Part shown: one piece after another, positions 1-64,000 of the stretch
How the letters are laid out: the number at the start of each line of letters is the position of its first letter
Position numbering within the stretch: position 1 is the stretch's first letter
Source of the DNA: an uncultured Gammaproteobacteria bacterium
GTDB lineage: Bacteria > Patescibacteriota > Microgenomatia > Levybacterales > GWA1-39-11
Length of the DNA stretch: 64,000 nt
Direction of reading: 5' to 3'
NCBI GenBank assembly: GCA_964450885.1
Contig: CAYVFE010000001.1
Location: forward strand, 310,572-374,571
Program-made: the position numbers and the translations under genes
The notes under the pieces: model-generated
The model's database searches: none
What the model saw: the letters and a program-made list of their open reading frames with translations, nothing else
Told to the model about the DNA's origin: nothing

Positions 1-570
1 AGAGAATCCAGATATCTTCTCAGTATCACCCCCGGTGAATTAGAGCGATTTATTGAGCGCGGAGAAAAAGCTCTGAGCGGATTCTATGATGAAAAGGCAG
101 CGCATTGGACAAGAGACGTAGAGTCGGAGCTTGATATAAAAGGAGTCAGGATAAATGACGATTTATTTCTAAATGGAAAGATAGATATGGTAGAACCTCT
201 AGAAAAATCGGGAAAAGTTGCGGTTATAGATTTCAAGACTGGCAGTGTTAAGTCAAGAAATGTGATAGAGGGAAAAACAAAGGATAGTCTCGGAAATTAT
301 AAAAGACAGCTCGTCTTTTATAAGATACTTCTTGATAGATACAGAAATGGATTCTTCAAGATGGTAAATGGTGTCATAGAATTTGTCGAACCAAATGAAA
401 GTGGCACATATAAGAGAGAGGTATTTGATATATCAGATGACGAGACGAAAGAGCTACTGGAAAAGACAATTATAGTAAGCCGCGAGATTATAAACCTTTC
501 TTTTTGGAAAAGTAAATGTGATGATAAAAAGTGTAAATACTGCCATCTCCGTGACTATATAGCCTCATAA
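1..570 (+). CDS. C-terminal fragment of a PD-(D/E)XK (RecB-family) nuclease domain protein; the 5' end lies outside the window
   Basis: The frame is open from nt 1. Motifs 'GKIDMVE...VIDFKTG' and 'RQLVFYKILL' (QxxxY) match the RecB nuclease. A C-terminal Cys cluster 'CDDKKCKYCH' is AddB/Cas4-like. Confidence 0.6.
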   Translation, partial: RESRYLLSITPGELERFIERGEKALSGFYDEKAAHWTRDVESELDIKGVRINDDLFLNGKIDMVEPLEKSGKVAVIDFKTGSVKSRNVIEGKTKDSLGNYKRQLVFYKILLDRYRNGFFKMVNGVIEFVEPNESGTYKREVFDISDDETKELLEKTIIVSREIINLSFWKSKCDDKKCKYCHLRDYIAS

Positions 571-585
571 TGGTATAATGGTCTT

Positions 586-1320
586 ATGGCAGAGAACGAT
601 ACTCCTTTTAAAATTCAATTCCTAAAAAAAGAAAAGCTGACAAAAGACACTTATTCTTTTTATTTCAAAAGAGATAAAAAATCGCGCGATTTTATAGCAG
701 GCCAGTATTTCGAGATAAAGCTTAGGATAAAAAATCCAGATGAGCGGGGAGACTCACGCGTCTTTACATGCTGCTCCAGCCCTACAGAAAAAGACCACTA
801 TATGATAACAACACGCATCATCGAAAGTACATTTAAGATAGAGCTTGGCAAATTGAAAAAAGGTGACATCGTGCAGTTTAACGGTCCGTGGGACGATTTG
901 AATTTTGATGAATCAGAGGAGTTGCCACAAGTGTTTTTCGCGGGTGGGATAGGGATTACGCCATTTCACTCGATAGTAAAATACGCGATCGATAAAAAGC
1001 TCGAGCTTCCTATGACGCTTTTTGTCTCGTGGTCTTCCATGGAAGAAATGATATTTGATGACTTTTTTAAAGATGCCGAAAAAAAACTAAAAGACTTCCG
1101 TTATATCCCTACGATAACTCACGCGCAGGACATAAAAGAATGGAAAGGCGAGACAGGACGCATCAGTGAGCGTTTGGTAAAAAAGTACATAAAAAAAGTC
1201 AGGAATAATAAGTTCCGTATCGCAGGGCCTCCGGGACTTGTGAAAGCTATGAAGGAGCTTTGCGTGCAGATGAATGTTCCGAAAGAAAACATAATAGCCG
1301 AAGAATTCGAAGGATATTAG
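586..1320 (+). CDS. Ferredoxin-NADP reductase-like FAD/NAD(P)-binding oxidoreductase
   Basis: FNR-like flavin-binding segment 'RVFTCCSSP'. NAD-binding motif 'GGIGITPF'. Size 244 aa. Confidence 0.6.
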   Translation: MAENDTPFKIQFLKKEKLTKDTYSFYFKRDKKSRDFIAGQYFEIKLRIKNPDERGDSRVFTCCSSPTEKDHYMITTRIIESTFKIELGKLKKGDIVQFNGPWDDLNFDESEELPQVFFAGGIGITPFHSIVKYAIDKKLELPMTLFVSWSSMEEMIFDDFFKDAEKKLKDFRYIPTITHAQDIKEWKGETGRISERLVKKYIKKVRNNKFRIAGPPGLVKAMKELCVQMNVPKENIIAEEFEGY

Positions 1321-1713
1321 ATGAAAGATGAACATTTTGAAAAACTCATCAATGATGGGATCGAGTCTATCCCGAAAGAATTTCTAGAAAAGCTTGAAAA
1401 CGTAGCGATAGTAATAGAAGACGAGCCAACATACGCACAGAGAGTAAAGCTCAGACTAAGACGCGGGATAACTCTTTTCGGTCTTTATGAAGGAGTATCG
1501 CTACTGCGTCGAGGTATGGGATACTCAGGAGTGCTACCCGATAAAATTACGATTTTTAAAAATCCTATCCTGAGATATGCGCGTGATGAGGATGACCTAC
1601 GAGAGATGGTAAGAAATACGGTTTGGCATGAGATAGCGCATCATTTTGGTATGAATGAGCACGAGGTGCGTCGAGCCGAAATGAGAAGGAGAAACTCCCG
1701 GACCAGTGAATAG
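1321..1713 (+). CDS. Putative small zinc metallopeptidase (Zincin_1/DUF1025-like)
   Basis: Motif 'WHEIAHHFGMNE' (HExxH). The ATG immediately follows the upstream stop. Confidence 0.5.
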   Translation: MKDEHFEKLINDGIESIPKEFLEKLENVAIVIEDEPTYAQRVKLRLRRGITLFGLYEGVSLLRRGMGYSGVLPDKITIFKNPILRYARDEDDLREMVRNTVWHEIAHHFGMNEHEVRRAEMRRRNSRTSE

Positions 1714-1908
1714 ACAACAATAATTATCTCCGGATTTACACCTGCTTTGTGACTTTTATTACAAATAGTTTGTGACATTTCATACATACAATAATCCCCT
1801 CAAATTGTAAGATAACTACACTATGAAATTGATCGCAGGACTTTTAAAAAGCATATTCAAAATACCTGTGATAGGAGACTTTTATATAGTCTTGGGAGGA
1901 GGTCTAAG

Positions 1909-2073
1909 ATGAGAGTAGAAATAGTTCCAATAAGTTTTAGAAGATTAAGGCAAAGTAGTGTAGGTAGCTACAAAGATTATCTGGATGAGTTGATAGGTAT
2001 GAAGTTGAGAGATTTGGATAGGGTAAAAGATACGATGAGCCCTCGACGAACTTTAAGAAGAGCAATCACTTAA
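1909..2073 (+). CDS. Small basic hypothetical protein (54 aa), not in the ORF track
   Basis: ATG at 1909 with a strong Shine-Dalgarno 'ggaggagg' 6 nt upstream. Open to TAA at 2071-2073. Confidence 0.3.
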   Translation: MRVEIVPISFRRLRQSSVGSYKDYLDELIGMKLRDLDRVKDTMSPRRTLRRAIT

Positions 2074-2141
2074 TTTATCCGACTTCACAAGGTTCGCTTT
2101 CGAGGGGTAGGACTCTCGAGAAATGTCAAAAAATATCAGAG

Positions 2142-2150
2142 TGTGATAAT
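2142..2150 (+). promoter_or_regulatory. Extended -10 element TGtGATAAT, 11 nt upstream of ATG 2162
   Basis: Sequence match to TGnTAtaAT. Confidence 0.3.
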
Positions 2151-2161
2151 ATACGAGTCAC

Positions 2162-2437
2162 ATGAGTGCAGAGCGTATAGTTCCATGCCAGTTCAATCCA
2201 CTAATAGACTGTGAGGCGCAGTGTACGCTATATAGTAAAGGGTCTCAATTCGTGAGTGAATTTAGTGAAGGATTTGAAATTCCAGAAAGCGCAGTAGCTG
2301 AAAAATTAAGAGCTCAATTTTCGATGCTTGATCCCAGGGAGCAAGACAAACTGATCAAGGGTAAAATAACTATCCTGGGGGAGAAGCAAATTGATCAGGC
2401 AAGCTGCATGAAATTCGATCCGCCACAGAGTAAGTAA
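2162..2437 (+). CDS. Hypothetical protein (91 aa)
   Basis: ORF preceded by an extended -10 element. No recognisable domain. Confidence 0.3.
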   Translation: MSAERIVPCQFNPLIDCEAQCTLYSKGSQFVSEFSEGFEIPESAVAEKLRAQFSMLDPREQDKLIKGKITILGEKQIDQASCMKFDPPQSK

Positions 2438-2452
2438 AGTCTCGTCACCATT

Positions 2453-2461
2453 CAGCCTCAA
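2453..2461 (+). repeat. Copy of the 9-mer cAGCCTCAA (followed by aaaa)
   Basis: Exact 8/9 match to the motif recurring at 6082, 12875, 12895 and 13881. Confidence 0.5.
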
Positions 2462-2523
2462 AAAAGTATTAATATACATATGTTCTCCTATTTTCAAGAG
2501 CATGAGAATGAGATTTGATAATG

Positions 2524-2559
2524 GAAAACATCATCGCTGAAGAATTCGAGGGACACTAG
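2524..2559 (+). repeat. Decayed copy of the 3' end of the FNR-like gene (mini-ORF M-ENIIAEEFEGH*)
   Basis: 30/36 nt identical to 1285-1320 (ENIIAEEFEGY*). The stop codon is retained. Confidence 0.6.
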
Positions 2560-2946
2560 TTATCTAATATACAGATACACTTTATTCTTCAATGCTTTAC
2601 ATTTCAAGCTAGGGAAAGGATAATAGTTGAGTAGTATTCTAGTCCCCATCTTCAATTCTTTGCTTAACTTTTCCTCCAGCTCCTGCATTACGTCTGGCAT
2701 GGGGTATATCACTGTTATGTCGTAGGGTGAAAGATCTACATCCCAGAAATTCTTATTATGTATCTTGATTTTTTTATCGAGTCTTTCTATCTTGATAAGC
2801 TCTCTGGATTCCTTAATTCGTTCTTCATCTAATTCGAATCCATCTACTAGAGCCCCGGATTTGGCAAAAGCTATTGCTATGCGTCCGTCGCCGCTTCCCA
2901 GATCTGCTACTTTTTCACCTTCTTTTACTTTTGAGAGTTCTATCAT
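2560..2946 (-). CDS. Small class I SAM-dependent methyltransferase-like protein (128 aa, possibly truncated)
   Basis: Motif I 'VADLGSGDGRIA' followed by an acidic post-I 'GFELDE'. Unusually short for a methyltransferase. Confidence 0.45.
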   Translation of the reverse strand: MIELSKVKEGEKVADLGSGDGRIAIAFAKSGALVDGFELDEERIKESRELIKIERLDKKIKIHNKNFWDVDLSPYDITVIYPMPDVMQELEEKLSKELKMGTRILLNYYPFPSLKCKALKNKVYLYIR

Positions 2947-3005
2947 AGTTTTTACTCTGTACCGCGAAGTTTTAAAATAAGGAATTAGTGGAATTTTATT
3001 AATAT

Positions 3006-4118
3006 TTACTTTAGCCTTTCAGAAATTATATTTACAAGCTTATCTATTCCATCACCGTTTTTTGCGCTGATGAAAGTTGGACTGAATCTGCTATATGCAG
3101 ATCTGATTTTTTCAATATCGAAATCTTTTGCATTCTCAATCTTGTTAAAGATATATAGTACTCTCCGCCTTTTTATTTTTAGATCCGCAAAAATTTGTTC
3201 TACTGTATATATTTTTTCGTCCTTGCGTGGGTCAGAGCTGTCTACAACGTGTAGGACTAAATCGCTATGAATTGACTCCAGAAGAGTGGATTTAAATGTG
3301 TTTATGAGTTGTGGAGGTAGGTCTTTTATAAATCCTATCGTGTCAGAGATATAGACTTCTTTTTGCAGAGGTTTTAGGTAAAACTTATTTACCGTACTGT
3401 CTAGGGTTGCGAAAAGCGCGTCTTCAACGAGATCGCTCTGCCCGGATAGCTTATTAAAAAGTGTGGTCTTTCCTGCATTTGTGTATCCGACCAGAGATAG
3501 GGTTTTCAATCCACCCTTTTTTCTATGATCTATCTGCTCCTGTTTTCTCTTAGACAGCGCATTGAGTTCATCTTGAATCCTCCCCTTTTCATTTCTCCAG
3601 TGCCGAAGCATCAGCTCAGTATTACTTTCCCCTGATCCCTTTGCGCCGATTCCTGCTGCTTGGTTAGACATCTCCATTCCCATACCATAAATCCTAGGTC
3701 CCATTTGTCTGAGCTTTGCAAATTTTATCTGGAGTTTTGCTTCAGCGGTTTTTGCATGCTTGCTAAATATTTCCAGAATCAGACTAACTCTATCCCATAC
3801 GATGATTTGTGGATTCGCTTTTTCGAATGCGAGTTTTAGTTCATGTACCTGTCCAGGTTTTATCGAGATATTTATGACTACTATATCTATCCTTTCTTTT
3901 TCTATTAGATCTATGACTTCTTCCACTTTACCGTGACCGATAAAAGTTCTTCTGTCACCACGGGTGCTGTTTTGAACTACTGCAGAAAATACTTTTCCTC
4001 CGTATGTATTAACTAAAGATTCTACTTCCTCAAATTCGGAAACAATGTCCTCGTTATCCTCTCCAGGATAGGACAATCCGATAAGCATAACTCTGGGAAC
4101 AACGGGTGGAATATACAT
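3006..4118 (-). CDS. hflX: GTPase HflX
   Basis: HflX N-domain 'FIGHGKVEEV'. G-domain 'LVGYTNAGKTTLFNKLSG', 'DTIGFI' and 'NKIE'. Confidence 0.85.
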   Translation of the reverse strand: MYIPPVVPRVMLIGLSYPGEDNEDIVSEFEEVESLVNTYGGKVFSAVVQNSTRGDRRTFIGHGKVEEVIDLIEKERIDIVVINISIKPGQVHELKLAFEKANPQIIVWDRVSLILEIFSKHAKTAEAKLQIKFAKLRQMGPRIYGMGMEMSNQAAGIGAKGSGESNTELMLRHWRNEKGRIQDELNALSKRKQEQIDHRKKGGLKTLSLVGYTNAGKTTLFNKLSGQSDLVEDALFATLDSTVNKFYLKPLQKEVYISDTIGFIKDLPPQLINTFKSTLLESIHSDLVLHVVDSSDPRKDEKIYTVEQIFADLKIKRRRVLYIFNKIENAKDFDIEKIRSAYSRFSPTFISAKNGDGIDKLVNIISERLK

Positions 4119-4164
4119 TCAGCTACATTATAACTTATGCACTCATAAGAACGCTCAGAAGCAA

Positions 4165-4197
4165 AATATAAACTCCGAAGAGTTCGAAGGTTACTAG
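4165..4197 (+). repeat. Second decayed copy of the FNR-like gene 3' end (..NINSEEFEGY*)
   Basis: 20/23 nt identical to 1298-1320. The differences are synonymous (gaa>gag, gga>ggt, tat>tac). Confidence 0.55.
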
Positions 4198-4224
4198 ATT
4201 GTTTTGTGGGAGTATAATGTAATT

Positions 4225-4626
4225 ATGAGAAAAGGTTATCATTCAAATATAGAGATTCTAACTGACGGAAACGAAAGTTTTAGAAAAGTCCTTTATACTG
4301 CAAAAAATTGCCAGCTAGTTCTGATGAGTCTCAATCCGTTAGAGGAGATAGGCATGGAAGTACATGATGATGGTGATCAATTCTTTAGGTTTGAAAGCGG
4401 CGAGGGTAAAGTCACTATTGATGATGCGGAATATAAAGTGAAAGATGGTGATGCAGTCATAGTGCCTGCAGGAAGCAGGCACAATGTAGTAAATATTTCA
4501 GAGACCGAGAAGTTAAAGCTTTATACAATTTATACTCCACCTCACCATAAGGACGGGATAGAAAGAGTTACGAAAGAGGAAGCCGAGAAAGACGGCCCGG
4601 AATTTGACGGAACGACTACTGAATAA
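4225..4626 (+). CDS. Cupin domain protein
   Basis: Cupin motifs 'MEVHDDGDQFF' and 'VIVPAGSRHNV'. The likely ATG is at 4225, 6 nt after TATAAT at 4213-4218 (the ORF track starts at TTG 4204). Confidence 0.6.
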   Translation: MRKGYHSNIEILTDGNESFRKVLYTAKNCQLVLMSLNPLEEIGMEVHDDGDQFFRFESGEGKVTIDDAEYKVKDGDAVIVPAGSRHNVVNISETEKLKLYTIYTPPHHKDGIERVTKEEAEKDGPEFDGTTTE

Positions 4627-4692
4627 CCCCAGCCTCCCTCCGGCACTAAAGTTTTGGCGGGCAGGCAAAATATCGCATTGAGGGTCACTAAG

Positions 4693-4701
4693 TGGTAGAA
4701 T
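4693..4701 (+). promoter_or_regulatory. Extended -10 element TGgTAGAAT, 6 nt upstream of ATG 4708
   Basis: Sequence match. Implies a leaderless transcript. Confidence 0.3.
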
Positions 4702-4707
4702 TTTTGC

Positions 4708-6075
4708 ATGACAAGCGTGGAATCATCAGAAGGTCAGTTAGCTTCTCCCGACCCGCTTAAAGAAGTCAAAAAAGAAGCAGCGAAAATCATAGGACTAGGT
4801 AGTGAAAGAAATCTTCAGGTATATATAACGATTTCCGGAGCTTTGCATGAAGGAATTCCTTCTATAGATCTTCTGGGAGAAATTGAGAGATCAGACATAT
4901 TGTCTTTGGAGCTTCCTTCAAATGTAGTTAGAGCCTTTGTGCAAGGGACCGAGACAAGAATTGATGATAATCCGTTTTGGGGAACTTCTATCGAAAATTC
5001 AAATTCAGCCGTGGGGGTAAATAATAATCGTGGTGCAGTAAATGGAATTAGGATTCTTGACGATAGGGTGCGTGAGGGGCAGACGATTCCACAAAATGTT
5101 CCCGATGTTGCAATAGGGGCAGCTAATATAAAGTATGGAAAAGGAAAAGACCTGGAGAGAGTTGAGATTTCCGAAAGTACGCTAATAGAAAATCTGAGAA
5201 AACAGCAAGAAGGTTTTGATGATATTTTTCCTGCAAAAACGATGGTGATGCAAGATGGCAAAGAATATTACATCCATATTAATAGACCAGTTGAAAATGA
5301 AGCATCGGCGCTTTTAATTACAGGGGGTTATATGCTCCCGACACAGTACATGATGGAGCGTGGTGAAGATATTTTTGGGGAAGAGACAGGTGGTATTACC
5401 GGAATTGAACTTTGTCAATTTGCGTTAAGTCATTTAATAAGAATGCAGGTCGATAAAGTTCAGGTAGAAGGTATGTTAAAAGACCTAAGAAAGAAGATGA
5501 GTAAGTATGAAACTGGTTCAAATATCAGACTAGTACACCTAGGCGGAGCAGCACACAATCCTAATATTCTGGGTATTTTAGATGAAGTTTTTGGTGAGCA
5601 AGAGGAAGTTAGGATAAATGAATTACATGATGAAAGAATGCCTGAGCCGGCTCTAGATAAGCTCACTTTTTTCGGTAGATTTATTCCAGCTCGGGACGCA
5701 CTAGAATGCGCGTCAGTAGTTGAGGATCAGGTTGTTGTAGATGTAGGCAAAACTGATGCTTTACTGCAAAAATTGGCATCAGAGCATGCAGATAAGCTTT
5801 TAGACTTTGCTAAAAGGGAAAAACTAGCACGGGACTTTGAGGATACTCTGCCTGAGTGTGATAACAGTGGTCAGGTAGAATATTTTGCTGTGCGAAGCTT
5901 GTTGTCTTTAGTTACTCCGGATGAAGTTGAAGGATCAGCATTACCTGATACTTCATATCCTTCTATGCTAGCGGAATACATAATTGAAAAGTATCCTGAT
6001 AAAAAAGACAGGGTAGAAAAAGTAACTGCGCAATATAATGATCGCAGATTTAATTTCCCACCCAGAAGACAATAG
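4708..6075 (+). CDS. Hypothetical protein (455 aa), no recognisable domain
   Basis: Long ORF with coding-like composition and its own promoter-like element. Sits at the edge of the defence cassette. Confidence 0.5.
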   Translation: MTSVESSEGQLASPDPLKEVKKEAAKIIGLGSERNLQVYITISGALHEGIPSIDLLGEIERSDILSLELPSNVVRAFVQGTETRIDDNPFWGTSIENSNSAVGVNNNRGAVNGIRILDDRVREGQTIPQNVPDVAIGAANIKYGKGKDLERVEISESTLIENLRKQQEGFDDIFPAKTMVMQDGKEYYIHINRPVENEASALLITGGYMLPTQYMMERGEDIFGEETGGITGIELCQFALSHLIRMQVDKVQVEGMLKDLRKKMSKYETGSNIRLVHLGGAAHNPNILGILDEVFGEQEEVRINELHDERMPEPALDKLTFFGRFIPARDALECASVVEDQVVVDVGKTDALLQKLASEHADKLLDFAKREKLARDFEDTLPECDNSGQVEYFAVRSLLSLVTPDEVEGSALPDTSYPSMLAEYIIEKYPDKKDRVEKVTAQYNDRRFNFPPRRQ

Positions 6076-6081
6076 CACCCG

Positions 6082-6090
6082 CAGCCTCAA
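6082..6090 (+). repeat. 9-mer cAGCCTCAA (followed by aaa), left flank of the defence cassette
   Basis: Lies 28 nt upstream of the -10 element of the PLD-SNF2 gene. An inverted repeat CTCAAA-N9-TTTGAG follows. Confidence 0.5.
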
Positions 6091-6114
6091 AACCCTCGCA
6101 TTTGAGTTCAGGAA

Positions 6115-9100
6115 GTGTTAAAATCTGGTATGAGTAACTTTATTACGAATAATGGAAATTCAGATCTTAAGCATCGCTTGGTAGAATTGATTAAGAAAAG
6201 TGACGAATTAAAGTTTCTTGTGGGCTTTTTCTATTTTTCAGGAATCAGGGAGCTATATGAAGGACTGAAGTCAAACCCAGATACTGTTATCAAGGTTCTG
6301 GTCGGCTTGAATATAGACAAAGCAGTGTTTGGATTAGTTGAGACTGAGAGTGAAGAAGAATCATCTGATGAAGAAAAAATATATAAGTTTATTGAATCTA
6401 TTAAAAAATCTCTTAATACTGAAGAATTTGATACGGAGGAATTTTACGAACAAGTACGTTTCTTCATCGAGCTTATCCAAAAAGATAAGCTAATCATTCG
6501 TAAAACTTACAACCCAAACCATTCAAAGCTTTATTTATTCAAATTAGAAGAGAATCAGGCTGTAAAAGAATTATTTATAACGGGCAGTAGCAACTTAACG
6601 AGGGCAGGACTTACCACTCAAAATGAGTTCAATGTGGAGATTAGTAGTTATGGCTTTGAAGATGCCGAGAAGTATTTTAATGACCTCTGGGATGAGGCCG
6701 TAAAGATTACAGAATTTCAAGAAATCAAAACAAAATTAGTTCAAATCATTGAAAAAGAAACTTTAATAAAAGATGTTACACCTTTTGAGGCTTTTTGTCT
6801 GGTTTTGAAAACCTATCTGGATACTTTTGAAGAAAAAGAAATAGGTGAGACATTAATAAAAACACTTGAAGAAAATGGGTATACACCATATCAGTACCAA
6901 TTAGATGCCGTTAAGCAGGCGCTGGCTACTATTGAAAAGAACAATGGTGTAATCGTGGCAGACGTTGTAGGACTTGGAAAAACAGTTATTGCTTGTGCAA
7001 TATCAAAACAAATTAACAAACGTGGCATTGTCATTTGCCCCCCAGGACTCATGGGTGATAGAGATGGAGGTTCGGGATGGGGAAAATATCTTGAAGAATT
7101 TGGACTTGATAATTGGAAGGTGTGGTCGCGCGGGGACCTAAAGATGGCTTTGAATTTTGTAAATAATGCAAAAGATATAGAAGTAGTTATTGTAGATGAA
7201 GCTCATTGGTTTAGAAATCAGGATACTGAAAACTACGAATTGCTTAAGAATATCTGTCGAGAAAAAAAGGTCATACTGCTTACAGCAACCCCATTCAATA
7301 ATCGTCCAGGAGATATTCTTGCACTACTAAAGCTCTTTATAACACCTAAGAAATCTACAATAACTCTTGAAAGCAACTTGGTCGATCAATTTAAAGCTTT
7401 TAAAGGAATGTTTGATCGACTCGGCTATATAAGAAAATATAAAAATTCTCTAAATGAATCGAAGAGATTAAAAGCTCATGCCTATTATAGATCTATATTC
7501 GAGGAAGACATCGTTGACCTGGAAAAAGTTAAACAAAAAGCTGGTTATCTTGCCAAACAAATAAGAAACGTTATAGAACCGGTGACGATAAGACGGAATA
7601 GATTAGATCTACAAAATCATCCTGTTTACAATAGTGAAGCAGATAATCTTTCAAAGGTTGATGATCCGAAGGAGTGGTTTTTTAAATTAACAAAAGAACA
7701 GTCGGAATTTTATTCAGAAATTCTCGAAGAATATTTTGGCGATCCAAATGAAGGAGGTAGATTCAAGGGTGCAATTTATCGACCTTTTGAGTACGAAAAA
7801 GGACTCAAATCGTTAAGTACAAATGAGGCTGAAGAAAAATTAAACCAAGATGATAATAGAGCCTTCCAACAACAGAGAAACTTATTCGACTTTATGAGGC
7901 GATTATTAGTTAAACGTTTTGAGAGTTCGTTTGGTTCATTTGAACAAAGCATAAAGAATTTTAAACAGATTACTCTAAGATGCCAGGAATTTGTCAACAC
8001 AACAGGTGAATACATACTTGATCGTTCACTGCTTGAAAAAATTTACGAGCTTGAGGCTGAAGAGATAGAAAAATATTTGTTAGAGTATGAAGAAAAAATA
8101 ACGAATGGTGAATATCCTAAAACTCACAAACGTTATAGAATCAAAGACTTCAAGAACAAGGAAGAGTTTATCCTAGACATTAAAAGCGACATTGACCTTT
8201 TTACAGAAATATTGGACAAATTAGCAAAATTAGAATTGGTGAAATATGACCCAAAAACAGAATGCCTACTGGAGAATTTACATGAGGAGTTCTCCAAAAA
8301 ACCTAATGGTGATGAACCCAAAAGAAAAATTATTATCTTTAGCGAATATGTAGATACCGTTCGATACCTTGAGGAGACACTAAAACAACACTATGGTAAT
8401 CGAATGCTTGTAGTGGCTGGAGATCTACCTAACTCAAAAATTGCCAAACTAAATAAAAACTTTGATGCCTCACATTCAGATCAGGATGATGAATTTGATC
8501 TTCTTTTGACTTCAGACAAAATTTCTGAGGGTTTTAACCTCAATCGTGCTGGAATGGTGGTAAATTATGATATTCCTTGGAATCCAGTGAGAGTAATACA
8601 GAGACTGGGACGAATCAATCGTATTAGTAAGAAAGTGTTTGAAAATCTGAATATTGTAAACTTCTTCCCTACAGAAAAAGGAGCAGAATTAGTAAAATCT
8701 AGAGAAATAGCGGCAAATAAAATGTTTCTTATACATTCAGCTCTTGGGGAAGACTCAAAGATTTTTGATTCAGACGAAGAACCAACCCCCGCAAGACTTT
8801 TTAGTAAAGTTCAACAAAATCCCGACGAACTTGAAGAGGAAAGTTTCTATACAAAAGCATATAAGGAGTATATGAAAATTACCAAAGATAATCCTGAGTT
8901 ATTCGAGAATCTCAAGAATTACCCCCCCCGCATAAAAGTTGCTAAAAACGGAAAGGAAAATGAGCTTTTGGTCTTTTTCACTAAAGGAAGATTGTATGTG
9001 AGCGGAACACAAACAGATCAGGAAAATATAAATCCATATTATCTGGTATTCGAAGATGTATTTGAGAAGATTATTTGTACGCCGAATGAAGAATCTCTGG

Positions 9101-9471
9101 ATTGGAATACAGATAAGTTTTGGTTATCTTATCAAGCTATTAAGGACTTTAAAGATTTCCGTCAAGGAATCGTCAACGAACAGAGTTTGGAACAAAAAGC
9201 ACAAAATAAGCTCGAAACACTTTTAAGGAGCCCCTTAGAAGAATTAATGCCATATAAAGATTTCTTAAGAATCCTGATGGAAGATATATTACATTTTGGT
9301 ACTTTGGCAGATTTTACACTTCGTAGAATTATGAATTTCACTGAGGACAGCACCAAAGATATTCAGGACTTGCGAAGCACTCTTGGAACGGATTATCTGA
9401 CAAAAGAAAAAGATAGGATCAAAGAGCAAAAGAAAGAAATCATTATTGCAATAGAGAATAAGAAAATATGA
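6115..9471 (+). CDS. Fusion protein: N-terminal phospholipase-D-family (HKD) nuclease domain plus SNF2-family helicase/ATPase
   Basis: PLD motif 'HSKLYLFK...ITGSSNLT'. SNF2 motifs I 'VVGLGKTVIA', II 'VIVDEAHWFRN', III 'LLTATPFNN', V 'LLTSDKISEGFNL' and VI 'QRLGRINRISKK'. The GTG at 6115 is probably not the start; the real start is likely ATG 6130. Confidence 0.85.
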   Translation: MLKSGMSNFITNNGNSDLKHRLVELIKKSDELKFLVGFFYFSGIRELYEGLKSNPDTVIKVLVGLNIDKAVFGLVETESEEESSDEEKIYKFIESIKKSLNTEEFDTEEFYEQVRFFIELIQKDKLIIRKTYNPNHSKLYLFKLEENQAVKELFITGSSNLTRAGLTTQNEFNVEISSYGFEDAEKYFNDLWDEAVKITEFQEIKTKLVQIIEKETLIKDVTPFEAFCLVLKTYLDTFEEKEIGETLIKTLEENGYTPYQYQLDAVKQALATIEKNNGVIVADVVGLGKTVIACAISKQINKRGIVICPPGLMGDRDGGSGWGKYLEEFGLDNWKVWSRGDLKMALNFVNNAKDIEVVIVDEAHWFRNQDTENYELLKNICREKKVILLTATPFNNRPGDILALLKLFITPKKSTITLESNLVDQFKAFKGMFDRLGYIRKYKNSLNESKRLKAHAYYRSIFEEDIVDLEKVKQKAGYLAKQIRNVIEPVTIRRNRLDLQNHPVYNSEADNLSKVDDPKEWFFKLTKEQSEFYSEILEEYFGDPNEGGRFKGAIYRPFEYEKGLKSLSTNEAEEKLNQDDNRAFQQQRNLFDFMRRLLVKRFESSFGSFEQSIKNFKQITLRCQEFVNTTGEYILDRSLLEKIYELEAEEIEKYLLEYEEKITNGEYPKTHKRYRIKDFKNKEEFILDIKSDIDLFTEILDKLAKLELVKYDPKTECLLENLHEEFSKKPNGDEPKRKIIIFSEYVDTVRYLEETLKQHYGNRMLVVAGDLPNSKIAKLNKNFDASHSDQDDEFDLLLTSDKISEGFNLNRAGMVVNYDIPWNPVRVIQRLGRINRISKKVFENLNIVNFFPTEKGAELVKSREIAANKMFLIHSALGEDSKIFDSDEEPTPARLFSKVQQNPDELEEESFYTKAYKEYMKITKDNPELFENLKNYPPRIKVAKNGKENELLVFFTKGRLYVSGTQTDQENINPYYLVFEDVFEKIICTPNEESLDWNTDKFWLSYQAIKDFKDFRQGIVNEQSLEQKAQNKLETLLRSPLEELMPYKDFLRILMEDILHFGTLADFTLRRIMNFTEDSTKDIQDLRSTLGTDYLTKEKDRIKEQKKEIIIAIENKKI
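6116..6124 (+). promoter_or_regulatory. Extended -10 element TGtTAAAAT, 5 nt upstream of ATG 6130
   Basis: Sequence match. Implies a leaderless mRNA for the defence operon. Confidence 0.35.
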
Positions 9472-12400
9472 GTGATGCAAGAAGTCTACTAGAATCAATC
9501 ATCGAGGAATATTCAGTAGAAAAGTTCACGAGATTTTTTCGTGAAAAGAGTCAAAAGTTTACACCCCGACAAGAAAGCTATTCCCGTTATGATGATGATA
9601 ACTTCACTAAAGGATTTAAAATAGGTGAAGTAAATTTTTCCGAGATTGACAACCTTACAATCTGCGCTTTTGAAGTTACCAAAGCATTATCCGAAAAATC
9701 TGGCAAAAAATCCCAATATGAACTTGGAAAAAAAATTCTAAAAGAAGCTCAAGCTGGTGCTGGTATTTTTATTTTTTACGATCAGAACGGTAACTTTCGT
9801 TTTTCCCTTATTTATCCAGAATCGATTGGCACAAGAAGACAATGGAACAACTTCCGGAGGTTTACATATTTTATCAGTCATGAATTTACAAATAAGACTT
9901 TTCTTAAGCAAATTGGCGATAAAGAATTTACAAAACTCGATGATATTAAAGCAGCCTTTTCTGTTACTGCAGTTACAGACATTTTTTATAAAGAATTTTT
10001 CGATCTATATAAAAAAATTGTTGAAGCAACCAAGAATTTGAACAAAATTGAAGATGATGATCAAGCACGAGACTTTGTTTTACTCTTTGCCATTAGAACT
10101 ATTTTTCTTGGGTTCATCCAAAAAAAGAAATGGTTAGGAGACGACGAAAAGTTTATACAAACTTTTTATCAGGAATACAAAGATAAATTTGCTAATAAAA
10201 ATGAGTTTTACAGTCGGTGGTTGTCACCATTGTTTTTTGAAGCTCTCAATTCTCCACAGGGGAGAAAAGTAGCATACGGAGATAACGATTTTTCAGAAGA
10301 AACTGCAAAAAAACTTCAAATGGCGCCATATTTAAATGGTGGACTCTTCAGAGAAAAATCTGGATACGATACGAATGGCTGGAAAATTCCAGATCAAGTT
10401 ATTGAAAACTTTTATGATTTTTTGTTCTCCCATAGCTTTACAATAGAAGAAAACTCTCTTGAGGATGAGGATCTTCAACTCAATCCGGAATTTTTGGGAA
10501 TTATTTTTGAGCGTTTGGTTAATAAAGCCGACGGAGCAGTTTACACACCCCGACCAGAAGTTGACCTAATGTGTCGTTTAAGTCTAGTTAAATGGCTTCG
10601 AAAGAATCTAGAATCATCGATAAGGGTTGAAAATCTATATGAACTTTTCTTCAAAGAAAGCGAGAATGAAGATGAGCAAAAAGATGGTAGCTTTTCTCCA
10701 AAAGAAGCGCAGGAGATTTTGAATATACTCGAGAATGTAGCCATATGTGATCCAGCAGTAGGTTCGGGTGCATTCTTAGTGGGCATGATGCAAGTTTTGG
10801 ATGATGTGGAGATAGCTTTAAGAAAGAAAGCGAATATAGAAGTTCACAATGATTTTGAACGAAAAAAGCAAATTATAAAAAAATCATTGTACGGAGTAGA
10901 AGTTAAGGAGTGGGCTGTGTGGATCTGCCAATTGCGACTTTGGCTATCTCTCTTTGTTGATGCACCAGAGGACCTAAAAGACTCAATGGACCCAATTTTA
11001 CCGAATCTTGACTTTAAGGTGAGACAAGGGGATTCCTTGGTCCAGTTAATAGGTTCAAGAAATGTTCCAGTATCAACAGATAATTCTTTAGTAAGTGGGA
11101 GTTTATTAAAAGAAATACGTGAACTTATACAGCTTAAGATTGCTCATTATGAAACAGGACAACCTTCTAAAGAAGATATCGAGCACCGTGAGTATCTTTT
11201 CTATCGAAACTGGATGCAGCAGGAAATTACTAAAGAACAGAACAAATTAGTTCAAATTAATCAAAACGAAAAGAACAATCAGAATCAACAATCACTGTTT
11301 AATGATAAGGTTGATTCAAAACCGATTAACTTGAATTTATTTCAAAAAGAAAGAGATGAAATAGTAGTAAAGCTTGAGCTACTCAGATCTCAACTTAGGG
11401 ATTTACATCGGACAAATAAGCCTTTCCTTTGGCAACTGGAATTTTCTGAAATATTTAGCACCAAAGGGGGGTTTGATATCGTCATCGGGAATCCACCTTA
11501 TGTTAGGCAAGAAGACATTGCAGACCCAACAGGCAAGGTAAAAGACAAAAAGGAATACAAGGGATATCTACAAGAAATGGTCAAGATGGATTTTCCCGAT
11601 TATTTTCCTCCTAAGGCAAAGATAAACGCCCAGTCTGATCTTTACACCTATTTTTACATACGAGCACTTCGTCTTCTTAATGCTCAAGGGGTTCATACTT
11701 TTATCTGTTCTAACTCTTGGTTAGATGTTGGCTACGGTGTGTGGTTACAAGAATTTCTTTTAAATCGCTGTCCAGTAGAAATTATTATAGATAACCACGC
11801 AAAAAGAAGTTTTGAGGCAGCTGATGTAAACACAATCATTTCAATCATTCATGCCCCTCAAAAAAGTGTCGAAGCTGATCATCTAGTTAAATTTGTAGCT
11901 TTTAAGAAATCTTTCGAATCCGCGATATTTACCGAAAACCTTATTTCCATTGAGCAAGAAAAAGAAGTAGAAACTAATGACATTTATCGTGTATATCCAA
12001 TATCAATTACGAATCTCAAAGAAGCAGGCACCGAGTTTGATGGTGATTCTCAAGCAAGGCTGAAAGTGGGTAAATATGTAGGTGATAAATGGGGTGGCAA
12101 ATATTTAGTAGCTCCAGATTTTATATTTAATATTTTAGTCAATCCTTTAGATAGGATCATTAAATTTAAGTCAGTCTTTAACCATTCTCAAAGAAATAAT
12201 CTTTCCGTATTTCAAGATAAAGCTAAAGTGGAAAAAAAAGACGGCACAATTCCTTACCTTTCTTCTATTAAAGACGTCAACACTATAAAAATCGACAAAA
12301 ATAATTTGAAGTATTGGATAAAAGGAAAAAGTAGTGAAATCAGTGATATGTTTGTTCCAGATGTTATATCTAACAGGTTTGTGTCGGATAGGATTTTCTT

Positions 12401-12869
12401 TTTAGAAGGAGGTAATTTTGCAATTTCAGATACCTTTTTTCTGCTAAAAATTACGAGTTTATATAGTAAAGAACAAGTATTATCGTTGTTAAATAGCACA
12501 TTCTCGTTATTGATAACCGAGATATTAGGACGAAAAAATTTGGGAGGTGGGTTATTAACAATTTACGGATATGAACTGGAAAGATTTTATATTGTTAATC
12601 CAACGCTGATTAAAAATAATAGACGTATACTGATTTACTATAAATCATTATCAGAAAGAGTAATCGGATCTGTTTTTGTAGAGTGTGGGATTGATCCAAG
12701 ATCAGAGACACCAATAGATGAACAGGATCCCAAGCCATTATCTGATAGAGCTGAACTGGACAATATTGTTTTTGACGCATTGAAACTTTCTGAAGATGAA
12801 CGTAAGGATGTCTACCGTGCAGTTTGCAGACTAGTTTGGAACAGGATCAGTAAAGCAAATAGCGTATAG
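9468..12869 (+). CDS. Large Eco57I-family (gamma-class) N6-adenine DNA methyltransferase with long N- and C-terminal extensions (PglX/DrmMI/Type IIG-like)
   Basis: Motif I 'ICDPAVGSGAFLVG' precedes motif IV 'VIGNPPYVRQ'. The start overlaps the upstream stop (ATGA), indicating translational coupling. Confidence 0.85.
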   Translation: MSDARSLLESIIEEYSVEKFTRFFREKSQKFTPRQESYSRYDDDNFTKGFKIGEVNFSEIDNLTICAFEVTKALSEKSGKKSQYELGKKILKEAQAGAGIFIFYDQNGNFRFSLIYPESIGTRRQWNNFRRFTYFISHEFTNKTFLKQIGDKEFTKLDDIKAAFSVTAVTDIFYKEFFDLYKKIVEATKNLNKIEDDDQARDFVLLFAIRTIFLGFIQKKKWLGDDEKFIQTFYQEYKDKFANKNEFYSRWLSPLFFEALNSPQGRKVAYGDNDFSEETAKKLQMAPYLNGGLFREKSGYDTNGWKIPDQVIENFYDFLFSHSFTIEENSLEDEDLQLNPEFLGIIFERLVNKADGAVYTPRPEVDLMCRLSLVKWLRKNLESSIRVENLYELFFKESENEDEQKDGSFSPKEAQEILNILENVAICDPAVGSGAFLVGMMQVLDDVEIALRKKANIEVHNDFERKKQIIKKSLYGVEVKEWAVWICQLRLWLSLFVDAPEDLKDSMDPILPNLDFKVRQGDSLVQLIGSRNVPVSTDNSLVSGSLLKEIRELIQLKIAHYETGQPSKEDIEHREYLFYRNWMQQEITKEQNKLVQINQNEKNNQNQQSLFNDKVDSKPINLNLFQKERDEIVVKLELLRSQLRDLHRTNKPFLWQLEFSEIFSTKGGFDIVIGNPPYVRQEDIADPTGKVKDKKEYKGYLQEMVKMDFPDYFPPKAKINAQSDLYTYFYIRALRLLNAQGVHTFICSNSWLDVGYGVWLQEFLLNRCPVEIIIDNHAKRSFEAADVNTIISIIHAPQKSVEADHLVKFVAFKKSFESAIFTENLISIEQEKEVETNDIYRVYPISITNLKEAGTEFDGDSQARLKVGKYVGDKWGGKYLVAPDFIFNILVNPLDRIIKFKSVFNHSQRNNLSVFQDKAKVEKKDGTIPYLSSIKDVNTIKIDKNNLKYWIKGKSSEISDMFVPDVISNRFVSDRIFFLEGGNFAISDTFFLLKITSLYSKEQVLSLLNSTFSLLITEILGRKNLGGGLLTIYGYELERFYIVNPTLIKNNRRILIYYKSLSERVIGSVFVECGIDPRSETPIDEQDPKPLSDRAELDNIVFDALKLSEDERKDVYRAVCRLVWNRISKANSV

Positions 12870-12874
12870 TTGTC

Positions 12875-12883
12875 TAGCCTCAA
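12875..12883 (+). repeat. 9-mer TAGCCTCAA (copy A)
   Basis: Exact repeat of 12895-12903 and 13881-13889. Context ttgtcTAGCCTCAA. Confidence 0.5.
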
Positions 12884-12894
12884 TTGCTTTTGCT

Positions 12895-12903
12895 TAGCCT
12901 CAA
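12895..12903 (+). repeat. 9-mer TAGCCTCAA (copy B), 3 nt upstream of TATAAT 12907-12912
   Basis: Exact repeat. Context ttgctTAGCCTCAA. Confidence 0.5.
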
Positions 12904-12920
12904 GAGTATAATCCTACATC

Positions 12921-13841
12921 ATGAATAGTAATTCATTCAATATTGTTTATAAAAACAGTACTTCAAAAAACAAAGGTTACAGTCTTGAAATCTTAGGAAG
13001 CTCATTAGTTGGAGTTAATAAAATTATAAAGGAATTTGTTGACATTGCAAATTTTAATAACGAATTAGATATTAAAGTTAATAATGTTAAGAACGGGTCT
13101 ATAATTATTGAATTACTGTTCTATATAGATTTTCATCTGCTTTTTACAAACATTCAGGATCTATATAATTTTCTTTTAGTAGCAGATCCAAAACAGTATA
13201 AGGAGGTTGCTGAGTTTTTCTCTAATATAGATGGTGCACATAAATCAATTAACAATTATTACTCTCAATTTCCACTAACTGGTGAGATTAGTATGATGCT
13301 GATAGGGATATATATTGGCCGTATGATGCATATGAGTGGTAAGCAGAAAGAACAACTAACATTGAAAGATGAAAACGGTAATAAATTTCCCATAAAATAC
13401 GCTCAGAGGCTTCAAAATTTTGTGAAAAGAGGAGGATTTAAAAAGGCGCTTAGTCCAATTGTTGAAGGCGATGCAGAAGAAATAATTATGGAGCAGGCTG
13501 AAGTGCGGTTTAAGATTAGCGAAGAGAATATTGAGAACTTTTTACCTGAAGATGATCAAATCTTACCAGAGTATGAGGATGGGATGAATATTACTTTTAC
13601 GGGAAAAATTGTCGCCTTGCAAAGTACGAAAGGTGAGAGTGTTAAATTTAAAGCTAATGAAATTAATTCAGAGCTCTCTCTTTTAACTGCATATCCCGAA
13701 GAGGGTAAGGGCAGCGAGGAGTATGTCAATTTTTACAAAAAGGATATCGTATTAAGATCACAGATATATAGGAAATCTATGTATGTAAGACCAGCAATAC
13801 TAATAAAATCTGTTGAATTAATGCAAGAACAACTTATTTAA
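12921..13841 (+). CDS. Hypothetical Asn/Ile-rich protein (306 aa), third gene of the cassette
   Basis: ORF 52 nt downstream of the methyltransferase. No recognisable motif. Confidence 0.5.
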   Translation: MNSNSFNIVYKNSTSKNKGYSLEILGSSLVGVNKIIKEFVDIANFNNELDIKVNNVKNGSIIIELLFYIDFHLLFTNIQDLYNFLLVADPKQYKEVAEFFSNIDGAHKSINNYYSQFPLTGEISMMLIGIYIGRMMHMSGKQKEQLTLKDENGNKFPIKYAQRLQNFVKRGGFKKALSPIVEGDAEEIIMEQAEVRFKISEENIENFLPEDDQILPEYEDGMNITFTGKIVALQSTKGESVKFKANEINSELSLLTAYPEEGKGSEEYVNFYKKDIVLRSQIYRKSMYVRPAILIKSVELMQEQLI

Positions 13842-13872
13842 AATAAAAAAATAACTACACATTCAATTAAAT

Positions 13873-13880
13873 GCTATAAT
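13873..13880 (+). promoter_or_regulatory. Extended -10 element TGcTATAAT
   Basis: Identical element to 39223-39230. ATG follows 9 nt later. Confidence 0.35.
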
Positions 13881-13889
13881 TAGCCTCAA
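13881..13889 (+). repeat. 9-mer TAGCCTCAA (copy C), right flank of the cassette, directly abutting ATG 13890
   Basis: Exact repeat. Confidence 0.5.
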
Positions 13890-14057
13890 ATGCCGCATCA
13901 ATTTATGTCAATTATTTGCTTGAAGTGTAATAAGGACTATTGTCCTGTTTGTAAGCCTGCCTGTCCAAAGTGTCATACATTTGATGATGCAGATGAAAAG
14001 ACTCTAAAAATCCGTTCTCAGATGAGGCGTCATGGGATGCTAGAAAAAATGAATTAA
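13890..14057 (+). CDS. Cys-rich micro-protein (55 aa), not in the ORF track
   Basis: Cys pattern CxxC-x4-C-x2-C-x3-C-x2-C in 'MPHQFMSIICLKCNKDYCPVCKPACPKCHTF...'. Own extended -10 element. Confidence 0.3.
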   Translation: MPHQFMSIICLKCNKDYCPVCKPACPKCHTFDDADEKTLKIRSQMRRHGMLEKMN

Positions 14058-14081
14058 GTCTCTTAAGAAAATGGGTAGGGG

Positions 14082-14675
14082 TTAGGCTTTTTTGGTGGGT
14101 TTTTTCTTCGACTTTGTTTTTTTACCTGTGGGTTTTTTCGGTTTTTCTACAACTTCCTCAGTTGTTTCCTCGCCCTCCATAGCTTTGGCGTCGGAGGGTT
14201 CTCCAGCTATTTCCTCTGACTCTTCTTTCTCCAATTCATCTTGAGCAAAATTTAGTATCTCTAAAATTTTATCCAGTTTTGCATTTATCTCACTTAGCTC
14301 TTTTCCAGAACCGTTCGTGATGCGTCTAGAGTCTCCGCCTTTTCCTTCAAAGCACCTACTACATAAAGTGTCTTTTCTCTCGTTAGGACGGAATGGGACT
14401 CTGCAGTTGGCACCACAATTTGCGCATACTGCCTCAAACATTTCTCGTTCTGATCTGTCGTTACTTCTGGAGAATCTGTCGTGTCCGCGTCCTGCATCTC
14501 GTCCTCGCGATTCTTCTGGAGAGTGCTTTTTAAAACAATTCCTGCAGTAAACAGGCCTTCCGTTAGATGGCTTAAATGGAAGTTCACAGAACTTACCACA
14601 GTCAGCACACGTTGCTTTAAAAGTTTCGCGATCTGATCCTCTATCAAAGCTTCTATCTCTATTAAAATTTCCCAT
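14082..14675 (-). CDS. Tandem zinc-ribbon protein with a lysine-rich C-terminal tail
   Basis: Two repeats of C-x2-C-x4-C-x2-PF(K/R)P-x(4-7)-C-x2-CF. Tail 'KKPTGKKTKSKKKPTKKA'. Confidence 0.55.
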   Translation of the reverse strand: MGNFNRDRSFDRGSDRETFKATCADCGKFCELPFKPSNGRPVYCRNCFKKHSPEESRGRDAGRGHDRFSRSNDRSEREMFEAVCANCGANCRVPFRPNERKDTLCSRCFEGKGGDSRRITNGSGKELSEINAKLDKILEILNFAQDELEKEESEEIAGEPSDAKAMEGEETTEEVVEKPKKPTGKKTKSKKKPTKKA

Positions 14676-14791
14676 TAGGTATATTATACATTACTCTAGG
14701 ATAAATAGTGTGAGTAAAATATAAATTCTTAAATCCTACTACTTCTTAAATTTGAATCCGCTTATCCAGTCTACTGTATAATGGATTACTG

Positions 14792-15688
14792 ATGAAACAT
14801 TATATTCATATTCGAAAGTTCTTAATCCAGCATAGGATGAATATTGCTCTCTATATCATGGCGTTCGTGATTTCATTTCTCGTTATATTTCTTGCCTCGA
14901 TTTATAGTAACTCTCAGATACAAAATGATAGTGTCGTTCAAAATCAATCTCCCGCAACCCCTTCTATACCTGAAATTATTCCTTTTACATCTTACGAAAA
15001 ACCCGATTTAGCGCCTGCCGAGGTGTATAATATTTATCTCATTGGTGACTCCATGACTCACGCATTTGGTCCGCGTGGTGGAGTCTTTAATGAAATAATA
15101 TCTAGAGAGTATCCAAACTCTTTTTTCGAAATTTCAAATTATGCTATGGCTAACCAAAACATACTGCTTCTTCCAGAGCGCTTAAAGCAAAGCGTTCAGG
15201 CGGATCATGATTTGCTACTAGTTCCGATACTAGAGGGTGATCCTGATCTTATAATTATCGAATCTTTCGGATATAATCCGCTTTCACAGTTCGGAATAGA
15301 GGAGGGGCTAAAGAGGCAGGAAGAATTGCTGACAGAAGTAATGACAACTCTAACCAACCGTTTTCCAAATGCTTCCGTAATGTTTTTTGCTGCGATCGCG
15401 CCAGATAAAACTACCTACGGACAAGCTGTAACTGAATCTAGTGCTGAAGCGCGATGGGCGCAGGCCGAAGAACGGATAGAGTACATAACAAATCACATAG
15501 ATTATGCTAACGAACATAATATTCCTGTTATCAATGCGTATGCTGAGTCGCTTGATTTAGATGGAGATGGTGACACGCTATACATAAATCCGGATGATAA
15601 TATTCATCCATCTGCAGAAGGATTGGCTCTGATGGGAAGAATTATGACCAGAAGAATTCAGGAAGAGAATATTTTCCCTACTCAGTAA
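14792..15688 (+). CDS. SGNH/GDSL-family hydrolase with an N-terminal transmembrane segment
   Basis: Motif 'IYLIGDSMTHAFG'. C-terminal 'DNIHPS'. Confidence 0.55.
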   Translation: MKHYIHIRKFLIQHRMNIALYIMAFVISFLVIFLASIYSNSQIQNDSVVQNQSPATPSIPEIIPFTSYEKPDLAPAEVYNIYLIGDSMTHAFGPRGGVFNEIISREYPNSFFEISNYAMANQNILLLPERLKQSVQADHDLLLVPILEGDPDLIIIESFGYNPLSQFGIEEGLKRQEELLTEVMTTLTNRFPNASVMFFAAIAPDKTTYGQAVTESSAEARWAQAEERIEYITNHIDYANEHNIPVINAYAESLDLDGDGDTLYINPDDNIHPSAEGLALMGRIMTRRIQEENIFPTQ

Positions 15689-16640
15689 TTTTGGTCCGTT
15701 CCGGCAACTTATCCTTTAATTCACCTAACTCATTCGTGGTTTCGATTTGCTGGCCGAGCTTATCAAAGCTGCTAGTAACGGTTGTCATCATGTTATAGGA
15801 ATTCGTTATGTGACGCGATAAAGTCTCCATATTATCATTTGCCTTCTCGTATTCCTTCTGGACACTGCGGAGATTTGAAAGAATCTTATGTGCTTGCTGT
15901 GAAATCTTTTGCCCTTCAAATCCTATTAGAATAGATCTCAAAAATGCGTAAAACGTCATAGGGGAGACCGCGAGAACTCGTTTTTTTGTTGCGTGGTCAT
16001 AAAGAACCGATTCATTTACTATTTCATAGTAGACGGATTCTGATGGCACGTACATGAGAGCAAAGTCTATAGTTCCTTCATTTGTGAGGATATATTTACT
16101 AGAAATGCTATCTATATGCTTTTTAATGTCGCTTAGAAATTCTTTTGCGTACTGTTTTTTCTCCCGTGCGTCAGTAGTAGCATGTGACTTTTTAAAATTC
16201 TCCATCGGGAATTTACTATCTATCGGGATGATTCCAGCTTCGGTTATGATTGCGGCATCTACTATCGCGCCACTTTTAAATCTATGCTGCAACTTGTATG
16301 TCTTTTTCGGGAGGAACTGTCCCAGTAGTTCTTTAAGCACCTGCTCTCCTATATTTCCACGAAGCTTTGGGGAATTCAGAAATTCCTGAAGATCTTTCAT
16401 ATTTCGTCCGATCTCACTCATTTCGCCAAGTGACTTCTGGACCGACGCGAAAGCTGCCGCAGCGCTATTAAGACGCGTGTTCATTTCCTGATTGTTGCTA
16501 TCAAGCCTTTTATCCATCGATTTTAGCCACTCGACTAATGTGTCGTCCTGCTTATCTGATGGTTTGCGGGTGATAAGAAAGATAACGATTCCAAATCCTA
16601 TGATAAGAATTGAGGAGATTACGAGCAGGTCTATATTCAT
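15678..16640 (-). CDS. rmuC: DNA recombination protein RmuC family
   Basis: N-terminal transmembrane segment and coiled coil. Motifs 'IPIDSKFPMENF' and 'LMYVPSESVYYE'. Confidence 0.65.
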   Translation of the reverse strand: MNIDLLVISSILIIGFGIVIFLITRKPSDKQDDTLVEWLKSMDKRLDSNNQEMNTRLNSAAAAFASVQKSLGEMSEIGRNMKDLQEFLNSPKLRGNIGEQVLKELLGQFLPKKTYKLQHRFKSGAIVDAAIITEAGIIPIDSKFPMENFKKSHATTDAREKKQYAKEFLSDIKKHIDSISSKYILTNEGTIDFALMYVPSESVYYEIVNESVLYDHATKKRVLAVSPMTFYAFLRSILIGFEGQKISQQAHKILSNLRSVQKEYEKANDNMETLSRHITNSYNMMTTVTSSFDKLGQQIETTNELGELKDKLPERTKITE

Positions 16641-16669
16641 GGAGTATTAGTTTATCACAAATATTTCTT

Positions 16670-16692
16670 CTACTTTTTGCCGTAAAAAGTAG
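16670..16692. other. AT-rich perfect hairpin (9-bp stem CTACTTTTT/AAAAAGTAG, 5-nt loop)
   Basis: Seen directly. Part of a hairpin cluster in a 436-bp intergenic gap. Confidence 0.4.
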
Positions 16693-16756
16693 CACCTGCC
16701 CGCAATACTTTCAGCATAGCTGACGCAGGCGGGAAAACTCTCGCCTATTTTTCTTA

Positions 16757-16777
16757 CTTACTTTTTAAAAAAGTAAG
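16757..16777. other. AT-rich perfect hairpin (9-bp stem CTTACTTTT/AAAAGTAAG, 3-nt loop)
   Basis: Seen directly. Confidence 0.4.
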
Positions 16778-16798
16778 ACAAAAGCGTTATTATTTACT

Positions 16799-16819
16799 CT
16801 CCTTTTTTAGAAAAAGGAG
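16799..16819. other. AT-rich perfect hairpin (9-bp stem CTCCTTTTT/AAAAAGGAG, 3-nt loop)
   Basis: Seen directly. Possible bidirectional terminator. Confidence 0.4.
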
Positions 16820-17076
16820 CAAAAAGCGTCATCTAAGTGAATCTTTTCCTTTCGAAACTACCTTCTTCTCTAAAAGCTTCACGCCTCACTATCGCTCAAA
16901 CAGGTAAAACTTTTTTAACGTTCAGAAGGTATTTTCTTAAGGAGTCGATTCAACGATGACACATAAAGAATCGGGTCACCGCCCAACGACAAAATAAATC
17001 GGGTGAAGCGGCGAAAAAGAGGTTGCAAATTGGGGTTCGAATCCCACGATAATAAGATTTAGAGGATGAGGTAAAA

Positions 17077-17628
17077 TTAAGTAGTGGTTTTTTCGAGGAC
17101 TTCGTATAGAACTATCCCTAAAGATACCATTACATTTAATGATTTGTTGATTCCCAGCTGTGGGAGCTGCACTATCAGATCGCACATAGATAGAACTTCT
17201 TCAGAAATTCCATCTGATTCGTGGCCTACGACAAGTGCTACAGGCAGAGTGTAGTCAGCTTTCGTGTAATCTACAGATCTGTCGTCTAGTTCTACGCCAA
17301 CTATTTTTATATCAGGAATTTCTTTTTTTAGTTTATTAATCGCGTCAGTAGTTTTCTCAAAATATTCCCACTGTACCCATTGCCAAGTTCCTACAGATGC
17401 TTTCTGGATCCTACTGTTTGGTGGAGTCTCGGAACCTTTGCAAAGATATATTTTCTTTGCGCCTACAGCATCAGCGAGGCGGAATATCGATCCAATATTA
17501 TATGTATCTAGGATATCGTCGAGTATGACATAGATTTCCTGACGGGTTTTTTTGACTCGATCTAGCTCTTCCTGCGTGGGAGTTTTTACTCGGAGAATTT
17601 CTGCTCCTAATTTATCATTTGGCTTCAT
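17077..17628 (-). CDS. SpoU/TrmH-family RNA 2'-O-methyltransferase
   Basis: Motifs 'VILDDILDTYNIGSIFRLADAVG', 'VVGHESDGIS' and 'LPQLGINKSLNVMVSLGIVLYE'. Confidence 0.75.
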   Translation of the reverse strand: MKPNDKLGAEILRVKTPTQEELDRVKKTRQEIYVILDDILDTYNIGSIFRLADAVGAKKIYLCKGSETPPNSRIQKASVGTWQWVQWEYFEKTTDAINKLKKEIPDIKIVGVELDDRSVDYTKADYTLPVALVVGHESDGISEEVLSMCDLIVQLPQLGINKSLNVMVSLGIVLYEVLEKTTT

Positions 17629-19636
17629 TTGCTTTTATAACATCCTCCTTCTTCCATGCTGCGAATGTACATTTCGGGTAATTTGCACACCCATAAAAAA
17701 TTCTCCCTTTTCTCGTTTTTCTGGTTATGACGTTCCCGCCATCATCAGGACAGATAAGCCCTGTGTCTTCAGAGTACGACTCCTTATAATCACATTCTGG
17801 AAAATTCTCGCAAGCAAGAAATTTACCGAATCTACTCTGGCGTATCACAAGTTTTCCTTTATCTTTAGGACAGTCTTTCCCTGCATATTCAACCGCTACC
17901 TTTACCCTGTCGCTACCCTCTGCCTTTTCAAGTTCTTTTTCAAACGGCGTATAAAATTCCTTCATCATAGGAACCCATTGGAGCTTACCATTTGCGATTT
18001 CGTCCAATTTATCCTCGAGCCCTGCAGTAAAAGGAATGTCATCGATATTTGAGAAGTTTGCGACCAGAAAATCATTTACACTAATTCCTATTTTAGTAGG
18101 AGTGAGCCGGCCTTCTAATTTTTCTACATAAAACCTGTCATAAAGGGTAGAGATGGTTGGCGCATAGGTAGATGGACGACCAATTCCGTGTTTTTCAAGA
18201 GATGAAATGAGTGAGGCTTCGTTGTATCGGGGTGGAGGAGAGGAGTTGTGCTCTGTTATCTCGCTATTTTTATATTTTAAGATTTCACCCTTTTCTACAT
18301 TTGGGAGTATCTGCTCATTTTCTTCTTTCACACTATAGACTTTGAGGAATCCGTCAAATTTTAGGATCCTTCCATTTGCTTCGAAAAGTAGATCTGAGCT
18401 ATTTGCTTTGGTTTCTATCTGAATTTTTGTAAGCGCATAGATAGCATCAGTCATTTGAGATGCTACAGCGCGTCTGAATATAAGATCATAAAGTTTTCCA
18501 TGATCCTCACCGAGTTTTGTGCTTATTTCCGAAAGACTTGTCGTGACATTTGTCGGACGTATTGCTTCGTGAGCCTCTTGGGCGACTTTTGATTTTGTCT
18601 TGAACAGCTTTGGCGAGTCGGGTATGTACTGTTTTCCATAAGTTTTTACCAAAAAGTCTCTGGCTGCAGTTGTGAACTCTTCGGAAAGGTTGAATGAGTC
18701 AGTTCTGTGATATGTGATATATCCATTTTCGTAAAGTCTTTGCGCGATACTCATAGTACGCTTTCCTGTATAGGAAAAACGGCGAAAAGCTGCCTGCTGG
18801 AGTTTGGAGGTCGTAAATGGTGGGTAGGGAGACCTCTTTGAGTCCTTTTGTTCAATATTTGTGATCGGGAAGTCCTTATTTAGGATATCTTTTACGACTG
18901 CTTCCAGTTCCTCACGGGTCAAATGAGTAATTTTATAGGTGTAATTTCCGTCATAAAGATCAAGTTTTTTACTCTCTTCGATACTGCCACCATTTTTTTT
19001 GACGAGGTTAAATACTATGTCATTTTTGTCATCTTTTTTGTTTAGAACCAGAATCAATCTATAGAAAGTTACTCCCTCAAATTTTTCTATCTCACGTTCT
19101 CGTTCTACAATAAGGCGCAAGGTCACCGATTGTACGCGGCCTGCTGACAGATTTCTTTTTACCTTTTTCCATAAGAGCGGAGAGAGTTTATAGCCGACAA
19201 CCCTATCCAGAACCCTTCTTGCAGTCTGGGCAAAAACCAGATCATCATCGATTTCTCTCGTGTGATTTAGCGCATCCATTATCGCCTTTTGCGTTATCTC
19301 GTGGAACGCTATCCTCTTAAAAGTTGTTTTTTTATTTACATCTTTTAATATTTCTTTGAGGTGGAAAGCAATAGCTTCTCCTTCGCGGTCAGGGTCGGTT
19401 GCCAGGATTATGTCTTCTGCGCCTTTGGCAAGCCTTTTTAGCTCTTTTACATTTTTGCTCTTATCTTTTGGGATTATATAGTCAGGTGTAAAATCCTTTT
19501 CGAGGTCTACACCTATCCTGCTTTTGGGCAGGTCTCTTATGTGGCCCATAGAAGCCACGATGTTATAGTCTTTGCCTAAAAATTTAGTCAAAGTTTTGGC
19601 TTTCGTAGGTGACTCAACCAGTATTAGATTTTTCAT
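17615..19636 (-). CDS. topA: DNA topoisomerase I
   Basis: Toprim N-terminus 'LILVESPTKAKTL'. C-terminal zinc ribbons 'CPKDKGKL...CENFPECD'. Confidence 0.9.
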   Translation of the reverse strand: MKNLILVESPTKAKTLTKFLGKDYNIVASMGHIRDLPKSRIGVDLEKDFTPDYIIPKDKSKNVKELKRLAKGAEDIILATDPDREGEAIAFHLKEILKDVNKKTTFKRIAFHEITQKAIMDALNHTREIDDDLVFAQTARRVLDRVVGYKLSPLLWKKVKRNLSAGRVQSVTLRLIVEREREIEKFEGVTFYRLILVLNKKDDKNDIVFNLVKKNGGSIEESKKLDLYDGNYTYKITHLTREELEAVVKDILNKDFPITNIEQKDSKRSPYPPFTTSKLQQAAFRRFSYTGKRTMSIAQRLYENGYITYHRTDSFNLSEEFTTAARDFLVKTYGKQYIPDSPKLFKTKSKVAQEAHEAIRPTNVTTSLSEISTKLGEDHGKLYDLIFRRAVASQMTDAIYALTKIQIETKANSSDLLFEANGRILKFDGFLKVYSVKEENEQILPNVEKGEILKYKNSEITEHNSSPPPRYNEASLISSLEKHGIGRPSTYAPTISTLYDRFYVEKLEGRLTPTKIGISVNDFLVANFSNIDDIPFTAGLEDKLDEIANGKLQWVPMMKEFYTPFEKELEKAEGSDRVKVAVEYAGKDCPKDKGKLVIRQSRFGKFLACENFPECDYKESYSEDTGLICPDDGGNVITRKTRKGRIFYGCANYPKCTFAAWKKEDVIKANEAK

Positions 19637-19720
19637 ATTCTGTATGCAAAAAAGTATAGCACATATGACTTTTTAGCCATGAATGTGGGATTATAGTAAA
19701 GATTGAGGCTATTAGCAAGG

Positions 19721-20773
19721 TTACGCGAAATATAACTCCGGATTTGATCTGACTTCTTTCCATGATTTTTCCTCACCATTCACGAGAGCATAAGCACCTA
19801 TCATCGCTGCGTTATCTGTTGCATATTTTATTTGTGGAGATAAAACTTTTATGTCAGAGTTTTTTTTGAATTGCTCCATGAGTGTTTGGTTGGCGCTGAC
19901 CCCTCCTCCGATTAGGAGAGTATTACAACCATATTCCTTGAGAGCATCTAGGGTTTTTTTTACCAATACATCAAATATCGCTTTTTGAGTTGCATAGCAG
20001 ATTTGATCCTTTAGATCTTCATTTAGCTCATTGCTTTTAACAAATCTCATCGTTTCGGCTTTTAGTCCTGAAAAGGAAAAGTCGTAGTCTTTGGATCCTA
20101 TCATCGGGCTTTGGAATCTTATTTCGGGTGCTGTAACTTTTTTTGCTCTTTTTTCCATATCGGGTCCTGCTGGATATGGAAGGTCGAGCATCCTTCCTAT
20201 TTTATCTATCGCTTCTCCTGCCGCATCGTCCCGCGTGCCGCCGAGCCATTTGTAATCGTTATGTGATTTAAAACATAGTAAGTCGGTGTGACCGCCAGAG
20301 ACGATAAGTCCTATAAATGGAAATTTTATTTCGTCGATATCTCTATCTATATAGTTGGCATAAATATGGGCGAGCAAATGATTTATGGGAATGAGTGACT
20401 TTTCTAAAGAATATGAAAGAGTCTTTGCAGTCTCGACTCCTACTATGAGAGATCCTATGAGTCCTGGGCCGAAAGTTACTGCGATGGCATCTATTTCATC
20501 TTTTAGGATTTGTCTTGCCAGGCTCCATTTTTTATCTGACTGAAAATCGCTGTTATCTAGATTTTTGGATTGAAGTGTTGCCTCTACGATTACCGGAATT
20601 ATAGCCTTTATTTGTTCGCGGGCGGCGTTCTCGGGGATTATTCCGCCAGTTGACGCATGCATATCAGAGGATGTCGCTATGATATTTGAAAGAACTTTTA
20701 TTTTTCCATCTTTTTTTTCAACTACACTAGCTCCTGTCTCATCGCAAGATGATTCGATAGATAAAATTCTCAT
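19721..20773 (-). CDS. tsaD: tRNA N6-adenosine threonylcarbamoyltransferase TsaD
   Basis: Motifs 'MRILSIESSCDETGASVV' and 'SGGHT'. Confidence 0.9.
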   Translation of the reverse strand: MRILSIESSCDETGASVVEKKDGKIKVLSNIIATSSDMHASTGGIIPENAAREQIKAIIPVIVEATLQSKNLDNSDFQSDKKWSLARQILKDEIDAIAVTFGPGLIGSLIVGVETAKTLSYSLEKSLIPINHLLAHIYANYIDRDIDEIKFPFIGLIVSGGHTDLLCFKSHNDYKWLGGTRDDAAGEAIDKIGRMLDLPYPAGPDMEKRAKKVTAPEIRFQSPMIGSKDYDFSFSGLKAETMRFVKSNELNEDLKDQICYATQKAIFDVLVKKTLDALKEYGCNTLLIGGGVSANQTLMEQFKKNSDIKVLSPQIKYATDNAAMIGAYALVNGEEKSWKEVRSNPELYFA

Positions 20774-20777
20774 GGGG

Positions 20778-21248
20778 TTAGTTGATGCCTGAAAAGACTA
20801 CTTCGTCGCCTACCTCAAATCCATATTCGTCTGATAATCCTCCATTTATCTCGAGGACGAAGTTTGCTTCACTGTCTGGGGTGAATACCGGGATATTCTC
20901 ATCTTCGCTTTTAGGCTCCGCATTTTTGAATATCTGCACGATCTTGTTGTCTGAGATGTAAATAAGGTCAAGGGGGAATTTTACATTTCTCATCCAGAAT
21001 CCATATTTTCCTTTTTGCTCGAATATAAATAACATGCCGCGATTTCTATCCAAACTATCCCTTTCTGAAAGGCCTTTTGCTCTTTCTTTCTCATCATCTG
21101 CTACTTCGAGTTTGAAAGTCTGCTCTCTTATGACTGCTGTATCATTTCCACCGATGTTAGGTAGTATGTCAACACCTCTAAAACGCAGGAATACTATGAT
21201 AACTATTCCCAAAACTAGCAGTCCATATATAATAAGTACTTTTTTCAT
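20778..21248 (-). CDS. DUF192 domain protein with an N-terminal transmembrane segment
   Basis: Motifs 'AKGLSERDSLDRNRGMLFIF' and 'WMRNVKFPLDLIYI'. Confidence 0.55.
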   Translation of the reverse strand: MKKVLIIYGLLVLGIVIIVFLRFRGVDILPNIGGNDTAVIREQTFKLEVADDEKERAKGLSERDSLDRNRGMLFIFEQKGKYGFWMRNVKFPLDLIYISDNKIVQIFKNAEPKSEDENIPVFTPDSEANFVLEINGGLSDEYGFEVGDEVVFSGIN

Positions 21249-21712
21249 TTGCCCTTTATTATCTTTGTTGAAGAGAACCTTTCATCTCTTTCCATTACTT
21301 CTAATACAATCCCTCCCGAAATTTTTGCCTGCTCCTTTTTCTTATCCGTGAGCGGATCATTCTTCGTTAGTGCAATTATATCAGGCCGAATCAATTTTGT
21401 CAGGTTATAGTAATATGTGTCAGATGTATTAGGAGAAAGCTTGACAATAAGATCGATAAATCCTAATTTTTCGAGTTCTTTTGCCCTGATATCAAATTTA
21501 TTATGTGGTCTATTTTTGCCTTTTAGTTTTTTTATATTCTCGTCTGATTCCAGAAGTAAAATCAGAGCATCTCCTTTTTGCTCAGACTTAAGCAAGAACT
21601 GGATATGACCATCATGCAAAACATCAAAGCATCCTCCTACGAGGACTATTTTTTTTCCTTCGGATTTGTACGAATTTACAATTGGCTCTATGAGTTTTTC
21701 TGAAATAATCAT
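21245..21712 (-). CDS. Cytidylyltransferase-like nucleotidyltransferase (HxGH class)
   Basis: Motif 'VLVGGCFDVLHDGHIQFL'. Confidence 0.55.
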   Translation of the reverse strand: MIISEKLIEPIVNSYKSEGKKIVLVGGCFDVLHDGHIQFLLKSEQKGDALILLLESDENIKKLKGKNRPHNKFDIRAKELEKLGFIDLIVKLSPNTSDTYYYNLTKLIRPDIIALTKNDPLTDKKKEQAKISGGIVLEVMERDERFSSTKIIKGK

Positions 21713-22699
21713 TTATATACTTTGGGTAATTATAAAATCCAACAGTTTCGTAAAAGATATTTTTGCAGCCTTAGCTTCCTGAGGCAGCAGGGAGGTTGCA
21801 GTCATTCCTGGAAGGGTATTGGTTTCCAGATAGTAAAGCTTTCCGTTGTCATACATAAAATCGGATCTCGAATACACACTGCAAGAAAGAATTGTATGAA
21901 TCTTTATCGTAATCTCGGAGATCTTGTCAGATTCTTTTTTAGAGATCGATACAGGCGGGGTGATTTCCTCAGACCCTCCTAGCACATATTTTGCAGAATA
22001 ATCAAAAAATGTCGCTTTTGGAATTATCTCGATAGGTGGAACAGGGATATATTTACCACTCTTTTTTTCCAGGCATCCACAGCTAAATTCTATCCCGGAT
22101 ATCAGTTTTTGAAACAGAAGGTCTGTCACGCTGCTTCCCTCTATTTTTTTAATTGCATTCTTGTATTCTTTTTGATTTTTAACGATGAAGACAAGAACAC
22201 TTGACCCTAGGCTGTTTGGTTTTATGATAAATGGAAAAGAAAGGGGAGGAGTTGCAGTCAATTTGCTGATGTCGACTCTGACAGTCTCGGGGAAACTCAA
22301 GCCTTTTATTTTTTTGACTTTTTCCGCCGACAAGTATTTATCCATACAAAGACTGCTTGCTTTACTGTCAGATCCTGTGTATTTTATTCCCAAATTTTCC
22401 AGAATCATTTGAATAGTTCCGTCTTCGCCAAATTCTCCATGTAGTGCAGAGAGGAGGGCGACATCGAAATTACCTTTGTTTTCTTTCAGAACATTTTCGA
22501 AGTCATCAAATTTAGTATTTTTAGGAGGATCTATTTTTTTTGTAACTTTAAAAAAGGAGCTCTTAAGATTTTTCTGGATATAAAAAACGTAAGGAGTGTA
22601 TTTTTTCCTATCTATATGCTCCAAAATAGATTTGGCACTCGATAGTGATACTTCATGTTCTGAGGACGGTCCCCCACAAAAAATTGCTACTTTTTTCAT
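21713..22699 (-). CDS. ddl: D-alanine--D-alanine ligase
   Basis: N-terminus 'KKVAIFCGGPSSEHEVSLSSAKSI'. ATP-grasp length. Confidence 0.8.
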   Translation of the reverse strand: MKKVAIFCGGPSSEHEVSLSSAKSILEHIDRKKYTPYVFYIQKNLKSSFFKVTKKIDPPKNTKFDDFENVLKENKGNFDVALLSALHGEFGEDGTIQMILENLGIKYTGSDSKASSLCMDKYLSAEKVKKIKGLSFPETVRVDISKLTATPPLSFPFIIKPNSLGSSVLVFIVKNQKEYKNAIKKIEGSSVTDLLFQKLISGIEFSCGCLEKKSGKYIPVPPIEIIPKATFFDYSAKYVLGGSEEITPPVSISKKESDKISEITIKIHTILSCSVYSRSDFMYDNGKLYYLETNTLPGMTATSLLPQEAKAAKISFTKLLDFIITQSI

Positions 22700-24127
22700 T
22701 TAACCCTGCTTGGTTCCTACCTTATAGACTGCGCGCCACGGAGAATATCTGGTCGTGAATGTTTCGTCTATTAGCACTTCATCTCCGCGGGTTACTGTTC
22801 GACTAAATTGAACATGTGCTCCTGGTGCAGCATAGTCAACTTGCTGCGTGACTCCTACCGGCAGTTCCGGATCGTCTTCATATAGCGGTTCGGGTGCGGG
22901 TGATTGACTAAGTATCACTGAGTCAGATACTTCAGAAACTCTCCCATCGCTTTTCCCAAAAAAGCTAAATGTCAGGCTCTGTGCTGTTGGATTAAAATCC
23001 GCGACTATCAATATGTGATTTCCAGTATCGTTTTTGAATTTTAGATCAACAGTAGGGACATAAATTGTTGCATCCACTCCGATAGGGGACTGTTGTTCAT
23101 AGTAGCTTACTCGGTATGAGTGAGCGTGGCGTTCTGTTATGGGTAGTCCAGCATCGAGCATCGCCCTGAAAAGCGTGGTCGATACCTGGCAAACTCCGCC
23201 ACCATCGCCGAGGATAGTTCTTCCTCCAGAGATGACATATGCTTCTTTATATCCTGTTAGTCTTGAAATATCTCCGACGCTTTCATTGAAGGAAAATTCT
23301 TCACCTGGTGCGACCAGTATTCCATCGATTTTACTCGCGGCTTGTCCGATGTTATGTATTCTATTTGGGATAGAGCCGACAAAGTGCGAATTCCCTTCGC
23401 CGATTTTCTCGACTATTCCATACTCGTTCACCTCTTCTGTGGTAACCTCCGGCTGCATTGCGATTGTGGGAAGAACATATTCATAGCTTTTTGCCTCTGG
23501 GGAATTTATGATCTCAGAAACCCTACTTAGTACATAGCTCTTTATTTTATCGACGTCCAAAGTCCTTCCATCCTCTGATTGTGAGAATTTAACAACCCTA
23601 TTATTATCGAGCTCAAATTCCGCATTAACAGGTTCTTTGAATGCTATCTTTTCAAACGGTTCTATCTGTTCGCTCAGTCTTTCATTATTAAATGTATAGC
23701 TTGTATCGAGCGTAAGACCATTTAGGTAGGCATTTGTGATTATGAAAAAGTTGGAGAGGAAATTGGAAGACTTCCCTAGTCCTAGAGATTGTTCTGCAAT
23801 CAGTTGTGAATCATATCCGATTCCCAGCTCCTGCGCGCTAATGGTTGCTGCCTCTTGATCGTATTTGAATATAAAACTGCTGTCTCCTATATTTTTATTT
23901 TTTTCATCATAAATATATATGATTTCGTCCTTTGTTTTTTCTCCTACATATATATCGTTAACAAAAACTCCTGGAATCACTTTGTTGCTGTAAGTGTATT
24001 GGAAATAGATTATGACGATAGAAAGAAGTGTTAGCCCAGCTATGCTAAACCCCACAAGGAACCAAATTGAGGATTTACTGATATGGAAAGATTTTTTTGC
24101 AACTTTAATTAATCTGTGCTTCATCAC
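22700..24127 (-). CDS. VanW-family protein with an N-terminal transmembrane anchor
   Basis: Motif 'LGDGGGVCQVSTTLFRA' characteristic of the VanW domain. Confidence 0.7.
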   Translation of the reverse strand: MMKHRLIKVAKKSFHISKSSIWFLVGFSIAGLTLLSIVIIYFQYTYSNKVIPGVFVNDIYVGEKTKDEIIYIYDEKNKNIGDSSFIFKYDQEAATISAQELGIGYDSQLIAEQSLGLGKSSNFLSNFFIITNAYLNGLTLDTSYTFNNERLSEQIEPFEKIAFKEPVNAEFELDNNRVVKFSQSEDGRTLDVDKIKSYVLSRVSEIINSPEAKSYEYVLPTIAMQPEVTTEEVNEYGIVEKIGEGNSHFVGSIPNRIHNIGQAASKIDGILVAPGEEFSFNESVGDISRLTGYKEAYVISGGRTILGDGGGVCQVSTTLFRAMLDAGLPITERHAHSYRVSYYEQQSPIGVDATIYVPTVDLKFKNDTGNHILIVADFNPTAQSLTFSFFGKSDGRVSEVSDSVILSQSPAPEPLYEDDPELPVGVTQQVDYAAPGAHVQFSRTVTRGDEVLIDETFTTRYSPWRAVYKVGTKQG

Positions 24128-24184
24128 TTTTACTGGATTAGATTTTTATGAGTGTAGTTATTATACTATATAAGATATAAACAT

Positions 24185-25570
24185 ATGGATCCTAATTCAA
24201 ATACAAATCAACCTCAAGTTGATCCGTACTATGCACCTGAAGCCTCTGGGGGAAAGAAAAGATTGATCCTAATCATCCTGGGGATAGTTTTTTTTATTGG
24301 AATTATATTTTTTGCTGTGTGGTTTTTTGTGATTCGCGGAAACAATGGTTCTGAGGAAGAGAATGCGACATTGTTGTATTGGGGAGTTTGGGAAGACATA
24401 AGTGTTTTGCAGCCGGTTTTTGATGAATTCGAGAGAGAAAATCCGAACATAAAAATTCAATATGAAAAAATTGATATCAAAACTCTGGGAGACTATGTAG
24501 ATAGGTTAAAAACGCGAACTGCGGAAGGAAATGGTCCTGATATCATGAGGTTTCATAGTAGCTGGCTAGTCCAGATGCAGGACATACTTTCTCCATTTCC
24601 TGATGATGTCGTGAAAGATACAGGGCTAGTTGACGATTATTTTAAGGTCGTAGAAAGAGATTTGAAGAGAAATGGAGCTTATTATGGATTGCCTTTGAGT
24701 ATCGATACTTTGTCCCTTTATATAAATAATGACTTGCTTGCAAACATCGGTGGTCAGCCGCCAACTACATGGAATGATTTGGATAGTCTAGCTCGAGAGC
24801 TAACCACTGTTGAGGCAGGAGAGTTAACAAGATCGGGAGTAGCAATGGGTACATATGACAATATTTCCCACGCACCGGATATCATCTCTCTCTTGTTGCT
24901 GCAAAACGGTGCAGACTTTAATAACCTTTCAGGCGATAATGTAGAAAGCGCTGTAAGTGCCCTACAGTTCTATACTCTTTTTTCAAGTACGCGTGGGGTA
25001 CCAGTCTGGGATCAAAAACAAGAAAACTCGAAAATTGCTTTTGCAGGAGGAAAACTTGCGATGTATTTTGGGTACTCGTGGGATATATTTGAGATAGAAG
25101 CTTTTAATCCAGAGCTAAATTTCCAAGTAGTGCCTGTGCCCACCCTTCCTGGTACAAGTTCTACAGTAGCAAGTTATTGGGCAGAGGGCGTTTCCAGTAA
25201 GACAAAATATCCTGATTCGGCGTTTAAATTTATTAAATTTTTAGGAAAGAACTCAACGCTTCAAAAGATATATGAGAATCAGACTAAGAGCAGGGGCTAC
25301 GGTTCTCCATATCCAAAAAAGAGCTTAGCGCAATCGATAGCAGATAATAACAAGGTCTATCCATTTATCGTAAGAGCAGATGATGCAGTATCGACTTTTT
25401 TTTCGTCAGACACATATGATGCTGGATTAAATTCTGAGATGGATGTTTATCTGGGAAATGCAATAAGAAGCATAATAAACGATAATACTTCTTATGAATC
25501 TGCGGTGAGTACTTTAGGCAGCGGGGTAAATCAGGTTCTCCAGCGCTATGAACAATCAGCTCAAAACTAG
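24185..25570 (+). CDS. Extracellular solute-binding protein (ABC family 1, sugar type), membrane-anchored, orphan
   Basis: N-terminal transmembrane segment. Motifs 'LLYWGVWED' and 'NPNIKIQYEKI'. Confidence 0.5.
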   Translation: MDPNSNTNQPQVDPYYAPEASGGKKRLILIILGIVFFIGIIFFAVWFFVIRGNNGSEEENATLLYWGVWEDISVLQPVFDEFERENPNIKIQYEKIDIKTLGDYVDRLKTRTAEGNGPDIMRFHSSWLVQMQDILSPFPDDVVKDTGLVDDYFKVVERDLKRNGAYYGLPLSIDTLSLYINNDLLANIGGQPPTTWNDLDSLARELTTVEAGELTRSGVAMGTYDNISHAPDIISLLLLQNGADFNNLSGDNVESAVSALQFYTLFSSTRGVPVWDQKQENSKIAFAGGKLAMYFGYSWDIFEIEAFNPELNFQVVPVPTLPGTSSTVASYWAEGVSSKTKYPDSAFKFIKFLGKNSTLQKIYENQTKSRGYGSPYPKKSLAQSIADNNKVYPFIVRADDAVSTFFSSDTYDAGLNSEMDVYLGNAIRSIINDNTSYESAVSTLGSGVNQVLQRYEQSAQN

Positions 25571-26492
25571 CATCATAGATACGCTTTCGTATTTTGATGT
25601 ATTCAATTATCCGCTTACTCTTGAGCAAATAGAGCTGTTTTTGCATTTCTCAGATGCAGATAAGAAAGCCATTGCTAAAAACATAAAGGAAATAGGGATT
25701 ATAGATGAAAAGTACGGATATTATTTCTTCTCTGGCAGAAAGGGTATCGCGATAAAACGCAAGATGCAGGAGGAGGAGAATAGAAGAAAGACGCTTCTTG
25801 CAGCAAAGTACATAGATATATTATCTAAGGTACCCGGAGTAAGACTTATAGCGATCACCGGAAGTCTTTCTATGGGAAATGCTTCAGTCGACGATGACAT
25901 TGATCTGTTTATCATAACCCGAAAGAATATGCTGTGGGCGACGAGATTTATGGTTATTCTCACAGCGAAGATTTTTGGGATGAAAAGGGAATACAAGAAC
26001 AAAAGGCACAAAGACAAACTTTGTCTGAATATGTTTTTGGACGAGAGGGAAATGGAATTTACAGATAAAAGTTTATATGTTGCCCACGAAATCGCCCAGA
26101 TGAAAGTTTATTATGATGAACATAAGGTGTTTAGTCATTTCGCGAAAAAGAATAGTTGGATAAAAGATTTTTTTCCTAATATTACGGTTAACATAAAAAG
26201 AATGAAAAAGAAAAAGAGGTGGACAGATTTATTCATTTTTAGTGAAAAGCCTTTAAGGGTTGTTAATTTTGTTGCTTTTTTTGGACAATATTTATATATG
26301 AGTAGTAAGATTACTCGAGAAAAAGTCAGTTTGAGAAAGGCTTTTTTTCATCCAAGCGATAGCACCAGATTCATACTCGATCAACATATTAAGCGAAAAA
26401 GGTATTACCTGGCAAGATATAGCTATAGCAATATTGTCAGAGAATTTGAAGCTAAAAAGAGTGATCTTAAAAAGGATAGAATGCAGAATTAA
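25548..26492 (+). CDS. Hypothetical protein with a minimal nucleotidyltransferase-like motif
   Basis: Motif 'ITGSLSMGNASVDDDIDLFIIT' (GS...DxD). Confidence 0.4.
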   Translation: MNNQLKTSIIDTLSYFDVFNYPLTLEQIELFLHFSDADKKAIAKNIKEIGIIDEKYGYYFFSGRKGIAIKRKMQEEENRRKTLLAAKYIDILSKVPGVRLIAITGSLSMGNASVDDDIDLFIITRKNMLWATRFMVILTAKIFGMKREYKNKRHKDKLCLNMFLDEREMEFTDKSLYVAHEIAQMKVYYDEHKVFSHFAKKNSWIKDFFPNITVNIKRMKKKKRWTDLFIFSEKPLRVVNFVAFFGQYLYMSSKITREKVSLRKAFFHPSDSTRFILDQHIKRKRYYLARYSYSNIVREFEAKKSDLKKDRMQN

Positions 26493-26554
26493 CTCCAGGA
26501 TATTGACATAAAAAGGGGTATTCTGTATAGTACCTCAAGGATGCATTAAATCAA

Positions 26555-26584
26555 CCCCCAGAGGAGCCTTTTGGGGGATTTTTG
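26555..26584 (+). terminator. Rho-independent terminator-like hairpin (CCCCCA/TGGGGG stem) followed by a T-tract
   Basis: Stem 26555-60 pairs with 26572-77, then 'ATTTTTG'. Confidence 0.45.
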
Positions 26585-26593
26585 TAGCTAATC

Positions 26594-27061
26594 ATGGATA
26601 AGAAACAATTTTTCGTAACACAAAAAGGACTGGAAGATTTAAAAGCTGAGCTTTTAAATCTTCAGAAGAAGAAAAGAGCCGAAGTTGTCGAGCGTGTATC
26701 TAACGCACGATCGATGGGAGATCTTTCAGAGAACTCTGAGTATCATGCAGCAAAAGAGGAGTTATCGCTTGTTGACGGTAGAATTGAGGAATTAGAGGAA
26801 ATCATCAAAAAGGTGCAGATAATAGAGGAAGATAACGGAAATTCAAAAATCATAAAACTAGGTTCTCAGGTAACCATAAAGGTGAATGGTAAGGAAGAAG
26901 TATTTAGTCTTGTTGGTGAATGGGAGGCAGATCCTCACCAAAAGAAGATTTCTCACGAGTCACCACTAGGAAAAGCTTTAATTGGAAAAAAACCTGGTGA
27001 AAAAGTAGAAGTAGAAGCCCCAGCTGGGAAAATTGCATACAATATCCTCAAGATACACTAG
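26594..27061 (+). CDS. greA: Transcription elongation factor GreA
   Basis: Motifs 'GDLSENSEYHAAKEE' and C-terminal 'GKKPGEKVEVEAPAG'. Confidence 0.85.
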   Translation: MDKKQFFVTQKGLEDLKAELLNLQKKKRAEVVERVSNARSMGDLSENSEYHAAKEELSLVDGRIEELEEIIKKVQIIEEDNGNSKIIKLGSQVTIKVNGKEEVFSLVGEWEADPHQKKISHESPLGKALIGKKPGEKVEVEAPAGKIAYNILKIH

Positions 27062-28065
27062 TGTCTAGACAGTTAAATAAATTCCATTTAAGCGCTTGCG
27101 GTGGTACCTTTGATCTATTCCATAAAGGGCACAAAGATTTTTTGAATCAGATTTTCGGATCTTCAGAACAGGTCATAATAGGTCTTACCAGTGACAAATT
27201 CATTACATCAAAAAAAGTATTTGAGGACTTTGGAACTAGAAAAAAAGCCCTGCAAGAATTTCTGTACGAGAATAATTACAAAGGGACGATAGTTCCGATT
27301 GATGATGTATATGGTCCTACAATACAAAAGAAATATGATCTTGATGCAATATTTGTAACGGCCGACTCGTTGGGTGGTGCGTACAGTATCAATGAGAAAA
27401 GAGAAGACTTGGGATTCAAAAAGCTTGAGATCGTAGACGTTGCTCTTTTGAAATCTGAAGATGGAAAAAGTATTTCTTCAAATAGAATAAAAAATGGAGA
27501 AATAGATAGGGATGGAAAGTTATATATTGGTGATGATCTTATAAGATGTGATTATCTGCTTCCGAAAGATCTAAGAAAAAAATTATCAGAGCCATTTGGA
27601 GAATTGATTTCTGATCTTGATGAATATTTGAAAAAGGAAGAGCTAATAAATAGATTCATAGTGACGATCGGAGATGTCACAACGCAAAAATTTGTTAAGA
27701 ATAAAATTACTCCCAAGCTTTCTATAGTAGATTTGTTGGTAAATAGGATAAAGAAATTTGAGAAAATCAACGATTTAGGTTTGTCTTCTAAAAAAATTAT
27801 TAAAGTAGATAACCCCGCAGGACAAATAACTGCAAAACTGACACGAGAGATAAAAAAGTTTTTTGATAAATATAATGAGTCTTTGGTGATACAAATCAAT
27901 GGAGAAGACGACCTGGCAGTTATTCCAGCTGTACTGGCTGCCCCCCTCAAATGTGAAATTTATTATGGCCAACCTGGTGAGGGAGTGGTGAAGATCGTCG
28001 TAACAGAGAAAATCAAGGAAGATATAAAAGACCTCATTTCAAAATTTACCCGAAAAGTTATATAA
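27061..28065 (+). CDS. Bifunctional archaeal-type phosphopantetheine adenylyltransferase / DUF359 (GTP-dependent dephospho-CoA kinase-like) fusion
   Basis: N-terminal motif 'ACGGTFDLFHKGHKDFL'. C-terminal half carries 'IVTIGDVTTQKF'. GTG start overlaps the greA stop. Confidence 0.55.
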   Translation: MSRQLNKFHLSACGGTFDLFHKGHKDFLNQIFGSSEQVIIGLTSDKFITSKKVFEDFGTRKKALQEFLYENNYKGTIVPIDDVYGPTIQKKYDLDAIFVTADSLGGAYSINEKREDLGFKKLEIVDVALLKSEDGKSISSNRIKNGEIDRDGKLYIGDDLIRCDYLLPKDLRKKLSEPFGELISDLDEYLKKEELINRFIVTIGDVTTQKFVKNKITPKLSIVDLLVNRIKKFEKINDLGLSSKKIIKVDNPAGQITAKLTREIKKFFDKYNESLVIQINGEDDLAVIPAVLAAPLKCEIYYGQPGEGVVKIVVTEKIKEDIKDLISKFTRKVI

Positions 28066-28073
28066 TTGAGTTC

Positions 28074-29594
28074 ATGTTCTGGGCAGACGAGATCGCACAA
28101 AAAATAAAAAAAAGAAATCTTCCTCTCGAGTGGGTCGATGATATGAAAACTCCTTCGGGCCGTGTCCATGTAGGAGCACTTCGTGGTGTGGTAGTTCACG
28201 ATCTTATTTATAGGGCATTAAAAGATATTGGTGTAAATTCAAAATATACTTATGTCTTTGAAGATCACGATCCGATGGATGACATTCCTTCGTATCTAAA
28301 TAGACAAGAGTATGAAAAATATTTGGGAATGCCATTATTTAGTATTCCATCACCCGAGAAGGGATTTGATAATTTCGCGCAATACTATGCGCTAGAATTT
28401 CAGAACGCATTCAACCGTATAGGATCATCTCCAGAAATTTTGTGGACTTCACAGCTTTATAAGAGTGGAAAAATGAATGATGGAATAAAAAAGATTCTCG
28501 ACAATTCAGAGGAGGTCAGAAAGATTTATTCGCAGCTTTACGGAAAAGAAATTGCTTCCGATTGGTTTCCGTTTCAGGTCTATTGTGAAAACTGCGGAAA
28601 AGTATCGACTACTCGAGTCTATGAATGGGACGGTGAGATGGTTTACTATAGATGTCCTGTTGATGTAACAGACTGGACTAAAGGATGTGAACATGAAGGA
28701 AAGACAAGTCCATTTAGTAATGAAAACGAGATAAAAGGAAAAATGCCATGGAAGGTTGAATGGCCAGTAAAATGGATGGCAATAGGTGTAACTGTAGAAG
28801 GGGCTGGAAAAGACCATATGTCAGCTGGTGGGTCACATGATTTAGCGACCCAAGTATGTGAAAGAATCCTAAATTATCCTGTTCCATACCCTATTCCTTA
28901 CGAGTTTTTTCTGGTCGGAGGACGCAAGATGTCTTCATCTAAGGGTCGTGGATACTCAGCTACTGCTATGGTGGAAATATTACCTCCTGAGCTGTTGCGG
29001 TTTTTGATGGTAAAAACCCGGTTAAATCTTGCTATAAATTTTGATCCTGAGGAAAGTGAAACGATACCAAAGCTCTTTGATGAATATCAGGAGTACGCGC
29101 AGCATTATTTTTCTGACACAAAGGACGATTATGCTCGTGTATTCGAACTGTCACAAGTAGGAGGGGTAAAAAAACCTACTGATCTTAGATTCGCAAGGAT
29201 CGCGCAAATGATACAGATGCCAAATACCGAGTCAGAAATCGAGAAGGAAAATGCTCAGGAGTGGGCAGAGTATGCTCGTATTTGGATCGAAAGATTCGCT
29301 CAGGAAAAAGATAAATTTTTAGTTCAAAAAGATATTCCTGATATCTCAGATTTGAATACTGAGCAAAAGAAATATCTCCAAGAGCTCTCAGTAAAGCTCG
29401 AAAATAATTTAGATACAGAAAGAATTCAGGAAATTGTCTATGGTACTTCTAAAGAAATGGGGCTTTCTTCAAAAGATGCCTTCAAAGCGATTTATACTTC
29501 GCTTCTTGGAAAAGATCATGGTCCGAAAGCCTCAGAGCTAATTGCATCGCTGGATATAGAATTTGTCAAAAAAAGATTCAAAGACGCTTCATGA
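28074..29594 (+). CDS. lysS: Lysyl-tRNA synthetase, class I (archaeal type)
   Basis: Class I signatures 'PSGRVHVGALRG' (HIGH-like) and 'KMSSSKG' (KMSKS). Confidence 0.8.
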   Translation: MFWADEIAQKIKKRNLPLEWVDDMKTPSGRVHVGALRGVVVHDLIYRALKDIGVNSKYTYVFEDHDPMDDIPSYLNRQEYEKYLGMPLFSIPSPEKGFDNFAQYYALEFQNAFNRIGSSPEILWTSQLYKSGKMNDGIKKILDNSEEVRKIYSQLYGKEIASDWFPFQVYCENCGKVSTTRVYEWDGEMVYYRCPVDVTDWTKGCEHEGKTSPFSNENEIKGKMPWKVEWPVKWMAIGVTVEGAGKDHMSAGGSHDLATQVCERILNYPVPYPIPYEFFLVGGRKMSSSKGRGYSATAMVEILPPELLRFLMVKTRLNLAINFDPEESETIPKLFDEYQEYAQHYFSDTKDDYARVFELSQVGGVKKPTDLRFARIAQMIQMPNTESEIEKENAQEWAEYARIWIERFAQEKDKFLVQKDIPDISDLNTEQKKYLQELSVKLENNLDTERIQEIVYGTSKEMGLSSKDAFKAIYTSLLGKDHGPKASELIASLDIEFVKKRFKDAS

Positions 29595-30139
29595 AAAAAA
29601 TCTACTTTGCGACAGGGAATAAAGGAAAAGCACTCGAGGCGGAAAAAATCCTAGGTATAGATGTAGAAATTTCCAGAATGGATTTAGAAGAAATCCAGAG
29701 TAATAATCAAAAAGCCATAGTAAGACACAAATTACAGCAGGCATATGGCAAGTTAAAAAAGCCTGTAATTGTAGATGATGTATCGCTCGAGATGGATGTT
29801 TGGGACAAGTTTCCAGGACCTTTTGTAAAGTATTTGCATGGGAAAGATACCGAGAGGTTTCTTTATATGATGCGAAATGAGAAAAATAGAAGCGGGACAC
29901 TTATTTGTATTGTTGGGTACCATGATGGCAAAAAAATGCATGCGTTCACGGGTAAATTGCGCATAAGAATTGCCAAAAAAAACCTTGGAGAAAATGGATG
30001 GGGATTGGACCCTATACTTATTCATGACGAAAAAAATCTTACGTTCGCACAAATGACAGATAGTGAAAAAAATGTCGATTCTCATAGAGGAAAGGCTTTC
30101 ATGATGCTAAAAAAGTATTTGGATAGTAAAAAGAAATAA
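29591..30139 (+). CDS. Non-canonical purine NTP pyrophosphatase (Ham1/RdgB family)
   Basis: Motifs 'KIYFATGNKGKALEAEKIL' and 'DDVSLEMD'. Confidence 0.75.
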   Translation: MKKIYFATGNKGKALEAEKILGIDVEISRMDLEEIQSNNQKAIVRHKLQQAYGKLKKPVIVDDVSLEMDVWDKFPGPFVKYLHGKDTERFLYMMRNEKNRSGTLICIVGYHDGKKMHAFTGKLRIRIAKKNLGENGWGLDPILIHDEKNLTFAQMTDSEKNVDSHRGKAFMMLKKYLDSKKK

Positions 30140-30159
30140 AACGATATATAATTTGCCTT

Positions 30160-31395
30160 ATGCTAGACATAAATTACATCCGCGAGAACATAGACAAAAT
30201 AAAAGAAAAATCCAAAGCAAAGAACGTGGATATTGATATAGATAGGATTATGGCTCTCGACGCCAGTTATAGAGAAAAACTTCAAGAAGTACAGCTTTTG
30301 CGTGAAGAAAGAAACCAGGTCGCAAAAAATAGAGATATAGAACGTGGCAAAGAGATAAAAGTAAAACTTTCTAGTGTAGAAGATGAATTTACATCAATCG
30401 AAAATGAATTAAACACTCTTCTTCTTCAAATACCTAACCCTTCAAAAGACGATGTGAAGGTCGGTAAAAATGATAGTGAAAATGATGTAATAAAAACTGT
30501 AGGGGAGCCTATTAAATTTGACTTCAAACCAAAAGATCATCTGGAATTAGGAGAAAGCTTGGATATTATCGATATGGAGCGTGCAGTAAAAGTTAGCGGT
30601 GCTAGATTTTACTATCTTAAGAACGAAGGAGCGTTGCTTGAGATTGCGCTTTTGCGTTTCGCATTAGATAAGCTTATGGAGAAAGGTTTTAAATTCATAA
30701 TTCCTCCGACGATAGTTAATCGCGACACGATGCAAAAACTGGGATATATGGAAAATGGTGGGGAAGATGATATGTTTTCGCTTGAGAATGGTGAGAAGTT
30801 TTTAGTCGGTACCGCAGAGCAAAGTGTAGTGCCTATGCATAGAGATGAAATCCTAAATTCCAAAGATTTGCCTTTAAGGTATGTTGCATATTCCTCGTCG
30901 TTCAGACGTGAAGCTGGAAGTTATGGTAAAGATACTCGGGGAATAATAAGGGTTCACGAGTTTCATAAGATAGAAATGGTGAGCTTTGTTATGGATGGTA
31001 AGGATGACGAGGAGCATGAATTCTTACTTTCTATAGAAGAAGAATTATTTCAAGATCTAAAAATCCCTTATCAGGTAGTAAAGATGTGTACAGGAGATTT
31101 AGGATTTCCTGCGGCTCGAAAATATGATATTGAGGCGTGGATTCCTAGCCAGGAAAAATACCGTGAAGTAACATCTGCTTCAACGACAACAGACTTTCAG
31201 GCCCGCAGGTTAAATATAAAGTATCAAGACGGTGGGGTGAAAAAATACGTCAATATTTTAAATGGTACGGCCTTTGCTATTTCTCGGACACCAGTTGCGA
31301 TTCTGGAAAACTACCAGCAGGAAGATGGGAGTGTAGTTGTTCCTGAGGTATTAAGAAAGTATATGGGTGTTGAAACGATATCTCCGAAAGGATAA
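30160..31395 (+). CDS. serS: Seryl-tRNA synthetase
   Basis: N-terminus 'MLDINYIRENIDKIKE'. Class II motifs 'FRREAGSYGKDTRGIIRVHEFHK' and 'GTAFAISRT'. Confidence 0.9.
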   Translation: MLDINYIRENIDKIKEKSKAKNVDIDIDRIMALDASYREKLQEVQLLREERNQVAKNRDIERGKEIKVKLSSVEDEFTSIENELNTLLLQIPNPSKDDVKVGKNDSENDVIKTVGEPIKFDFKPKDHLELGESLDIIDMERAVKVSGARFYYLKNEGALLEIALLRFALDKLMEKGFKFIIPPTIVNRDTMQKLGYMENGGEDDMFSLENGEKFLVGTAEQSVVPMHRDEILNSKDLPLRYVAYSSSFRREAGSYGKDTRGIIRVHEFHKIEMVSFVMDGKDDEEHEFLLSIEEELFQDLKIPYQVVKMCTGDLGFPAARKYDIEAWIPSQEKYREVTSASTTTDFQARRLNIKYQDGGVKKYVNILNGTAFAISRTPVAILENYQQEDGSVVVPEVLRKYMGVETISPKG

Positions 31396-31467
31396 TTACT
31401 TTGGCACTTTGGCTCATGCTGTGATAAAATATATTTCCCTTCAAAGTAAAGAACAAAAAAATAACTT

Positions 31468-34209
31468 ATGCTAAATTTTATCTCAAAGCTTCTCGATTCA
31501 AATGAGAAAGAAGTAAAAAAAATAAGACCGATTGTAGAGCAAATCAATGCCCTCGAGAAAAAGGTAGAAAAACTAAAAGACGAAGACTTTCCTAAAGAAA
31601 CAGAAAAACTAAAGAAACGACATGCACAAGGAGAACCGCTTGTCATGCTTCTTCCGGAAGCATTTGCTTTGGTGCGGGAAGCAGCAAAACGCACAATCGG
31701 CCAGCGTCATTATGAAGTTCAATTAATATCCGCCATAGTTCTTGCGAGTGGAAAAATTTCTGAGCAAAAAACAGGAGAGGGAAAAACTTTGTCAGCTGTG
31801 CCAGCACTATATCTTCATGCGCTGACTGGGGAGTCTGTGCATCTGGTTACCGTAAATGATTACCTGGCGCGTCGTGATGCTGGATGGATGGGCAGCGTAT
31901 TTGCTTTTCTGGGAATGCGTGTTAGTTCGATCATCAATCAAAAGTCTTTTATTTATGACCCTTCTTATCATGATAGCGAAGCAAAGGACTATAGACTTTT
32001 TAATCTAAAAGAGGTAACACGCAAAGAAGCATATGAAGCCGATATTATCTATGGAATCAATTCGGAATTCGGGTTCGATTATTTGCGTGACAATATGGCT
32101 TTTTCTAAAGAAGAACAGGTACAACGAGGGCATTACTACGCCGTAATCGATGAGGTAGACTCTGTACTTATAGACGAAGCCAGAACACCACACATTATTT
32201 CGATGCCAGATGCTACGCCATCGTCAAAATACTACGAATATGCAAAAGTTGTCGATAGACTATCTCCAATAGACTATAAAATAGATGAAAAAAGACGCAC
32301 CGCGCATCTAACTGACCATGGAATAGGAAAAATAGAAACGATGTTCGGGATGAAAGACATTTATGAAAAGGATTTTGAGACGGTTTATCACATAGAAGCA
32401 GCACTAAAAGCTAGAACACTTTTCCATAAAAATAAGGACTATATAGTGCGTGAGGGACAGGTAACATTGATCGATGAATTCACTGGTAGATTACTTGAAG
32501 GAAGAAGGCTTTCTGAAGGATTGCATCAGGCTTTGGAGGCAAAAGAAGGAGTTACTGTTCAACGTGAGTCAAAAACTCTTGCGACAATTTCTCTTCAGAA
32601 CTATTTCCGAAAATATGAACTATTATCAGGTATGACAGGAACAGCAATAACAGAATCTGAGGAGTTCCATAGAATCTATAAGCTTGATGTTGTTGCTATT
32701 CCGCCAAACCGTGAAGTTGTAAGAAAAGATGATGCGGATAGGATTTTTAAGACTCGCCGTGCAAAAATATTTGCTGCAGTTCAGGAAATAGAAAAAGCTT
32801 ATAAAAAAGGGCAGCCAGTTCTCGTCGGGACGGCGTCTATCGAACAGAATGAAATAATTTCTGAATACTTGAAGAGGAAAAATATTCACCACGAGGTACT
32901 TAATGCTAAAAACCATTTGCGTGAGGCTTTAATTATAAAAGATGCCGGTAAAAAAGGTGCAGTTACTGTTGCAACAAATGTAGCAGGTCGAGGAGTAGAC
33001 ATAATACTTGGCGGAGAAAAGCCTTCCGAATTTAGTACAGAGTATCAAGGAAAGTCAGGCAAAAGTAAATTTGAGAAGGAAGTATCGGAGTGGCAAAAAG
33101 AGCACGATGAGGTCAAAAAATTAGGCGGACTTTATGTGATTGGTACAGAAAAGCATGAATCCCGTCGTATCGACAATCAGCTGAGAGGTAGATCTGGTCG
33201 TCAGGGAGATCCCGGGAAATCGGTATTCATAATTTCACTCGAGGATGATCTCATGAGAATTTTTGGTGGGGAGCAGATAGCAAATCTTATGACAAGGTTT
33301 AATTTTCCAGAGGATCAGCCGCTAGAGAATCCGATAGTCACCCGTGTTATAACTCAGGCTCAGGTAAAAGTGGAAGGATTTAATTTCGAAAGCAGAAAGC
33401 ACACAGTAGAATACGATGACGTTTTGAATAAACAAAGGGAAATCATATATGGAGAAAGACAAGAGATTATCGAAGACGATTTTGAATATCAGCAGTTTAT
33501 AAAGGAAAAGATAAAAACGAATATTGATGCAATAGTAGCGTTAAATCTTAATTTTAATGAAATAGAGGATCCGTATAAAAAAACTATTCAAGAATTTACG
33601 TCGATTATTCCTTTTGACGATAAATCTCAGAATCAGTTGATAAAACAAATCCAACAAAGAGAGGGCGAAGGTCAGGTAAGCGAATTTCTAAATGATATCG
33701 CCGATAAATTATTCGAGAAAAAGATCAAGGATTATGGAGAGGAAGCGATAAAAAAAGTTACTCGATTGCTCTCGCTTCAAGTAATAAATAATATGTGGAT
33801 GGATCACTTGACTGCAATGGAAGACGTAAGAACCGGTATAAATCTACGTGGATATGCGCAGCGTGACCCATTAGTTGAGTACAAGAATGAGGCATTCGGA
33901 CAATTCGAAAGACTCGTAAAGTCCATAGATGATGGAATAGTAAATAGGTTCTTTAAAGTAAATATAGTCTCCGAGTCTCATGTCCATAATCATGCAGATC
34001 ACAAGCATGAGCATACGAATCAGCCTGCTTCCGAAATCGGAACTAGTGCAAAAGCAAAAGAAGTTCGTGAAGAAAAAAAAGTAGACAGCAAGAGCGTAGA
34101 GACAGAAGATGCCTCAGTAAATACAATAAAAAAATTAGGACGTAATGATCCGTGTCCATGTGGGAGTGGTAAGAAGTGGAAAAAATGCCATTATCCTAAC
34201 CTTCCTTAA
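31468..34209 (+). CDS. secA: Preprotein translocase ATPase SecA
   Basis: Motifs 'GEGKTL' and 'DEVDSVLIDEARTP'. C-terminal zinc motif 'CPCGSGKKWKKCH'. Confidence 0.9.
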   Translation: MLNFISKLLDSNEKEVKKIRPIVEQINALEKKVEKLKDEDFPKETEKLKKRHAQGEPLVMLLPEAFALVREAAKRTIGQRHYEVQLISAIVLASGKISEQKTGEGKTLSAVPALYLHALTGESVHLVTVNDYLARRDAGWMGSVFAFLGMRVSSIINQKSFIYDPSYHDSEAKDYRLFNLKEVTRKEAYEADIIYGINSEFGFDYLRDNMAFSKEEQVQRGHYYAVIDEVDSVLIDEARTPHIISMPDATPSSKYYEYAKVVDRLSPIDYKIDEKRRTAHLTDHGIGKIETMFGMKDIYEKDFETVYHIEAALKARTLFHKNKDYIVREGQVTLIDEFTGRLLEGRRLSEGLHQALEAKEGVTVQRESKTLATISLQNYFRKYELLSGMTGTAITESEEFHRIYKLDVVAIPPNREVVRKDDADRIFKTRRAKIFAAVQEIEKAYKKGQPVLVGTASIEQNEIISEYLKRKNIHHEVLNAKNHLREALIIKDAGKKGAVTVATNVAGRGVDIILGGEKPSEFSTEYQGKSGKSKFEKEVSEWQKEHDEVKKLGGLYVIGTEKHESRRIDNQLRGRSGRQGDPGKSVFIISLEDDLMRIFGGEQIANLMTRFNFPEDQPLENPIVTRVITQAQVKVEGFNFESRKHTVEYDDVLNKQREIIYGERQEIIEDDFEYQQFIKEKIKTNIDAIVALNLNFNEIEDPYKKTIQEFTSIIPFDDKSQNQLIKQIQQREGEGQVSEFLNDIADKLFEKKIKDYGEEAIKKVTRLLSLQVINNMWMDHLTAMEDVRTGINLRGYAQRDPLVEYKNEAFGQFERLVKSIDDGIVNRFFKVNIVSESHVHNHADHKHEHTNQPASEIGTSAKAKEVREEKKVDSKSVETEDASVNTIKKLGRNDPCPCGSGKKWKKCHYPNLP

Positions 34210-34210
34210 A

Positions 34211-35281
34211 TTATTTTTCTCCAAGAGTGCGTTTTAAAATAGGAATTCGCATCATGATAAGTGATGCTATATAAGAAAGTATAAAAATTACCGAAAGTTT
34301 TGTCAGTAGATAAAGCCATGCCGGCGTTATTGCTATAAATAGCTGTAGCTTTGAATCCAGTATGTCTAGAAGAAACATATGAAGGACATAGATCCCCAAA
34401 GAGACCCTGGCTATTGAGTATATTATCGGTTGGATTTTATTACCTATTATTTTCTTAAAATCTGTATTCATCAAAAGTGAGAATATGCTTATGGACAATA
34501 CTACGACATTTATACTAAGAAAGGAGTCCGTATAAAAAGCAAGACAGCCATTTGCTCCCAACAAATTATTCCCACTAAATGACAGCAGATAATAAAAATA
34601 TGCTCCGATGACGGTCATAGCAAAAGAAGCAAAAAAAGCAATAGTTGCAATACCCCTTTTTATTTTTTTGGAATTTCCCATCGCATATCCTGCAACAAAA
34701 AGACCCGTAAAAGGGATCCAGTATGTTAAGGAATTTGCCGGAGTACAAAGCGAGAAATAGTATTGAATGAAATAAAATATTGATCCTCCGATCAAAAGTA
34801 GGACTGTCAAAGTTTTATTCGACCATCTAGGTTGATCCAAGAGATATTTTTTTATAAAAGGTGACATGAGGTATAGTCCGATCAGAATTATAAAAAAATA
34901 AAGGTAGAATACATTTACGGTTAAAAGTCTATAGAAGATACTTATGTTTAGGTACTCAAAAGTGGGATTCCCGAAATTCCAGACTGTGTATAATAAAAAC
35001 CAGAACAACAGTGGAATGACGAGGCGGTTAAAAGTGCGAATCAGCGTTTGGCTAAATGATTCTTTTTTTGACAGGATAAAATATCCGCTGACCATGATAA
35101 ATAGAGGGATAGATGCACGAGCAGCAGAATTTAGGATGATCGCAAACCACCATGAAATTCCTCCGAAATAATCAGGTCGCGCGTAGACTGCATTTGCTGT
35201 GTGAATGACAACAACACTTATAATCGCTATAACGCGTATGACGTCAGCTGATAAGTTATAGGATTTTTTATCCATGAACAC
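34211..35281 (-). CDS. Acyltransferase family 3 membrane protein
   Basis: About 10 transmembrane segments. N-terminus 'DVIRVIAIISVVVIHT' typical of Acyltransf_3. Confidence 0.55.
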   Translation of the reverse strand: MFMDKKSYNLSADVIRVIAIISVVVIHTANAVYARPDYFGGISWWFAIILNSAARASIPLFIMVSGYFILSKKESFSQTLIRTFNRLVIPLLFWFLLYTVWNFGNPTFEYLNISIFYRLLTVNVFYLYFFIILIGLYLMSPFIKKYLLDQPRWSNKTLTVLLLIGGSIFYFIQYYFSLCTPANSLTYWIPFTGLFVAGYAMGNSKKIKRGIATIAFFASFAMTVIGAYFYYLLSFSGNNLLGANGCLAFYTDSFLSINVVVLSISIFSLLMNTDFKKIIGNKIQPIIYSIARVSLGIYVLHMFLLDILDSKLQLFIAITPAWLYLLTKLSVIFILSYIASLIMMRIPILKRTLGEK

Positions 35282-35322
35282 TTCGGGTTTTGCACAAGCA
35301 AAACTTTGCTATTAGGGCTACC

Positions 35323-37254
35323 TCAGATCTGATATTTAGATAACTCATCAAGGAGCATATTTAGATTCATTTTCGCAACTCCTAATACTTTATCTGCTCC
35401 CCCATAATAAATATACAGGTCGTCTTTTATGACTACATTTCCACAAGGGAATACTACATTGTTCACGATCCCTTCCAGTTCATATTTTTCTTCTGGTTCA
35501 AAAACTGGATACGAGAGTCTCGATATAACTGTATCAGGGTTCTTAAGATCGAGTAGGCACGCGCCGACTTTATAGAATTTATCCTCAGTTATCCCGTGAT
35601 ATAAAAGTAGCCACCCCTTTTCTGTCTCAATGGGAGGCCCTGCTATACCGATTTTTATGTGATCCCAGTGGTCAACTCTTGAGTGCATGAGAATAGCACC
35701 ATTGAGAAATCGATTATTCTCAAATTTCAAATCGTCTACAAAATCTATCCATATGTCGTCCTTTATCCTGTGCAGGAAAACATACTTATCATTAATCTTT
35801 TTTGGGAAAATTGTTGCGTCTTTATCGTCGATGTTAGGCGGGGAAATAAGTATAGGTTTTTCCCAGTTCCAGCGCTTATTCAAAAAGTCGTCAGCGCTAA
35901 TAGACGAGAAGGCAACCCTCGGAGGATTTATTCCGCCGTCAAATGCTGTATAGCAGATGTAGAATCTGTCTTCGAGTCGTACTACACGAGGATCTTCACA
36001 TCCGTAATTTCCTTCCTTAAGCTTTGTCTCGAAAGGTTCTCTCGGAGTGTAAATAGGATATGGTAAACGTTCATCTATGTGGACTCCATCACTACTTACG
36101 GCATATCCTACACTGGACATCCCATCTTCTCCCATTGCTCTATAAAGAATATGCACTTTTTCATTTTCATATACGGCTGCAGGATTAAAGACTGCCATGG
36201 ATTCCCATTTTCTTTCAGCAATAGGCTCTAATATCGGATTTTCTTTGCATCTCGTAAATTTAATTCTAGGATTATTCGGAACATCTTTTTGTTTCCGTTT
36301 GAGCCCATGCATAAGATCTTCCATGGAGCACGTCGCAACACCTGTGCTAGTGTCTGCTGCTCCGTAATATACATAAAATTCGTCTCCAATAATTTGACTA
36401 CCGGTAGGAAAAACTACATTTGGAATATTTCCATATAGCTCGTATTCTTCTTCTGGCAAAAGCATGGCATTGCTGGTTCTTGCCTTGATATTGAGTGGGT
36501 TTTCTAAGTCGAGGAGTGCTGCTTCAACCGTAAATACTTTATCATTGCTATAATAATTGCGGATAAGCGAATATATAAACACCCAGCCATCGTCTGTTTT
36601 TGTCGGGACTGCTCCTGCCTCTACTTGGTCTCTCGAATGTCGAAGAAGCGGCAATGTATGCCGATCCAGGTCTTTATACCACTCATTCCATTGCTGATGG
36701 TCCCATAGGTCTTCAAGTTTCTCGAATGTCCTTATTGAGATCTTGGCTGGAGGCATATCGGTATTTGCGCTTAAAAATGCCGCATATTTACCTCCTGTTT
36801 TTTCAGGGAAAAGACCCATGGCCTTTGCATTAAATGGTGTAACGAGATGTTTTTCATCGATTGTCGTCAGATCTTTTGAAATAGCGACTGCAACTTTTAT
36901 GTTGTGTGCTCCAAATGGATAGCCGCCGATTGCTGTATAAAATATATAAAATTTTCCATCCATGTATGTGATGCGTGGATCTTCGCAGCCATATCTTTCC
37001 CAATCCTCCTCGGGTTTTATAAGTTGAAAATGATCAGTAAAATTTACACCGTCTGTGCTTTTTGCAATTCCTACAGTTGATAGTTGGATATTCGCATCCA
37101 TGTAAAACCCTTTAGGGGTCATTGCACGATATGCCATAAAATATGTATCATCTTTTTTGACTACTGATCCATTAAATGTACCGCCCTTCTCCCAATCATT
37201 GGTAATACTGGGCAGCAGGATGGGGTTTTGGGGGTGGCGTTTTAACTTAAGCAT
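35323..37254 (-). CDS. Tandem double GH130-like (DUF377 beta-propeller) glycosidase/phosphorylase
   Basis: Two repeats of 'NPIL(E)P...FN(G/P)(S/A)...YRAM' and 'GCEDPR'. Confidence 0.6.
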   Translation of the reverse strand: MLKLKRHPQNPILLPSITNDWEKGGTFNGSVVKKDDTYFMAYRAMTPKGFYMDANIQLSTVGIAKSTDGVNFTDHFQLIKPEEDWERYGCEDPRITYMDGKFYIFYTAIGGYPFGAHNIKVAVAISKDLTTIDEKHLVTPFNAKAMGLFPEKTGGKYAAFLSANTDMPPAKISIRTFEKLEDLWDHQQWNEWYKDLDRHTLPLLRHSRDQVEAGAVPTKTDDGWVFIYSLIRNYYSNDKVFTVEAALLDLENPLNIKARTSNAMLLPEEEYELYGNIPNVVFPTGSQIIGDEFYVYYGAADTSTGVATCSMEDLMHGLKRKQKDVPNNPRIKFTRCKENPILEPIAERKWESMAVFNPAAVYENEKVHILYRAMGEDGMSSVGYAVSSDGVHIDERLPYPIYTPREPFETKLKEGNYGCEDPRVVRLEDRFYICYTAFDGGINPPRVAFSSISADDFLNKRWNWEKPILISPPNIDDKDATIFPKKINDKYVFLHRIKDDIWIDFVDDLKFENNRFLNGAILMHSRVDHWDHIKIGIAGPPIETEKGWLLLYHGITEDKFYKVGACLLDLKNPDTVISRLSYPVFEPEEKYELEGIVNNVVFPCGNVVIKDDLYIYYGGADKVLGVAKMNLNMLLDELSKYQI

Positions 37255-39100
37255 GGTGACTGATTACAGTTTTTTGAGTCATTTTGTTCTCTAATCTTAT
37301 TTCCCGATGGTTTTTTAACTCGTGCAAAAATTCATCAAGATTTTTGCTGGCAACGCAAGTAAATTTATCCGCTCCTCCATAGTATACAAATAATTTGTTA
37401 TTTTTTATGACAGCGCCGCAAGGATAAGCGACACCTGCTTTGAATCCATTATTTTCATACCATTGATCGGGCTCCAGGATCGGTTGTTGAGTTCTGTATA
37501 GAACTTTCCATGGCTCATTTAGGTCAAGCAGCATAGCACCGATTTTATATTGTGAGTCATTCTTGTCATCGACCGCGTGATAGATAAGTAGCCACCCATC
37601 TGCAGTTTTTATCGGTGGTGGGCCTGCGCCCACCTTTCTGCTGTCCCAGCCGTCTACTGTTGGCGGGATTTTGTACTCTCCTTTTAGATATCTTGGATTA
37701 TCAAAATCAAGATTATCCAGCAAATCAATCAGGATGTTCGGAAAGACTCTGTGCATTACTACATATTTGCCGCCTATTTTTTCTGGGAATACAACAGCAT
37801 TTTTGTTAACTTCATGAGGTCTGGAGATAAGTTTTGGTGTTTTCCAGTCCCAATTCTTATTTTTGAAGTCTTCCTCTGAGATAGAGGATAGCGCCACCCT
37901 AGGAGCGTTAGCTCCATTGTACGCTATATAGGTTAAATAAAATTTCTTATCATCTTTTATCCAAGTGATACGTGGATCTTCGCAGCCTCCATATCCTCCT
38001 CCAGACATGAACCAGGTCTTCGGATCTCCCCCTGGAGTCTCGAAAGATCTTCTAGGTGAGTATATCGGTTTGTCAGATCTGTAGTTAATATCAAATCCAT
38101 CAGCGCTCTCAGCATGACCAAGAACAGACGTATTTTGAGGTCCCATTGCTCTATAGATAAAATGGAATTTATCACCATCGTGTACGGCGGCTGGATTAAA
38201 AGTAGCATCCCGTTGCCAAGAGTGATGCATCACTGGGGTTATGATAGGATTTCTTTCATGCTTTTCGAGCCTAGGTTTTGTTCTACCTGGTAGACCATTA
38301 AAAACATCCGCGAATTTCCCAAAGGATACTGTGTATATATCTTTTCCACGAATCCCGAAATAAAAGAATAGATTGTCATTCAGTATCGCAGTTCCGAGTG
38401 GATAAAGTTCTCCCTTTTCTGCCTCGAGCTGTTGGGTTAGAAGTGGTCTTTGAGATCTGGAAATAAGTTTTTGCGGGTCATTTTTATCAAACAATGCTAT
38501 TCCTACAGAATAATTAAGTCCTTCCCTGAAGAATTCTCTTACGTAGTAAAAAACGAGAATCCCCTCATGGGTGTTGTAGACATTTCCTATTTGTAGTGGA
38601 TACGCATCGAAATAATTTCCCTGAGGAGATAGTACCTGGGACTTTATATCCCAATTCACTAGATCTTTTGAATAAGCGACTGAGATATTTCTATCACCGA
38701 AATAGGCTACATATTGATTGTTAATCTTAAGATCTGGTACCAGACTTGTAGTTTCTTTAATATGTTCAAGTCTGTCTATCTTTTTCCAAGACAGAAGGTC
38801 TTTTGACTCAGCTATATTTATGTTTGGTGTACCATTTAAGATCTGTTTGTAAAAAAGATAGAAATTTTTATCCAATTTTGAGATCCTAAAATCTTTAACT
38901 AAATTGGTATCTATCGTTTTATCCGCGTCTTTAAGTTCGCCCTTCTTACTGGCTGCTTTAAATCCAGTTCCATTCGTGCTGATTGAGGCAAAAAGAGAAT
39001 CGTGGGTAAAGTTTAGAAGATTTCCAAAGATATATACCTTTCCGCTATTTGAAGTTACTCCAAGATCATACGGAATATATTTAGGTAGATTTATATCCAT
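37247..39100 (-). CDS. Paralogous tandem double GH130-like protein
   Basis: Motifs 'RNPIITPV...FNPAAVHDGDKFHFIYRAMG', 'GCEDPRITW' and 'YIAYNG'. Overlaps the downstream paralog by 8 nt. Confidence 0.6.
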   Translation of the reverse strand: MDINLPKYIPYDLGVTSNSGKVYIFGNLLNFTHDSLFASISTNGTGFKAASKKGELKDADKTIDTNLVKDFRISKLDKNFYLFYKQILNGTPNINIAESKDLLSWKKIDRLEHIKETTSLVPDLKINNQYVAYFGDRNISVAYSKDLVNWDIKSQVLSPQGNYFDAYPLQIGNVYNTHEGILVFYYVREFFREGLNYSVGIALFDKNDPQKLISRSQRPLLTQQLEAEKGELYPLGTAILNDNLFFYFGIRGKDIYTVSFGKFADVFNGLPGRTKPRLEKHERNPIITPVMHHSWQRDATFNPAAVHDGDKFHFIYRAMGPQNTSVLGHAESADGFDINYRSDKPIYSPRRSFETPGGDPKTWFMSGGGYGGCEDPRITWIKDDKKFYLTYIAYNGANAPRVALSSISEEDFKNKNWDWKTPKLISRPHEVNKNAVVFPEKIGGKYVVMHRVFPNILIDLLDNLDFDNPRYLKGEYKIPPTVDGWDSRKVGAGPPPIKTADGWLLIYHAVDDKNDSQYKIGAMLLDLNEPWKVLYRTQQPILEPDQWYENNGFKAGVAYPCGAVIKNNKLFVYYGGADKFTCVASKNLDEFLHELKNHREIRLENKMTQKTVISHHA

Positions 39101-39222
39101 TTTAATAACGAAATATAGGCACGACTTTTGACCGCACCTTATATTTAATTTACTTCATTTAGTGTCACGTAGTCAAGGAATGGTTTTTCCGCTATATAAC
39201 TTGTTTGCTTTTTACTTATAAT

Positions 39223-39230
39223 GCTATAAT
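39223..39230 (+). promoter_or_regulatory. Extended -10 element TGcTATAAT, 6 nt upstream of ATG 39237
   Basis: Sequence match; identical to the element at 13873-13880. Confidence 0.35.
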
Positions 39231-39236
39231 GAATTT

Positions 39237-39476
39237 ATGGAACTGACAGCTTTGGAAAGTACTTTCTATATTCTAGGTATAATTCTTATGACCTTGATCG
39301 TAATATTAATGGTGGTAAGCGTAGTCATAATTTTTTATATAAAACACAAGATAAATATGATCCAGAGAATGATAGAAGGCAAGATCAGAGATGTCACTAC
39401 CAGACCTCAGGAGGTAGCCTTTGATTTAGGTGCAAGCTTGTTATCAAAATTATTTAGCGTAAAGAAAAGAAAATAA
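39237..39476 (+). CDS. Small membrane protein (79 aa)
   Basis: Single long hydrophobic segment. Confidence 0.4.
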   Translation: MELTALESTFYILGIILMTLIVILMVVSVVIIFYIKHKINMIQRMIEGKIRDVTTRPQEVAFDLGASLLSKLFSVKKRK

Positions 39477-39478
39477 AT

Positions 39479-39628
39479 ATGAAGCACTATATATGTGAAG
39501 GTGACTGCGGAGGCGTATCTGATACTCCAAAAGCATGTGGCACCCAGGGATGCAGTATGGAAGGAAAGGATTTGAAAGAATGCGAATGCACGGATGGAAA
39601 GCACAGTAAAAATCAAAATGAGGAGTAA
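39479..39628 (+). CDS. Cys-rich micro-protein (49 aa; 7 Cys), not in the ORF track
   Basis: Sequence 'MKHYICEGDCGGVSDTPKACGTQGCSMEGKDLKECECTDGKHSKNQNEE'. Packed between two genes with 2-3 nt gaps. Confidence 0.35.
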   Translation: MKHYICEGDCGGVSDTPKACGTQGCSMEGKDLKECECTDGKHSKNQNEE

Positions 39629-39631
39629 TAT

Positions 39632-40531
39632 ATGGCTGAGAAAAAAACAATAAAAACAACTGCAAAGAAATCAGAGAAAAAGGAAGAAGTTTCTCTTGAG
39701 GAATTGAAAAGAAGAAAAGAAGAAGTTCTGGCCCGTATAAATGCTGAGATTGGTGATGAAGATGAAGGCCAGGTTGTGATCGAGGACAAAAAAAGAGAAG
39801 CAGAAGAAGAGAAAAAAGAGGAACTGGAAGAGGTTGAAAAAAAAGAGCTTGAGGAAGAGATCCTAAATGATAAATCTGATGATCTCAATGAAGAATCGGT
39901 AGAAGTTGAAAAAGAAAAAAAAGTGGAAGAAACGGTTGACGAAAGCCCTGAGATAGAGGATAAAAAAGAAGAGGAGATGAGCAAATCACACGATGATGAA
40001 TTGTCTTCAACATTCTCTGCAGCAGAATTTGGGATTGCAGACAATAAAGGAAATAAGGGAAAGAATATAATTTTATTTCTAATAGTATTTATAATAGTTG
40101 CGCTTATCTCCACAGCATTTTATTTTTATTTTACCGGTGCTTTTAATGTGAATAATCCTACAGAAACTGCCGAAATAACTCCGACAGAGGCGCCTAGTCC
40201 AACAGTAACCCCTGTAGAGCTCGATCGAGCAGAAATTTCTATTCAGGTCCTAAATGGTAGTGGCGTTAGTGGGGCTGCAGGTGATATGCAAGCCTTTTTA
40301 GAGGACGTTGGCTATGAGAATGTTGAGGCCGGAAATGCGGATGATAGTGATTATTTGAATATAACTATTCAGATCAAGGAGGAATTTGAGGAATTTGCGG
40401 ATCTAATAAGTAAAGATATATCTGACTCATACGTCGTTAATGATGATATAGAGATGCTTGATGAAGACAGCGATTATGATGCAGTAATAATTGTAGGTTC
40501 ACAGGACGAAGTAGAAGAGTCAGATGAGTAA
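39632..40531 (+). CDS. E/K-rich coiled-coil membrane protein with a C-terminal LytR_C domain
   Basis: Motif 'ISIQVLNGSGVSGAAGDMQAFLEDVGYENVEAGNA'. Central transmembrane segment. Confidence 0.5.
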   Translation: MAEKKTIKTTAKKSEKKEEVSLEELKRRKEEVLARINAEIGDEDEGQVVIEDKKREAEEEKKEELEEVEKKELEEEILNDKSDDLNEESVEVEKEKKVEETVDESPEIEDKKEEEMSKSHDDELSSTFSAAEFGIADNKGNKGKNIILFLIVFIIVALISTAFYFYFTGAFNVNNPTETAEITPTEAPSPTVTPVELDRAEISIQVLNGSGVSGAAGDMQAFLEDVGYENVEAGNADDSDYLNITIQIKEEFEEFADLISKDISDSYVVNDDIEMLDEDSDYDAVIIVGSQDEVEESDE

Positions 40532-41387
40532 AAAAACACTTTCTTTTAACAAACTTCATAAAAAGTGGTCTGAAATTCATAAAAAGCAGCAGGAGAAGAT
40601 TCTAGACAAGCATAAAGAAGCACTAGATCACATTTCGCAAAATTCAAAACAATATGCTATAGGAGCAGTTGGTGGTCTCATGCTTCTAACGAATCCCGTA
40701 AATCTCCAGATTTCATCAGGTTCTCCCTCTGGCATTCAATACGAAAAACTAAACAAAAATGTGCATTTGGTTTCTGATCTAGAGCCTTTGATTCCCGACG
40801 ACTACAGAAATTTTACCGACGAAGAAAATGATCAAATAGCAGACAAATTAAGTGATACTTTTGGAATGGATATCAAATATGAAATAGACAATAAGAGGCT
40901 TAATACTACTTATGGTTTTATAGGCGCAGAGCAGCACCTTATGCGTTATCCAGGAGACAATGAGGCAACTCATTTCCAGACACCACAAGAAGCAGAGGAG
41001 TTTATGTCATCAGGTCTTGCGCCCGGGAGAGGTGCTTGGGGATATTTTGCTAACTCAGCTCAAGAAATGACTCAAGAAGATGTGGATCGGGAGAAGTATT
41101 ATATTGCTGTTCAGACCTTCTTAGCGCCAGATTACCTCAATAGGGTCGGTGAGTATAGGGATTTTTTTAAGTATAGAAAGATGCTTTTGGTGAATCCACA
41201 TAACGGTAAAGCTATAGTTGTTGTTATAGGGGATGCAGGTCCTGCAAAGTGGACTGGAAAACATTTGGGCGGGTCTCCAGAAGTAATGCGGCATTTGGAG
41301 AGATATGATGGAGGTCAGAAAGGACAAGTGTTGTACTATTTTATAGACGATCCAGAAAATAAGGTTCCGCTTGGACCTGTAGAATAA
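40524..41387 (+). CDS. Hypothetical protein; possible RlpA-like double-psi beta-barrel
   Basis: Weak resemblance: 'KAIVVVIGDAGPAKWTGKHLGGSPEV'. Confidence 0.35.
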   Translation: MSKKTLSFNKLHKKWSEIHKKQQEKILDKHKEALDHISQNSKQYAIGAVGGLMLLTNPVNLQISSGSPSGIQYEKLNKNVHLVSDLEPLIPDDYRNFTDEENDQIADKLSDTFGMDIKYEIDNKRLNTTYGFIGAEQHLMRYPGDNEATHFQTPQEAEEFMSSGLAPGRGAWGYFANSAQEMTQEDVDREKYYIAVQTFLAPDYLNRVGEYRDFFKYRKMLLVNPHNGKAIVVVIGDAGPAKWTGKHLGGSPEVMRHLERYDGGQKGQVLYYFIDDPENKVPLGPVE

Positions 41388-41391
41388 AAGT

Positions 41392-41718
41392 ATGAAGAGT
41401 AAATTTTATAGTCATATATTAAAGATCGAGCCAATAAATAGTAAATTTGGTGAATATGAAATATCCGATTCTCAAAGAGACGAACTTTTGGATATATTAC
41501 ACACGCACGTTCATATCACGGTTATTGACGTAATTCTCAGCGAGTTAGACGATGACAAGAAAAAAGAATTTCTGCATCTTATTGCGTTAAAAGAAGATCA
41601 CAGTGCTGCTTGGGATTTTGTTATAACAAATATCGAAAAAGGAGAAGATAAGGTAAAAGAAGCAATAGATAGCATAGTAAAGGAATTTGTGAGTGATCTT
41701 GAGAAGCATAGTCTGTAA
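41392..41718 (+). CDS. Hypothetical protein (108 aa)
   Basis: ORF only. Confidence 0.35.
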   Translation: MKSKFYSHILKIEPINSKFGEYEISDSQRDELLDILHTHVHITVIDVILSELDDDKKKEFLHLIALKEDHSAAWDFVITNIEKGEDKVKEAIDSIVKEFVSDLEKHSL

Positions 41719-41742
41719 GCATTTTAATTGTGATAAATCCCT

Positions 41743-42144
41743 ATGAAAAAAAAGATAGAATTAGAAGATGAAGAGAAAGTTAAAAGCAAGAAAAAGATTG
41801 TCGAAGAATACGAATCACAGTGGAGCCTCAAAAGAATTCTTATTTTTTTGAGTATTCTTGGAGTAATTCTCTTTATTATTTATTATATTTTTACAGCAAG
41901 ATTTGGAGAGGTTTTAGGTGAAAAAGATATAGGCAGCACAAGTATCGGTCCGCAAATAGAACTTCCTTCAAAAGATAATATCGATGATATTTTAAAAGAT
42001 GCAGAAGAGAATGTGGCAAATATCGATGCGAATGACATCATAGGATCTCAGCCTCAAATTCAAGACGCCATAAAGCAACTGCAAAAGCTTACGAGCGAGG
42101 ATGGTATAAAAAAAGCATTTTGTTCGTCTGTCTGCTCGGAATAG
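41743..42144 (+). CDS. Hypothetical membrane-anchored protein (133 aa)
   Basis: N-terminal transmembrane segment. Confidence 0.35.
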   Translation: MKKKIELEDEEKVKSKKKIVEEYESQWSLKRILIFLSILGVILFIIYYIFTARFGEVLGEKDIGSTSIGPQIELPSKDNIDDILKDAEENVANIDANDIIGSQPQIQDAIKQLQKLTSEDGIKKAFCSSVCSE

Positions 42145-42190
42145 CTACTTACAGCAGAATAAATAATTCTGTTACAATAGCCTCATTACT

Positions 42191-43192
42191 ATGGAAGATA
42201 TATACTCAAGAGCAAAAAATCTTATCGAGCAGCTGGAAATAGAGAAGAAAAAAATCCGACTCAAAGAGATAGAAGCACAATCTACAGACCCAGATTTCTG
42301 GAAAAATAGTACAAAAGCAACGAATGCTATGAAAGAAATGGGGGAGCTTTCAAAGGAGATAGACACTTTAGAGCGGATTGAGAAGATGATATCAAATGGT
42401 GAAACTGAAGGACTTGAGAACCTGGTCTCCGAGCTTGAGATAAGCGTTTATCTCTCTGGAAAATTTGATAGGGGTTCTGCAATTCTTTCCGTCCACTCGG
42501 GTCAAGGAGGAGTCGATGCTATGGATTGGGCTCAGATACTATCCAGAATGTACACAAGGTATTTTGAGAAGAAAAAATACAGCGTTGAAATCATAGATGA
42601 GAGCAAAGGAGAGGAAGCGGGTATAAAAAGTATAACATTTATAGTAAATGGAGATCTTGCTTATGGAAAATTAAAGAATGAAAGCGGTACACATAGATTG
42701 GTTAGGCTTTCTCCTTTTAACTCGGATAAATTACGTCATACGTCCTTTGCTTTAGTTGAAGTGTTGCCATATGTTGATGACAACGTAGATATACAACTTA
42801 AAGAGGACGATCTAGAGTGGGATTTTTATAGAGCATCTTCTCATGGGGGCCAGAATGTTCAAAAAGTTTCTAGTGCGGTAAGGCTTACTCATAAACCCTC
42901 AGGTATAGTGGTTACCTGTCAAACAGAAAGGTACCAAAATCAAAACAGGGAATATGCTTTAAAAATCCTCAAGTCAAAACTTGCGGTGTTGGAAGAAGAA
43001 AAGAAAAAAGAGGAAGAAAGAAGACAAAAAGGGGATTATAAGCCAGCTTCTTGGGGCAACCAGATTAGAAACTATGTGCTTCACCCATATAAATTAGTTA
43101 AGGATACGAGGACAAAAGTGGAAAGCTCCGACCCTGATTCAGTACTGGACGGAAATATAGATTTATTTATTGATGCTGAGCTCAAATTGTAG
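42191..43192 (+). CDS. prfB: Peptide chain release factor 2
   Basis: 'SPF' motif in 'RLVRLSPFNSD'. 'GGQ' motif in 'SSHGGQNVQKVSSAVRLTH'. A single continuous ORF with no +1 frameshift. Confidence 0.85.
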   Translation: MEDIYSRAKNLIEQLEIEKKKIRLKEIEAQSTDPDFWKNSTKATNAMKEMGELSKEIDTLERIEKMISNGETEGLENLVSELEISVYLSGKFDRGSAILSVHSGQGGVDAMDWAQILSRMYTRYFEKKKYSVEIIDESKGEEAGIKSITFIVNGDLAYGKLKNESGTHRLVRLSPFNSDKLRHTSFALVEVLPYVDDNVDIQLKEDDLEWDFYRASSHGGQNVQKVSSAVRLTHKPSGIVVTCQTERYQNQNREYALKILKSKLAVLEEEKKKEEERRQKGDYKPASWGNQIRNYVLHPYKLVKDTRTKVESSDPDSVLDGNIDLFIDAELKL

Positions 43193-43236
43193 ATAAAATC
43201 TTGTAATAATTTTTGATTTATGTTTTACTGTAATCT

Positions 43237-43719
43237 ATGGAAAATAGATCTGTAAGTTCAAAAGACAAGCCAATCATCCGCTCTATGGAGGGGAAGAAAA
43301 AGACCAAGTTAGGTAAGTATACAAATCTTGTTTCTATACTTATGGTGCTGGGACTCGGTTTGGGCAGCGGATTTCTGCTCGCACAAATTACTATCGCAAC
43401 TGGAGTTGTAAATAAGAAGGTTGAGGTCATCGAGATAGCGGAAGATGCTGAAATCAAGAAGGGCTTAGTTGTGGGCGCGGATGACAGTGGTCAATTCCCA
43501 GACGTAGCGGAGGGAGAATTAGTTGAGGGTGGTATTGATGGTGAAGGAACACATCATCTAGAACGACCAGGTGGAGAATCTCAAAACGTTTATTTGACAT
43601 CCTCAAATGTAGATCTGGATAAGTTCGTAGGTAGGAAAGTGAAGATAAACGGCAAAACATTTGATGCAGAAAAAGCAGGATGGCTTATGGACGTAGGAAA
43701 ACTTGAGGTTATAGAGTAG
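43237..43719 (+). CDS. Hypothetical membrane-anchored secreted protein (160 aa)
   Basis: Transmembrane segment, then a Gly/Glu-rich domain. Confidence 0.4.
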   Translation: MENRSVSSKDKPIIRSMEGKKKTKLGKYTNLVSILMVLGLGLGSGFLLAQITIATGVVNKKVEVIEIAEDAEIKKGLVVGADDSGQFPDVAEGELVEGGIDGEGTHHLERPGGESQNVYLTSSNVDLDKFVGRKVKINGKTFDAEKAGWLMDVGKLEVIE

Positions 43720-43764
43720 GGATTTTTATTATCGAATTTATTTCTAGTAGAATGATAAATAAGC

Positions 43765-44550
43765 ATGATACGATTTCAAAACGTTTCCAAAACTTACTAC
43801 AATACTAAAGCGCTAGATAATTTGAGTTTTCAAATTGATCAGGGTAATTTAGTGCTTCTTGTCGGACCCACTGGTTCTGGAAAAACTACAATTTTTAGGC
43901 TTATAATCCGCGATTTGGAACCATCAGAAGGGGAGATAAAAATAGGTGAGATCGATGTGCATCAACTTCATAGGTCAAAAATAAGGCATTTAAGGCGTAA
44001 GGTAGGGGTAGTATTTCAAGATCTAAAACTATTGTTTGACAGGACTGTAATAGAGAACGTTATGCTTCCCCTCGAACTTTCAGGTGTTTCCGAAAGAGAA
44101 GCAAAGGAGCGCGCACAAGAGGTCCTAGATGATGTTGGGATCTCACATAAGTCTGATCAATTTCCACTTCAACTTTCCGGAGGGGAAAGACAAAGAGTTG
44201 CGATCGCAAGGGCGCTAGTTTTTAATCCAGAAGTAATTCTTGCTGATGAGCCAACAGGTAATCTAGACATAAAAACCTCTATGCAGATATTCGAACTTCT
44301 CGAACAAATAAACAAGAGAGGAACGACTATATTCATGGCAACACACAACGATCATATAATAGAAAAAACTGGATACAGAGTCTTATATGTTGAAGGTGGG
44401 GTATTAAAAAATGATAAAAAATCTACAAAAAAAATGACGCCTGAAGTAAAAAACGACGAACAAAAGCCCGATAAAGAAAAACATGAAGAAGCAAAAAAGG
44501 ATGATAAATCAGAAAAAATAAACCTGGAGTCGCTCAAAAATAAGAAATAA
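43765..44550 (+). CDS. ftsE: Cell-division ABC ATPase FtsE with a Lys-rich C-terminal tail
   Basis: Motifs 'LVGPTGSGKTT', 'LSGGERQRVAIARAL' and 'ILADEPTGNLD'. Confidence 0.85.
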   Translation: MIRFQNVSKTYYNTKALDNLSFQIDQGNLVLLVGPTGSGKTTIFRLIIRDLEPSEGEIKIGEIDVHQLHRSKIRHLRRKVGVVFQDLKLLFDRTVIENVMLPLELSGVSEREAKERAQEVLDDVGISHKSDQFPLQLSGGERQRVAIARALVFNPEVILADEPTGNLDIKTSMQIFELLEQINKRGTTIFMATHNDHIIEKTGYRVLYVEGGVLKNDKKSTKKMTPEVKNDEQKPDKEKHEEAKKDDKSEKINLESLKNKK

Positions 44551-44552
44551 CA

Positions 44553-45419
44553 ATGCATATAAAAACTGTCGCAAGGTATATTAGACGTTCGCCCTACCAG
44601 GCGCTGGCTGCCATTATGATAATGAGCCTGACTTTTTTGACAATCTCAGTTTTCGCTGTTGTGACAATTCTTTCTGTAAGAATTATCGATTATTTCGAAT
44701 CTAGACCTCAGATTAGCGTTTTTTTTGAGCCCAATACTCCTCGGGAACAAATAGAATCAGCAAGACAAAATATAGAAGCAACAGGGAAGACGTCTGCCGT
44801 GAATTTCATATCGCAAGAAGAGGCGCTTGCCATATACAGAGAATTTAATAAAGATGAGCCGCTTCTCGTTGAGCTCGTTTCTGCAGATATATTGCCACCA
44901 TCACTGGATGTGAAGGCTCGAATAGTGACCGATCTACCGGAGCTTGCAGCAGTCGCACAAACTTCTGAAGGTGTTGATCGTGTGATTTTCCAAAAAGATA
45001 TAGTTGACACTTTGAGTCAGTGGACTAATGCATTTAGAAAGGTTGGAATTTTAATAGTTGCTGTGTTGATGGTGGTTTCGATATTCGTAATACTTACGAT
45101 AATTGGTATAAAAATCACAATCAGGCGTGGGGAAATCGAGATAATGAAGCTGATTGGTGCGTCGGATTGGTTTATTAGAACGCCCTTTATACTAGAGGGA
45201 ATATTTTATTCAGTTCTAGGGGCGATAATAGGATGGGCAGTTTCCTATGGGGCCCTTATGATTTTCGGTCAATCTACGCTGCAATCGTTCTTTAATGGAG
45301 TGCCGGTTTTTCCGATAGAGCCAATTTATATGCTTGCTGTTTTGGGGCTTCAGATATTGCTTGCAGTAGTTTTGGGTGCATTCGCAAGCTTTTTGGCGGT
45401 ATTTAGATATCTTAAATAA
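44553..45419 (+). CDS. ftsX: Cell-division permease FtsX
   Basis: Four transmembrane segments and a periplasmic loop, adjacent to ftsE. Confidence 0.8.
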   Translation: MHIKTVARYIRRSPYQALAAIMIMSLTFLTISVFAVVTILSVRIIDYFESRPQISVFFEPNTPREQIESARQNIEATGKTSAVNFISQEEALAIYREFNKDEPLLVELVSADILPPSLDVKARIVTDLPELAAVAQTSEGVDRVIFQKDIVDTLSQWTNAFRKVGILIVAVLMVVSIFVILTIIGIKITIRRGEIEIMKLIGASDWFIRTPFILEGIFYSVLGAIIGWAVSYGALMIFGQSTLQSFFNGVPVFPIEPIYMLAVLGLQILLAVVLGAFASFLAVFRYLK

Positions 45420-45425
45420 TTAGGT

Positions 45426-46637
45426 ATGAAGTGGAATCTTCGATACATATTTGTTTCCTTTTTTGTCCTTTTACTATTTAGCTTTTTAGTAGGTAGTGTT
45501 ATGGGGCAGACGGAAACACCAACCCCTACTCCAGAAGAAAGCGAGGAAGATGTCAGTGAAGAACTTGAAGAAATTCAAGGCAAAATTGAAGAATACGAGT
45601 CGAAAATTGATGAACTTCAAAATGAGGCAAAAAGTCTTTCCTCTCAAATCGAAATAGTTGATAGTCAGGTTGCACTGACAGAACTTCGTGTGCGGGAGAC
45701 TGAGAAAAAAATCGACAACCTCAAAGAAGATATAGACATCACCGAAGATAAGATATACAACCTCGAGGGTAATATTGATGGAATATCAAAAGCGCTTCTT
45801 AATAGAATTGTTGCATCATATAAGTATGGGAGTATTGAACCATGGGAAGTTCTTCTTACTTCGGGTAATATAGATAAATTTTTTACAAGATTAAAATACT
45901 TAAAAATAGTTCAGCATTATGATCAGAAAAACATAATAGAGGCCGAGCAGTCAAAGGTAAGTTATGCAAATCAGCAAGACATATTAGTAGAAAAACAAGA
46001 AGAAGCAGAACAATTATCCGCTCAGCTTGATAGTTACAACGAGCAATTATCGGCCGAAAGACAGAATAAGGAGTATTTACTTAACGAAACTCGCGGAAGT
46101 GAGGCAGAATATCAAAAACTACTTGCTGAAACACGTGCAGAGTTCTTAGCAATTCAAGGTATTATTGCAGGTAAAGGAGAAGAAATTGAGTCTGGCGAAG
46201 TTAGTGAAGGTGATAGGATAGCATCGATTATACAGGGTGCATCCTGTAACTCATCAGGTACGCATTTGCATTTTATAGTAAGGGAAGGAAATGGAGCACA
46301 TAACCCATTCAATTACTTATCATCTATTGATCACACAAATAATTCTGGCGGTGATCCATTCGAGCCGTCTGGATCATGGAGATGGCCGATAGACCCTGTT
46401 ATTCGTTACAATCAGGGTTATGGCGTAACGCAGGCAATCAAGTCTGGATTTGTTTGGTATGGATTTCACGACGGAATAGATATTGGAACTTCAGGTTCAC
46501 AGACTGTGCGAGCAGTGAAGGATGGAACCCTGTATCAGGGTAGCTATTCCGGGAATGGTGGATGTCGCCTTCAATATGTGAGAGTGGATCATAAAGAGGG
46601 AGGGCTAGACACTCTTTATTTACATGTCAATTACTAA
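45426..46637 (+). CDS. Coiled-coil M23 peptidase (EnvC-like)
   Basis: Coiled coil followed by 'GTHLHFIVREG...HNPFNYL'. Confidence 0.7.
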   Translation: MKWNLRYIFVSFFVLLLFSFLVGSVMGQTETPTPTPEESEEDVSEELEEIQGKIEEYESKIDELQNEAKSLSSQIEIVDSQVALTELRVRETEKKIDNLKEDIDITEDKIYNLEGNIDGISKALLNRIVASYKYGSIEPWEVLLTSGNIDKFFTRLKYLKIVQHYDQKNIIEAEQSKVSYANQQDILVEKQEEAEQLSAQLDSYNEQLSAERQNKEYLLNETRGSEAEYQKLLAETRAEFLAIQGIIAGKGEEIESGEVSEGDRIASIIQGASCNSSGTHLHFIVREGNGAHNPFNYLSSIDHTNNSGGDPFEPSGSWRWPIDPVIRYNQGYGVTQAIKSGFVWYGFHDGIDIGTSGSQTVRAVKDGTLYQGSYSGNGGCRLQYVRVDHKEGGLDTLYLHVNY

Positions 46638-46673
46638 TTATTTAAATTTATTTTTTTAATACAAAATTATTTT

Positions 46674-47489
46674 ATGCATGGAGTTATTCTGTGTGGTCTA
46701 GTAGTTATTGTATTTTTTGTATTGCCAGTTAGAACTTATGCTTCAGAAATAGTCATAAATGAGATATTTGCAAACCCCGAGGATGAAAAAGAAGAATTCA
46801 TCGAACTATATAATAAATCGGAGAGCGAAGTGGATTTGTCCGGTTGGAAAATCTCAGATTTAGCTAAAGATTATATCATCATCGATCTGAAAATTTCCGG
46901 AAATGGATTTTTGGTTCTAGAAAAAGGTCTTACAGGTATAGCTCTTAATAATTCCGATGAAGATGTTTCGTTGACAGATCAGAGCGATAATATAGTTGAC
47001 TCGTATTCATATAAAGATACTATAGAAAATAAATCTTGGTCCCGAGTTCCTGATGGAGAAGGTGAATTTTTTGATAACACAGATATGTCAAAAGGCGCAT
47101 CAAATTTCTCCGCACCTACGCTGACACCTACAGCTTCTCCTACACCGACCAAAACACCAAAACCCACGAAAGCTCCAACAGCAACGAGATCTCCTACGGG
47201 TACAAGAGATGTGAAAGTCCCCACGGAAAGACCATATGATAAAGAGGATGGAGTGTTATTGCAGGACACTAAAGAGACGCACATAGATATTATCAGTACT
47301 CCACGTAATCAGGTGGTCGCCGGTGTTCACGATGAAGAAGAAAAGGAGAGAGTAGATACAGAAAAAGTGAATAAAAGCACCCCAACATATTTATACTCCA
47401 TAACAACAGGAGTAGGGATGCTTATGCTTGCCTGTGCTATAATTCTCTATCGGAGATTTAAGGCCAAAAATGATGAAGAAGATTTTTAA
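46674..47489 (+). CDS. Lamin tail domain (LTD) protein with a Pro/Thr linker and C-terminal transmembrane anchor
   Basis: Motif 'IVINEIFANPEDEKEEFIELYNKSESEVDLSGWKISD'. Confidence 0.65.
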   Translation: MHGVILCGLVVIVFFVLPVRTYASEIVINEIFANPEDEKEEFIELYNKSESEVDLSGWKISDLAKDYIIIDLKISGNGFLVLEKGLTGIALNNSDEDVSLTDQSDNIVDSYSYKDTIENKSWSRVPDGEGEFFDNTDMSKGASNFSAPTLTPTASPTPTKTPKPTKAPTATRSPTGTRDVKVPTERPYDKEDGVLLQDTKETHIDIISTPRNQVVAGVHDEEEKERVDTEKVNKSTPTYLYSITTGVGMLMLACAIILYRRFKAKNDEEDF

Positions 47490-47898
47490 TTCCAGCAGTG
47501 AAAAAGACACGCAGCTACTTGCTAAAGACGTCGCGAAGAGCATGGATCAGCATAACGTTGTTTGTCTTTATGGGGAGCTTGGAGCAGGAAAGACTACTTT
47601 TGTAAAGTCATTTGCAAAAGCTCTAGGCGTGCAGTCTAGGATTATCTCTCCTACCTATGTTCTTATCCGCACTTATAACACCGGAAACAACTTGCAACTA
47701 TTTCATATAGATGCTTATAGGATAAATGTTGAAAAAGACACACATGAAATCGAAGAGATATTAGCGCAGGATAATGCAATAATAGTTATTGAGTGGGCGG
47801 ATAGGATAAGTTCCATTCTGCCGAAAAAAAGAATTGATATAGAATTTATAAACAAAAATAATAATGAAAGAGAAATTGAGATTACAAGATTCCTCTAG
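47470..47898 (+). CDS. tsaE: t6A biosynthesis ATPase TsaE
   Basis: Motif 'LYGELGAGKTTFVK'. Confidence 0.8.
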   Translation: MMKKIFNSSSEKDTQLLAKDVAKSMDQHNVVCLYGELGAGKTTFVKSFAKALGVQSRIISPTYVLIRTYNTGNNLQLFHIDAYRINVEKDTHEIEEILAQDNAIIVIEWADRISSILPKKRIDIEFINKNNNEREIEITRFL

Positions 47899-48466
47899 CA
47901 GGAATCGGATAAAAAAGTTATTAAAAGAAGGAAAGATAGGGTTATTTCCTACGGATACTATCTACGGAATCTGTTGCAGGATGGATAGTAAATCTTCTGT
48001 AGAAAGGATCTATAGCATCAAACAAAGAGAAGAAAATAAGCCATTTTTGATACTCGCATCAAGTGTTAGTCAGGTTGCTGACTATGCTAATTTGGATTCA
48101 GAAAATTTCCCTGAGGTTATCAAAAAATACTGGCCTGGGCCATTGACTGTCATACTAAAAGCGTATAAAGATAAAGTTTTGTCACAGGTTCGGGCTGGTG
48201 GTGACACTATCGCGGTAAGAATTCCGGATTATCCCGAACTGAGTGAGATAATTTCTGAGATAGATGTTCCCCTGGTTGCACCCTCTGCAAATATATCAGG
48301 AGAAATAGCTCCTGGAGAATATTCTCAGGTAGATAAAAAGATTGTAGATGCTGTTGACTTTGTTGTGATAGGTGAGTGTAAAATGAAAAAGCCCTCGACT
48401 ATCGTTGATTGCTCTGGAGAAAAGACCAGGATAGTTAGAGAGGGGGCTATAGATATAAAGATATGA
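47864..48466 (+). CDS. tsaC: L-threonylcarbamoyladenylate synthase (YrdC/TsaC)
   Basis: Motifs 'GLFPTDTIYGI' and 'APSANISG'. Confidence 0.8.
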   Translation: MKEKLRLQDSSSRNRIKKLLKEGKIGLFPTDTIYGICCRMDSKSSVERIYSIKQREENKPFLILASSVSQVADYANLDSENFPEVIKKYWPGPLTVILKAYKDKVLSQVRAGGDTIAVRIPDYPELSEIISEIDVPLVAPSANISGEIAPGEYSQVDKKIVDAVDFVVIGECKMKKPSTIVDCSGEKTRIVREGAIDIKI

Positions 48467-48774
48467 GACTTTACATAGATACAAGAAGTAGGGAAAGCAT
48501 AATAATTTCCCTTTCAAAAGGCAGTGAGACATTTTTTACAAAGCGCTCAGAAAAAAAGGAGATGACTCCTGAGCTGGCGCTTGAATTCATAAAAAAAGCT
48601 TTGGATGAGGCATCAGTTAATCTGAATGAGATAACAAAGATCGAAGTAGAAAAGGGTTCCGGGTCTTATACGGGGATAAGGGTAGGCGTGTCGGTCGCAA
48701 ATAGTTTGTCGTTTGCATTAGGGATCCCAATAAATGAACATAAAATATCTAGTATTGTTATTCCTGAGTATTAA
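48463..48774 (+). CDS. tsaB: Short TsaB-like protein (103 aa)
   Basis: Motif 'GSGSYTGIRVGVSVANSLSFALGIPI'. Shorter than canonical TsaB. Confidence 0.5.
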   Translation: MRLYIDTRSRESIIISLSKGSETFFTKRSEKKEMTPELALEFIKKALDEASVNLNEITKIEVEKGSGSYTGIRVGVSVANSLSFALGIPINEHKISSIVIPEY

Positions 48775-48776
48775 AT

Positions 48777-49715
48777 ATGATCAAATTTATACGACATTAT
48801 TTCCTCCCACGTACCAGCAATAATCACCGATCAAAAATATTGCACAACTCGTCACTTTTTGTAATCGTTATCCTTTTGCTTTTTTCATCTTGGTTTTCGA
48901 TTATTGTAAACAAGACAAATCCTCAAATATTAGGAATTTCGTATTCTATTTCAAATCAAGAGCTGCTCCTTTTGGTAAATGAGCAAAGGCTTGAGAATAA
49001 TTTGCCACCTTTGAAGTTGAATGAAAAACTTTCAAGTGCCGCTTCTGCAAAGGCAAATCATATGTTTGCAAATAACTATTGGGCTCATTTTGCTCCTGAC
49101 GGAACTAGCCCTTGGAAGTTTATTACAGATAATGGATATGATTATATATATGCTGGTGAAAATTTAGCCAAAGGTTTTGTGACGGCCGAGGATGCTGTTG
49201 ATGCGTGGATGGAATCACCTTCACACAGAGATAATATATTGTCTGCTCAATATAAGGAAGTAGGATTTTCTATCGTCGAAGGAAGCCTACAGGGAGAGGA
49301 TACTGTTTTGATAGTTGAAATGTTCGGTCAGGAGAAAAACCAATTTTTGGCTAAAGCAGAAGTAGACGCTGATTCCATAAACCAAACTCAGGTGGATGAA
49401 AGCCAGGTAAGCGAAGACCCTGACGTCAATGATGTTGTAGAGGTTCCTCTTTTGGGTACAAATGATGTTTTTGAGGCAAAAAATGGTGTGGAGGAGATCG
49501 TATCTCAAGCAACCCCTGTTGTCGATCTTTTTTCCAGCACAAAAACTATTTCATTTATATTGACAGCGGTTTTGCTGATAGCCTTTTTGCTAGACCTTTT
49601 TGTAGTAGCCAGAAAGAGAATCCCCCGCATAGTTGGTGATAATCTAGACCATATATTGCTTTTAACAATTTTTATCGTATTTATGTTTATATATAATTTA
49701 GGAGTCATTTTATAG
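48777..49715 (+). CDS. CAP/SCP (PR-1-like) domain secreted protein with a C-terminal transmembrane segment
   Basis: Motifs 'ANNYWAHFAPDG', 'YAGENLAKGF' and 'WMESPSHRDNIL'. Confidence 0.7.
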   Translation: MIKFIRHYFLPRTSNNHRSKILHNSSLFVIVILLLFSSWFSIIVNKTNPQILGISYSISNQELLLLVNEQRLENNLPPLKLNEKLSSAASAKANHMFANNYWAHFAPDGTSPWKFITDNGYDYIYAGENLAKGFVTAEDAVDAWMESPSHRDNILSAQYKEVGFSIVEGSLQGEDTVLIVEMFGQEKNQFLAKAEVDADSINQTQVDESQVSEDPDVNDVVEVPLLGTNDVFEAKNGVEEIVSQATPVVDLFSSTKTISFILTAVLLIAFLLDLFVVARKRIPRIVGDNLDHILLLTIFIVFMFIYNLGVIL

Positions 49716-49716
49716 C

Positions 49717-49980
49717 GTGAGGAATCTACATCAACATATTGCTTTATACGTCTTTGAGATCATAATTTTGGGTATTGGTTTTATAGTTATTTTAAACGCG
49801 GATCTTTCTTTTTGGGCCCAGCTAGTGATACTGCTTTTCATGCTTTTTTTCTATATAGCAGTCGGTCTTATTAGGCATACTAAGGATCACGACATGCATG
49901 GGAAAGTTATGCTAGAATATATCTCAATATCGATAATTGTGATATTAATCTTTTTTCTAATAAATATTTCAAGAATCTAA
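49717..49980 (+). CDS. Small membrane protein (87 aa)
   Basis: Two or three hydrophobic segments. Confidence 0.35.
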   Translation: MRNLHQHIALYVFEIIILGIGFIVILNADLSFWAQLVILLFMLFFYIAVGLIRHTKDHDMHGKVMLEYISISIIVILIFFLINISRI

Positions 49981-49981
49981 T

Positions 49982-50716
49982 ATGAAAGGAATGATTTTGG
50001 CAGGAGGAATGGCAACAAGGCTTAGGCCGCTTACCCTTATTACTAACAAACATTTACTCCCCATCTACAATAAGCCCATGATATATTATCCATTAGAGGC
50101 GATGAAAAAGGCTGGAATAAAAGAGGTCTTAATTACTTCATCTCCAGATCATGCAGGACACTTTGCAAATCTTTTGAAAGACGGATCTGATTTTGACCTA
50201 AGAATTTATTACGCAGTACAAAAAGAAGCAGGAGGAATTTCTCAAGCCATAAAGATTGCAGAAGACTTTACGAAAGACGACAAATTGCTCGTGATTTTGG
50301 GAGATAATATTTTCAATTATGATCTTAGAAGTGTTGCTGAGAAATTTGATGCGCAGGAAAAAGGAGCAATAGTTTTTGGTATTAAAAAAGATACCGAGTC
50401 GAAGCAGTATGGGGTAATCGAGATGGATGAAAGTGGCAAAGTCATATCTATCGAAGAAAAACCAGAAGTGCCCAAGTCGCCTTATGCACAGTCTGGAGTT
50501 TATATGTATGACAATAGGGTTTTTAGTTTTATCGATAGTCTCAAGCCGTCAGGACGGGGAGAGCTGGAGGTTACAGATCTAAATAATAAATATCTGGAGG
50601 AGGGAACTTTGACTGCGGAAATTCTTGATTGGTGGATCGATGCAGGGACTTCACACGACGAGCTATTAAATGCTAATATAATGGTAAGAGAAAAAGTTCA
50701 GAATGGTGAACTATAA
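49982..50716 (+). CDS. rmlA: Glucose-1-phosphate thymidylyltransferase-like sugar nucleotidyltransferase
   Basis: N-terminus 'MKGMILAGGMATRLRPLT'. Confidence 0.8.
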   Translation: MKGMILAGGMATRLRPLTLITNKHLLPIYNKPMIYYPLEAMKKAGIKEVLITSSPDHAGHFANLLKDGSDFDLRIYYAVQKEAGGISQAIKIAEDFTKDDKLLVILGDNIFNYDLRSVAEKFDAQEKGAIVFGIKKDTESKQYGVIEMDESGKVISIEEKPEVPKSPYAQSGVYMYDNRVFSFIDSLKPSGRGELEVTDLNNKYLEEGTLTAEILDWWIDAGTSHDELLNANIMVREKVQNGEL

Positions 50717-50719
50717 ATT

Positions 50720-51154
50720 ATGAGTATCGCAAATCTAGAAGAGGCAAAAAAAGTTACGACTTATGACAGCTCCCAGAATGAAAATGGATTTCTGGTAGAG
50801 CTTTTCAAAAGTTACGATGGTTCAAAAACGGAAGCATACTTGACCGCTGCAAAACCAGGAGCATTTAAGGGCTATCATCTCCATAGGGTCCGTGCAGCAA
50901 GGTACGTATGCATAAAGGGCAAAATGAAAATTACTCTTTATGTCCCCGGAACCATGGAAAAGGAAGAACATATTCTTGATGCTAGTAATCCTCAGAGACT
51001 ATTTATTCCCAAAGATATTGCGACTGGTCTAGAGAACATCGGGGATGAAGAAGGATGGCTTATAAATTATCCTGATCCGCCTTATGATCCTGAGCTTAAA
51101 GATGAACAGGTTGAGTATACAGAAGAAGAGATATTGCAAGGGATAGTAAAATAG
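50720..51154 (+). CDS. Cupin-fold sugar epimerase/ketoisomerase (RmlC/FdtA-like)
   Basis: Motif 'FKGYHLHRV'. Lies within the rml cluster. Confidence 0.5.
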   Translation: MSIANLEEAKKVTTYDSSQNENGFLVELFKSYDGSKTEAYLTAAKPGAFKGYHLHRVRAARYVCIKGKMKITLYVPGTMEKEEHILDASNPQRLFIPKDIATGLENIGDEEGWLINYPDPPYDPELKDEQVEYTEEEILQGIVK

Positions 51155-51188
51155 CTTATTAAATGCATCAAGGTCTTCTAACTTCATT

Positions 51189-52196
51189 ATGAAATTACTA
51201 GTTACAGGTGGGGCTGGATTCATGGGCTCCAATTTTATCCATTATATACTTAAGAAATATCCTGAGTATGAAGTTATTAATTTAGATAAGCTAACGTATG
51301 CAGGAAATCTAAAGAATCTTTCAGATATAGAGAATAATCCTAATTATAGATTCGTTAAGGGAGATATTTGTGATGCAAATATCATAAATGAGTTAGTTCC
51401 TCAAGTGGATGCAGTCATAAATTATGCTGCAGAAACTCATGTTGATAGATCTATACTAGCACCACAGGAATTTGCGCAGACTGATGTGATTGGGACTCTT
51501 ACGATATTAAATTCCATCCGTGAGAATGGTAACAAAGTAAGACTTGTCCAGATTTCAACAGATGAAGTCTTTGGTTCAATAGAGGATGGGAAATTCACAG
51601 AGAGTAGTCCCTTTGAGCCGAACAGTCCATATGCTGCTTCAAAAGCGGGGGGGGATTTGATGTGTAGAGCATTTTGGGTTACATATAAAACTCCTGTGAT
51701 CGTCACACACTCGTGTAATTTTTATGGACCTTTTCATTATCCTGAAAAGCTGATTCCTCTTGCGATCACGAATCTATTAGAAGGAAAAAAAGTGCCAGTA
51801 TATGGCGATGGAAAGCAGGTTAGAGAGTGGATATATACGCAAGATCACTGCAGCGCTGTTGATACTATTTTGCACAAAGGCGTTGAGGGAGAGGTTTACA
51901 ATATCGGTACAGAAAGAGAATTCGAGAATATAGACATAGTAAAGCGCATATTAGACGTGCTAGGAATGAATGAAGGATTTATAGAATATGTAAAAGACAG
52001 GCCAGGCCATGATAGAAGGTATAGTCTAGATACATCAAAACTAAGAAACGAGCTAGGTTGGAAGCCTGAAATAGAATTTGATCAGGGGATAAAAGATACA
52101 GTGGAATGGTTTAAGAACAATGAGGCATGGTGGAAAGAGATTAAAAGTGGGGAATATAAGAATTATTATAACCAGCAATATGGAAGAAAAGATTAG
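51189..52196 (+). CDS. rmlB: dTDP-glucose 4,6-dehydratase
   Basis: Motifs 'MKLLVTGGAGFMGSNF', 'YAASKAGGD' and C-terminal 'EWFKNNEAWW'. Confidence 0.9.
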   Translation: MKLLVTGGAGFMGSNFIHYILKKYPEYEVINLDKLTYAGNLKNLSDIENNPNYRFVKGDICDANIINELVPQVDAVINYAAETHVDRSILAPQEFAQTDVIGTLTILNSIRENGNKVRLVQISTDEVFGSIEDGKFTESSPFEPNSPYAASKAGGDLMCRAFWVTYKTPVIVTHSCNFYGPFHYPEKLIPLAITNLLEGKKVPVYGDGKQVREWIYTQDHCSAVDTILHKGVEGEVYNIGTEREFENIDIVKRILDVLGMNEGFIEYVKDRPGHDRRYSLDTSKLRNELGWKPEIEFDQGIKDTVEWFKNNEAWWKEIKSGEYKNYYNQQYGRKD

Positions 52197-53058
52197 TATC
52201 GGAGTTTCGGGGGGGTCAGGACTGGTAGGATCAAGGGTTGTGGAGATGCTTGGTAAAAAATACGACATGCTTACATTAGGTCGTACCGATGGTTTTGATA
52301 TTTCTAATTCTGCAAGTTTTTCAAAATTCAAAGACAGAAATATAAAGTATTTTTTACACATGGCTGCAAAGGCAGATGTAGATGGCAGTGAGGAAGAGAA
52401 GGATTTGGGCGAGAGTAGTGAGGCTTGGAGAATAAATGTAGATGGAACGAAAAATGTCTCGCGGTTTTGCAAAGAAAATGATATTAAGCTTATCTATATA
52501 TCGACAGACTTTGTTTTTGATGGGAAAAAACCTCAAGGGGAGTTTTATACGGAAGCCGATTTGCCAAACCCGATAAATTTTTATGCAAAGACTAAATACG
52601 AGGGAGAAAAAATGGTACAGGAGTCTGGAGCGCGTTATATGATATTGCGCATAGCTTATCCTTATAGAAAAGAATTTGCGATAAAAAAGGATTTCGTAAG
52701 GGCGATATTGGACAGGTTAAGGCAAGGACTCCAAATAAATGCAGTTACAGATCACATTATGTGTCCTACTTTTATAGACGACATTGCGAAAGTTATAGGT
52801 GGTTTGATAGAAAAAGATGAATCCGGTATTTTTCACTGTGTGGGTAGTACCCCGATATCTCCGTACGATGCGGCAATTAAAATAGCTGAGCAGTTCAATA
52901 TAGATAAATCTTTGATAAAATCTACTACGAGAGATGTTTATTTTACAGACAAAGCTTTGCGTCCATTTAATCTATATCTAAAAAATGATAGAATAGAAAA
53001 TCTAGGATTCGAGATGAAGTCCTTTAATGAGGGATTAGAGGAGTTAAATAAATCATGA
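52180..53058 (+). CDS. rmlD: dTDP-4-dehydrorhamnose reductase
   Basis: N-terminus 'ISIGVSGGSGLVGSRV'. The likely start is ATG 52180 (the ORF track starts at 52120). Confidence 0.65.
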   Translation: MEEKISIGVSGGSGLVGSRVVEMLGKKYDMLTLGRTDGFDISNSASFSKFKDRNIKYFLHMAAKADVDGSEEEKDLGESSEAWRINVDGTKNVSRFCKENDIKLIYISTDFVFDGKKPQGEFYTEADLPNPINFYAKTKYEGEKMVQESGARYMILRIAYPYRKEFAIKKDFVRAILDRLRQGLQINAVTDHIMCPTFIDDIAKVIGGLIEKDESGIFHCVGSTPISPYDAAIKIAEQFNIDKSLIKSTTRDVYFTDKALRPFNLYLKNDRIENLGFEMKSFNEGLEELNKS

Positions 53059-54347
53059 CAATAACATTTATAGGACATGGATACGTGGGGCTCGTTACTG
53101 CAGCAGTATTTTCTGATTTGGGTAATACTGTACATGTAATAGGTCATACCCAGGAGAAAATAGATAATCTAAAAAAGGGAATAATTCCTATCTTTGAACC
53201 AGGACTTGCAGAGATGGTAAAAAAGAACATAGATGCTGGTAGGCTCTTTTTTACACTAGACTACTCACCTGTAATAGCAGAATCAGATGTGGTATTTATT
53301 GCTGTGGGTACGCCAACTACAAAAACTGGTGATGCTAATCTGTCTACAGTTCTTGATGTTGCTGAAAAAATTGCTAAAAACCTTGAGGGATATACGGTTG
53401 TTGCGACCAAGAGTACAGTTCCAACCGGAACTAACAAAAAAATCCAAAAAATTCTCGAGGCAAATAAACCATCTGGAGCAGAGTTTGACTATGCGTCTGT
53501 TCCGGAATTTTTGAGAGAAGGTAGTGCGATATCCGATACTGTAAATCCTGACAGGGTTGTTGTAGGAACAGAAAGTAAAAGAGCCCAGGATATACTCGTA
53601 GATCTGCATAGTCCGATAAATGCCCCGGTTGTTGTCACTAATTTTGAAACAGCAGAGCTTATAAAGTATGCCGCAAACTCATTTCTCGCCCTAAAGATAT
53701 CTTATGCAAATGCCATAGCAAAACTTTCCGAAAGCTTAGGGGCTGACGCTCTCAAGGTTCTTGAAGGAATAGGAATGGATAAAAGAATTGGATCCATGTT
53801 TTTGTCTCCAGGGCCAGGTTATGGCGGAAGTTGTTTTCCAAAAGATGTGAGAGCTCTTATATCTATCGCAAAGGACGTTGATTATCAATTTACCCTTCTT
53901 CAGGAAGTTGAGAATATCAACCATCAAGCAAAGCGAGATATCGTAAGAAAGGCGAGAAAGATGCTGAGTAATGATCTAAAGGGTAAAAAAGTCGGTATAC
54001 TTGGTCTCGCATTCAAACCAAATACTGATGATATGCGTGATGCGCAATCTGTTGATATCATAAGCTGGCTAGAAAATGATGGCGCAAAAATTAGTGCGTT
54101 CGATCCGGAGGCGAGAGAAACGGCAAAGCCTATCTTGCCGAATATCGAGTTTGCAGATAATAGCTATGATGCTGCAAAGGATGTAGACCTACTTATAATT
54201 GTTACTGACTGGAATGAATTCAAAGAACTAGATTTTGAGAAAATAAAAGGCATCATGAAGTCTCCCAATATTATTGATGCGAGAAATATTTATGATGCAC
54301 AGATACTTGGCAAATTAGGCTTCAATTATATAGGAGTTGGAAGATAA
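53055..54347 (+). CDS. ugd: UDP-glucose 6-dehydrogenase family
   Basis: N-terminus 'ITFIGHGYVGLVTAAVF'. Motif 'GGSCFPKDV'. Confidence 0.85.
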   Translation: MTITFIGHGYVGLVTAAVFSDLGNTVHVIGHTQEKIDNLKKGIIPIFEPGLAEMVKKNIDAGRLFFTLDYSPVIAESDVVFIAVGTPTTKTGDANLSTVLDVAEKIAKNLEGYTVVATKSTVPTGTNKKIQKILEANKPSGAEFDYASVPEFLREGSAISDTVNPDRVVVGTESKRAQDILVDLHSPINAPVVVTNFETAELIKYAANSFLALKISYANAIAKLSESLGADALKVLEGIGMDKRIGSMFLSPGPGYGGSCFPKDVRALISIAKDVDYQFTLLQEVENINHQAKRDIVRKARKMLSNDLKGKKVGILGLAFKPNTDDMRDAQSVDIISWLENDGAKISAFDPEARETAKPILPNIEFADNSYDAAKDVDLLIIVTDWNEFKELDFEKIKGIMKSPNIIDARNIYDAQILGKLGFNYIGVGR

Positions 54348-54352
54348 TTTAG

Positions 54353-55291
54353 ATGTCAAAAATATTCATCACGGGAATAAATGGCTTTGTCGGCAAACAT
54401 CTTCTAGAGCAGTATAAAGAGGACAAAATTATTGGATTGGTTAAAGATGGTACGGGTGAAGGTTTTGGAAAAAATGTAGATATAGTTAGGGGGGATATTT
54501 TAGATAGCGCTAAAATAGAAGAAATTATTGTTGATAAAAAGCCTGATATTATCTTTCATCTTGCAGCGCTCACCTCACCTTCGGAAAGTCTAAAAAATCC
54601 ATTCGAGACAATAAACAACAACATCGACGGACAGTTAAATATTTTAGAAGCCATCAGAAAAAATGAGCTTTTTAATACAAGATTGCTTGTAGTCTCGTCC
54701 GCAGAAATTTACGGTAGTGTCGATGATAAGTATCTGCCTATTTCTGAAGACACGCCTCTCATGCCTACTACTCCTTATGCAGTATCGAAAATCACTCAAG
54801 ACTTTTTGGGATATCAGTATTACAAAGCATACGGAATAAAGTCCGTAAGAGTTAGGCCCTTTAATCATATTGGTCCGGGACAGGCACCTGTTTTTGTAGT
54901 ATCTGCATTTGCAAAACAAATTGCCATGATAGAAAGGGGTCAGCAGGATAAAATAATTAAGGTTGGAAATCTTGCGCCAAGAAAAGACTTTACAGATGTG
55001 AGAGATGTAGTTAAGGCTTATAAACTCCTTATGGAAAAAGGAGAATTTGGAGAAGTTTACAATATCGGTTCGGGAGTTTCATATGCAATTTCAGAAATTC
55101 TAGAGATGCTGCTGTCATTTTCAAATGAAAAAATCGAGGTGCAAGCAGACGAGTCTTTAATGCGTAAATCTGAGCAAAAAGAACTAAGATGTGATTTCTC
55201 AAAAATAAAAAATGATGTTGGGTGGGAGCCATCGATTTCTATAGAAAAATCACTCAGGGACGCACTGGACTATTGGAGAAATATTCTATAA
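54353..55291 (+). CDS. NAD-dependent epimerase/dehydratase (GDP-4-keto-6-deoxymannose reductase-like)
   Basis: Motifs '[14 protein letters not shown]' and 'YAVSK'. Lies directly upstream of gmd. Confidence 0.55.
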
Positions 55292-55310
55292 AATAAAATG
55301 TCTTAAATCT

Positions 55311-56288
55311 ATGAAAAAAGCTTTAATTACTGGTATAACTGGGCAAGATGGAAGTTACCTCGCGGAATTTTTGCTTGAAAAAGGATATGAAGTTTTTGGA
55401 ACAGTTAGGCGGCTTAGTACTCCTAATATAGAAAACATCAAGCATATTCAAGATAAAATTACCCTTATTTCCGCTGATCTTTTAGATCAGAGTTCGATAA
55501 CCGCAGCGATAGAAGAAGCAAAGCCTGATGAGGTATACAATCTTGCTGCGATGTCATTCGTCAAAACGTCATTTGAGCAACCAGTGCTTACTGGAGAATT
55601 TACCGCTTTAGGTGTAACGAGGGTCTTAGAGGCGATTCGTACAGTAAATAAAGACATCAGATTTTATCAAGCATCATCTAGCGAAATGTTTGGAAAAGTG
55701 ACAGAGACTCCCCAGAGAGAAACAACAAGATTTCACCCCAGGAGTCCTTATGGGGTGGCAAAGGTTTATGGCCATTACATCACTTTAAATTATAGAGAGA
55801 GTTATGATATGTTCGCCTGCTCGGGGATACTTTTTAACCATGAGTCACCACGTCGGGGAATAGAATTTGTGACTAGAAAAATATCACATGCAGTTGCAAG
55901 GATAAGTGCTGGTAAACAGCAGAAACTTGAATTAGGTGATATGAGTCCAAAAAGAGACTGGGGATTCTCTGGAGATTATGTAGAGGCTATGTGGCTAATG
56001 CTTCAACAGGACAAGCCTGAAGACTATGTAATAGGTACAGGAGAAAATCACAGTGTTAAAGAATTCGTGGAGATGGCATTTAAAAAGGCTGGAATTGAAG
56101 ACTGGGAGAAATATGTGGAGTCAGATAACCCTTCTTTCCTGCGGCCTGCAGAAGTAGACTATTTAATCGCAGATACTAGTAAGGCTAAAAATGAGCTTGG
56201 GTGGGAGCCTAAAACGTCGTTTGAGGAGTTAGTTGAAATGATGGTCAAATCAGATATGGATTTAGTCAGCAAAGAGGACAAATCTTAA
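55311..56288 (+). CDS. gmd: GDP-mannose 4,6-dehydratase
   Basis: Motifs '[25 protein letters not shown]' and 'YGVAK'. Confidence 0.9.
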
Positions 56289-56339
56289 ACAATCTTCTTT
56301 TTTAATGATTTTTCCCAAATGTTTAGGTAAAATAATGAT

Positions 56340-57305
56340 ATGAGGTATGTTGTTGTCGCTGGTGGGGCTGGATTCATAGGTTCACATCTCTGTGAAAGAT
56401 TGTTGTCGATGGGATTATTCGTAATCTGTGTTGATAATTTGATAACAGGTCGCAATGAAAATCTAGAAGCACTGCAAAAGAACAAAAATTTTGTATTCAT
56501 AAATCATGATATATCCTCGCCTCTAGGGAGTCTATTTAATCAATTTGAAAGTATAGATTATATTTTTCACATGGCATCGCCTGCTTCTCCAAATGAAAAA
56601 AGTGAGAAGAGTTATATGAGTTATCCGATAGAAACGATGCTAGTCAATTCTGTTGGTACTTATAATCTGTTAAACGTTGCGAAATTTAGGAAATCAAGAT
56701 TCTTGTACGCATCTACATCAGAGGTTTATGGGGATCCGACAGTGTCTCCGCAGCCAGAAAGTTATTTTGGGAATGTAAACTCAGCCGGCCCGCGTGCCGT
56801 ATACGATGAGGGGAAAAGATTCGGAGAAGCAATGACTATGGCATACTACCGAAAATTTGGGCTAGATGTAAGGATACCTAGAATTTTTAATACGTATGGT
56901 GAAAATATGCGGGAAGATGATGGTAGAGTTGTTTCAAACTTTATTGTGCAAGCTATAAAAAACGAACCCATAACTGTATTTGGCGATGGTAGTCAGACAA
57001 GGAGCTTTTGTTACGTTTCAGATTTAGTAGACGGGCTAGTCGACTTTATGATGAAAGAAAATCTATCCGGGGAAATTATCAATTTGGGAAATCCTGCGGA
57101 GTATACAGTTGCTGATATTGCTGATAAGATAAAAGAGCTTACTGGGTCGTCTTCAGAAATTATTCATGAGAGTCTTCCAGTTGATGATCCAAAACAAAGG
57201 AAGCCTGATATCGCAAAGGCGGAAAGACTTTTGGAGTTTTCTCCAAAAATAGAAATAGAAGAAGGTTTTAAAAAAACCATAGATTATTTTAGAAAGACAT
57301 TATGA
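56340..57305 (+). CDS. UDP-glucuronate decarboxylase (UDP-xylose synthase)-like
   Basis: Motifs 'VVVAGGAGFIGSHL' and 'RIFNTYGENM'. Confidence 0.75.
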   Translation: MRYVVVAGGAGFIGSHLCERLLSMGLFVICVDNLITGRNENLEALQKNKNFVFINHDISSPLGSLFNQFESIDYIFHMASPASPNEKSEKSYMSYPIETMLVNSVGTYNLLNVAKFRKSRFLYASTSEVYGDPTVSPQPESYFGNVNSAGPRAVYDEGKRFGEAMTMAYYRKFGLDVRIPRIFNTYGENMREDDGRVVSNFIVQAIKNEPITVFGDGSQTRSFCYVSDLVDGLVDFMMKENLSGEIINLGNPAEYTVADIADKIKELTGSSSEIIHESLPVDDPKQRKPDIAKAERLLEFSPKIEIEEGFKKTIDYFRKTL

Positions 57306-58471
57306 AAATCGTAGTTACAATCCCAACATACAATGAAAAGGACAATATTGAAAAAATAGTATCTAAGTTCATAGAGGAAGTATTTCCTAAAATAAAACAG
57401 CATAAAATGTCGATTTTGGTTATTGATGATAAATCTCCAGATGATACAGCTCAAGTCGTCAAAAAACTAATGAATAAATACAGCAACATTAAGCTTCTTT
57501 CGGGAGACAAGGAAGGTTTGGGAGCTGCCTACATTAGGGGAATGAGTTATGCGATAGAAAAAATGGGAGCTGATGCAGTAATAGAAGTAGATGCCGATCT
57601 TTCACATCCACCTGAAAAAATTATTGAATTCATTAAGAAGATGGACGAGGGATACGATACTGTTATAGGTACTAGATACAGTAATGGTGGATCTATTCCT
57701 AAAAATTGGCCAATAAATAGAAAAGCCTTTTCTGTTTTTGGAAATTTATTAGTTCGAATAATTCTTTTGCGCCCATATATCCATGACTGGACTGGTGGAT
57801 TTAAGCTTATAAAAAAAGAAGTATTTCTCAAAGAGAAGAAGGAGCTAAAAAATTATAATGGATATGTCTTTCAGGTAGCCTTTTTGCATAAGACCGCAAG
57901 AGACAGTTTTAAGATTGCGGAGGTTCCTTATTCATTCTCAGATAGGACGTTGGGAAAATCCAAAATAGCTTCCGGCAGCTATATTATCAATGTCCTAAAT
58001 TACATAATACGCGCGAGAATTTATGAATCATTGCACTCACCTTTTCTTAAATATGCCATAACTGGATTTTTAGGTTATCTAATAAATGCTGTTGCCTTGG
58101 AGTTATTTAGTCAGGGAATAGGGCTACACTCAGGTATTGCTGCGATGCTCGGTGCAGAATGCGCTATCATCTGGAATTTTGTCGTAAATAATTTCTGGAC
58201 ATTCAACGACCACAAGATTACTAATATATGGAAAGTCTTATTCAAATTCCCTCAATTTAACCTGGTGTCTATAGGATCCCTTGCTATAACGAGTAGTACT
58301 GTATTTATAGCTACACATTTATTTGGGGACACTTTATTTGTAAGGCAGGTATCTCTTGCAGGAGCCATAGGGTTTCTCGTTATCCCTTATAGCTATACTA
58401 TGTATAATATATTTATATGGAAAAGATGGAGAATATCATTCCTTTCAAAAATTCAAGAAAAGATTGGCTAA
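57302..58471 (+). CDS. GT2 polyprenyl-phosphate sugar synthase (DPM1/ArnC-like) fused to a GtrA-like membrane domain
   Basis: N-terminus 'IVVTIPTYNEKDNIE'. Motifs 'VIDDKSPDDT' and 'EVDADLSH'. C-terminal four transmembrane segments. Confidence 0.75.
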   Translation: MKIVVTIPTYNEKDNIEKIVSKFIEEVFPKIKQHKMSILVIDDKSPDDTAQVVKKLMNKYSNIKLLSGDKEGLGAAYIRGMSYAIEKMGADAVIEVDADLSHPPEKIIEFIKKMDEGYDTVIGTRYSNGGSIPKNWPINRKAFSVFGNLLVRIILLRPYIHDWTGGFKLIKKEVFLKEKKELKNYNGYVFQVAFLHKTARDSFKIAEVPYSFSDRTLGKSKIASGSYIINVLNYIIRARIYESLHSPFLKYAITGFLGYLINAVALELFSQGIGLHSGIAAMLGAECAIIWNFVVNNFWTFNDHKITNIWKVLFKFPQFNLVSIGSLAITSSTVFIATHLFGDTLFVRQVSLAGAIGFLVIPYSYTMYNIFIWKRWRISFLSKIQEKIG

Positions 58472-60027
58472 AAAAAGCACTTCGTATAATTAAAAATCCA
58501 ATCAGTTATATAGTCCTAATGATTATTTTGCTTGCCTCATTTATGAGGCTATACAAAATATCGGAATATATGACTTTTTTAGGTGATGAAGGCAGAGATG
58601 CTTTAGTTGCAAGAGAGATATTGGGAGGGAATCTTACGCTTTTAGGACCGAGAGCTTCAGCAGGTGATTTTTTTCTGGGGCCAATCTATTACTACATGAT
58701 AGCGCCCTTTTTGGCATTGTTTAACTATGATCCTGTAGGTCCGGCAGTAATGGTCGCCCTTTTTGGTGTAGCGACTGTTTTTTTGGTTTATTATTTTACT
58801 CAAAAATTTTTTGGGAGCACAGCTGGGCTGATCGCTTCTTTCTTATATGCGATTTCGCCCTTAGTCATAGCATTTTCTAGATCTTCATGGAATCCTAACC
58901 CTGTCCCATTTTTTACGCTGCTTCTCATGCTTTCTCTTTATTTCAGTGTCAAGAAAAATAGCTTAAAGCTGTCTGTCATAACCGGAATACTACTGGGTAT
59001 TCTATTTCAACTTCATTATATAGCGACATTTATAGGCATTATAATATTCTTGTTCGTCTTGGTTGGAAATTTATTTGTATCTGGAAAGCAGTTAATCAAA
59101 AAATATATTTCTCAATTTGTCTCTATGCTGGCTGGTTTTATATTCAGCTTTGCACCTTTTTTACTGTTTGAACTGAAACACGGATTTCCCAATATAAGAA
59201 CAATCTTTGGATTTGTCTTTGTAGATAATTTTCAGGAAGAGAAGGTTAAGACACTTTCACATTTAGAAATAGTTACTGATGTTCTATTCAGGCTCTTTGC
59301 AAGATTGACTATAAATTTTCCTCCACCAGAACAGCTTTCCAGATTCTCGGATTTTAATATTCAGATGATGCAGATTTTTGTAATACTATTAATTTTTGTG
59401 TCCGTCATTGTTCTCTTTTTACAAAAAAATAAACTCCTGGTGACCCTTATTGCTATGTGGCTTTTTGTCGGCGTATTTTTATTTGGATTTTATAAAAAAG
59501 ATATTTACGATTACTATTATGGGTTCATGTTTCCGATTCCTTTCATACTGACTGGATCAGCTATCTCCTTTTTTGGGAACCTTAAGGGGAAATACAGATA
59601 TGTAGGTATGCTTACGGGATTTTTAGTATTTTTGATTCTCTCGGTTACACTAATCTCCAATAACCCCTTTCAATTTCAAGGAAATAATCAGAAAAGAGAA
59701 GCGGAGAATATCGCAAACAAGGTTATAGAAGTAACGGAGGGAAAGCCCTATAATTTTGCACTCATAACAAATGGAAATTCAGACCATGTGTATAGATATT
59801 TCTTGGAAATAAATAATAGGGAGCCTATTGTAATCGAAAATTTACAGATTGATCCAAATAGAGATTCTGTCACAGATCAGTTAATTGTTATTTGTGATAT
59901 TGAGTGTCAGCCAATAGGCCATCCATTGTGGGAGGTTGCAGGATTCGGAAGGGCGGAGATAGTAGGCGAGTGGAAAGTTCCGTTTGTGACGATTTACAAG
60001 CTGGTTAAATACGATGGAGAGAGTTAG
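58417..60027 (+). CDS. GT-C membrane glycosyltransferase (ArnT/PMT, GT39/GT83-like)
   Basis: About 12 transmembrane segments. N-terminal 'FLGDEGRDALVAREIL' matches the GT-C DE motif. Confidence 0.65.
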   Translation: MEKMENIIPFKNSRKDWLKKALRIIKNPISYIVLMIILLASFMRLYKISEYMTFLGDEGRDALVAREILGGNLTLLGPRASAGDFFLGPIYYYMIAPFLALFNYDPVGPAVMVALFGVATVFLVYYFTQKFFGSTAGLIASFLYAISPLVIAFSRSSWNPNPVPFFTLLLMLSLYFSVKKNSLKLSVITGILLGILFQLHYIATFIGIIIFLFVLVGNLFVSGKQLIKKYISQFVSMLAGFIFSFAPFLLFELKHGFPNIRTIFGFVFVDNFQEEKVKTLSHLEIVTDVLFRLFARLTINFPPPEQLSRFSDFNIQMMQIFVILLIFVSVIVLFLQKNKLLVTLIAMWLFVGVFLFGFYKKDIYDYYYGFMFPIPFILTGSAISFFGNLKGKYRYVGMLTGFLVFLILSVTLISNNPFQFQGNNQKREAENIANKVIEVTEGKPYNFALITNGNSDHVYRYFLEINNREPIVIENLQIDPNRDSVTDQLIVICDIECQPIGHPLWEVAGFGRAEIVGEWKVPFVTIYKLVKYDGES

Positions 60028-60275
60028 TATCCCAGGATTCCTAGAGTAATTATCCCGTTTGATAGGACAACATATAAAGCCAAATCGAACAAGAAGATGG
60101 CGGCGCTAGCTATCAAAATTTTCTTAATATCGGATGTGTACTGGTTGTTATTTGATCGTGTATCTGTTTTTTTATCATCTCTAATTATGTCTTTGCTTAG
60201 GGTATAAGATATTCCGGAACGTGACTCTCTCATCGAGGATTTAATTTTTTGTTCCCTTGTTTTTTTCTTGCTCAT
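60024..60275 (-). CDS. Small membrane protein (83 aa)
   Basis: Basic N-terminus plus one transmembrane segment. Confidence 0.3.
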   Translation of the reverse strand: MSKKKTREQKIKSSMRESRSGISYTLSKDIIRDDKKTDTRSNNNQYTSDIKKILIASAAIFLFDLALYVVLSNGIITLGILGY

Positions 60276-60295
60276 TTGATCAATAGACTATCATA

Positions 60296-60802
60296 TTGAC
60301 ACAAATTAGGCAAGATAATACAATGGATTATCTTATGAATATAGGTCCGGAGCAGATTTTTCTGGCAATCCTTTTTGTTTGGGCCAGTGCCTTAACATTT
60401 ATCTTCTTGCGATTCTATTTGTTTTATATGAAAATAAAAAAAGGCACTAAAGAAAAGTCTTTGATCCCTATTTTAAATGAATTATTAGAAAAAGAGCAAA
60501 GAATAGAAAAGGGGATTATTGCTTTAGATAAAAAAGTAATAGAGCTAGAAGATGAATCGCAATTTTATATCCAGAAAGTGGGCATGACTCGTTTTAACCC
60601 ATTTAATGATACTGGAGGCGATCAGAGTTTTATCATCTCACTTCTAGATGCAAAAGATACTGGGGTTGTAATATCTAGTTTGCATACTAGAAATGGAACC
60701 AGATGGTATGCTAAAAAGATAGTAGAGGGTAAAGGGATGGAGCATCAGCTTTCAGAAGAAGAGAAAAGTGCGATATCTAAAGCGAAAAAACTTTCGTCAT
60801 AA
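60296..60802 (+). CDS. DUF4446-like protein
   Basis: Transmembrane segment and coiled coil. Motif 'RFNPFNDTGGDQSFIISLLDAKDTGVVISSLHTRNGTRWYAK'. Confidence 0.55.
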   Translation: MTQIRQDNTMDYLMNIGPEQIFLAILFVWASALTFIFLRFYLFYMKIKKGTKEKSLIPILNELLEKEQRIEKGIIALDKKVIELEDESQFYIQKVGMTRFNPFNDTGGDQSFIISLLDAKDTGVVISSLHTRNGTRWYAKKIVEGKGMEHQLSEEEKSAISKAKKLSS

Positions 60803-60804
60803 GT

Positions 60805-61971
60805 ATGAAGAAAAATAAATTTGTAATAATACTGATCGCGACTTATCTATTGACGACAATCATATCTTTTGTCGTTTTTTCGGGTTTGATATCTAGCCTT
60901 GGTGATGTCCAATCTCCTGTGCCAAGTGCAGTAACGGATGGCAGCAAGACATTGTTTGACGATAGTCTTCCGAAGACAGAGCCTTGTCCATTGAGTGGAC
61001 AGTTATTCTCAAAACAGCAACGCCAATGGTGGGAAGAACATAGGCCTCTTGGGGTTATGATAGAAAATCATGAAGAATCACGGCCACAATCCGGATTGTC
61101 CAAAGCAGATGTTGTTTACGAAGCGGTAGCAGAAGGCGGTATTACTAGGTTTCTAGCGGTATTTTACTGTCAGGATGCTGAGGTTGTAGGCGCCGTAAGA
61201 AGCGCTAGGACTTACTTTTTGGATTTCATATCTGAATATGGAGATTATCCATTGTACGCCCACGTAGGAGGAGCAAATACCCCTGGTCCTGCTGATGCAC
61301 TTGAGCAGATTAGACAGTACGGGTGGCAGAATTACAATGATTTGAATCAATTTTCAATCGGATTCCCAGTGTTTTATAGAGACTATGATAGGCTGGGTAG
61401 AACTGTCGCTACAGAGCATACGATGTATTCATCAACGACTAGGCTTTGGGATTATGCACAAGAAGATAGAGGTTTATCAAATGTTGACGAGGATGGAAAT
61501 AGCTGGGACGAAGAGTTTACATATTATGAATATAAAGAGGATGCGGCAGATAATGCCAGACCTGCATCTCAATCTATCTCATATGCAGCATGGGATGGTT
61601 ATGGAGACTACGCTGTTGATTGGGTGTATGATAAGGCGACCAACTCTTATGTTCGATCTAATGGTGGGCAACCGCACCTCGATTTGAATACAGAAAACGC
61701 GATAACTGCAAAAAATGTGGTAGTACTGTTTATGCGTGAGAGTAGCGCGAATGACGGTTATCAAGGGAATTTACATCTCCTTTATGGAACCAAGGGTACA
61801 GGGGACGCTGTGGTATTTCAGGACGGTAAGGAGATAGAGGCGACTTGGTCTAAGGCAAATAGAACAGCAAGGACAATACTCACCGATGCCAGAGGACAGG
61901 AGATAAAATATAATCCTGGACTTACATGGTTTTCAGTTCTGCCCCTCAATACAACACTTGAAATAAAGTAG
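60805..61971 (+). CDS. DUF3048 lipoprotein-like protein
   Basis: Motif 'RPQSGLSKADVVYEAVAEGGITRFLAVF'. Confidence 0.6.
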   Translation: MKKNKFVIILIATYLLTTIISFVVFSGLISSLGDVQSPVPSAVTDGSKTLFDDSLPKTEPCPLSGQLFSKQQRQWWEEHRPLGVMIENHEESRPQSGLSKADVVYEAVAEGGITRFLAVFYCQDAEVVGAVRSARTYFLDFISEYGDYPLYAHVGGANTPGPADALEQIRQYGWQNYNDLNQFSIGFPVFYRDYDRLGRTVATEHTMYSSTTRLWDYAQEDRGLSNVDEDGNSWDEEFTYYEYKEDAADNARPASQSISYAAWDGYGDYAVDWVYDKATNSYVRSNGGQPHLDLNTENAITAKNVVVLFMRESSANDGYQGNLHLLYGTKGTGDAVVFQDGKEIEATWSKANRTARTILTDARGQEIKYNPGLTWFSVLPLNTTLEIK

Positions 61972-62012
61972 TATAATATATTTGCTCAAAATCTTTAGAT
62001 TGGGATTTATAT

Positions 62013-62585
62013 ATGTTAGCGGATTTAATAACTTCTAAAACAAGGGTAAAAATACTGTCACTATTCCTGCAGGATGTTGAGGAAATGTATCATGTTCGTG
62101 AAATAGTGAGGCGGGTCGACGAGGAAATAAACGCTGTCAGGCGGGAGCTTATTCTACTTGATAAAAAAGGCCTGTTGAATAAGGAAAAAAGAGGAAACAG
62201 AGTCTACTATTACTTCGATAAAAATTATCCCTTTATGAATGATCTTATACGCATCCATGCAAAGGAATCCGGTGTAGGAAGAGATATCATAAAGAATCGG
62301 GTAAAACTTGGTAATATTAAATTTGCCATGGCCTCAGGAAAATTCATTAGGGGATTGTCTACTAAGGAAGAGGTTGATATGCTTATTGTTGGCATTGTAG
62401 TTCTCCCAGAGTTACAGGTCATAGTTAAGAAGGAAGAAGAGAGAATAGGCCGAGAGATAAATTATACAGTTATGAGCGAAGAGGAGTTCAATTTTAGGAA
62501 AACAAGACGTGATCCATTTATCTATTCAATAATTAGCGGTTCCAGGATTATGCTAATTGGAGATGAGGAAAAGTTTTTATCATAA
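62013..62585 (+). CDS. Putative winged-helix transcriptional regulator
   Basis: N-terminal 'TRVKILSLFL...YHVREIVRRVDEEINAVRRELILLDKKGLL'. Confidence 0.45.
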   Translation: MLADLITSKTRVKILSLFLQDVEEMYHVREIVRRVDEEINAVRRELILLDKKGLLNKEKRGNRVYYYFDKNYPFMNDLIRIHAKESGVGRDIIKNRVKLGNIKFAMASGKFIRGLSTKEEVDMLIVGIVVLPELQVIVKKEEERIGREINYTVMSEEEFNFRKTRRDPFIYSIISGSRIMLIGDEEKFLS

Positions 62586-62588
62586 TCT

Positions 62589-63980
62589 ATGAATCGACAA
62601 CGACTGTTTTTATTGATAATTTTTTTATTTTCGGTACTTCTTTTGGTGATCAATTCACCGGTAAAATTCCAAATACCAAAAGTAGCTATACCATTTATGG
62701 GAGATGGGGAAAGCATTCCTCAGTTGGGTTTTGACCCCTCTAATGCTAATTTAGGGTTTGGTCCTATCAGCATCAATAGAGATTTGTCATATAGGTTAGG
62801 TTTGGATCTTCAGGGAGGCACGCAGCTTACTTATCAGGTAGATATGTCTGAGATTGAGCAGGGTGATCGTGACAGCGCCTTTGAGTCAGTTAGGAACATT
62901 ATCGAAAGAAGAATCAACTTGCTTGGTGTTTCTGAGCCTAACATACAGAGTGTTAGAGCCGGGGATGAGTACAGACTGGTTGTGGAGCTACCAGGTATTT
63001 CAGATTCACAAGATGCGATCGATCTTATTGGGCAGACAGCGCAGCTTTCATTTTGGGAAGGAGATGGTCAAGTTGATGTAACAAATATTGCAACAGACTC
63101 AGCAAATCTTTTGGAGCAGGGGCTAGCTTCTATATTAGGCTTGCAGCCAAAAGAAACAGATCTAACAGGGAAAGATTTGAAAAGGACACAGGTAGTCTTT
63201 GATCAATCTTCTGGAACACCTCAAGTTCAGATAGAATTTACTTCCGAAGGTTCAAACAAATTTGCAAATATAACCAGAGAAAATGTAGGTAAAGTTGTAG
63301 CTATTGTTCTTGATGACCAGATAATAAGTGCACCTGTTGTTCAACAGGAAATAGTGGGTGGAAATGCAGTGATTACGGGAAGCAGTGATGTAGATGAGGC
63401 AAATAGGCTTTCTATCGCCCTAAATGCCGGAGCACTCCCTGCTCCGCTAGAACTGGTAGCGCAAAGTACGATTGGTCCATCTTTGGGTCAGGTGTCTCTT
63501 GAAAAAAGCTTATTTGCAGGAATTGTAGGATTTACTTCGGTGGTAGTGTTTATGATAATTCTTTACAGAAAAGAAGGAGTTCTAGCGTGTATTGCATTGG
63601 GAGTTTATGCTCTAATTTCTCTATTTATTTTTAAATTGGTTCCGGTTACTTTGACGCTTGCTGGAATTGCAGGATTCATTCTATCTATAGGCATGGCAGT
63701 CGATGCAAATATCTTAATTTTTGAGAGGATGAAGGAGGAGTTAAAAAATGGCAAGCCTAGGAGAATTGCTATTTTAAATGGATTTAATAGAGCTTGGCCT
63801 TCTATTCGAGATACAAGTATAACAAGTATGATTACAACAATTATACTTTTCTATTTTGGTAGTAGTATTGTGAGAGGCTTTGCTTTAACTTTATTTATAG
63901 GTTTGGTAGTATCTATGTTCTCTGCGATTACTGTAACTAGAAATCTTTTGTTGGTTTTCGATTCTAAAGATAAAAAATGA
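62589..63980 (+). CDS. secD: Protein-export membrane protein SecD
   Basis: Motif 'LGLDLQGGTQLTYQV'. C-terminal six transmembrane segments. Confidence 0.85.
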   Translation: MNRQRLFLLIIFLFSVLLLVINSPVKFQIPKVAIPFMGDGESIPQLGFDPSNANLGFGPISINRDLSYRLGLDLQGGTQLTYQVDMSEIEQGDRDSAFESVRNIIERRINLLGVSEPNIQSVRAGDEYRLVVELPGISDSQDAIDLIGQTAQLSFWEGDGQVDVTNIATDSANLLEQGLASILGLQPKETDLTGKDLKRTQVVFDQSSGTPQVQIEFTSEGSNKFANITRENVGKVVAIVLDDQIISAPVVQQEIVGGNAVITGSSDVDEANRLSIALNAGALPAPLELVAQSTIGPSLGQVSLEKSLFAGIVGFTSVVVFMIILYRKEGVLACIALGVYALISLFIFKLVPVTLTLAGIAGFILSIGMAVDANILIFERMKEELKNGKPRRIAILNGFNRAWPSIRDTSITSMITTIILFYFGSSIVRGFALTLFIGLVVSMFSAITVTRNLLLVFDSKDKK

Positions 63981-64000
63981 ATATTATAAAAAAAAGAAGG

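Follow-up and report, generated by a model that had tools for sequence, protein, structure and literature searches.

In the window, the 64-kb stretch (64,000 nt) analyzed here, two short repeats of the 3' end of an FNR-like oxidoreductase gene, designated relics 2 and 3, lie downstream of the intact gene, in a region that is closed on the far side by a gene for RmuC. The features are as follows, with related loci identified throughout by L numbers.

586–1320, plus strand: intact FNR-like oxidoreductase gene, 244 aa (open reading frame; Pfam NAD_binding_1/FAD_binding_6).
1321–1713, plus strand: Zincin_1 metallopeptidase gene, the first gene of block 1 (Pfam, E=3.6e-28).
1737–2105, plus strand: orf54 module, comprising a 54-aa ORF (1909–2073) and about 170 nt of conserved upstream DNA (blastn/tblastn).
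2162–2437, plus strand: 91-aa ORF, function unassigned.
2483–2511, no strand: degenerate palindromic operator-like element, TTCTCCTATTTTCAAGAGCATGAGAATGA (operator comparison).
2512–2523, plus strand: GATTTGATAATG, a leader and vestigial start codon at the right end of block 1, junction A (operator flank comparison).
2524–2559, plus strand: relic 2, a displaced former FNR 3' end (nhmmer; colinear with the FNR-end/methyltransferase junction of L113).
2560–4139, minus strand: block 2, comprising a small methyltransferase (2560–2946), the GTPase HflX (3006–4118) and the HflX promoter (about 4119–4139) (blastn, promoter alignment, Pfam).
4140–4197, plus strand: relic 3, apparently an older and more decayed former FNR 3' end, its robust part at 4159–4197 (nhmmer, tblastn, boundary tests).
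4198–4626, plus strand: cupin promoter (TATAAT at about 4214–4219) and Cupin_2 gene (4225–4626) (comparison with relatives).
4708–15688, no single strand: rest of the variable region (ORFs, family matches), with a 455-aa gene of unassigned function, an HKD/SNF2 helicase (6115–9471), an Eco57I/type IIG-like methyltransferase (9468–12869), a 306-aa gene of unassigned function and a 55-aa ORF, a zinc-finger protein (14082–14675, minus strand) and a GDSL/SGNH hydrolase (14792–15688).
15678–16640, minus strand: RmuC gene, the right-hand core flank of the hotspot (homology to orthologues).

The triplication of the FNR gene end that a preliminary description had reported is real, as repeat search, shuffling and a profile search all agree. 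Copy 1 (1285–1320), the last 36 nt of the intact gene, reads GAAAACATAATAGCCGAAGAATTCGAAGGATATTAG and encodes ENIIAEEFEGY and a stop, a C-terminus (IIAEEFEGY) found in more than 100 homologues. Copy 2, which is relic 2, reads GAAAACATCATCGCTGAAGAATTCGAGGGACACTAG (ENIIAEEFEGH and a stop) and has an ATG just 5' of it, while copy 3, or relic 3, runs up to 4197 with ...AAGCAAAATATAAACTCCGAAGAGTTCGAAGGTTACTAG, translated as KQNINSEEFEGY and a stop. Direct reading bore out the identities to the gene end first given for copy 2 (30/36 nt) and copy 3 (20/23 in the last 23 nt), the latter matching at 30/39 over the last 39 nt. All three copies lie on the plus strand with stop codons retained, and in a self-comparison of the window they constitute the top direct-repeat family. 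With at most one mismatch, GAAGARTTCGARGG has three matches in 64 kb, which are the three copies, all on the plus strand, against a chance expectation of 0.14 (three were reached by 0 of 100 shuffles). An nhmmer profile built from 12 orthologous FNR 3' ends recovered copy 2 (E=3.6e-8) and copy 3 (E=1.7e-7), the next match anywhere being noise (E=0.64), and tblastn aligned relic 3 at 60% identity across 20 aa. The left part of copy 3 (LCTHKNAQ vs LCVQMNVP) is identical at 14/24 nt, and an 18-nt part of this stretch, identical at 10/18, gives P of about 0.006 against random window segments; copy 3 thus probably reaches further left than first described, to about 4135–4140.

Several observations indicate that the relics are genuine former FNR 3' ends, as had been proposed, each being trailed by DNA that is found 3' of the intact gene in a relative. 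The junction of relic 2 with the methyltransferase corresponds to the FNR-methyltransferase junction of L113, where the two stop codons overlap in CTAG. The order relic 3, promoter, cupin is that of L014, L099 and L102, where promoter and Cupin_2 directly trail an intact FNR gene, and relic 3 with its cupin is colinear with the FNR end and cupin of L099 and L015. Furthermore, 16 of the 21 differences between relics and gene (five of six in relic 2) fall at third codon positions (P=7e-5 against a uniform distribution; P=0.005 against 0.46), and the stubs were therefore functional ends of other alleles until recently.

The blocks between the copies have histories of their own. In block 1, the Zincin_1 ATG follows immediately 3' of the FNR stop, an adjacency shared with L002 (80% identical), and the orf54 module matches L003, L015, L011, L014 and L099, lying just before the RmuC end in relatives. 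The 91-aa ORF has no homologue in the related loci and no family match. The palindrome at 2483–2511 flanks an ArsR/MarR-type HTH gene in L011 and L014, and the counterpart of GATTTGATAATG is the leader and start of the gene behind the second operator in L014, so that block 1 stops right behind the vestigial ATG of a lost gene; homology to FNR begins only at 2524. Block 2 carries its own conserved HflX promoter and occupies the full space between relics 2 and 3, with no spare nucleotide on either side, its blastn homology spanning exactly 2560–4139 in L002 and 2570–4138 in L096. At junction B, the left edge of relic 3 shares about 5 nt with the HflX-promoter homology (CTTATG vs CTTTGC). The block 2 methyltransferase (128 aa) was previously regarded as truncated, wrongly, given that its closest orthologues in L096 and L002 are 129–131 aa long.

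A broader comparison places these blocks within a hotspot. In outgroup loci L004–L006 the FNR and RmuC genes lie tail to tail, their stops 4 nt apart or overlapping; as nothing intervenes there, everything between the two genes in the window is added DNA. The accreted variable region first placed at 1.3–14.7 kb thereby holds up, with its bounds now set at 1.3–15.7 kb: positions 1321–15677 are an accreted region between convergent core genes. Among relatives with long flanks, whose FNR identity is no higher than 83%, the intervening segments are present in some and missing in others, and five about equally distant relatives (TopA 81–83%) hold four different island contents. The same core pair brackets restriction-modification, DISARM-like or helicase modules, and the genes of 4708–15688 have no counterpart in the related loci except for a zinc-finger homologue in L002 (35% identity). 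The adjacency of HflX and RmuC is kept in L002 and L096. L011 holds an independent FNR stub behind a five-gene helicase block, itself a horizontally mobile module present in unrelated contexts, and its relic/GIY-YIG junction matches L096. On the opposite side of that island lies a stub of the RmuC end (about 60 nt, E=9e-7). In the window, the last ~10 RmuC codons (15678–15708) are unrelated sequence, homology to all orthologues ending at 15708/15709, and the C-terminus reads ...ELGELKDKLPERTKITE and a stop in place of the consensus ELGEVEEKEIKKL[IV]D and a stop. The close relative L107, which has the same helicase block as L011, lacks the FNR stub, from which it follows that stubs are dispensable.

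Taken together, these findings support a serial displacement of gene ends, as the preliminary description had suggested, in which each incoming block brings a replacement end and displaces the old one, the blocks between the remnants being missing in relatives. We place the probability at about 0.5 that this came about through additive recombination between different versions of the hotspot, anchored by homology and needing no recombinase. On this account, 1321–15677 would be a hypervariable island grown between the convergent FNR and RmuC genes of Candidatus Levybacteria, in which DNA from a related strain with a different version of the locus, comprising its own FNR end and the genes trailing there, was joined in twice. 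The join to the resident chromosome would fall inside the last 36–60 nt of the resident FNR gene, such that the incoming allele supplies the working end and the old end stays as a stub beside its original downstream neighbor. Beginning with a cupin-type locus (FNR followed by cupin, as in L014 and L099), addition of a methyltransferase-hflX-type locus (convergent with FNR, as in L113 and L096) would have produced relic 3, and subsequent addition of a Zincin/orf54/operator-type locus (as in L002) would have produced relic 2. The direction is ambiguous: since hflX and RmuC are conserved as neighbors in L002 and L096, an ancestor resembling L096 could alternatively have received the 11.5-kb segment from cupin to SGNH hydrolase between these two genes. 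Had a join fallen to the right of the stop codon, the abutting neighbor gene would be wrecked, and hence only joins which leave a complete old gene end would survive; the stubs themselves would have no function and be lost over time. The FNR and RmuC stubs of L011, and the replaced RmuC tail in the window, represent independent recurrence.

Mechanistically, FNR homology may anchor one side, with an illegitimate or microhomology join closing the other, either through homology-facilitated illegitimate recombination or through a single crossover of a circularized fragment. Such events are known from naturally competent bacteria. In E. coli conjugation, when the incoming DNA had homology on one side, its integration mostly led to a partial duplication of the homologous anchor (PMC3240628). 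The likeness extends to the combination of a homologous anchor on one side with an illegitimate join on the other, to the dispensability of a site-specific recombinase, and to stub and working copy being different alleles. However, the experimental duplications measured 109–950 bp (PMC3240628), whereas all three FNR stubs are at most 60 nt, as is the RmuC stub (about 60 nt), and microhomology reaches at best about 5 nt, at one junction only. If illegitimate joins fell at random along a 735-nt gene, some longer stubs would be expected, so that the joins either would favor the end of the homology or would have been followed by deletions that trimmed the stubs. A crossover within only 36–58 nt at about 83% identity would also be inefficient, and the single-crossover version therefore needs alleles that were more alike at the time.

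A further weak point is that a 33–58-nt direct repeat formed by a conserved gene's 3' end is what tyrosine-integrase att sites classically look like. Serial site-specific integration of elements targeting the FNR 3' end, with a copy of the gene end in attP and an integrase since lost (CIME-like) or encoded elsewhere in the genome, was the first interpretation of this locus; it now appears doubtful, yet remains the strongest competitor. Att sites of IMEs and ICEs are repeats of 8–60 bp at the 3' ends of housekeeping genes, and in the tandem accretion of ICEs, IMEs and CIMEs (e.g., the ICESt1/ICESt3-type islands of streptococci; PMC5704250), as here, the gene stays intact through a new end from the incoming DNA, old ends from successive insertions form an array, and decayed members lack integration genes. 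The tandem arrangement of the copies, the L011 stub beside a laterally mobile helicase module, the defence genes downstream, and the closeness of two of the three left edges (−36 and about −33/−40 from the gene end) are likewise in keeping with integration. Against this, the third edge deviates (about −58/−63), block 2 is a housekeeping hflX gene with its conserved partner methyltransferase and no extra DNA, and block 1 breaks off within a truncated operator-gene unit. Nor is the effect confined to an FNR att site, since L011 carries an RmuC stub and the RmuC gene of the window has had its tail replaced. Domains of integrases, recombinases or transposases were detected neither in any block or ORF scanned (110 aa or longer) across the 64 kb, in agreement with the initial reading, nor in the genes called in about 20 related loci, which cover at least nine different island contents, and no FNR-type gene end was found on phage or plasmid-like contigs in IMG/VR.

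The other explanation initially entertained, tandem duplication of the FNR gene or locus in this genome followed by deletion of all but the last codons, is improbable. Three same-strand copies do lie inside 3 kb, and in small CPR genomes pseudogenes could be pared down by deletion bias; but tblastn (E<=10) detected no trace of an FNR body upstream of either relic, the mostly synonymous differences are unlike neutral decay of an identical copy, and the blocks between copies are mutually unrelated, each matching the locus version of a different relative. It is still less likely that the stubs are kept for a function, whether as a 12-codon micro-ORF (M-ENIIAEEFEGH and a stop), part of the hflX promoter, an antisense terminator or active recombination sites. 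The in-frame ATG of relic 2 lies 9 nt past the operator-like palindrome, and a 7-bp hairpin with a T-run behind it is present in the complement of relic 3, a short way upstream of the hflX −10 box. However, a lost gene accounts for the ATG, as its leftover start codon, L107 does without the L011 stub, L002 has the same operator-methyltransferase junction with no detectable stub there, and the third codon positions of FNR 3' ends differ freely among orthologues, such that no constraint at the DNA level is visible. Least credible is concatenation of strain variants at the conserved gene end by a metagenome assembler, for although the window derives from a metagenome-assembled genome and the population clearly holds many locus variants, no run of identical bases shared by the copies exceeds 11, far under assembler k-mer sizes, an independent Logan assembly (L001, 8,249 nt) is 100% identical from FNR across both relics and into the 455-aa gene, the stubs are cleanly cut at 36–58 nt and not at whole genes, and an analogous stub occurs in an unrelated JGI contig (L011).

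Recurrent growth at a conserved gene end has parallels elsewhere. Partial-tRNA arrays at genomic islands, such as the tycheposon islands of Prochlorococcus, arise by repeated integration at a tRNA 3' end, with degenerate partial copies bordering successive cargo blocks; here, in contrast, the landing site is the end of a protein-coding gene, the 64-kb window contains no tRNA, and no integrase-bearing element was found in the loci compared. Pan-genome studies have also described integration hotspots between core genes, which carry defence genes and no recognizable mobile element, and in which related genomes have widely differing gene sets between the same core pair. Such hotspots are usually ascribed to double homologous recombination in the flanks, which is scarless, whereas the gene-end stubs described here would record additive, imprecise events. 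The relics thus appear to record blocks of genes stacked one after another at the tail of the FNR-like gene, an ordinary kind of genome-island growth.

The FNR-like oxidoreductase gene (hereafter FNR), whose 3' end reads directly as GAAAACATAATAGCCGAAGAATTCGAAGGATATTAG, has its terminal codons repeated twice downstream, on the same strand and with stop codons retained, as the preliminary description had observed. Copy 2 reproduces the last 36 nt of the gene with six changes, and copy 3 the last 39 nt with nine. The features concerned are as follows.

586-1320 (+), FNR, 244 aa; its intact end, 1285-1320, is copy 1
1321-2523, block 1: Zincin gene, orf54 and operator-like DNA
2524-2559 (+), copy 2 of the FNR end (relic 2)
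2560-4139 (-), block 2: methyltransferase gene (2560-2946) and hflX
4159-4197 (+), copy 3 of the FNR end (relic 3)
15678-16640 (-), RmuC, the convergent right-hand core flank

In a direct-repeat search, these three copies rank as the top direct-repeat family of the region. The 14-mer GAAGARTTCGARGG occurs three times in 64 kb at no more than one mismatch, against 0.14 expected, and an nhmmer profile of 12 orthologous FNR gene ends recovers copy 2 at E=3.6e-8 and copy 3 at E=1.7e-7, with the next-best match across the window and 14 related loci at E=0.64. The terminal motif ..IIAEEFEGY, followed by the stop, closes over 100 homologues, every one from a CPR bacterium and several of them labelled Candidatus Levybacteria, so that the repeats are recognizable as the C-terminus of the FNR-like protein family. 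Copy 3 very probably extends leftward to ~4135-4140, encoding LCTHKNAQ there where the gene has LCVQMNVP, with 14 of 24 nt identical; an 18-nt part of this extension (10/18 identical) has P ~0.006 relative to random window segments. The complement of relic 3 folds at 4173-4189 (-) into a terminator-like hairpin of 7 bp with TTTATATTTT behind it; the -10 box of hflX lies ~35 nt further downstream, and the hairpin is probably incidental to the GAAGAGTTCGAAGG codons.

Related loci were found via the FNR protein and compared with the proteins of the window. Distant Levybacteria (L004-L010, TopA ~64%) share a simple order of UvrD-like helicase and FNR facing a convergent RmuC, with the FNR and RmuC stop codons 4 nt apart in L004 and L005, and overlapping in L006. 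Nearer relatives, which are about equally distant from the window (TopA 81-83%), differ in what follows FNR; the contigs of L113, L014, L011, and L107 stop short of RmuC, and show only the start of the region.

Gene content after FNR in nearer relatives (genes pointing left are marked -)
L003 and L015, whole interval to RmuC: orf54 only
L099 and L102, whole interval: cupin and orf56
L096, whole interval: GIY-YIG (-), methyltransferase (-), HflX (-)
L002, whole interval: Zincin, GIY-YIG, toxin-antitoxin pair, protease, zinc-finger gene, methyltransferase (-), HflX (-)
L113, region start: methyltransferase directly abutting FNR
L014, region start: cupin, GIY-YIG, orf54, ArsR/MarR gene
L011 and L107, region start: five-gene helicase block, then GIY-YIG and restriction-modification genes

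Since the two genes abut in the distant Levybacteria and the contents differ among the nearer ones, window 1321-15677 is, judged by gene order, added DNA in a hypervariable hotspot, bearing out the earlier impression of an accreted variable region. FNR (586-1320) ranges from 64% to 80% identity to the window among L003, L015, L096, and L099, against a TopA (17615-19636) uniformly at 83%, and RmuC ranges from 77% to 88% across near relatives, including L002 (TopA 81%). This variation against a steady TopA suggests that the genes flanking the hotspot have themselves been exchanged between lineages. The window's interval includes a defence-like cassette (4708-13841) without counterpart in any relative examined, comprising a 455-aa protein with no family assigned, an HKD(PLD)+SNF2 helicase (best PADLOC matches DrmD, BrxH, and 'HKD+Snf2'), a 1133-aa Eco57I/type IIG/DrmMI-like methyltransferase, and a 306-aa protein, likewise without an assigned family. 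The orf54 module (1737-2105) consists of a 54-aa gene (1909-2073) and ~170 nt of conserved upstream non-coding DNA, which has no Rfam match; two 23-nt direct repeats, TTACAnnTnnTTTGTGACnTTT, lie upstream of the gene (1736-1781), and most relatives retain the module, as a rule immediately ahead of the RmuC end.

Both relics adjoin DNA that, in other versions of the locus, follows an intact FNR. By blastn, the methyltransferase-HflX block common to L002 and L096 covers exactly 2560-4139, with the methyltransferase stop codon at one end and the conserved HflX promoter CATAAGkTATAATGTAGC at the other, and relics 2 and 3 adjoin it with zero spare bases. In L113, intact FNR and methyltransferase genes converge on stop codons sharing CTAG, and relic 2 together with the methyltransferase 3' end is colinear with this junction from GAAAAC onward. 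Relic 3, with its downstream TATAAT box and cupin, aligns with the FNR end and cupin of L099, L102, and L014. Intact 'empty-site' arrangements are thus represented by L113 for relic 2, by L014, L099, and L102 for relic 3, and by L096 for a further relic in L011, described below; they are expected equally under a recombinase-free model and an integrative-element model. Read in this context, each relic is a former FNR gene end still attached to its old neighbour. The comparison with relatives proposed in the preliminary description, in which the intervening segments differ and an intact gene end is in some cases joined to the post-relic DNA, thereby supports its view that the remnants were genuine gene ends. 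The methyltransferase gene was not truncated as had been supposed, since its 128-aa product matches those of L002 (131 aa) and L096 (129 aa) end to end; in more distant Levybacteria the protein has 146-149 aa and its gene overlaps the hflX stop. HflX and the methyltransferase form a conserved gene pair, which occupies other neighbourhoods in other Levybacteria and is not typical cargo.

To the left of relic 2 lie a degenerate copy of a palindromic operator and then GATTTG..ATG; in L014 this sequence is the leader, with its start codon, of the gene beyond the second operator. This match marks the ATG before relic 2 as the leftover of another gene, and block 1 probably ends at an arbitrary point. 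The junction between block 1 and relic 2 falls directly after this vestigial ATG, and that between the HflX promoter of block 2 and relic 3 has an overlap of ~5 nt. The operator-like palindrome, TTCTnATGTTCTyAAGAACATnAGAA, occurs at the following positions.

Window 2483-2511 and L002 14721-14749: single degenerate copy, adjoining the methyltransferase 3' end
L011 14568-14599 and 14982-15013: pair flanking an 89-aa ArsR/MarR (HTH_5) gene
L014 7026-7057 and 7310-7341: pair flanking the same kind of gene

An HTH_5 gene also lies near HflX-methyltransferase in L112. In L002, the stretch separating the operator from the methyltransferase stop resembles a strongly decayed relic by eye (18/36 identical) but is nhmmer-negative, and the candidate was treated as absent or unproven.

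Relic and resident ends differ in a manner characteristic of functional alleles. In the securely aligned parts, 16 of the 21 differences fall at third codon positions, a bias that is significant both against a uniform spread (P=7e-5) and against the 46% expected if an identical duplicate had decayed while the gene drifted synonymously (P=0.005). The preliminary description had offered tandem paralogue duplication followed by deletion as an alternative; neither an FNR-body remnant upstream of either relic, nor a hidden FNR paralogue or gene-body remnant in the window, was found. The absent gene body and the third-position bias together argue against duplication within the genome, and for gene ends that would have been under protein-level selection in another allele until displaced. 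Non-synonymous changes are more numerous in relic 3 than in relic 2, which fits relic 3 being the older.

The same kind of scar recurs elsewhere. In L011 (FNR 82% identical), FNR is followed by five minus-strand genes, including one for a 786-aa DEAD-type helicase, then by an FNR-end relic (LIAEEFEGY and stop; E=1.7e-6 with the nhmmer profile) and a convergent GIY-YIG gene; L096 holds the matching intact arrangement, in which FNR directly faces GIY-YIG. L107 carries the same helicase block (helicase 90% identical, upstream non-coding DNA nearly identical) without the relic, indicating that relics can be lost without consequence. A (CTAGAGA)n tandem repeat directly after the L011 relic (10781-10815), absent from L107, encodes on the minus strand the C-terminal ..SLVSSL of the GIY-YIG protein, up to its stop. 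The helicase module (L011 5101-10574; L107 3445-8107; L108 714-4622) comprises the 786-aa DEAD/Helicase_C 'helicase-related protein', a Cys-rich protein of 269 aa, and either one or two paralogues of 235 aa. In L108-L111, the helicase-269aa-237aa module has unrelated surroundings, beside IMPDH, and the helicase family spans several phyla (Actinobacteria, Saccharibacteria, Verrucomicrobia). PADLOC gave the helicase marginal matches only (SngC, Cas3; E>1e-4), and the module may possibly be an uncharacterized defence system.

The opposite flank is scarred as well. A profile of RmuC 3' ends identified an RmuC-end relic in L011 (14436-14495, -; nhmmer E=9e-7), directly after an orf54-like gene and followed by the operator palindromes and ArsR/MarR gene; it is the mirror image of the FNR-end relics. 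In the window, homology of RmuC to its orthologues ends 30 nt before the stop: the tail (15678-15708, -) closes in ...LKDKLPERTKITE before the stop, against a consensus of EEKEIKKL[IV]D, and the last ~10 codons, ...ELGELKDKLPERTKITE, are unrelated to those of all orthologues (ELGEVEEKEIKKL[IV]D). This altered tail overlaps the convergent SGNH hydrolase gene by 11 nt, and the RmuC 3' end contains a rearrangement breakpoint. Both flanks of the hotspot are scarred, and the effect is not specific to one target sequence.

The most likely explanation, we infer, is recombinase-free addition of DNA from related strains to the resident locus. Incoming DNA would carry a related strain's FNR together with whatever followed it there; homologous recombination would take place within or to the left of FNR, and the other side would be closed by an illegitimate join falling a few tens of bases at most from the end of the resident gene. 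The incoming allele would thereby supply a working FNR end, leaving the resident end as a stub beside its old neighbour. Neighbouring housekeeping genes could ride along, no recombinase would be required, and a mirror-image event at RmuC would yield RmuC stubs. FNR abuts its convergent or downstream neighbour closely (4-nt overlap in L113, 5 nt in L096, 18 nt to the cupin start in L099), such that joins falling beyond the stop codon would damage that neighbour. In the FNR fold family, a C-terminal aromatic residue stacks on the flavin. Damage to the neighbour, together with the need for an intact, invariant ..EEFEGY, would account for the stop codon being included in all stubs that survive. 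There is experimental precedent in Escherichia coli, where recombination with homology on one side only gave mostly products in which part of the anchor had been duplicated (PMC3240628). Here, too, what is duplicated belongs to the homologous anchor, with stub and working copy being different alleles. The model poorly explains why all stubs are 60 nt or shorter, which needs either a join bias toward the end of homology or later trimming by deletion. The oldest event could have been the addition of the hflX block next to FNR, or the insertion of the 11.5-kb cupin-to-SGNH segment between hflX and RmuC of an L096-like ancestor. The latter is favoured by the HflX-RmuC adjacency in L002 and L096; the available relatives, being about equally distant, are compatible with either direction.

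The main rival, which we rate lower, holds that integrative elements accreted at the FNR gene end, which would have acted as their att site, and that their integrases were subsequently lost, as in CIMEs. Elements of the IME/CIME family leave direct repeats of 8-60 bp at the 3' ends of housekeeping genes with the target intact (PMC5704250), and the 36-nt and ~58-nt FNR-end repeats beside an intact FNR fit that length and position. Repeats at a gene 3' end are thus shared with such elements; the recombinase gene expected at the element end or in related copies was, however, not found. Pfam detected no integrase, resolvase or transposase in the window blocks, the L011 block or the other scanned window ORFs of at least 110 aa, for which the earlier remark that no integrase or recombinase is visible therefore holds. 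No recombinase family was present among the called genes of ~20 related loci, nor was one recognized by Pfam, PADLOC or NCBIfam among the 455-, 306-, and 287-aa proteins or the 228-, 235-, and 269-aa proteins of L011. The junctions contain no tRNA, tmRNA or known RNA (no Rfam match). A degenerate search for GARGARTTYGARGGNTAYTAR among the 2.9 million viral contigs of IMG/VR gave three matches, all unrelated proteins that happen to end in EEFEGY and a stop, and thus no candidate phage attP; a metagenome scan with the FNR alignment returned only relatives at or below 47% identity, its patterns being too general. Besides the total absence of recombinases across many versions of the locus, integrative elements are disfavoured by block 2, which holds housekeeping genes and has borders without slack, by the truncation of block 1 on its right, and by the RmuC stubs; the unequal left edges of the relics relative to the gene end (-36, ~-33/-40, and ~-58/-63; three cases, and integrases could differ) may also count against them. 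The earlier proposal of serial site-specific integration is for these reasons not supported; its underlying idea of serially displaced gene ends is, in that the stubs are other alleles, each with the context of another locus version.

Two broader readings of the stubs, which occur for both FNR and RmuC and in two lineages, seem improbable. They could be footprints of a general, recombinase-free mode by which CPR bacteria build defence and variable islands: homology-anchored recombination at convergent core genes that abut would pile up hotspot versions from related strains, and only outcomes regenerating both gene ends would survive; or they could mark a site-specific system with a recombinase outside the known families. 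Xer/dif elements (IMEX) or a replication terminus were rejected because the window has no skew switch and the repeat is conserved C-terminal coding sequence of the FNR family. An integron cassette array was likewise rejected, for there is no IntI or attC-like structure and the repeats are coding gene ends; the multi-gene blocks on both strands further disfavour it. An assembly artefact is unlikely, given that no run of identical bases shared by the FNR-end copies exceeds 11, and that L001, an independent Logan assembly of the locus, shows the whole arrangement at 100% identity.

Many hotspots bearing defence genes lack mobile-element genes, and their gain of DNA is usually inferred rather than seen; in the present case scars have persisted, within a CPR lineage that is uncultivated and for which no genetics is available. 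They show additive, imprecise events in which a new allele of the flanking gene and new cargo arrived together, they allow these events to be ordered relative to one another, and they show that housekeeping genes such as hflX can be carried along. Their value lies in a clean worked example and a search recipe, based on profiles of flanking-gene ends, and not in a new biological system. The scars are of a known kind, to which they add a further example, and their main use is as direct evidence of the way in which a hotspot free of integrases grows in a CPR genome.

Follow-up and report, generated by a model that had tools for sequence, protein, structure and literature searches.

The closest described counterparts of the element reported here are the operators and stoperators of cluster A mycobacteriophages (L5 gp71 type). 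Stoperators are asymmetric sites that lie in promoters and in short intergenic spaces, occur in several copies and are oriented along transcription (PMC9283540). Other systems share some of these properties: R-M controller (C-protein) operators are cis-sites on R-M-type gene promoters, integron attC sites lie between successive accessory genes, and DNA uptake sequences and Chi sites are over-represented, oriented, asymmetric 8-9-mers. Putative mobile or propagated promoters are homologous promoter fragments found before unrelated genes. To our knowledge, the cis-regulatory signals of CPR/Patescibacteria are poorly characterised. Here, we describe a 9-mer, (T/C)AGCCTCAA, from a small Levyibacteriota (CPR) genome, in which the motif is over-represented directly before genes and co-oriented with them, and consider which of these systems it most resembles.

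A repeated word in intergenic DNA

The motif was found in a stretch of 64,000 nucleotides (the window) that carries a defence cassette composed of a PLD-SNF2 gene, a methyltransferase gene and a third gene (gene 3). DNA inspected for copies comprises this window and its two end extensions (L001, L002), about 76 kb of a 588-kb contig. The initial annotation had listed five copies, all on the + strand and all in non-coding DNA, and each is present as described (2453 and 6082 as CAGCCTCAA; 12875, 12895 and 13881 as TAGCCTCAA). Beyond these five there are three exact copies, one intergenic (19703, - strand) and two in coding DNA (8051, - strand; 42049, + strand), together with TAGCCTCAT variants at 560 and 42178. 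The occurrences are as follows.

560..568, + strand: TAGCCTCAT variant in the promoter spacer of gene 586..1320 (GTGACT-17-TATAAT); the preceding gene's C-terminus and stop codon are encoded by the same bases, and the case is ambiguous
2453..2461, + strand: CAGCCTCAA copy in non-coding, decayed DNA; the stop of strain-specific ORF 2162..2437 lies 16 nt before it and a -10-like TAATAT 8 nt downstream
6082..6090, + strand: CAGCCTCAA copy, 7 nt past the stop of ORF 4708..6075 and 28 nt before the extended -10 TGTTAAAAT (6116-6124) of the PLD-SNF2 gene
8051..8059, - strand: exact copy within the coding sequence of PLD-SNF2, in antisense orientation; taken as background
12875..12883, + strand: TAGCCTCAA copy contiguous with TTGCTT (12884-12889), the -35 hexamer in the promoter of gene 3
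12895..12903, + strand: TAGCCTCAA copy in the gene-3 promoter, within its 17-nt spacer (-35 at 12884-12889; -10 TATAAT at 12907-12912; ATG at 12921)
13881..13889, + strand: TAGCCTCAA copy occupying all 9 nt from the extended -10 TGCTATAAT (13872-13880) to the ATG of the Cys-rich 55-codon ORF 13890..14057
19703..19711, - strand: intergenic TAGCCTCAA copy in P1, a topA promoter, within its 17-nt spacer (-35 TTGCTA at 19718-19713; -10 TATAAT at 19695-19690), outside the variable island
42049..42057, + strand: exact copy within ORF 41743..42144, sense; taken as background
42178..42186, + strand: TAGCCTCAT variant abutting or overlapping the extended -10 TGTTACAAT (42170-42178) of release-factor gene 42191..43192

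The finer details of the initial annotation are borne out as well. An inverted repeat, CTCAAA-N9-TTTGAG, accompanies the 6082 copy at 6086-6106, and the distance of 28 nt from this copy to the -10 of the PLD-SNF2 gene is correct; translation of that gene in fact starts with the ATG at 6130 (MSN..., matching its homologues). The tandem pair lies in a 51-nt gap (12870-12920), its members preceded by TTGTC and TTGCT, and the copy before the micro-ORF forms TATAAT, TAGCCTCAA and ATG in direct succession at 13875-13892.

The claim that the motif is non-random and intergenic is upheld by its counts. The 9-mer occurs 8 times in the window versus 0.90 +/- 0.94 expected, and none of 100 shuffles reached at least 8. 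The 8-mer AGCCTCAA occurs 10 times versus 1.9 expected, the second most extreme of approximately 33,000 8-mers; this whole-window count by itself fails multiple testing, and it is the intergenic concentration that survives. Six of the 10 copies fall in the 5% of the window (3.4 kb) that is intergenic, where 0.10 are expected (p = 1.3e-9). That value is the best among all 8-mers, no 8-mer attained an equal p in any of 300 dinucleotide-preserving shuffles, and the word tops intergenic enrichment at k = 6, 7 and 8, outranking the -10 hexamer. The four coding copies, in about 60 kb, are close to expectation, and the excess is confined to intergenic DNA.

Promoter geometry and gene 3

All seven intergenic 7-mer matches, and the 560 copy, share the orientation of the gene that follows, whose ATG is 1-40 nt away, while the four coding 8-mer copies are divided equally (two sense, two antisense). 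Each intergenic copy overlaps or touches a recognisable sigma-70-type promoter, where it stands against the -35, in the 17-nt spacer or against the -10, and each lies 5-40 nt downstream of the stop codon of a co-directional preceding gene. Gene 3, the micro-ORF and the PLD-SNF2 gene have their own -10 elements, 5-9 nt upstream of the ATG, and the genes here appear leaderless. Copies at housekeeping promoters, those of topA and the release-factor gene, lie outside the variable island.

Neither the 9-mer nor its flanks contain a dyad, and an inverted partner was not found within +/-150 nt of any copy; the 6-bp stem follows the 6082 copy only, and the remaining copies are without a pairing partner. 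Several familiar classes of element were rejected. A sigma element of fixed spacing does not fit distances to the -10 of 3, 5, 7, 8 or 28 nt, or copies downstream of the -10. A -35 substitute and ECF, sigma-28 and sigma-54 elements were dismissed on inspection of spacing against their consensus sequences, and resemblances of the 9-mer to a DnaA box, an IHF site or an LlaBIII site are partial and inconsistent. An extended repeat, MITE or REP is rejected by a repeat search and MAFFT alignment, in which nothing is shared beyond 9 nt, and TRF reports no tandem array.

Gene 3 had seemed an orphan in a word-index search, a view overturned by a full HMMER search that recovers a family of 102 representatives, uncharacterised. 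Most of the family is located inside type I R-M operons; in two of the four homologue contexts examined, the gene follows hsdS in such an operon and precedes the operon's next gene. At one homologue, with approximately 35-38% identity (locus L064), the motif pair recurs at the promoter. Both geometries seen in the window are found there: the motif stands against TTGCTT, as AGCCTCA followed by TTGCTT, in the same manner as at 12875, and it stands against the -10 (TATAAT-t-TACCCTCAA), as it does at 13881 and 42178. The strength of this match is modest; a local promoter match at least this good comes up in 93 of 42,830 random windows, or p of about 0.002 per region with four regions examined. The Cys-rich 55-codon micro-ORF behind gene 3 gave no significant match.

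The cassette, its relatives and the insertion junctions

The proposal that the outer copies at 6082 and 13881 delimit a three-gene cassette does not stand, and one of the outcomes that the initial annotation had named as refuting it, related cassettes without the motif at their borders, is what the sequences show. The PLD-SNF2 and methyltransferase pair is present in 28 metagenomic loci (51-91% identity), in which the motif is neither upstream of gene 1 nor after gene 2, and over these loci (306 kb) motif density is ten-fold below that of the window, at background level. Similarity to the relatives begins at the ATG and stops at the methyltransferase stop codon, and a gene-3 homologue was found in none of the 28 loci. 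The conserved unit is two genes, PLD-SNF2 and methyltransferase, and not three. A motif linked to the cassette is rejected on its absence from the 28 relatives of the PLD-SNF2 gene, and a motif tied to the flank of ORF 4708..6075 is rejected likewise, as homologues of this ORF (43-46% identity) have no downstream copy.

Comparison with congeneric genomes that lack the cassette leads to the same result for its junctions, which had been suggested to coincide with the motif. Synteny with four of them (L003, L004, L057 and L058) breaks at about 2075 or 4140, and at 15708, and none of the breaks falls at a motif copy; the empty junctions of all four contain no AGCCTCA-like word. The two-gene pair sits in a recombination hot spot, and the real junction remnants of this hot spot are other repeats, the 36-nt gene-end repeats at 1285, 2524 and 4162. 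The motif should not serve to delimit the defence cassette or to infer its insertion.

A lineage-wide promoter element is likewise rejected: L003, L004 and L055-L058 are at background, and the matches checked fall within coding sequence or at its edge. The variant at 560 is kept in L004 and L058 and not in L003. In five congeners the topA P1 promoter keeps its -10, and its -35 where sequence covers it, while the spacer varies freely and has no motif.

A proposed asymmetric operator site, its rivals and known systems

The best explanation, which we favour tentatively and with less than even confidence, is that the 9-mer is an asymmetric operator or 'stoperator'-like promoter site for a putative factor. 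We infer that a protein binds the 9-mer and that this binding represses. The 9-mer would be a short asymmetric cis-element within core promoters, read in the direction of the transcribed strand, and a putative sequence-specific factor would bind it; since dyad symmetry is absent, binding is probably monomeric. The bound factor may impede promoter binding or escape by RNA polymerase, or may block read-through from the upstream gene. The element would be anchored at two places, the gene-3 promoter, which carries a pair of copies, and the small Cys-rich ORF that follows gene 3, with further copies before the PLD-SNF2 gene, topA and the release-factor gene. In favour of this explanation are the intergenic enrichment, the shared orientation with downstream genes, the contact of each copy with a -35/-10 pair, the two recurrent geometries and their reappearance in L064, and the precedent of the stoperators. 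A structured RNA or known RNA family is rejected (no Rfam match, tRNA, consistent fold or nearby complement), which supports an operator over structured RNA. Several observations weigh against an operator. Real regulons usually have a halo of degenerate sites, and here there is none (187 versus 200 expected at up to two mismatches). Congeneric DNA, approximately 100 kb, has the motif at background density, as do the 306 kb of cassette relatives; conservation does not extend to the topA P1 spacer, there is one direct-repeat pair only and no dyad, and the genes downstream of the copies have no common function. No candidate cognate repressor was found: the wHTH protein at 62013-62585, put forward in the initial annotation as the regulator, has a weak match as its sole Pfam hit (E = 0.007) and nothing ties the motif to it, and the micro-ORF offers no significant match.

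The main rival holds that promoter fragments were propagated, by promoter capture or gene conversion, as accessory genes assembled in the hot spot, so that the 9-mer has no dedicated function and is a relic of common descent. We consider this rather unlikely. In its favour are the exactness of the copies, the missing halo, the free variation of the topA spacer and the fact that the intergenic copies are not seen in sampled congeners; four of the six exact intergenic copies adjoin genes without a counterpart in the congener loci. The gene-3 and topA P1 promoters also align over approximately 41 nt (TTGCT..TAGCCTCAA..TATAATCC.ACAT.CATG), a pairing that ties for second of 1,891 pairs of upstream regions. 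Its score of 30, however, equals that of an unrelated pair and is not significant alone, a multiple alignment of all contexts has nothing in common beyond the 9-mer, and nine exact bases with erased flanks are not expected from drift; nor does propagation sit easily with recurrence of the motif at the promoter of the distant L064 homologue. That recurrence, in which the motif pair accompanies gene 3, also speaks for a single-stranded element, a word read on the non-template DNA strand or on read-through RNA by a single-strand-binding protein (one candidate being the gene-3 product, with an OB fold), or by an RNase or termination factor between cistrons. Orientation strictly tracks transcription, every copy follows a co-directional stop codon at 5-40 nt, and local RNA folds leave the motif largely unpaired. 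Such an element is nonetheless improbable: if the genes are leaderless, as they appear to be, their own transcripts would not contain copies upstream of the -10, the motif is missing from the surroundings of the gene-3 homologues in L061 and in type I R-M operons, and OB folds are common and often not sequence-specific. Its narrower form, in which the gene-3 OB-fold protein itself recognises the strand-specific, single-stranded word in read-through RNA or in the non-template strand of an open promoter, is a shade less probable again; if true, a defence-associated OB protein would be coupled to the expression of its own gene and to several promoters of the host, including that of topA.

Two further readings are less probable still. 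The 9-mer might contain the target of the cassette's Eco57I-like methyltransferase, such that promoter methylation would tune expression in an epigenetic autoregulation of an R-M-like system. The enzyme's family (Eco57I / type IIG matches) has short asymmetric targets and copies do lie on promoters of cassette genes, but a 5-7 bp target would be frequent in coding DNA (AGCCTC, GCCTCA and CCTCAA occur 26-59 times in the window), the cassette relatives have no such promoter copies, and the gene table of L064, which has the motif pair, includes no such methyltransferase; we regard this reading as very improbable. Of the three options in the initial annotation, the operator remains the best fit and the recombination or insertion scar (att cores, target-site duplications or integron-like junctions where modules inserted) falls. 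Five same-strand copies do punctuate consecutive gene blocks, and TAGCCTCAA on both sides of gene 3 (12895 and 13881) resembles a 9-bp target duplication. The synteny breaks nevertheless lie away from all copies, the motif is absent from the empty sites, where a single repeat copy is not found, and from the 28 relatives, the repeats are not at the ends of inserts, the 36-nt repeats already mark the duplicated junctions, and one copy belongs to the topA promoter, part of the core genome. Inverted repeats, attC-like structure, integrase and transposase were all looked for in vain; gene 3 as a transposase with a 9-bp duplication was rejected in view of no Pfam match, no terminal inverted repeats and a family that resides in R-M operons. 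The scar reading is largely refuted, and we give it the least credence of all.

If validated, an oriented operator word on leaderless-type promoters would offer a first entry point to a small regulon of an uncultivated Levyibacteriota genome, and this regulon would tie accessory defence genes to topA.

Set against known systems, the locus recalls integrons in its same-strand repeats between successive accessory genes. It differs in that an attC site is a 57-141-nt imperfect palindrome with paired core sites (R''/L''...L'/R'), absent here; no integrase was found among ORFs 2162 to 15688 in a Pfam scan; and integron cassettes are promoterless, whereas here every gene is served by a promoter of its own and the junctions miss the synteny breaks. 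DNA uptake sequences and Chi sites are dense, mostly coding and follow replication; the excess here is only intergenic, with background density in coding DNA and an orientation that tracks the gene. C-protein operators are similar in that such sites could time expression. A C-box, however, is dyad-symmetric and has a small HTH C gene beside it, whereas the 9-mer has no dyad and the cassette lacks any small HTH gene; copies are found also at housekeeping promoters, and cassette relatives have no site. Mobile promoters offer the same promoter-embedded word before non-homologous genes of one genome, but the stretch shared here is 9 nt, or approximately 41 nt with gaps for one pair, and extended homology was not found. 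The stoperators of cluster A phages are 13 nt rather than 9 nt and belong to phages rather than to a cellular CPR chromosome, and a monomeric HTH repressor was not found here, where binding and polarity are only putative and 6-8 copies are seen in 64 kb. Like stoperators, the 9-mer is short and asymmetric, and its orientation correlates with transcription. In placement and copy number it may resemble them too: within about 76 kb of the 588-kb contig, 6-8 copies are promoter-proximal in short spacers.

Distribution of the 9-mer

Pattern search of the window confirmed, just as described, the five copies of the 9-mer YAGCCTCAA listed in the initial annotation (2453, 6082, 12875, 12895 and 13881, all on the + strand). 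The surroundings agree as well: 6082 is followed by the inverted repeat, the gap measures 51 nt, the TTGyy prefixes are present, and 13881 shows the order TATAAT, motif, ATG. Further exact copies, absent from that list, are an intergenic one at 19703-19711 (-) and coding ones at 8051 (-) and 42049 (+); when the last base is relaxed, TAGCCTCAT is found at 560 and 42178, both shortly upstream of gene starts. The eight exact copies compare with 0.90 +/- 0.94 expected, a number reached by none of 100 shuffles.

The earlier claim that the motif is non-random is borne out by its intergenic location, the total count alone being insufficient. Across the window the 8-mer core AGCCTCAA occurs 10 times vs 1.9 expected under an order-3 Markov model and is the second most extreme of ~33,000 8-mers, but this total is unconvincing by itself because random sequence would yield such an extreme too. 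Only ~5% of the window is intergenic, yet six of the 10 8-mer copies and seven of the 18 copies of AGCCTCA fall there, and AGCCTC(AA) is the top word for intergenic enrichment at k = 6, 7 and 8, above the -10 hexamer. Six intergenic 8-mers in 3,360 nt, vs 0.10 expected, give p = 1.3e-9, which no 8-mer equalled in any of 300 dinucleotide-preserving shuffles. Every intergenic copy is co-oriented with the downstream gene, while the four coding 8-mer copies comprise two sense and two antisense. A degenerate halo is absent from the window (187 sites vs 200 expected at two mismatches or fewer, 24 vs 16.7 at one or fewer). The portion of the genome inspected is ~76 kb.

A separate word, AATGGTGG, is the window's most over-represented 8-mer, with 10 copies vs ~1.5-1.9 expected (8553, 10335, 18816, 30754, 39308, 46554, 57683, 61025 and 61660 on the + strand; 18987 on the - strand), nine of them on the G-rich strand. 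We take it to resemble Chi (GCTGGTGG). An AddA-like UvrD/PDDEXK gene lies at the window's left edge, and the word is not enriched in the loci of congeners.

Position within predicted promoters

The host is a Candidatus Levyibacteriota (CPR) genome whose closest TopA relatives are at 81-85% identity. A TATAAT-like hexamer lies 5-12 nt before the start codon in 18 of the 62 window genes and an SD-like sequence in only four, so that gene starts here have a predicted leaderless-type arrangement with Shine-Dalgarno sequences mostly missing. All motif copies sit within or against such a predicted promoter.

Placement of motif copies relative to predicted promoter elements
560, +, within a 17-nt promoter spacer
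2453, +, within a 17-nt promoter spacer
6082, +, farther upstream, ~4 nt from a weak -35-like CTCGCA and 28 nt from an extended -10
12875, +, directly against the -35 (TTGCTT)
12895, +, within the 17-nt spacer of the gene-3 promoter
13881, +, against the -10 and filling the distance to the ATG: TGCTATAAT, then TAGCCTCAA, then ATG
19703, -, within the 17-nt spacer of topA P1, the best promoter match in 19 kb
42178, +, against the -10 and filling the distance to the ATG: TGTTACAAT overlapping TAGCCTCAT

The genes downstream encode PLD-SNF2, gene 3 (12921-13841), a Cys-rich 55-codon ORF, topA, a release factor and an oxidoreductase, and have no functional theme in common. A second recurrent promoter word, AACTACAC, stands at 1814, 13853 and 24159 (-), directly after the -10-like TAAGAT, AAAAAT and TATAAT.

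The same geometry recurs at a homologue of gene 3. In locus L064 the predicted promoter of this homologue reads AAGCCTCA, TTGCTT, 17 nt, TATAAT, t, TACCCTCAA, 8 nt and ATG, and thus repeats both the arrangement abutting the -35 (12875) and that abutting the -10 (13881, 42178). Of 42,830 random windows, 93 gave a local match as good (p ~0.002), four regions having been examined, and the motif is absent from the other three contexts of gene-3 homologues. The 12875/12895 pair would accordingly belong, as a feature of long standing, to the promoter of gene 3 itself and would not be a cassette seam. The 128-aa methyltransferase of the window likewise has a homologue in L064. As to the second promoter word AACTACAC, AACTACA is also the leading intergenic 7-mer of L064.

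A word-index search had returned only gene 3 itself, but its status as an orphan was overturned by a full HMMER search, which found 102 representatives at 39% identity or less; 'orphan' verdicts from indexed searches are untrustworthy for divergent families. The ~100 representatives are uncharacterised, and gene 3 itself has no Pfam hit and a confidently modelled C-terminal OB fold. Homologues lie directly after hsdS in two independent apparent type I R-M contexts, L062/L063 (hsdR next) and L065 (next gene cut by the contig end); that in L064 stands alone, and in L061 a small HTH gene comes next. Its position is held in the window by the 55-codon ORF (13890-14057), which carries CxxC motifs (MPHQFMSIICLKCNKDYCPVCKPACPKCH...) as well as an extended -10 of its own, and for which neither a significant Pfam hit nor, among the fetched loci, a homologue was found.

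Tandem topA promoters (19634-19720, - strand) are found genus-wide (L003, L055, L057, L058), P1 being TTGCTA-17-TATAATCCC and P2 TGCTATACT. The P1 -10 is kept in five congeners and P2 in four of these, and three show a TTGCTA-like -35 for P1. The spacer of P1 is free to vary, TAGCCTCAA being there in the window only, and of the eight copies of AGCCTCA in ~100 kb of congeneric DNA those checked are inside coding sequence or at its edge; a lineage-wide signal was rejected on these two grounds. Transcription from the window's P1 would begin at a leaderless uORF of 15 codons (MAKKSYVLYFFAYRI, then stop) whose stop overlaps the topA ATG (ATGA).

Borders of the cassette and the variable hot spot

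The initial annotation had the motif bracket a cassette of the PLD-SNF2 gene, a methyltransferase gene and gene 3, which related loci and synteny breaks contradict. Relatives of PLD-SNF2 (51-91% identity) occur in 28 metagenomic loci, and the methyltransferase lies directly downstream in 19 of them (tblastn), the other nine contigs being short or ending near the gene. Upstream of the PLD-SNF2 gene the motif is missing in all 26 loci that show the gene start, and these upstream contexts are mutually unrelated. For the methyltransferase, the five closest relatives remain similar as far as the stop codon, beyond which the genes differ; a gene-3 homologue was found in none of the 28 loci, and homologues of ORF 4708..6075, just upstream of the cassette, likewise have no motif downstream. 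The 8-mer density is 0.016 per kb over 306 kb of the PLD-SNF2 loci vs 0.156 per kb in the window. The PLD-SNF2 and Eco57I-like methyltransferase genes (6130-12869, true start of PLD-SNF2 ATG 6130) overlap stop to start, with unrelated flanks across L013-L040; PADLOC matches the pair to DrmD, HKD+Snf2 and type IIG models and recognises no complete named system.

Window positions 2075-15708 are missing in the congeners L003 and L057, and 4140-15708 in L004 and L058; the cassette is therefore part of a variable hot spot of 11-14 kb that has RmuC/HflX on one side and NAD-binding/Zincin on the other. The hot-spot edges do not coincide with motif copies, and an AGCCTCA-like word is absent from the empty junctions of congeners. 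At the same site (~2075-15708, NAD-binding/Zincin/UvrD opposite RmuC/HflX) congeners carry NERD, GIY-YIG, a zf_Tbcl_2 protein, a cupin or almost nothing. What look like the real junction scars are instead three direct copies (1285-1320, 2524-2559 and 4162-4197), 78-100% identical, of the 36 nt that end gene 586..1320 (...EEFEGY, stop), two of them non-coding and adjoining synteny breaks at ~2615 and ~4140. They are seen as remnants of rearrangement or insertion because the NAD-binding gene of L057, the counterpart of 586..1320, has a cupin gene directly behind it.

A putative operator and its alternatives

The reading we prefer, tentatively, is that the 9-mer is an asymmetric, transcription-oriented, predicted protein-binding site overlapping core promoter elements, that is, a putative operator. 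We infer binding, repression and the identity of a factor; the sequence, statistics, orientation, geometry and comparative absences are observed directly. The missing degenerate sites, the topA copy not conserved in congeners and the heterogeneous target genes all count against an operator. Propagation of a promoter fragment with no dedicated function is rather unlikely. In its favour, the copies are exact and seen in this genome only; the gene-3 and topA P1 promoters align over ~41 nt, but the score of that alignment ties with an unrelated pair, and nothing is shared overall beyond 9 nt.

An element that acts as RNA or in single-stranded form, with the OB-fold product of gene 3 as its possible reader, is improbable, and we give very little credence to a methylation target of the cassette methyltransferase. 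Recombination scars are the least probable explanation, being largely refuted by breaks that lie elsewhere and empty junctions that lack the motif.

The putative operator would be at most a cis-regulatory site, a known kind of element, notable mainly because the CPR genome around it is uncultivated and has promoters of the leaderless type. Copies placed between co-directional genes may serve as roadblocks too, for which the stoperators of cluster A mycobacteriophages, asymmetric repressor sites that do so, provide a precedent (PMC9283540).

Follow-up and report, generated by a model that had tools for sequence, protein, structure and literature searches.

A widespread PLD-SNF2 and methyltransferase gene pair as a probable, uncharacterised type of restriction-modification system

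In class 1 DISARM (DrmD, DrmMI, DrmA, DrmB, and DrmC), the gene of an SNF2 helicase adjoins that of an Eco57I-family adenine methylase, a separate PLD nuclease is involved, and DrmA and DrmB (DUF1998) form the core. Type IIG/IIL enzymes (MmeI, BpuSI, Cj0031-like) line up an N-terminal domain, a helical NGGLF region, a gamma methylase and a recognition domain. Type ISP enzymes (LlaGI, LlaBIII) are single polypeptides that unite an Mrr-like nuclease, a Type I-like SF2 motor for ATP-driven translocation on dsDNA, a gamma methylase and a recognition domain. NgoAVII and CglI are reported (Zaremba and colleagues, 2014) to be ATP-dependent PLD restriction enzymes, in which a PLD-family nuclease with its own B3-like DNA-binding domain works with an SF2 ATPase; the helicase resides in a different, non-SNF2 protein, and methylation falls to an ordinary Type II enzyme, again a separate one. 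Type-2 BREX-related (BR) systems, also known as Hma-like, are defined by an effector in which an N-terminal HKD endonuclease is fused to a Swi2/Snf2 helicase, and they contain an N6-adenine methyltransferase partner in a proposed restriction-modification-like logic (Rakesh & Krishnan, NAR 2026, PMC12839542). A MANTIS preprint may describe the same thing. BR systems are centred on a DUF499 (BrxC-like) AAA+ ATPase, to which Type 2 adds DUF3780, and their methylase is of the DUF1156/PglXI type with an internal recognition insert.

The locus compared here with these systems lies on the plus strand of a 64 kb stretch of DNA, which was analysed as a whole and is referred to as the window. Three open reading frames were listed (6115-9471, 9468-12869, and 12921-13841); the frames, and the motifs ascribed to them by an initial sequence-only reading, are real according to the ORF listing, Pfam and a motif search. 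We place the start of gene 1 at ATG 6130 and not at the previously assumed GTG 6115 of the ORF listing (1113 instead of 1118 aa), because a public copy of the protein begins there and its homologs all open with MxNFITN. The stop of gene 1 and the start of gene 2 overlap as ATGA (aaaatATGAgtg, 9468-9471), as noticed originally, and gene 2 is translationally coupled to gene 1 via this overlap. The G+C content is 0.31-0.37 across positions ~6200-13800 versus 0.39-0.42 in the flanks, which fits horizontal acquisition. The flanking repeats proposed before correspond to a motif of 8-9 nt, (T)AGCCTCAA, but this motif is also found elsewhere in the window, for example 5' of a topoisomerase gene, and a repeat search located no long direct or inverted repeats bounding the cassette. 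A leaderless-style promoter can be read directly as TGtTAAAAT at 6116-6124, 5 nt ahead of the gene 1 ATG, whereas a consensus promoter scan returned no excess of sites.

Gene 1 (6130..9471, + strand), the putative restriction (R) subunit, contains a single-HKD PLD-family nuclease fused to an SNF2 ATPase/translocase and a C-terminal region of ~250 aa. The PLDc_2 domain (residues 117-192; 6463..6690, +) scores 29.8 bits in Pfam and barely exceeds the cut-off of 27; the sole HxK motif of the entire protein is located here (HSKLYLFK...GSSNLT). The SNF2 motor (6970..8625, +) comprises Walker A (GLGKT), a DEAH box, SNF2-rel_dom (residues 351-535) and Helicase_C (residues 732-837) with QRLGRINR, confirming the domains assigned from the letters; the PLD, SNF2 and methyltransferase motifs of the cassette are all significant in Pfam. 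HxK, GSSNL, GLGK[TS], DEAH and QRxGRxNR are kept in homologs down to 32-41% identity, the HKD residues H and K and GSSNL being invariant in distant homologs, and many homologs carry a precomputed RE_NgoFVII (PF09565) assignment. SNF2 remodellers and RapA are the nearest solved relatives, and DrmD and BrxHII are the best named profile matches, with gene 1 reaching 145 bits in the DrmD model (cut-off 610 bits).

Gene 2 (9468..12869, +, 1133 aa) is read as the modification and specificity (M/S) subunit, and its Type IIG/PglX-like product as a gamma-class N6-adenine DNA methyltransferase that carries a target-recognition domain of its own. An N-terminal alpha/beta domain (residues 1-165; 9468..9962, +), assigned from conservation, secondary structure and an identity that tracks gene 1, is followed by a helical region (NGGLF) and the methyltransferase core (9963..11957, +). 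The Eco57I-family gamma-class motifs reported earlier are borne out: DPAVGSG is found at residue 428 and NPPY at residue 675, and Pfam matches Eco57I (8e-32), MmeI_Mtase and N6_Mtase. We read the hypervariable region around residues 880-1070 (12105..12677, +) as the target-recognition domain, based on column identities of 0.24-0.5 compared with 0.8-0.95 in the core, on tblastn alignments that gap at this region, and on a profile match to M.BseCI that includes the C-terminal part of that enzyme. In Thermales the corresponding region forms an ORF of its own; a serine invertase and TaqI_C cassettes are found in other loci, and one other locus contains inverted repeats of 100-111 nt that are 95-100% identical. 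Conserved helices (residues 1071-1133; 12678..12866, +) form the C terminus.

Invertible recognition-domain cassettes, as seen in some loci, are also present in phasevarions, and the pair could act without cutting unmodified DNA, either as an epigenetic phase-variable regulator (a phasevarion) with a chromatin-remodeller-like partner or as a BREX-like exclusion or abortive system with an SNF2 motor and no site-specific cleavage. The kinship of gene 1 with remodellers and RapA would suit such a function, and BREX uses a related methylase and is not known to cleave DNA. We regard this as improbable, given the strict conservation of the HKD nuclease residues and the frequent location of the loci in defense or mobile contexts.

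The predicted gene 2 model (pLDDT 78, pTM 0.70) resembles BpuSI, BrxX/PglX, CamA and MmeI in a fold search (E = 1e-9 to 7e-7). Matches to BrxX (9ewz) and PglX (8c45) reach ~1e-9 over >1000 alignment columns, but in the NCBIfam PglX models gene 2 scores 52 bits against a cut-off of 500 bits, and the locus has no PglZ, BrxC, BrxA, BrxB or BrxL. Type ISP structures are not among the fold matches at E <= 0.001, and the motor and nuclease are of the SNF2 and PLD type and reside in two polypeptides; the description as a split Type ISP enzyme thus survives only as a functional analogy, in that both have a nuclease, a translocase driven by ATP along dsDNA, a gamma methylase and a recognition domain. 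The label DISARM-like likewise applies to shared domain families only: the DrmD and DrmMI models match in part, but the equivalog cut-offs of class 1 DISARM are four times higher than the scores reached, gene 2 is closer to Type IIG models (5e-47) than to DrmMI (2e-29) in PADLOC, the PLD domain is fused to the helicase, and DrmA and DrmB are both absent. Compared with NgoAVII and CglI as described above, the locus shares the use of a PLD-family nuclease with an SF2 ATPase, and differs in the remaining features.

Type IIG models being the best PADLOC matches of gene 2, and the BpuSI and MmeI folds covering most of its length in the same domain order, gene 2 could be a complete, stand-alone Type IIG/IIL enzyme of the MmeI, BpuSI or Cj0031 type, with gene 1 a separate or auxiliary helicase-nuclease defense gene that often co-travels. 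Such genes have been named Type IIG in the literature (PMC5608340, PMC9881135), several distant homologs retain an E-x-K in the matching strand of their N-domain, and gene 1 is found without gene 2 in two loci (L015 and L067). We nevertheless consider this unlikely. The N-domain has a predicted nuclease-like topology, but in the clade of the window it lacks a conserved D...ExK, its A1 consensus reads VCAFxxxK, residues 1-160 contain no invariant acidic residue, and MmeI_N finds no Pfam match in gene 2. The missing PD-(D/E)xK residues and the obligatorily linked PLD-SNF2 gene together predict that cleavage is ATP-dependent and performed by another subunit. In the distant branches with E-x-K, the methylase subunit may have remained a nuclease; gene 1 would then be an accessory and not the only nuclease.

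The association of the two genes further argues against independent functions. The survey covered 119 loci with a gene 1 relative, found by gene 1 patterns, with crudely called ORFs and as a set that is not strictly non-redundant. In 97 of them, a gene 2 relative is encoded on the same strand and no more than 5.5 kb away. Where both flanks extend for at least 5 kb, the number is 43 of 45, confirming the conserved methyltransferase partner sought in the gene 1 neighborhoods. The gap between the paired genes is <=100 nt in 65 loci, and a gene 2 homolog directly 3' of gene 1 is found in 9/9 genome loci. The loci are spread over Patescibacteria, Thermales, Bacteroidales, haloarchaea and viral contigs, and the same pair occurs at 23-41% identity on Allomeiothermus and Thermus plasmids, in Parabacteroides and Prevotella, and on a haloarchaeal plasmid. 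Frequent settings include Druantia DruE, GajB-like helicases, McrBC, AbiEii, recombinases and viral contigs. In one genome, gene 1 is intact and all that is left of gene 2 is two stubs (49 and 33 aa), which fits restriction that needs the M/S subunit for targeting.

No other partner is conserved. Neighbors of at least 500 aa fall into 98 clusters, nearly all singletons, and PADLOC analysis of the 56 largest returned nothing recurrent except GajB-like helicases (in at most 5). DrmA, DrmB, PglZ, BrxC or DUF499 do not recur across the 119 loci, DUF3780 is missing from the present and the homologous loci as is DUF499, and the 64 kb window contains no DrmA, DrmB, PglZ or BrxC, its other large ORFs all being housekeeping genes. 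The earlier proposal of a compact, self-contained nuclease-translocase and methyltransferase defense module that does not belong to DISARM or BREX is thereby supported. An alternative in which the locus represents a minimal or decayed fragment of class 1 DISARM (DrmD, DrmMI, and DrmC) or of BREX and its relatives, with DrmA/DrmB, PglZ/BrxC or DUF499/DUF3780 lost or encoded elsewhere, appears highly improbable to us: the named profiles matching both genes and the HKD-Swi2/Snf2 hallmark of Type-2 BR systems (PMC12839542) speak for it, as does a YprA-like helicase with a DUF1998/MZB domain, convergent with the pair in locus L048, but scores far below the equivalog cut-offs, the housekeeping surroundings and the lack of such a recurrent partner across the 119 loci from many phyla speak against it, and gene 2 is of the Eco57I/PglX/Type IIG type with a C-terminal recognition domain, not of the DUF1156/PglXI type.

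We find that the identity of the gene 2 N-domain closely follows that of gene 1 (r = 0.95, n = 50), compared with r = 0.44-0.51 for the helical and methyltransferase domains, the correlation being calculated from identities to a single reference sequence, in loci that share phylogenetic descent. The pattern is also seen where gene 2 lies upstream and its N-domain is ~3.5 kb from gene 1. This co-variation suggests that the N-domain is a docking module, an adaptor for the gene 1 protein, although the correlation could partly come from a recombination breakpoint instead of a physical interface. Pairing in 43/45 loci, ATGA coupling and N-domain co-variation lead us to treat the two genes as one system.

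The pair is thus real and widespread and resembles a restriction-modification system of an uncharacterised kind, probably a two-subunit, ATP-dependent one. The target-recognition domain of gene 2 would read a short, probably asymmetric DNA sequence, and its gamma-class core (DPAVGSG...NPPY) would methylate an adenine at this site, marking host DNA as self. The N-domain may be a former Type IIG nuclease domain, non-catalytic in this clade, that now recruits gene 1, the presumed restriction subunit with its SNF2-type double-stranded-DNA translocase and N-terminal single-HKD nuclease. We infer that the resulting physical complex restricts DNA in a methylation-sensitive manner, spending ATP at unmethylated sites to translocate along DNA. 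Nuc and BfiI, which are single-HKD nucleases, build one active site from two HKD domains. Cleavage by gene 1 would similarly depend on dimerisation of two HKD domains, which could meet when two complexes converge, a model borrowed from the published collision-based cleavage by Type ISP enzymes.

To call the pair previously undescribed, as had been suggested, is too strong, since there are passing mentions of the pairing in the literature. SNF2-nuclease/methylase adjacency is listed by Milman et al. 2023, with a partner gene "homologous to Cj0031" in their tables (PMC9881135). In Prevotella intermedia, at a locus that may belong to the same family, an SNF2/RAD54 helicase lies upstream beside Type IIG genes, one of which methylates GGYGAB when expressed in a heterologous host (PMC5608340). 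An "HKD+Snf2" cluster, C3a139, was reported by Shah et al. 2019 (PMC6546367) and also exists as a PADLOC model. None of these studies, nor that on Type-2 BR systems (PMC12839542), names, defines or tests the present two-gene system.

Of the two-to-three-gene system envisaged at first, two genes remain. Gene 3 (12921..13841, +, 306 aa) was considered as a member and rejected, its family adjoining no other gene 1 homolog among the surveyed loci; family members are instead found within Type I R-M operons or in other places. Gene 3 is a passenger or accessory gene of a separate family and not a conserved system component. It has no Pfam or PADLOC match, in agreement with the initial impression of no recognisable domain, but is read as an OB-fold protein. 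A promoter-like site of its own can be read in the sequence, with TTGCTT (12884-12889) and TATAAT (12907-12912) separated by 17 nt.

The PLD(HKD)-SNF2 gene (gene 1), the Eco57I-type methylase gene (gene 2), and the 306-aa OB-fold gene directly behind it (gene 3) correspond to three same-strand entries in the ORF listing (6115-9471, 9468-12869, and 12921-13841, all +), which the sequence-only reading took for a DISARM-like or split Type ISP-like defence cassette of two to three genes. The motifs that it named in genes 1 and 2 are borne out by Pfam matches over the respective cut-offs. Gene 1 contains a PLDc_2 domain at residues 117-192 (29.8 bits, barely over the 27-bit cut-off), a SNF2-rel_dom at residues 351-535 (2e-11), and a Helicase_C domain at residues 732-837 (3e-17). 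HSKLYLFK...GSSNLT is the sole HxK motif of the whole protein, and its HSK...GSSNLT core does not vary among homologs with identities as low as 32%. Gene 1 thus has the HxK...GSxN signature of the PLD (HKD) superfamily within a PLD-like domain, together with the N-lobe (Walker A and DEAH) and the Helicase_C lobe (motif VI) of a SNF2 ATPase. The best PDB matches of its profile are CHD4, SsoRad54-like, CHD1, and RapA. In its public copy the protein has 1113 aa, and every homolog begins with MxNFITN; we therefore place the gene 1 start at ATG 6130 rather than at GTG 6115, as had been proposed.

Gene 2 begins at an ATGA overlap with the gene 1 stop. It matches the Pfam families Eco57I (8e-32, 111 bits versus a 25.3-bit cut-off), MmeI_Mtase, and N6_Mtase, and has DPAVGSG at residue 428 before NPPY at residue 675, the order of gamma-class N6-adenine methyltransferases of the Eco57I family. 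The 120 gene 2 homologs compared are well conserved over residues 1-900, with a collapse of conservation at about 900-1070 and a recovery over the final 60 residues. Thermales encode everything beyond about residue 868 in an ORF of its own, with the genes in the order M-S-R; such split methylases, with a catalytic ORF and a recognition/C-terminal ORF, are found on Allomeiothermus silvanus and Thermus oshimai plasmids (L021:4840-8170 and L022:5389-9004). A PDB search with the single gene 2 sequence returned no relatives, and a search with the family profile returned only M.BseCI, its C-terminal recognition part included, and a weak match to MmeI. The AlphaFold2 model of gene 2 (pLDDT 78, pTM 0.70) matches the folds of BpuSI (1e-9), BrxX/PglX (1.5e-9 to 2e-8), CamA, and MmeI (6.5e-7) over roughly 800-1200 alignment columns.

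We compared loci with gene 1 relatives drawn from species-representative genomes, metagenomes, viral contigs, plasmids, and individual protein look-ups, scoring their ORFs with HMMs built from alignments of genes 1, 2, and 3. A gene 2 relative lies on the same strand and within 5.5 kb of gene 1 in 97 of 119 loci, a set retrieved through gene 1, with simple ORF calling, and not strictly de-replicated. It is found directly downstream in 65 loci (gap of at most 100 nt), further downstream in 15 (gap of at most 2 kb), and upstream in 17. Flanking sequence is missing from most loci that do not have a gene 2 relative, and of the 45 loci flanked on each side by 5 kb or more, 43 contain one. The two exceptions are an orphan gene 1 (L067) and a Lentisphaerae locus (L015/L016:13333-19400), in which an intact PLD-SNF2 gene accompanies a gene 2 reduced to its first 49 and last 33 codons; AAA_15/DUF3226 and DUF6577/AbiEii genes are inserted between the stubs. 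At 23-41% identity the pair recurs on the A. silvanus and T. oshimai plasmids, in Parabacteroides distasonis and Prevotella nigrescens, and on a Natrinema plasmid, which makes the architecture old and extends it over Bacteria and Archaea. The pair is especially frequent in Patescibacteria with small genomes, a group whose defence repertoires are poorly understood.

No other gene accompanies the pair with comparable regularity. The neighbours with 500 aa or more form 98 clusters, nearly every one a singleton, and when the 56 largest were searched with PADLOC, the sole recurrent match was to GajB-like helicases, in at most five cases. Other neighbours include large serine recombinases, a D5 primase, a portal protein, Druantia DruE, and McrBC, and the neighbourhoods are mobile-element and defence-island contexts. 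Gene 1 relatives occur on 26 IMG/VR contigs; five of these loci (L116-L118, L127, and L128) carry a branch of the pair at ∼30% identity, a few kb from an SU10-like portal gene, and some members are therefore phage- or prophage-borne. A cultured-phage collection contained no homologs of the pair.

Could the pair be a fragment of DISARM or BREX? Gene 1 does match DrmD (PADLOC, 5e-35), BrxHII, HmaA, DpdE, and "C3a139 HKD+Snf2" in PADLOC/NCBIfam, and gene 2 matches Type IIG models best (5e-47), followed by DrmMI (2e-29). Neither gene reaches the equivalog threshold of any named system in these libraries: gene 1 scores 144.8 bits against the DrmD equivalog NF038317 (cut-off 610), in the helicase C-lobe region only, and gene 2 scores 51.6 bits against the NCBIfam PglX models (cut-off 500). 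The class 1 DISARM core, DrmA and DrmB (DUF1998), and the BREX phosphatase PglZ and ATPase BrxC are all absent from the window. Recurrence of these four proteins near homologs had been set beforehand as the result that could overturn the idea of a stand-alone system. In 119 gene 1 loci we found neither DrmA, DrmB, PglZ, BrxC, nor a DUF499 partner recurring, and the lone DUF1998/MZB helicase neighbour (locus L048) is convergent. Cut-offs, window content, and the neighbourhood survey together lead us to reject the fragment explanation.

The C3a139 model is the only one to span both the PLD and the SNF2 part of gene 1; it derives from a survey of the gene neighbours of type III CRISPR loci and lacks an assigned function (PMC6546367). 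Gene 1 shares with the Type-2 BREX-related (Hma-like) systems an HKD endonuclease fused N-terminally to a Swi2/Snf2 helicase, and HmaA matches it in part (94 bits). In those systems the HKD-Swi2/Snf2 effector is accompanied by a DUF499 ATPase, DUF3780, and a DUF1156-type methylase (Rakesh & Krishnan 2026, PMC12839542). Pfam searches of the window neighbours gave no DUF499 or DUF3780 match, and the related loci have no recurrent large partner. Type ISP enzymes are single polypeptides that combine an Mrr-like nuclease and a Type I-like SF2 motor with a methylase and a recognition domain, whereas here two genes provide a PLD nuclease, a SNF2 motor, and a methylase. No Type ISP chain is among the gene 2 fold matches with E ≤ 0.001.

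Gene 3 (12921-13841) has no Pfam or PADLOC match, and a word-index search for homologs returned only gene 3 itself. An exhaustive search yielded a family of 102 cluster representatives of about 300 aa. In two independent contexts (L025:1595-2545 and L026:8001-8930) a member separates hsdS from hsdR in a Type I system; elsewhere members neighbour an HTH gene and a small PLD gene, or lie among housekeeping genes. The family HMM, run over the surveyed loci, places none beside any other gene 1 homolog. Since the family avoids other gene 1 homologs and sits in Type I R-M or unrelated contexts, we reject a third-subunit role for it. The gene is a passenger or an accessory of R-M loci, and may have an R-M-associated accessory role. 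The gene 3 model is confident and contains a C-terminal OB fold; searched against a viral fold library, it gave weak full-length matches only. By direct reading, gene 3 has a TTGCTT-17-TATAAT site of its own, 8 nt before its ATG. Of the sequence-only reading, what was observed stands and what was concluded survives in part: the likeness to DISARM and Type ISP does not extend to their defining genes or architecture, and gene 3 drops out of the system. Our locus comparison shows a conserved fusion of a predicted single-HKD nuclease and a SNF2 motor, obligatorily linked to a putative methylase with a swappable recognition domain, and with no other conserved component.

The modeled N-domain of gene 2 (residues 1-165) provides a clue as to how the two proteins may be connected. 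Residues 1-140 form a confident α/β domain with a strand/helix order resembling that of PD-(D/E)xK nucleases. Neither the 63 close nor the 55 broad homologs share an invariant or near-invariant D...ExK within residues 1-160, and Pfam finds no MmeI_N in gene 2. At the relevant strand the consensus in the window's clade is VCAFxxxK, and the acidic/ExK triad is not conserved there; an E-x-K persists at the equivalent strand in some distant Bacteroidales-like and viral members. In the window's clade, gene 2 is thus set apart from Type IIG/IIL enzymes, which have a competent N-terminal PD-(D/E)xK domain in the same chain. We take the N-domain, as modeled, to be a decayed Type IIG nuclease domain.

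We calculated the identity of each gene 2 domain to the window copy across loci. With this single reference and no phylogenetic correction, N-domain identity closely mirrors that of gene 1 (Pearson and Spearman 0.95, n = 50); the correlation is r = 0.44 for the helical domain and r = 0.51 for the methylase domain. Where gene 1 is 67-71% identical, the N-domain is 57-61% and the remainder of gene 2 only 27-35% identical; where gene 1 is 46-48% identical, the N-domain is 35-38% and the methylase body 47-55% identical. In the latter loci gene 2 is located upstream, so that its N-domain and gene 1 are not neighbours in the DNA. These values point to at least two deeply divergent gene 2 bodies (helical, methylase, and recognition parts) having been exchanged onto a constant chassis of gene 1 and N-domain, as seen when gene 2 of the window (9468-12869) is compared with L003, L004, L019, L031, L057, L065, and L066, and divergent bodies joined to the same gene 1 and N-domain lineage imply recombination at the N-domain boundary. 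As its identity follows that of gene 1 while the bodies swap, the N-domain is likely a docking surface for gene 1.

SNF2 enzymes move along duplex DNA without separating its strands, and nucleases with a single HKD motif, such as Nuc and BfiI, assemble one active site by dimerising. Where an asymmetric site is methylated on one strand, as by Type III, Type ISP, and MmeI-like enzymes, the host is spared after replication through a need for two sites or by other means. In a mechanism built on these precedents, gene 2 would mark self DNA and direct gene 1 to unmarked sites, where ATP-driven translocation would bring two HKD domains together for the cut. The intact gene 1 beside the destroyed gene 2 in Lentisphaerae fits targeting that depends on the methylase subunit. 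It is conceivable, although we consider it rather unlikely in this complete form, that the pair constitutes a class of its own among ATP-dependent R-M enzymes, ancient and very widespread in both Bacteria and Archaea, in which the dead nuclease domain of a Type IIG-like methylase serves as docking adaptor for a PLD-SNF2 motor-nuclease, a constant "R + adaptor" chassis swaps whole methylase-recognition bodies by recombination, and the single HKD motif makes cleavage dependent on two motors meeting. If so, two-motor cleavage would solve the hemimethylation problem of asymmetric sites in a new way.

Parts of this arrangement have been listed before. Programmed-inversion loci include a Type II R-M CDS homologous to Cj0031 with an adjacent CDS containing phospholipase D and SNF domains (Milman et al. 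2023, PMC9881135), and Prevotella intermedia has Type IIG genes with an upstream SNF2/RAD54 helicase, to one of which GGYGAB methylation was assigned (Johnston et al. 2017, PMC5608340). The adjacency itself is therefore not new; a two-gene system is not delimited, named, or tested in the literature that was searched. Annotators using these profile matches would probably label the methylase alone as "Type IIG" and overlook the motor-nuclease, because the searched libraries hold no model for the pair. On the evidence of its genes and their neighbourhoods we regard the pair as a candidate R-M-like defence system of moderate interest, with no conceptual surprise, as both its parts and its logic are familiar from R-M, DISARM, and BREX-related systems. 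If confirmed, it would add a common and compact two-gene class to the R-M repertoire, assign a defined part in prokaryotic restriction to a motor of the SNF2 remodeller type, exemplify in nature the reuse of a nuclease domain as subunit adaptor, and provide a source of new programmable adenine methylases and specificities.

Some loci contain optional additions. The commonest, in 10 loci, is a gene of about 474 aa with Schlafen/AlbA_2, HATPase_c_4, and HTH domains, usually wedged between genes 1 and 2 (for example, at L019:13380-14804). About ten mostly distant loci have a serine invertase and short TaqI_C-only ORFs downstream of gene 2. On a viral contig (L125:15642-17420), three inverted-repeat pairs (100-111 nt, 95-100% identity) beside a serine invertase join the gene 2 3' end to downstream silent TaqI_C cassettes, an arrangement that amounts to a recognition-domain shufflon.

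In the window, G+C content is 0.31-0.37 over about 6200-13800, compared with about 0.39-0.42 outside, and the remainder of the 64 kb encodes housekeeping functions (HflX, topoisomerase I, RmuC, SecA, SecD, tRNA synthetases, and others). Judged by composition and gene content, the cassette therefore resembles an island acquired by a small-genome bacterium. Patescibacteria are the source of the closest gene 1 relatives, and the exact gene 1 protein of the window is found on a 588 kb contig. A 455-aa ORF immediately 5' of gene 1 (4708-6075, +) was considered as a component and rejected: it has no Pfam match, and tblastn of related loci gave no counterpart beside gene 1 homologs. An Rfam search of the whole window returned no RNA elements.

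The flanking repeats, which had been read as consistent with an accessory cassette, are short and at chance level, and we reject them as marks of mobility. The motif (T)AGCCTCAA is not confined to the cassette. There are 10 copies of AGCCTCAA in the window (2.45 expected) and 4 copies of TAGCCTCAA (0.59 expected), with sites at 12875, 12895, and 13881 (+), at 19703 (-), and also at 6083, 2454, 41824, and 42050. Exact 9-mer copies are positioned directly 5' of gene 3, of a 55-aa ORF, and of topoisomerase I, and one copy of the motif lies between TATAAT and ATG. From this placement, TAGCCTCAA/AGCCTCAA may be an organism-specific promoter or 5'-end element. The 55-aa ORF (13890-14057, +), directly 3' of gene 3, is cysteine-rich and Zn-ribbon-like (CLKCNKDYCPVCKPACPKCH); it is preceded by TGCTATAAT and is annotated as a gene in a public assembly.
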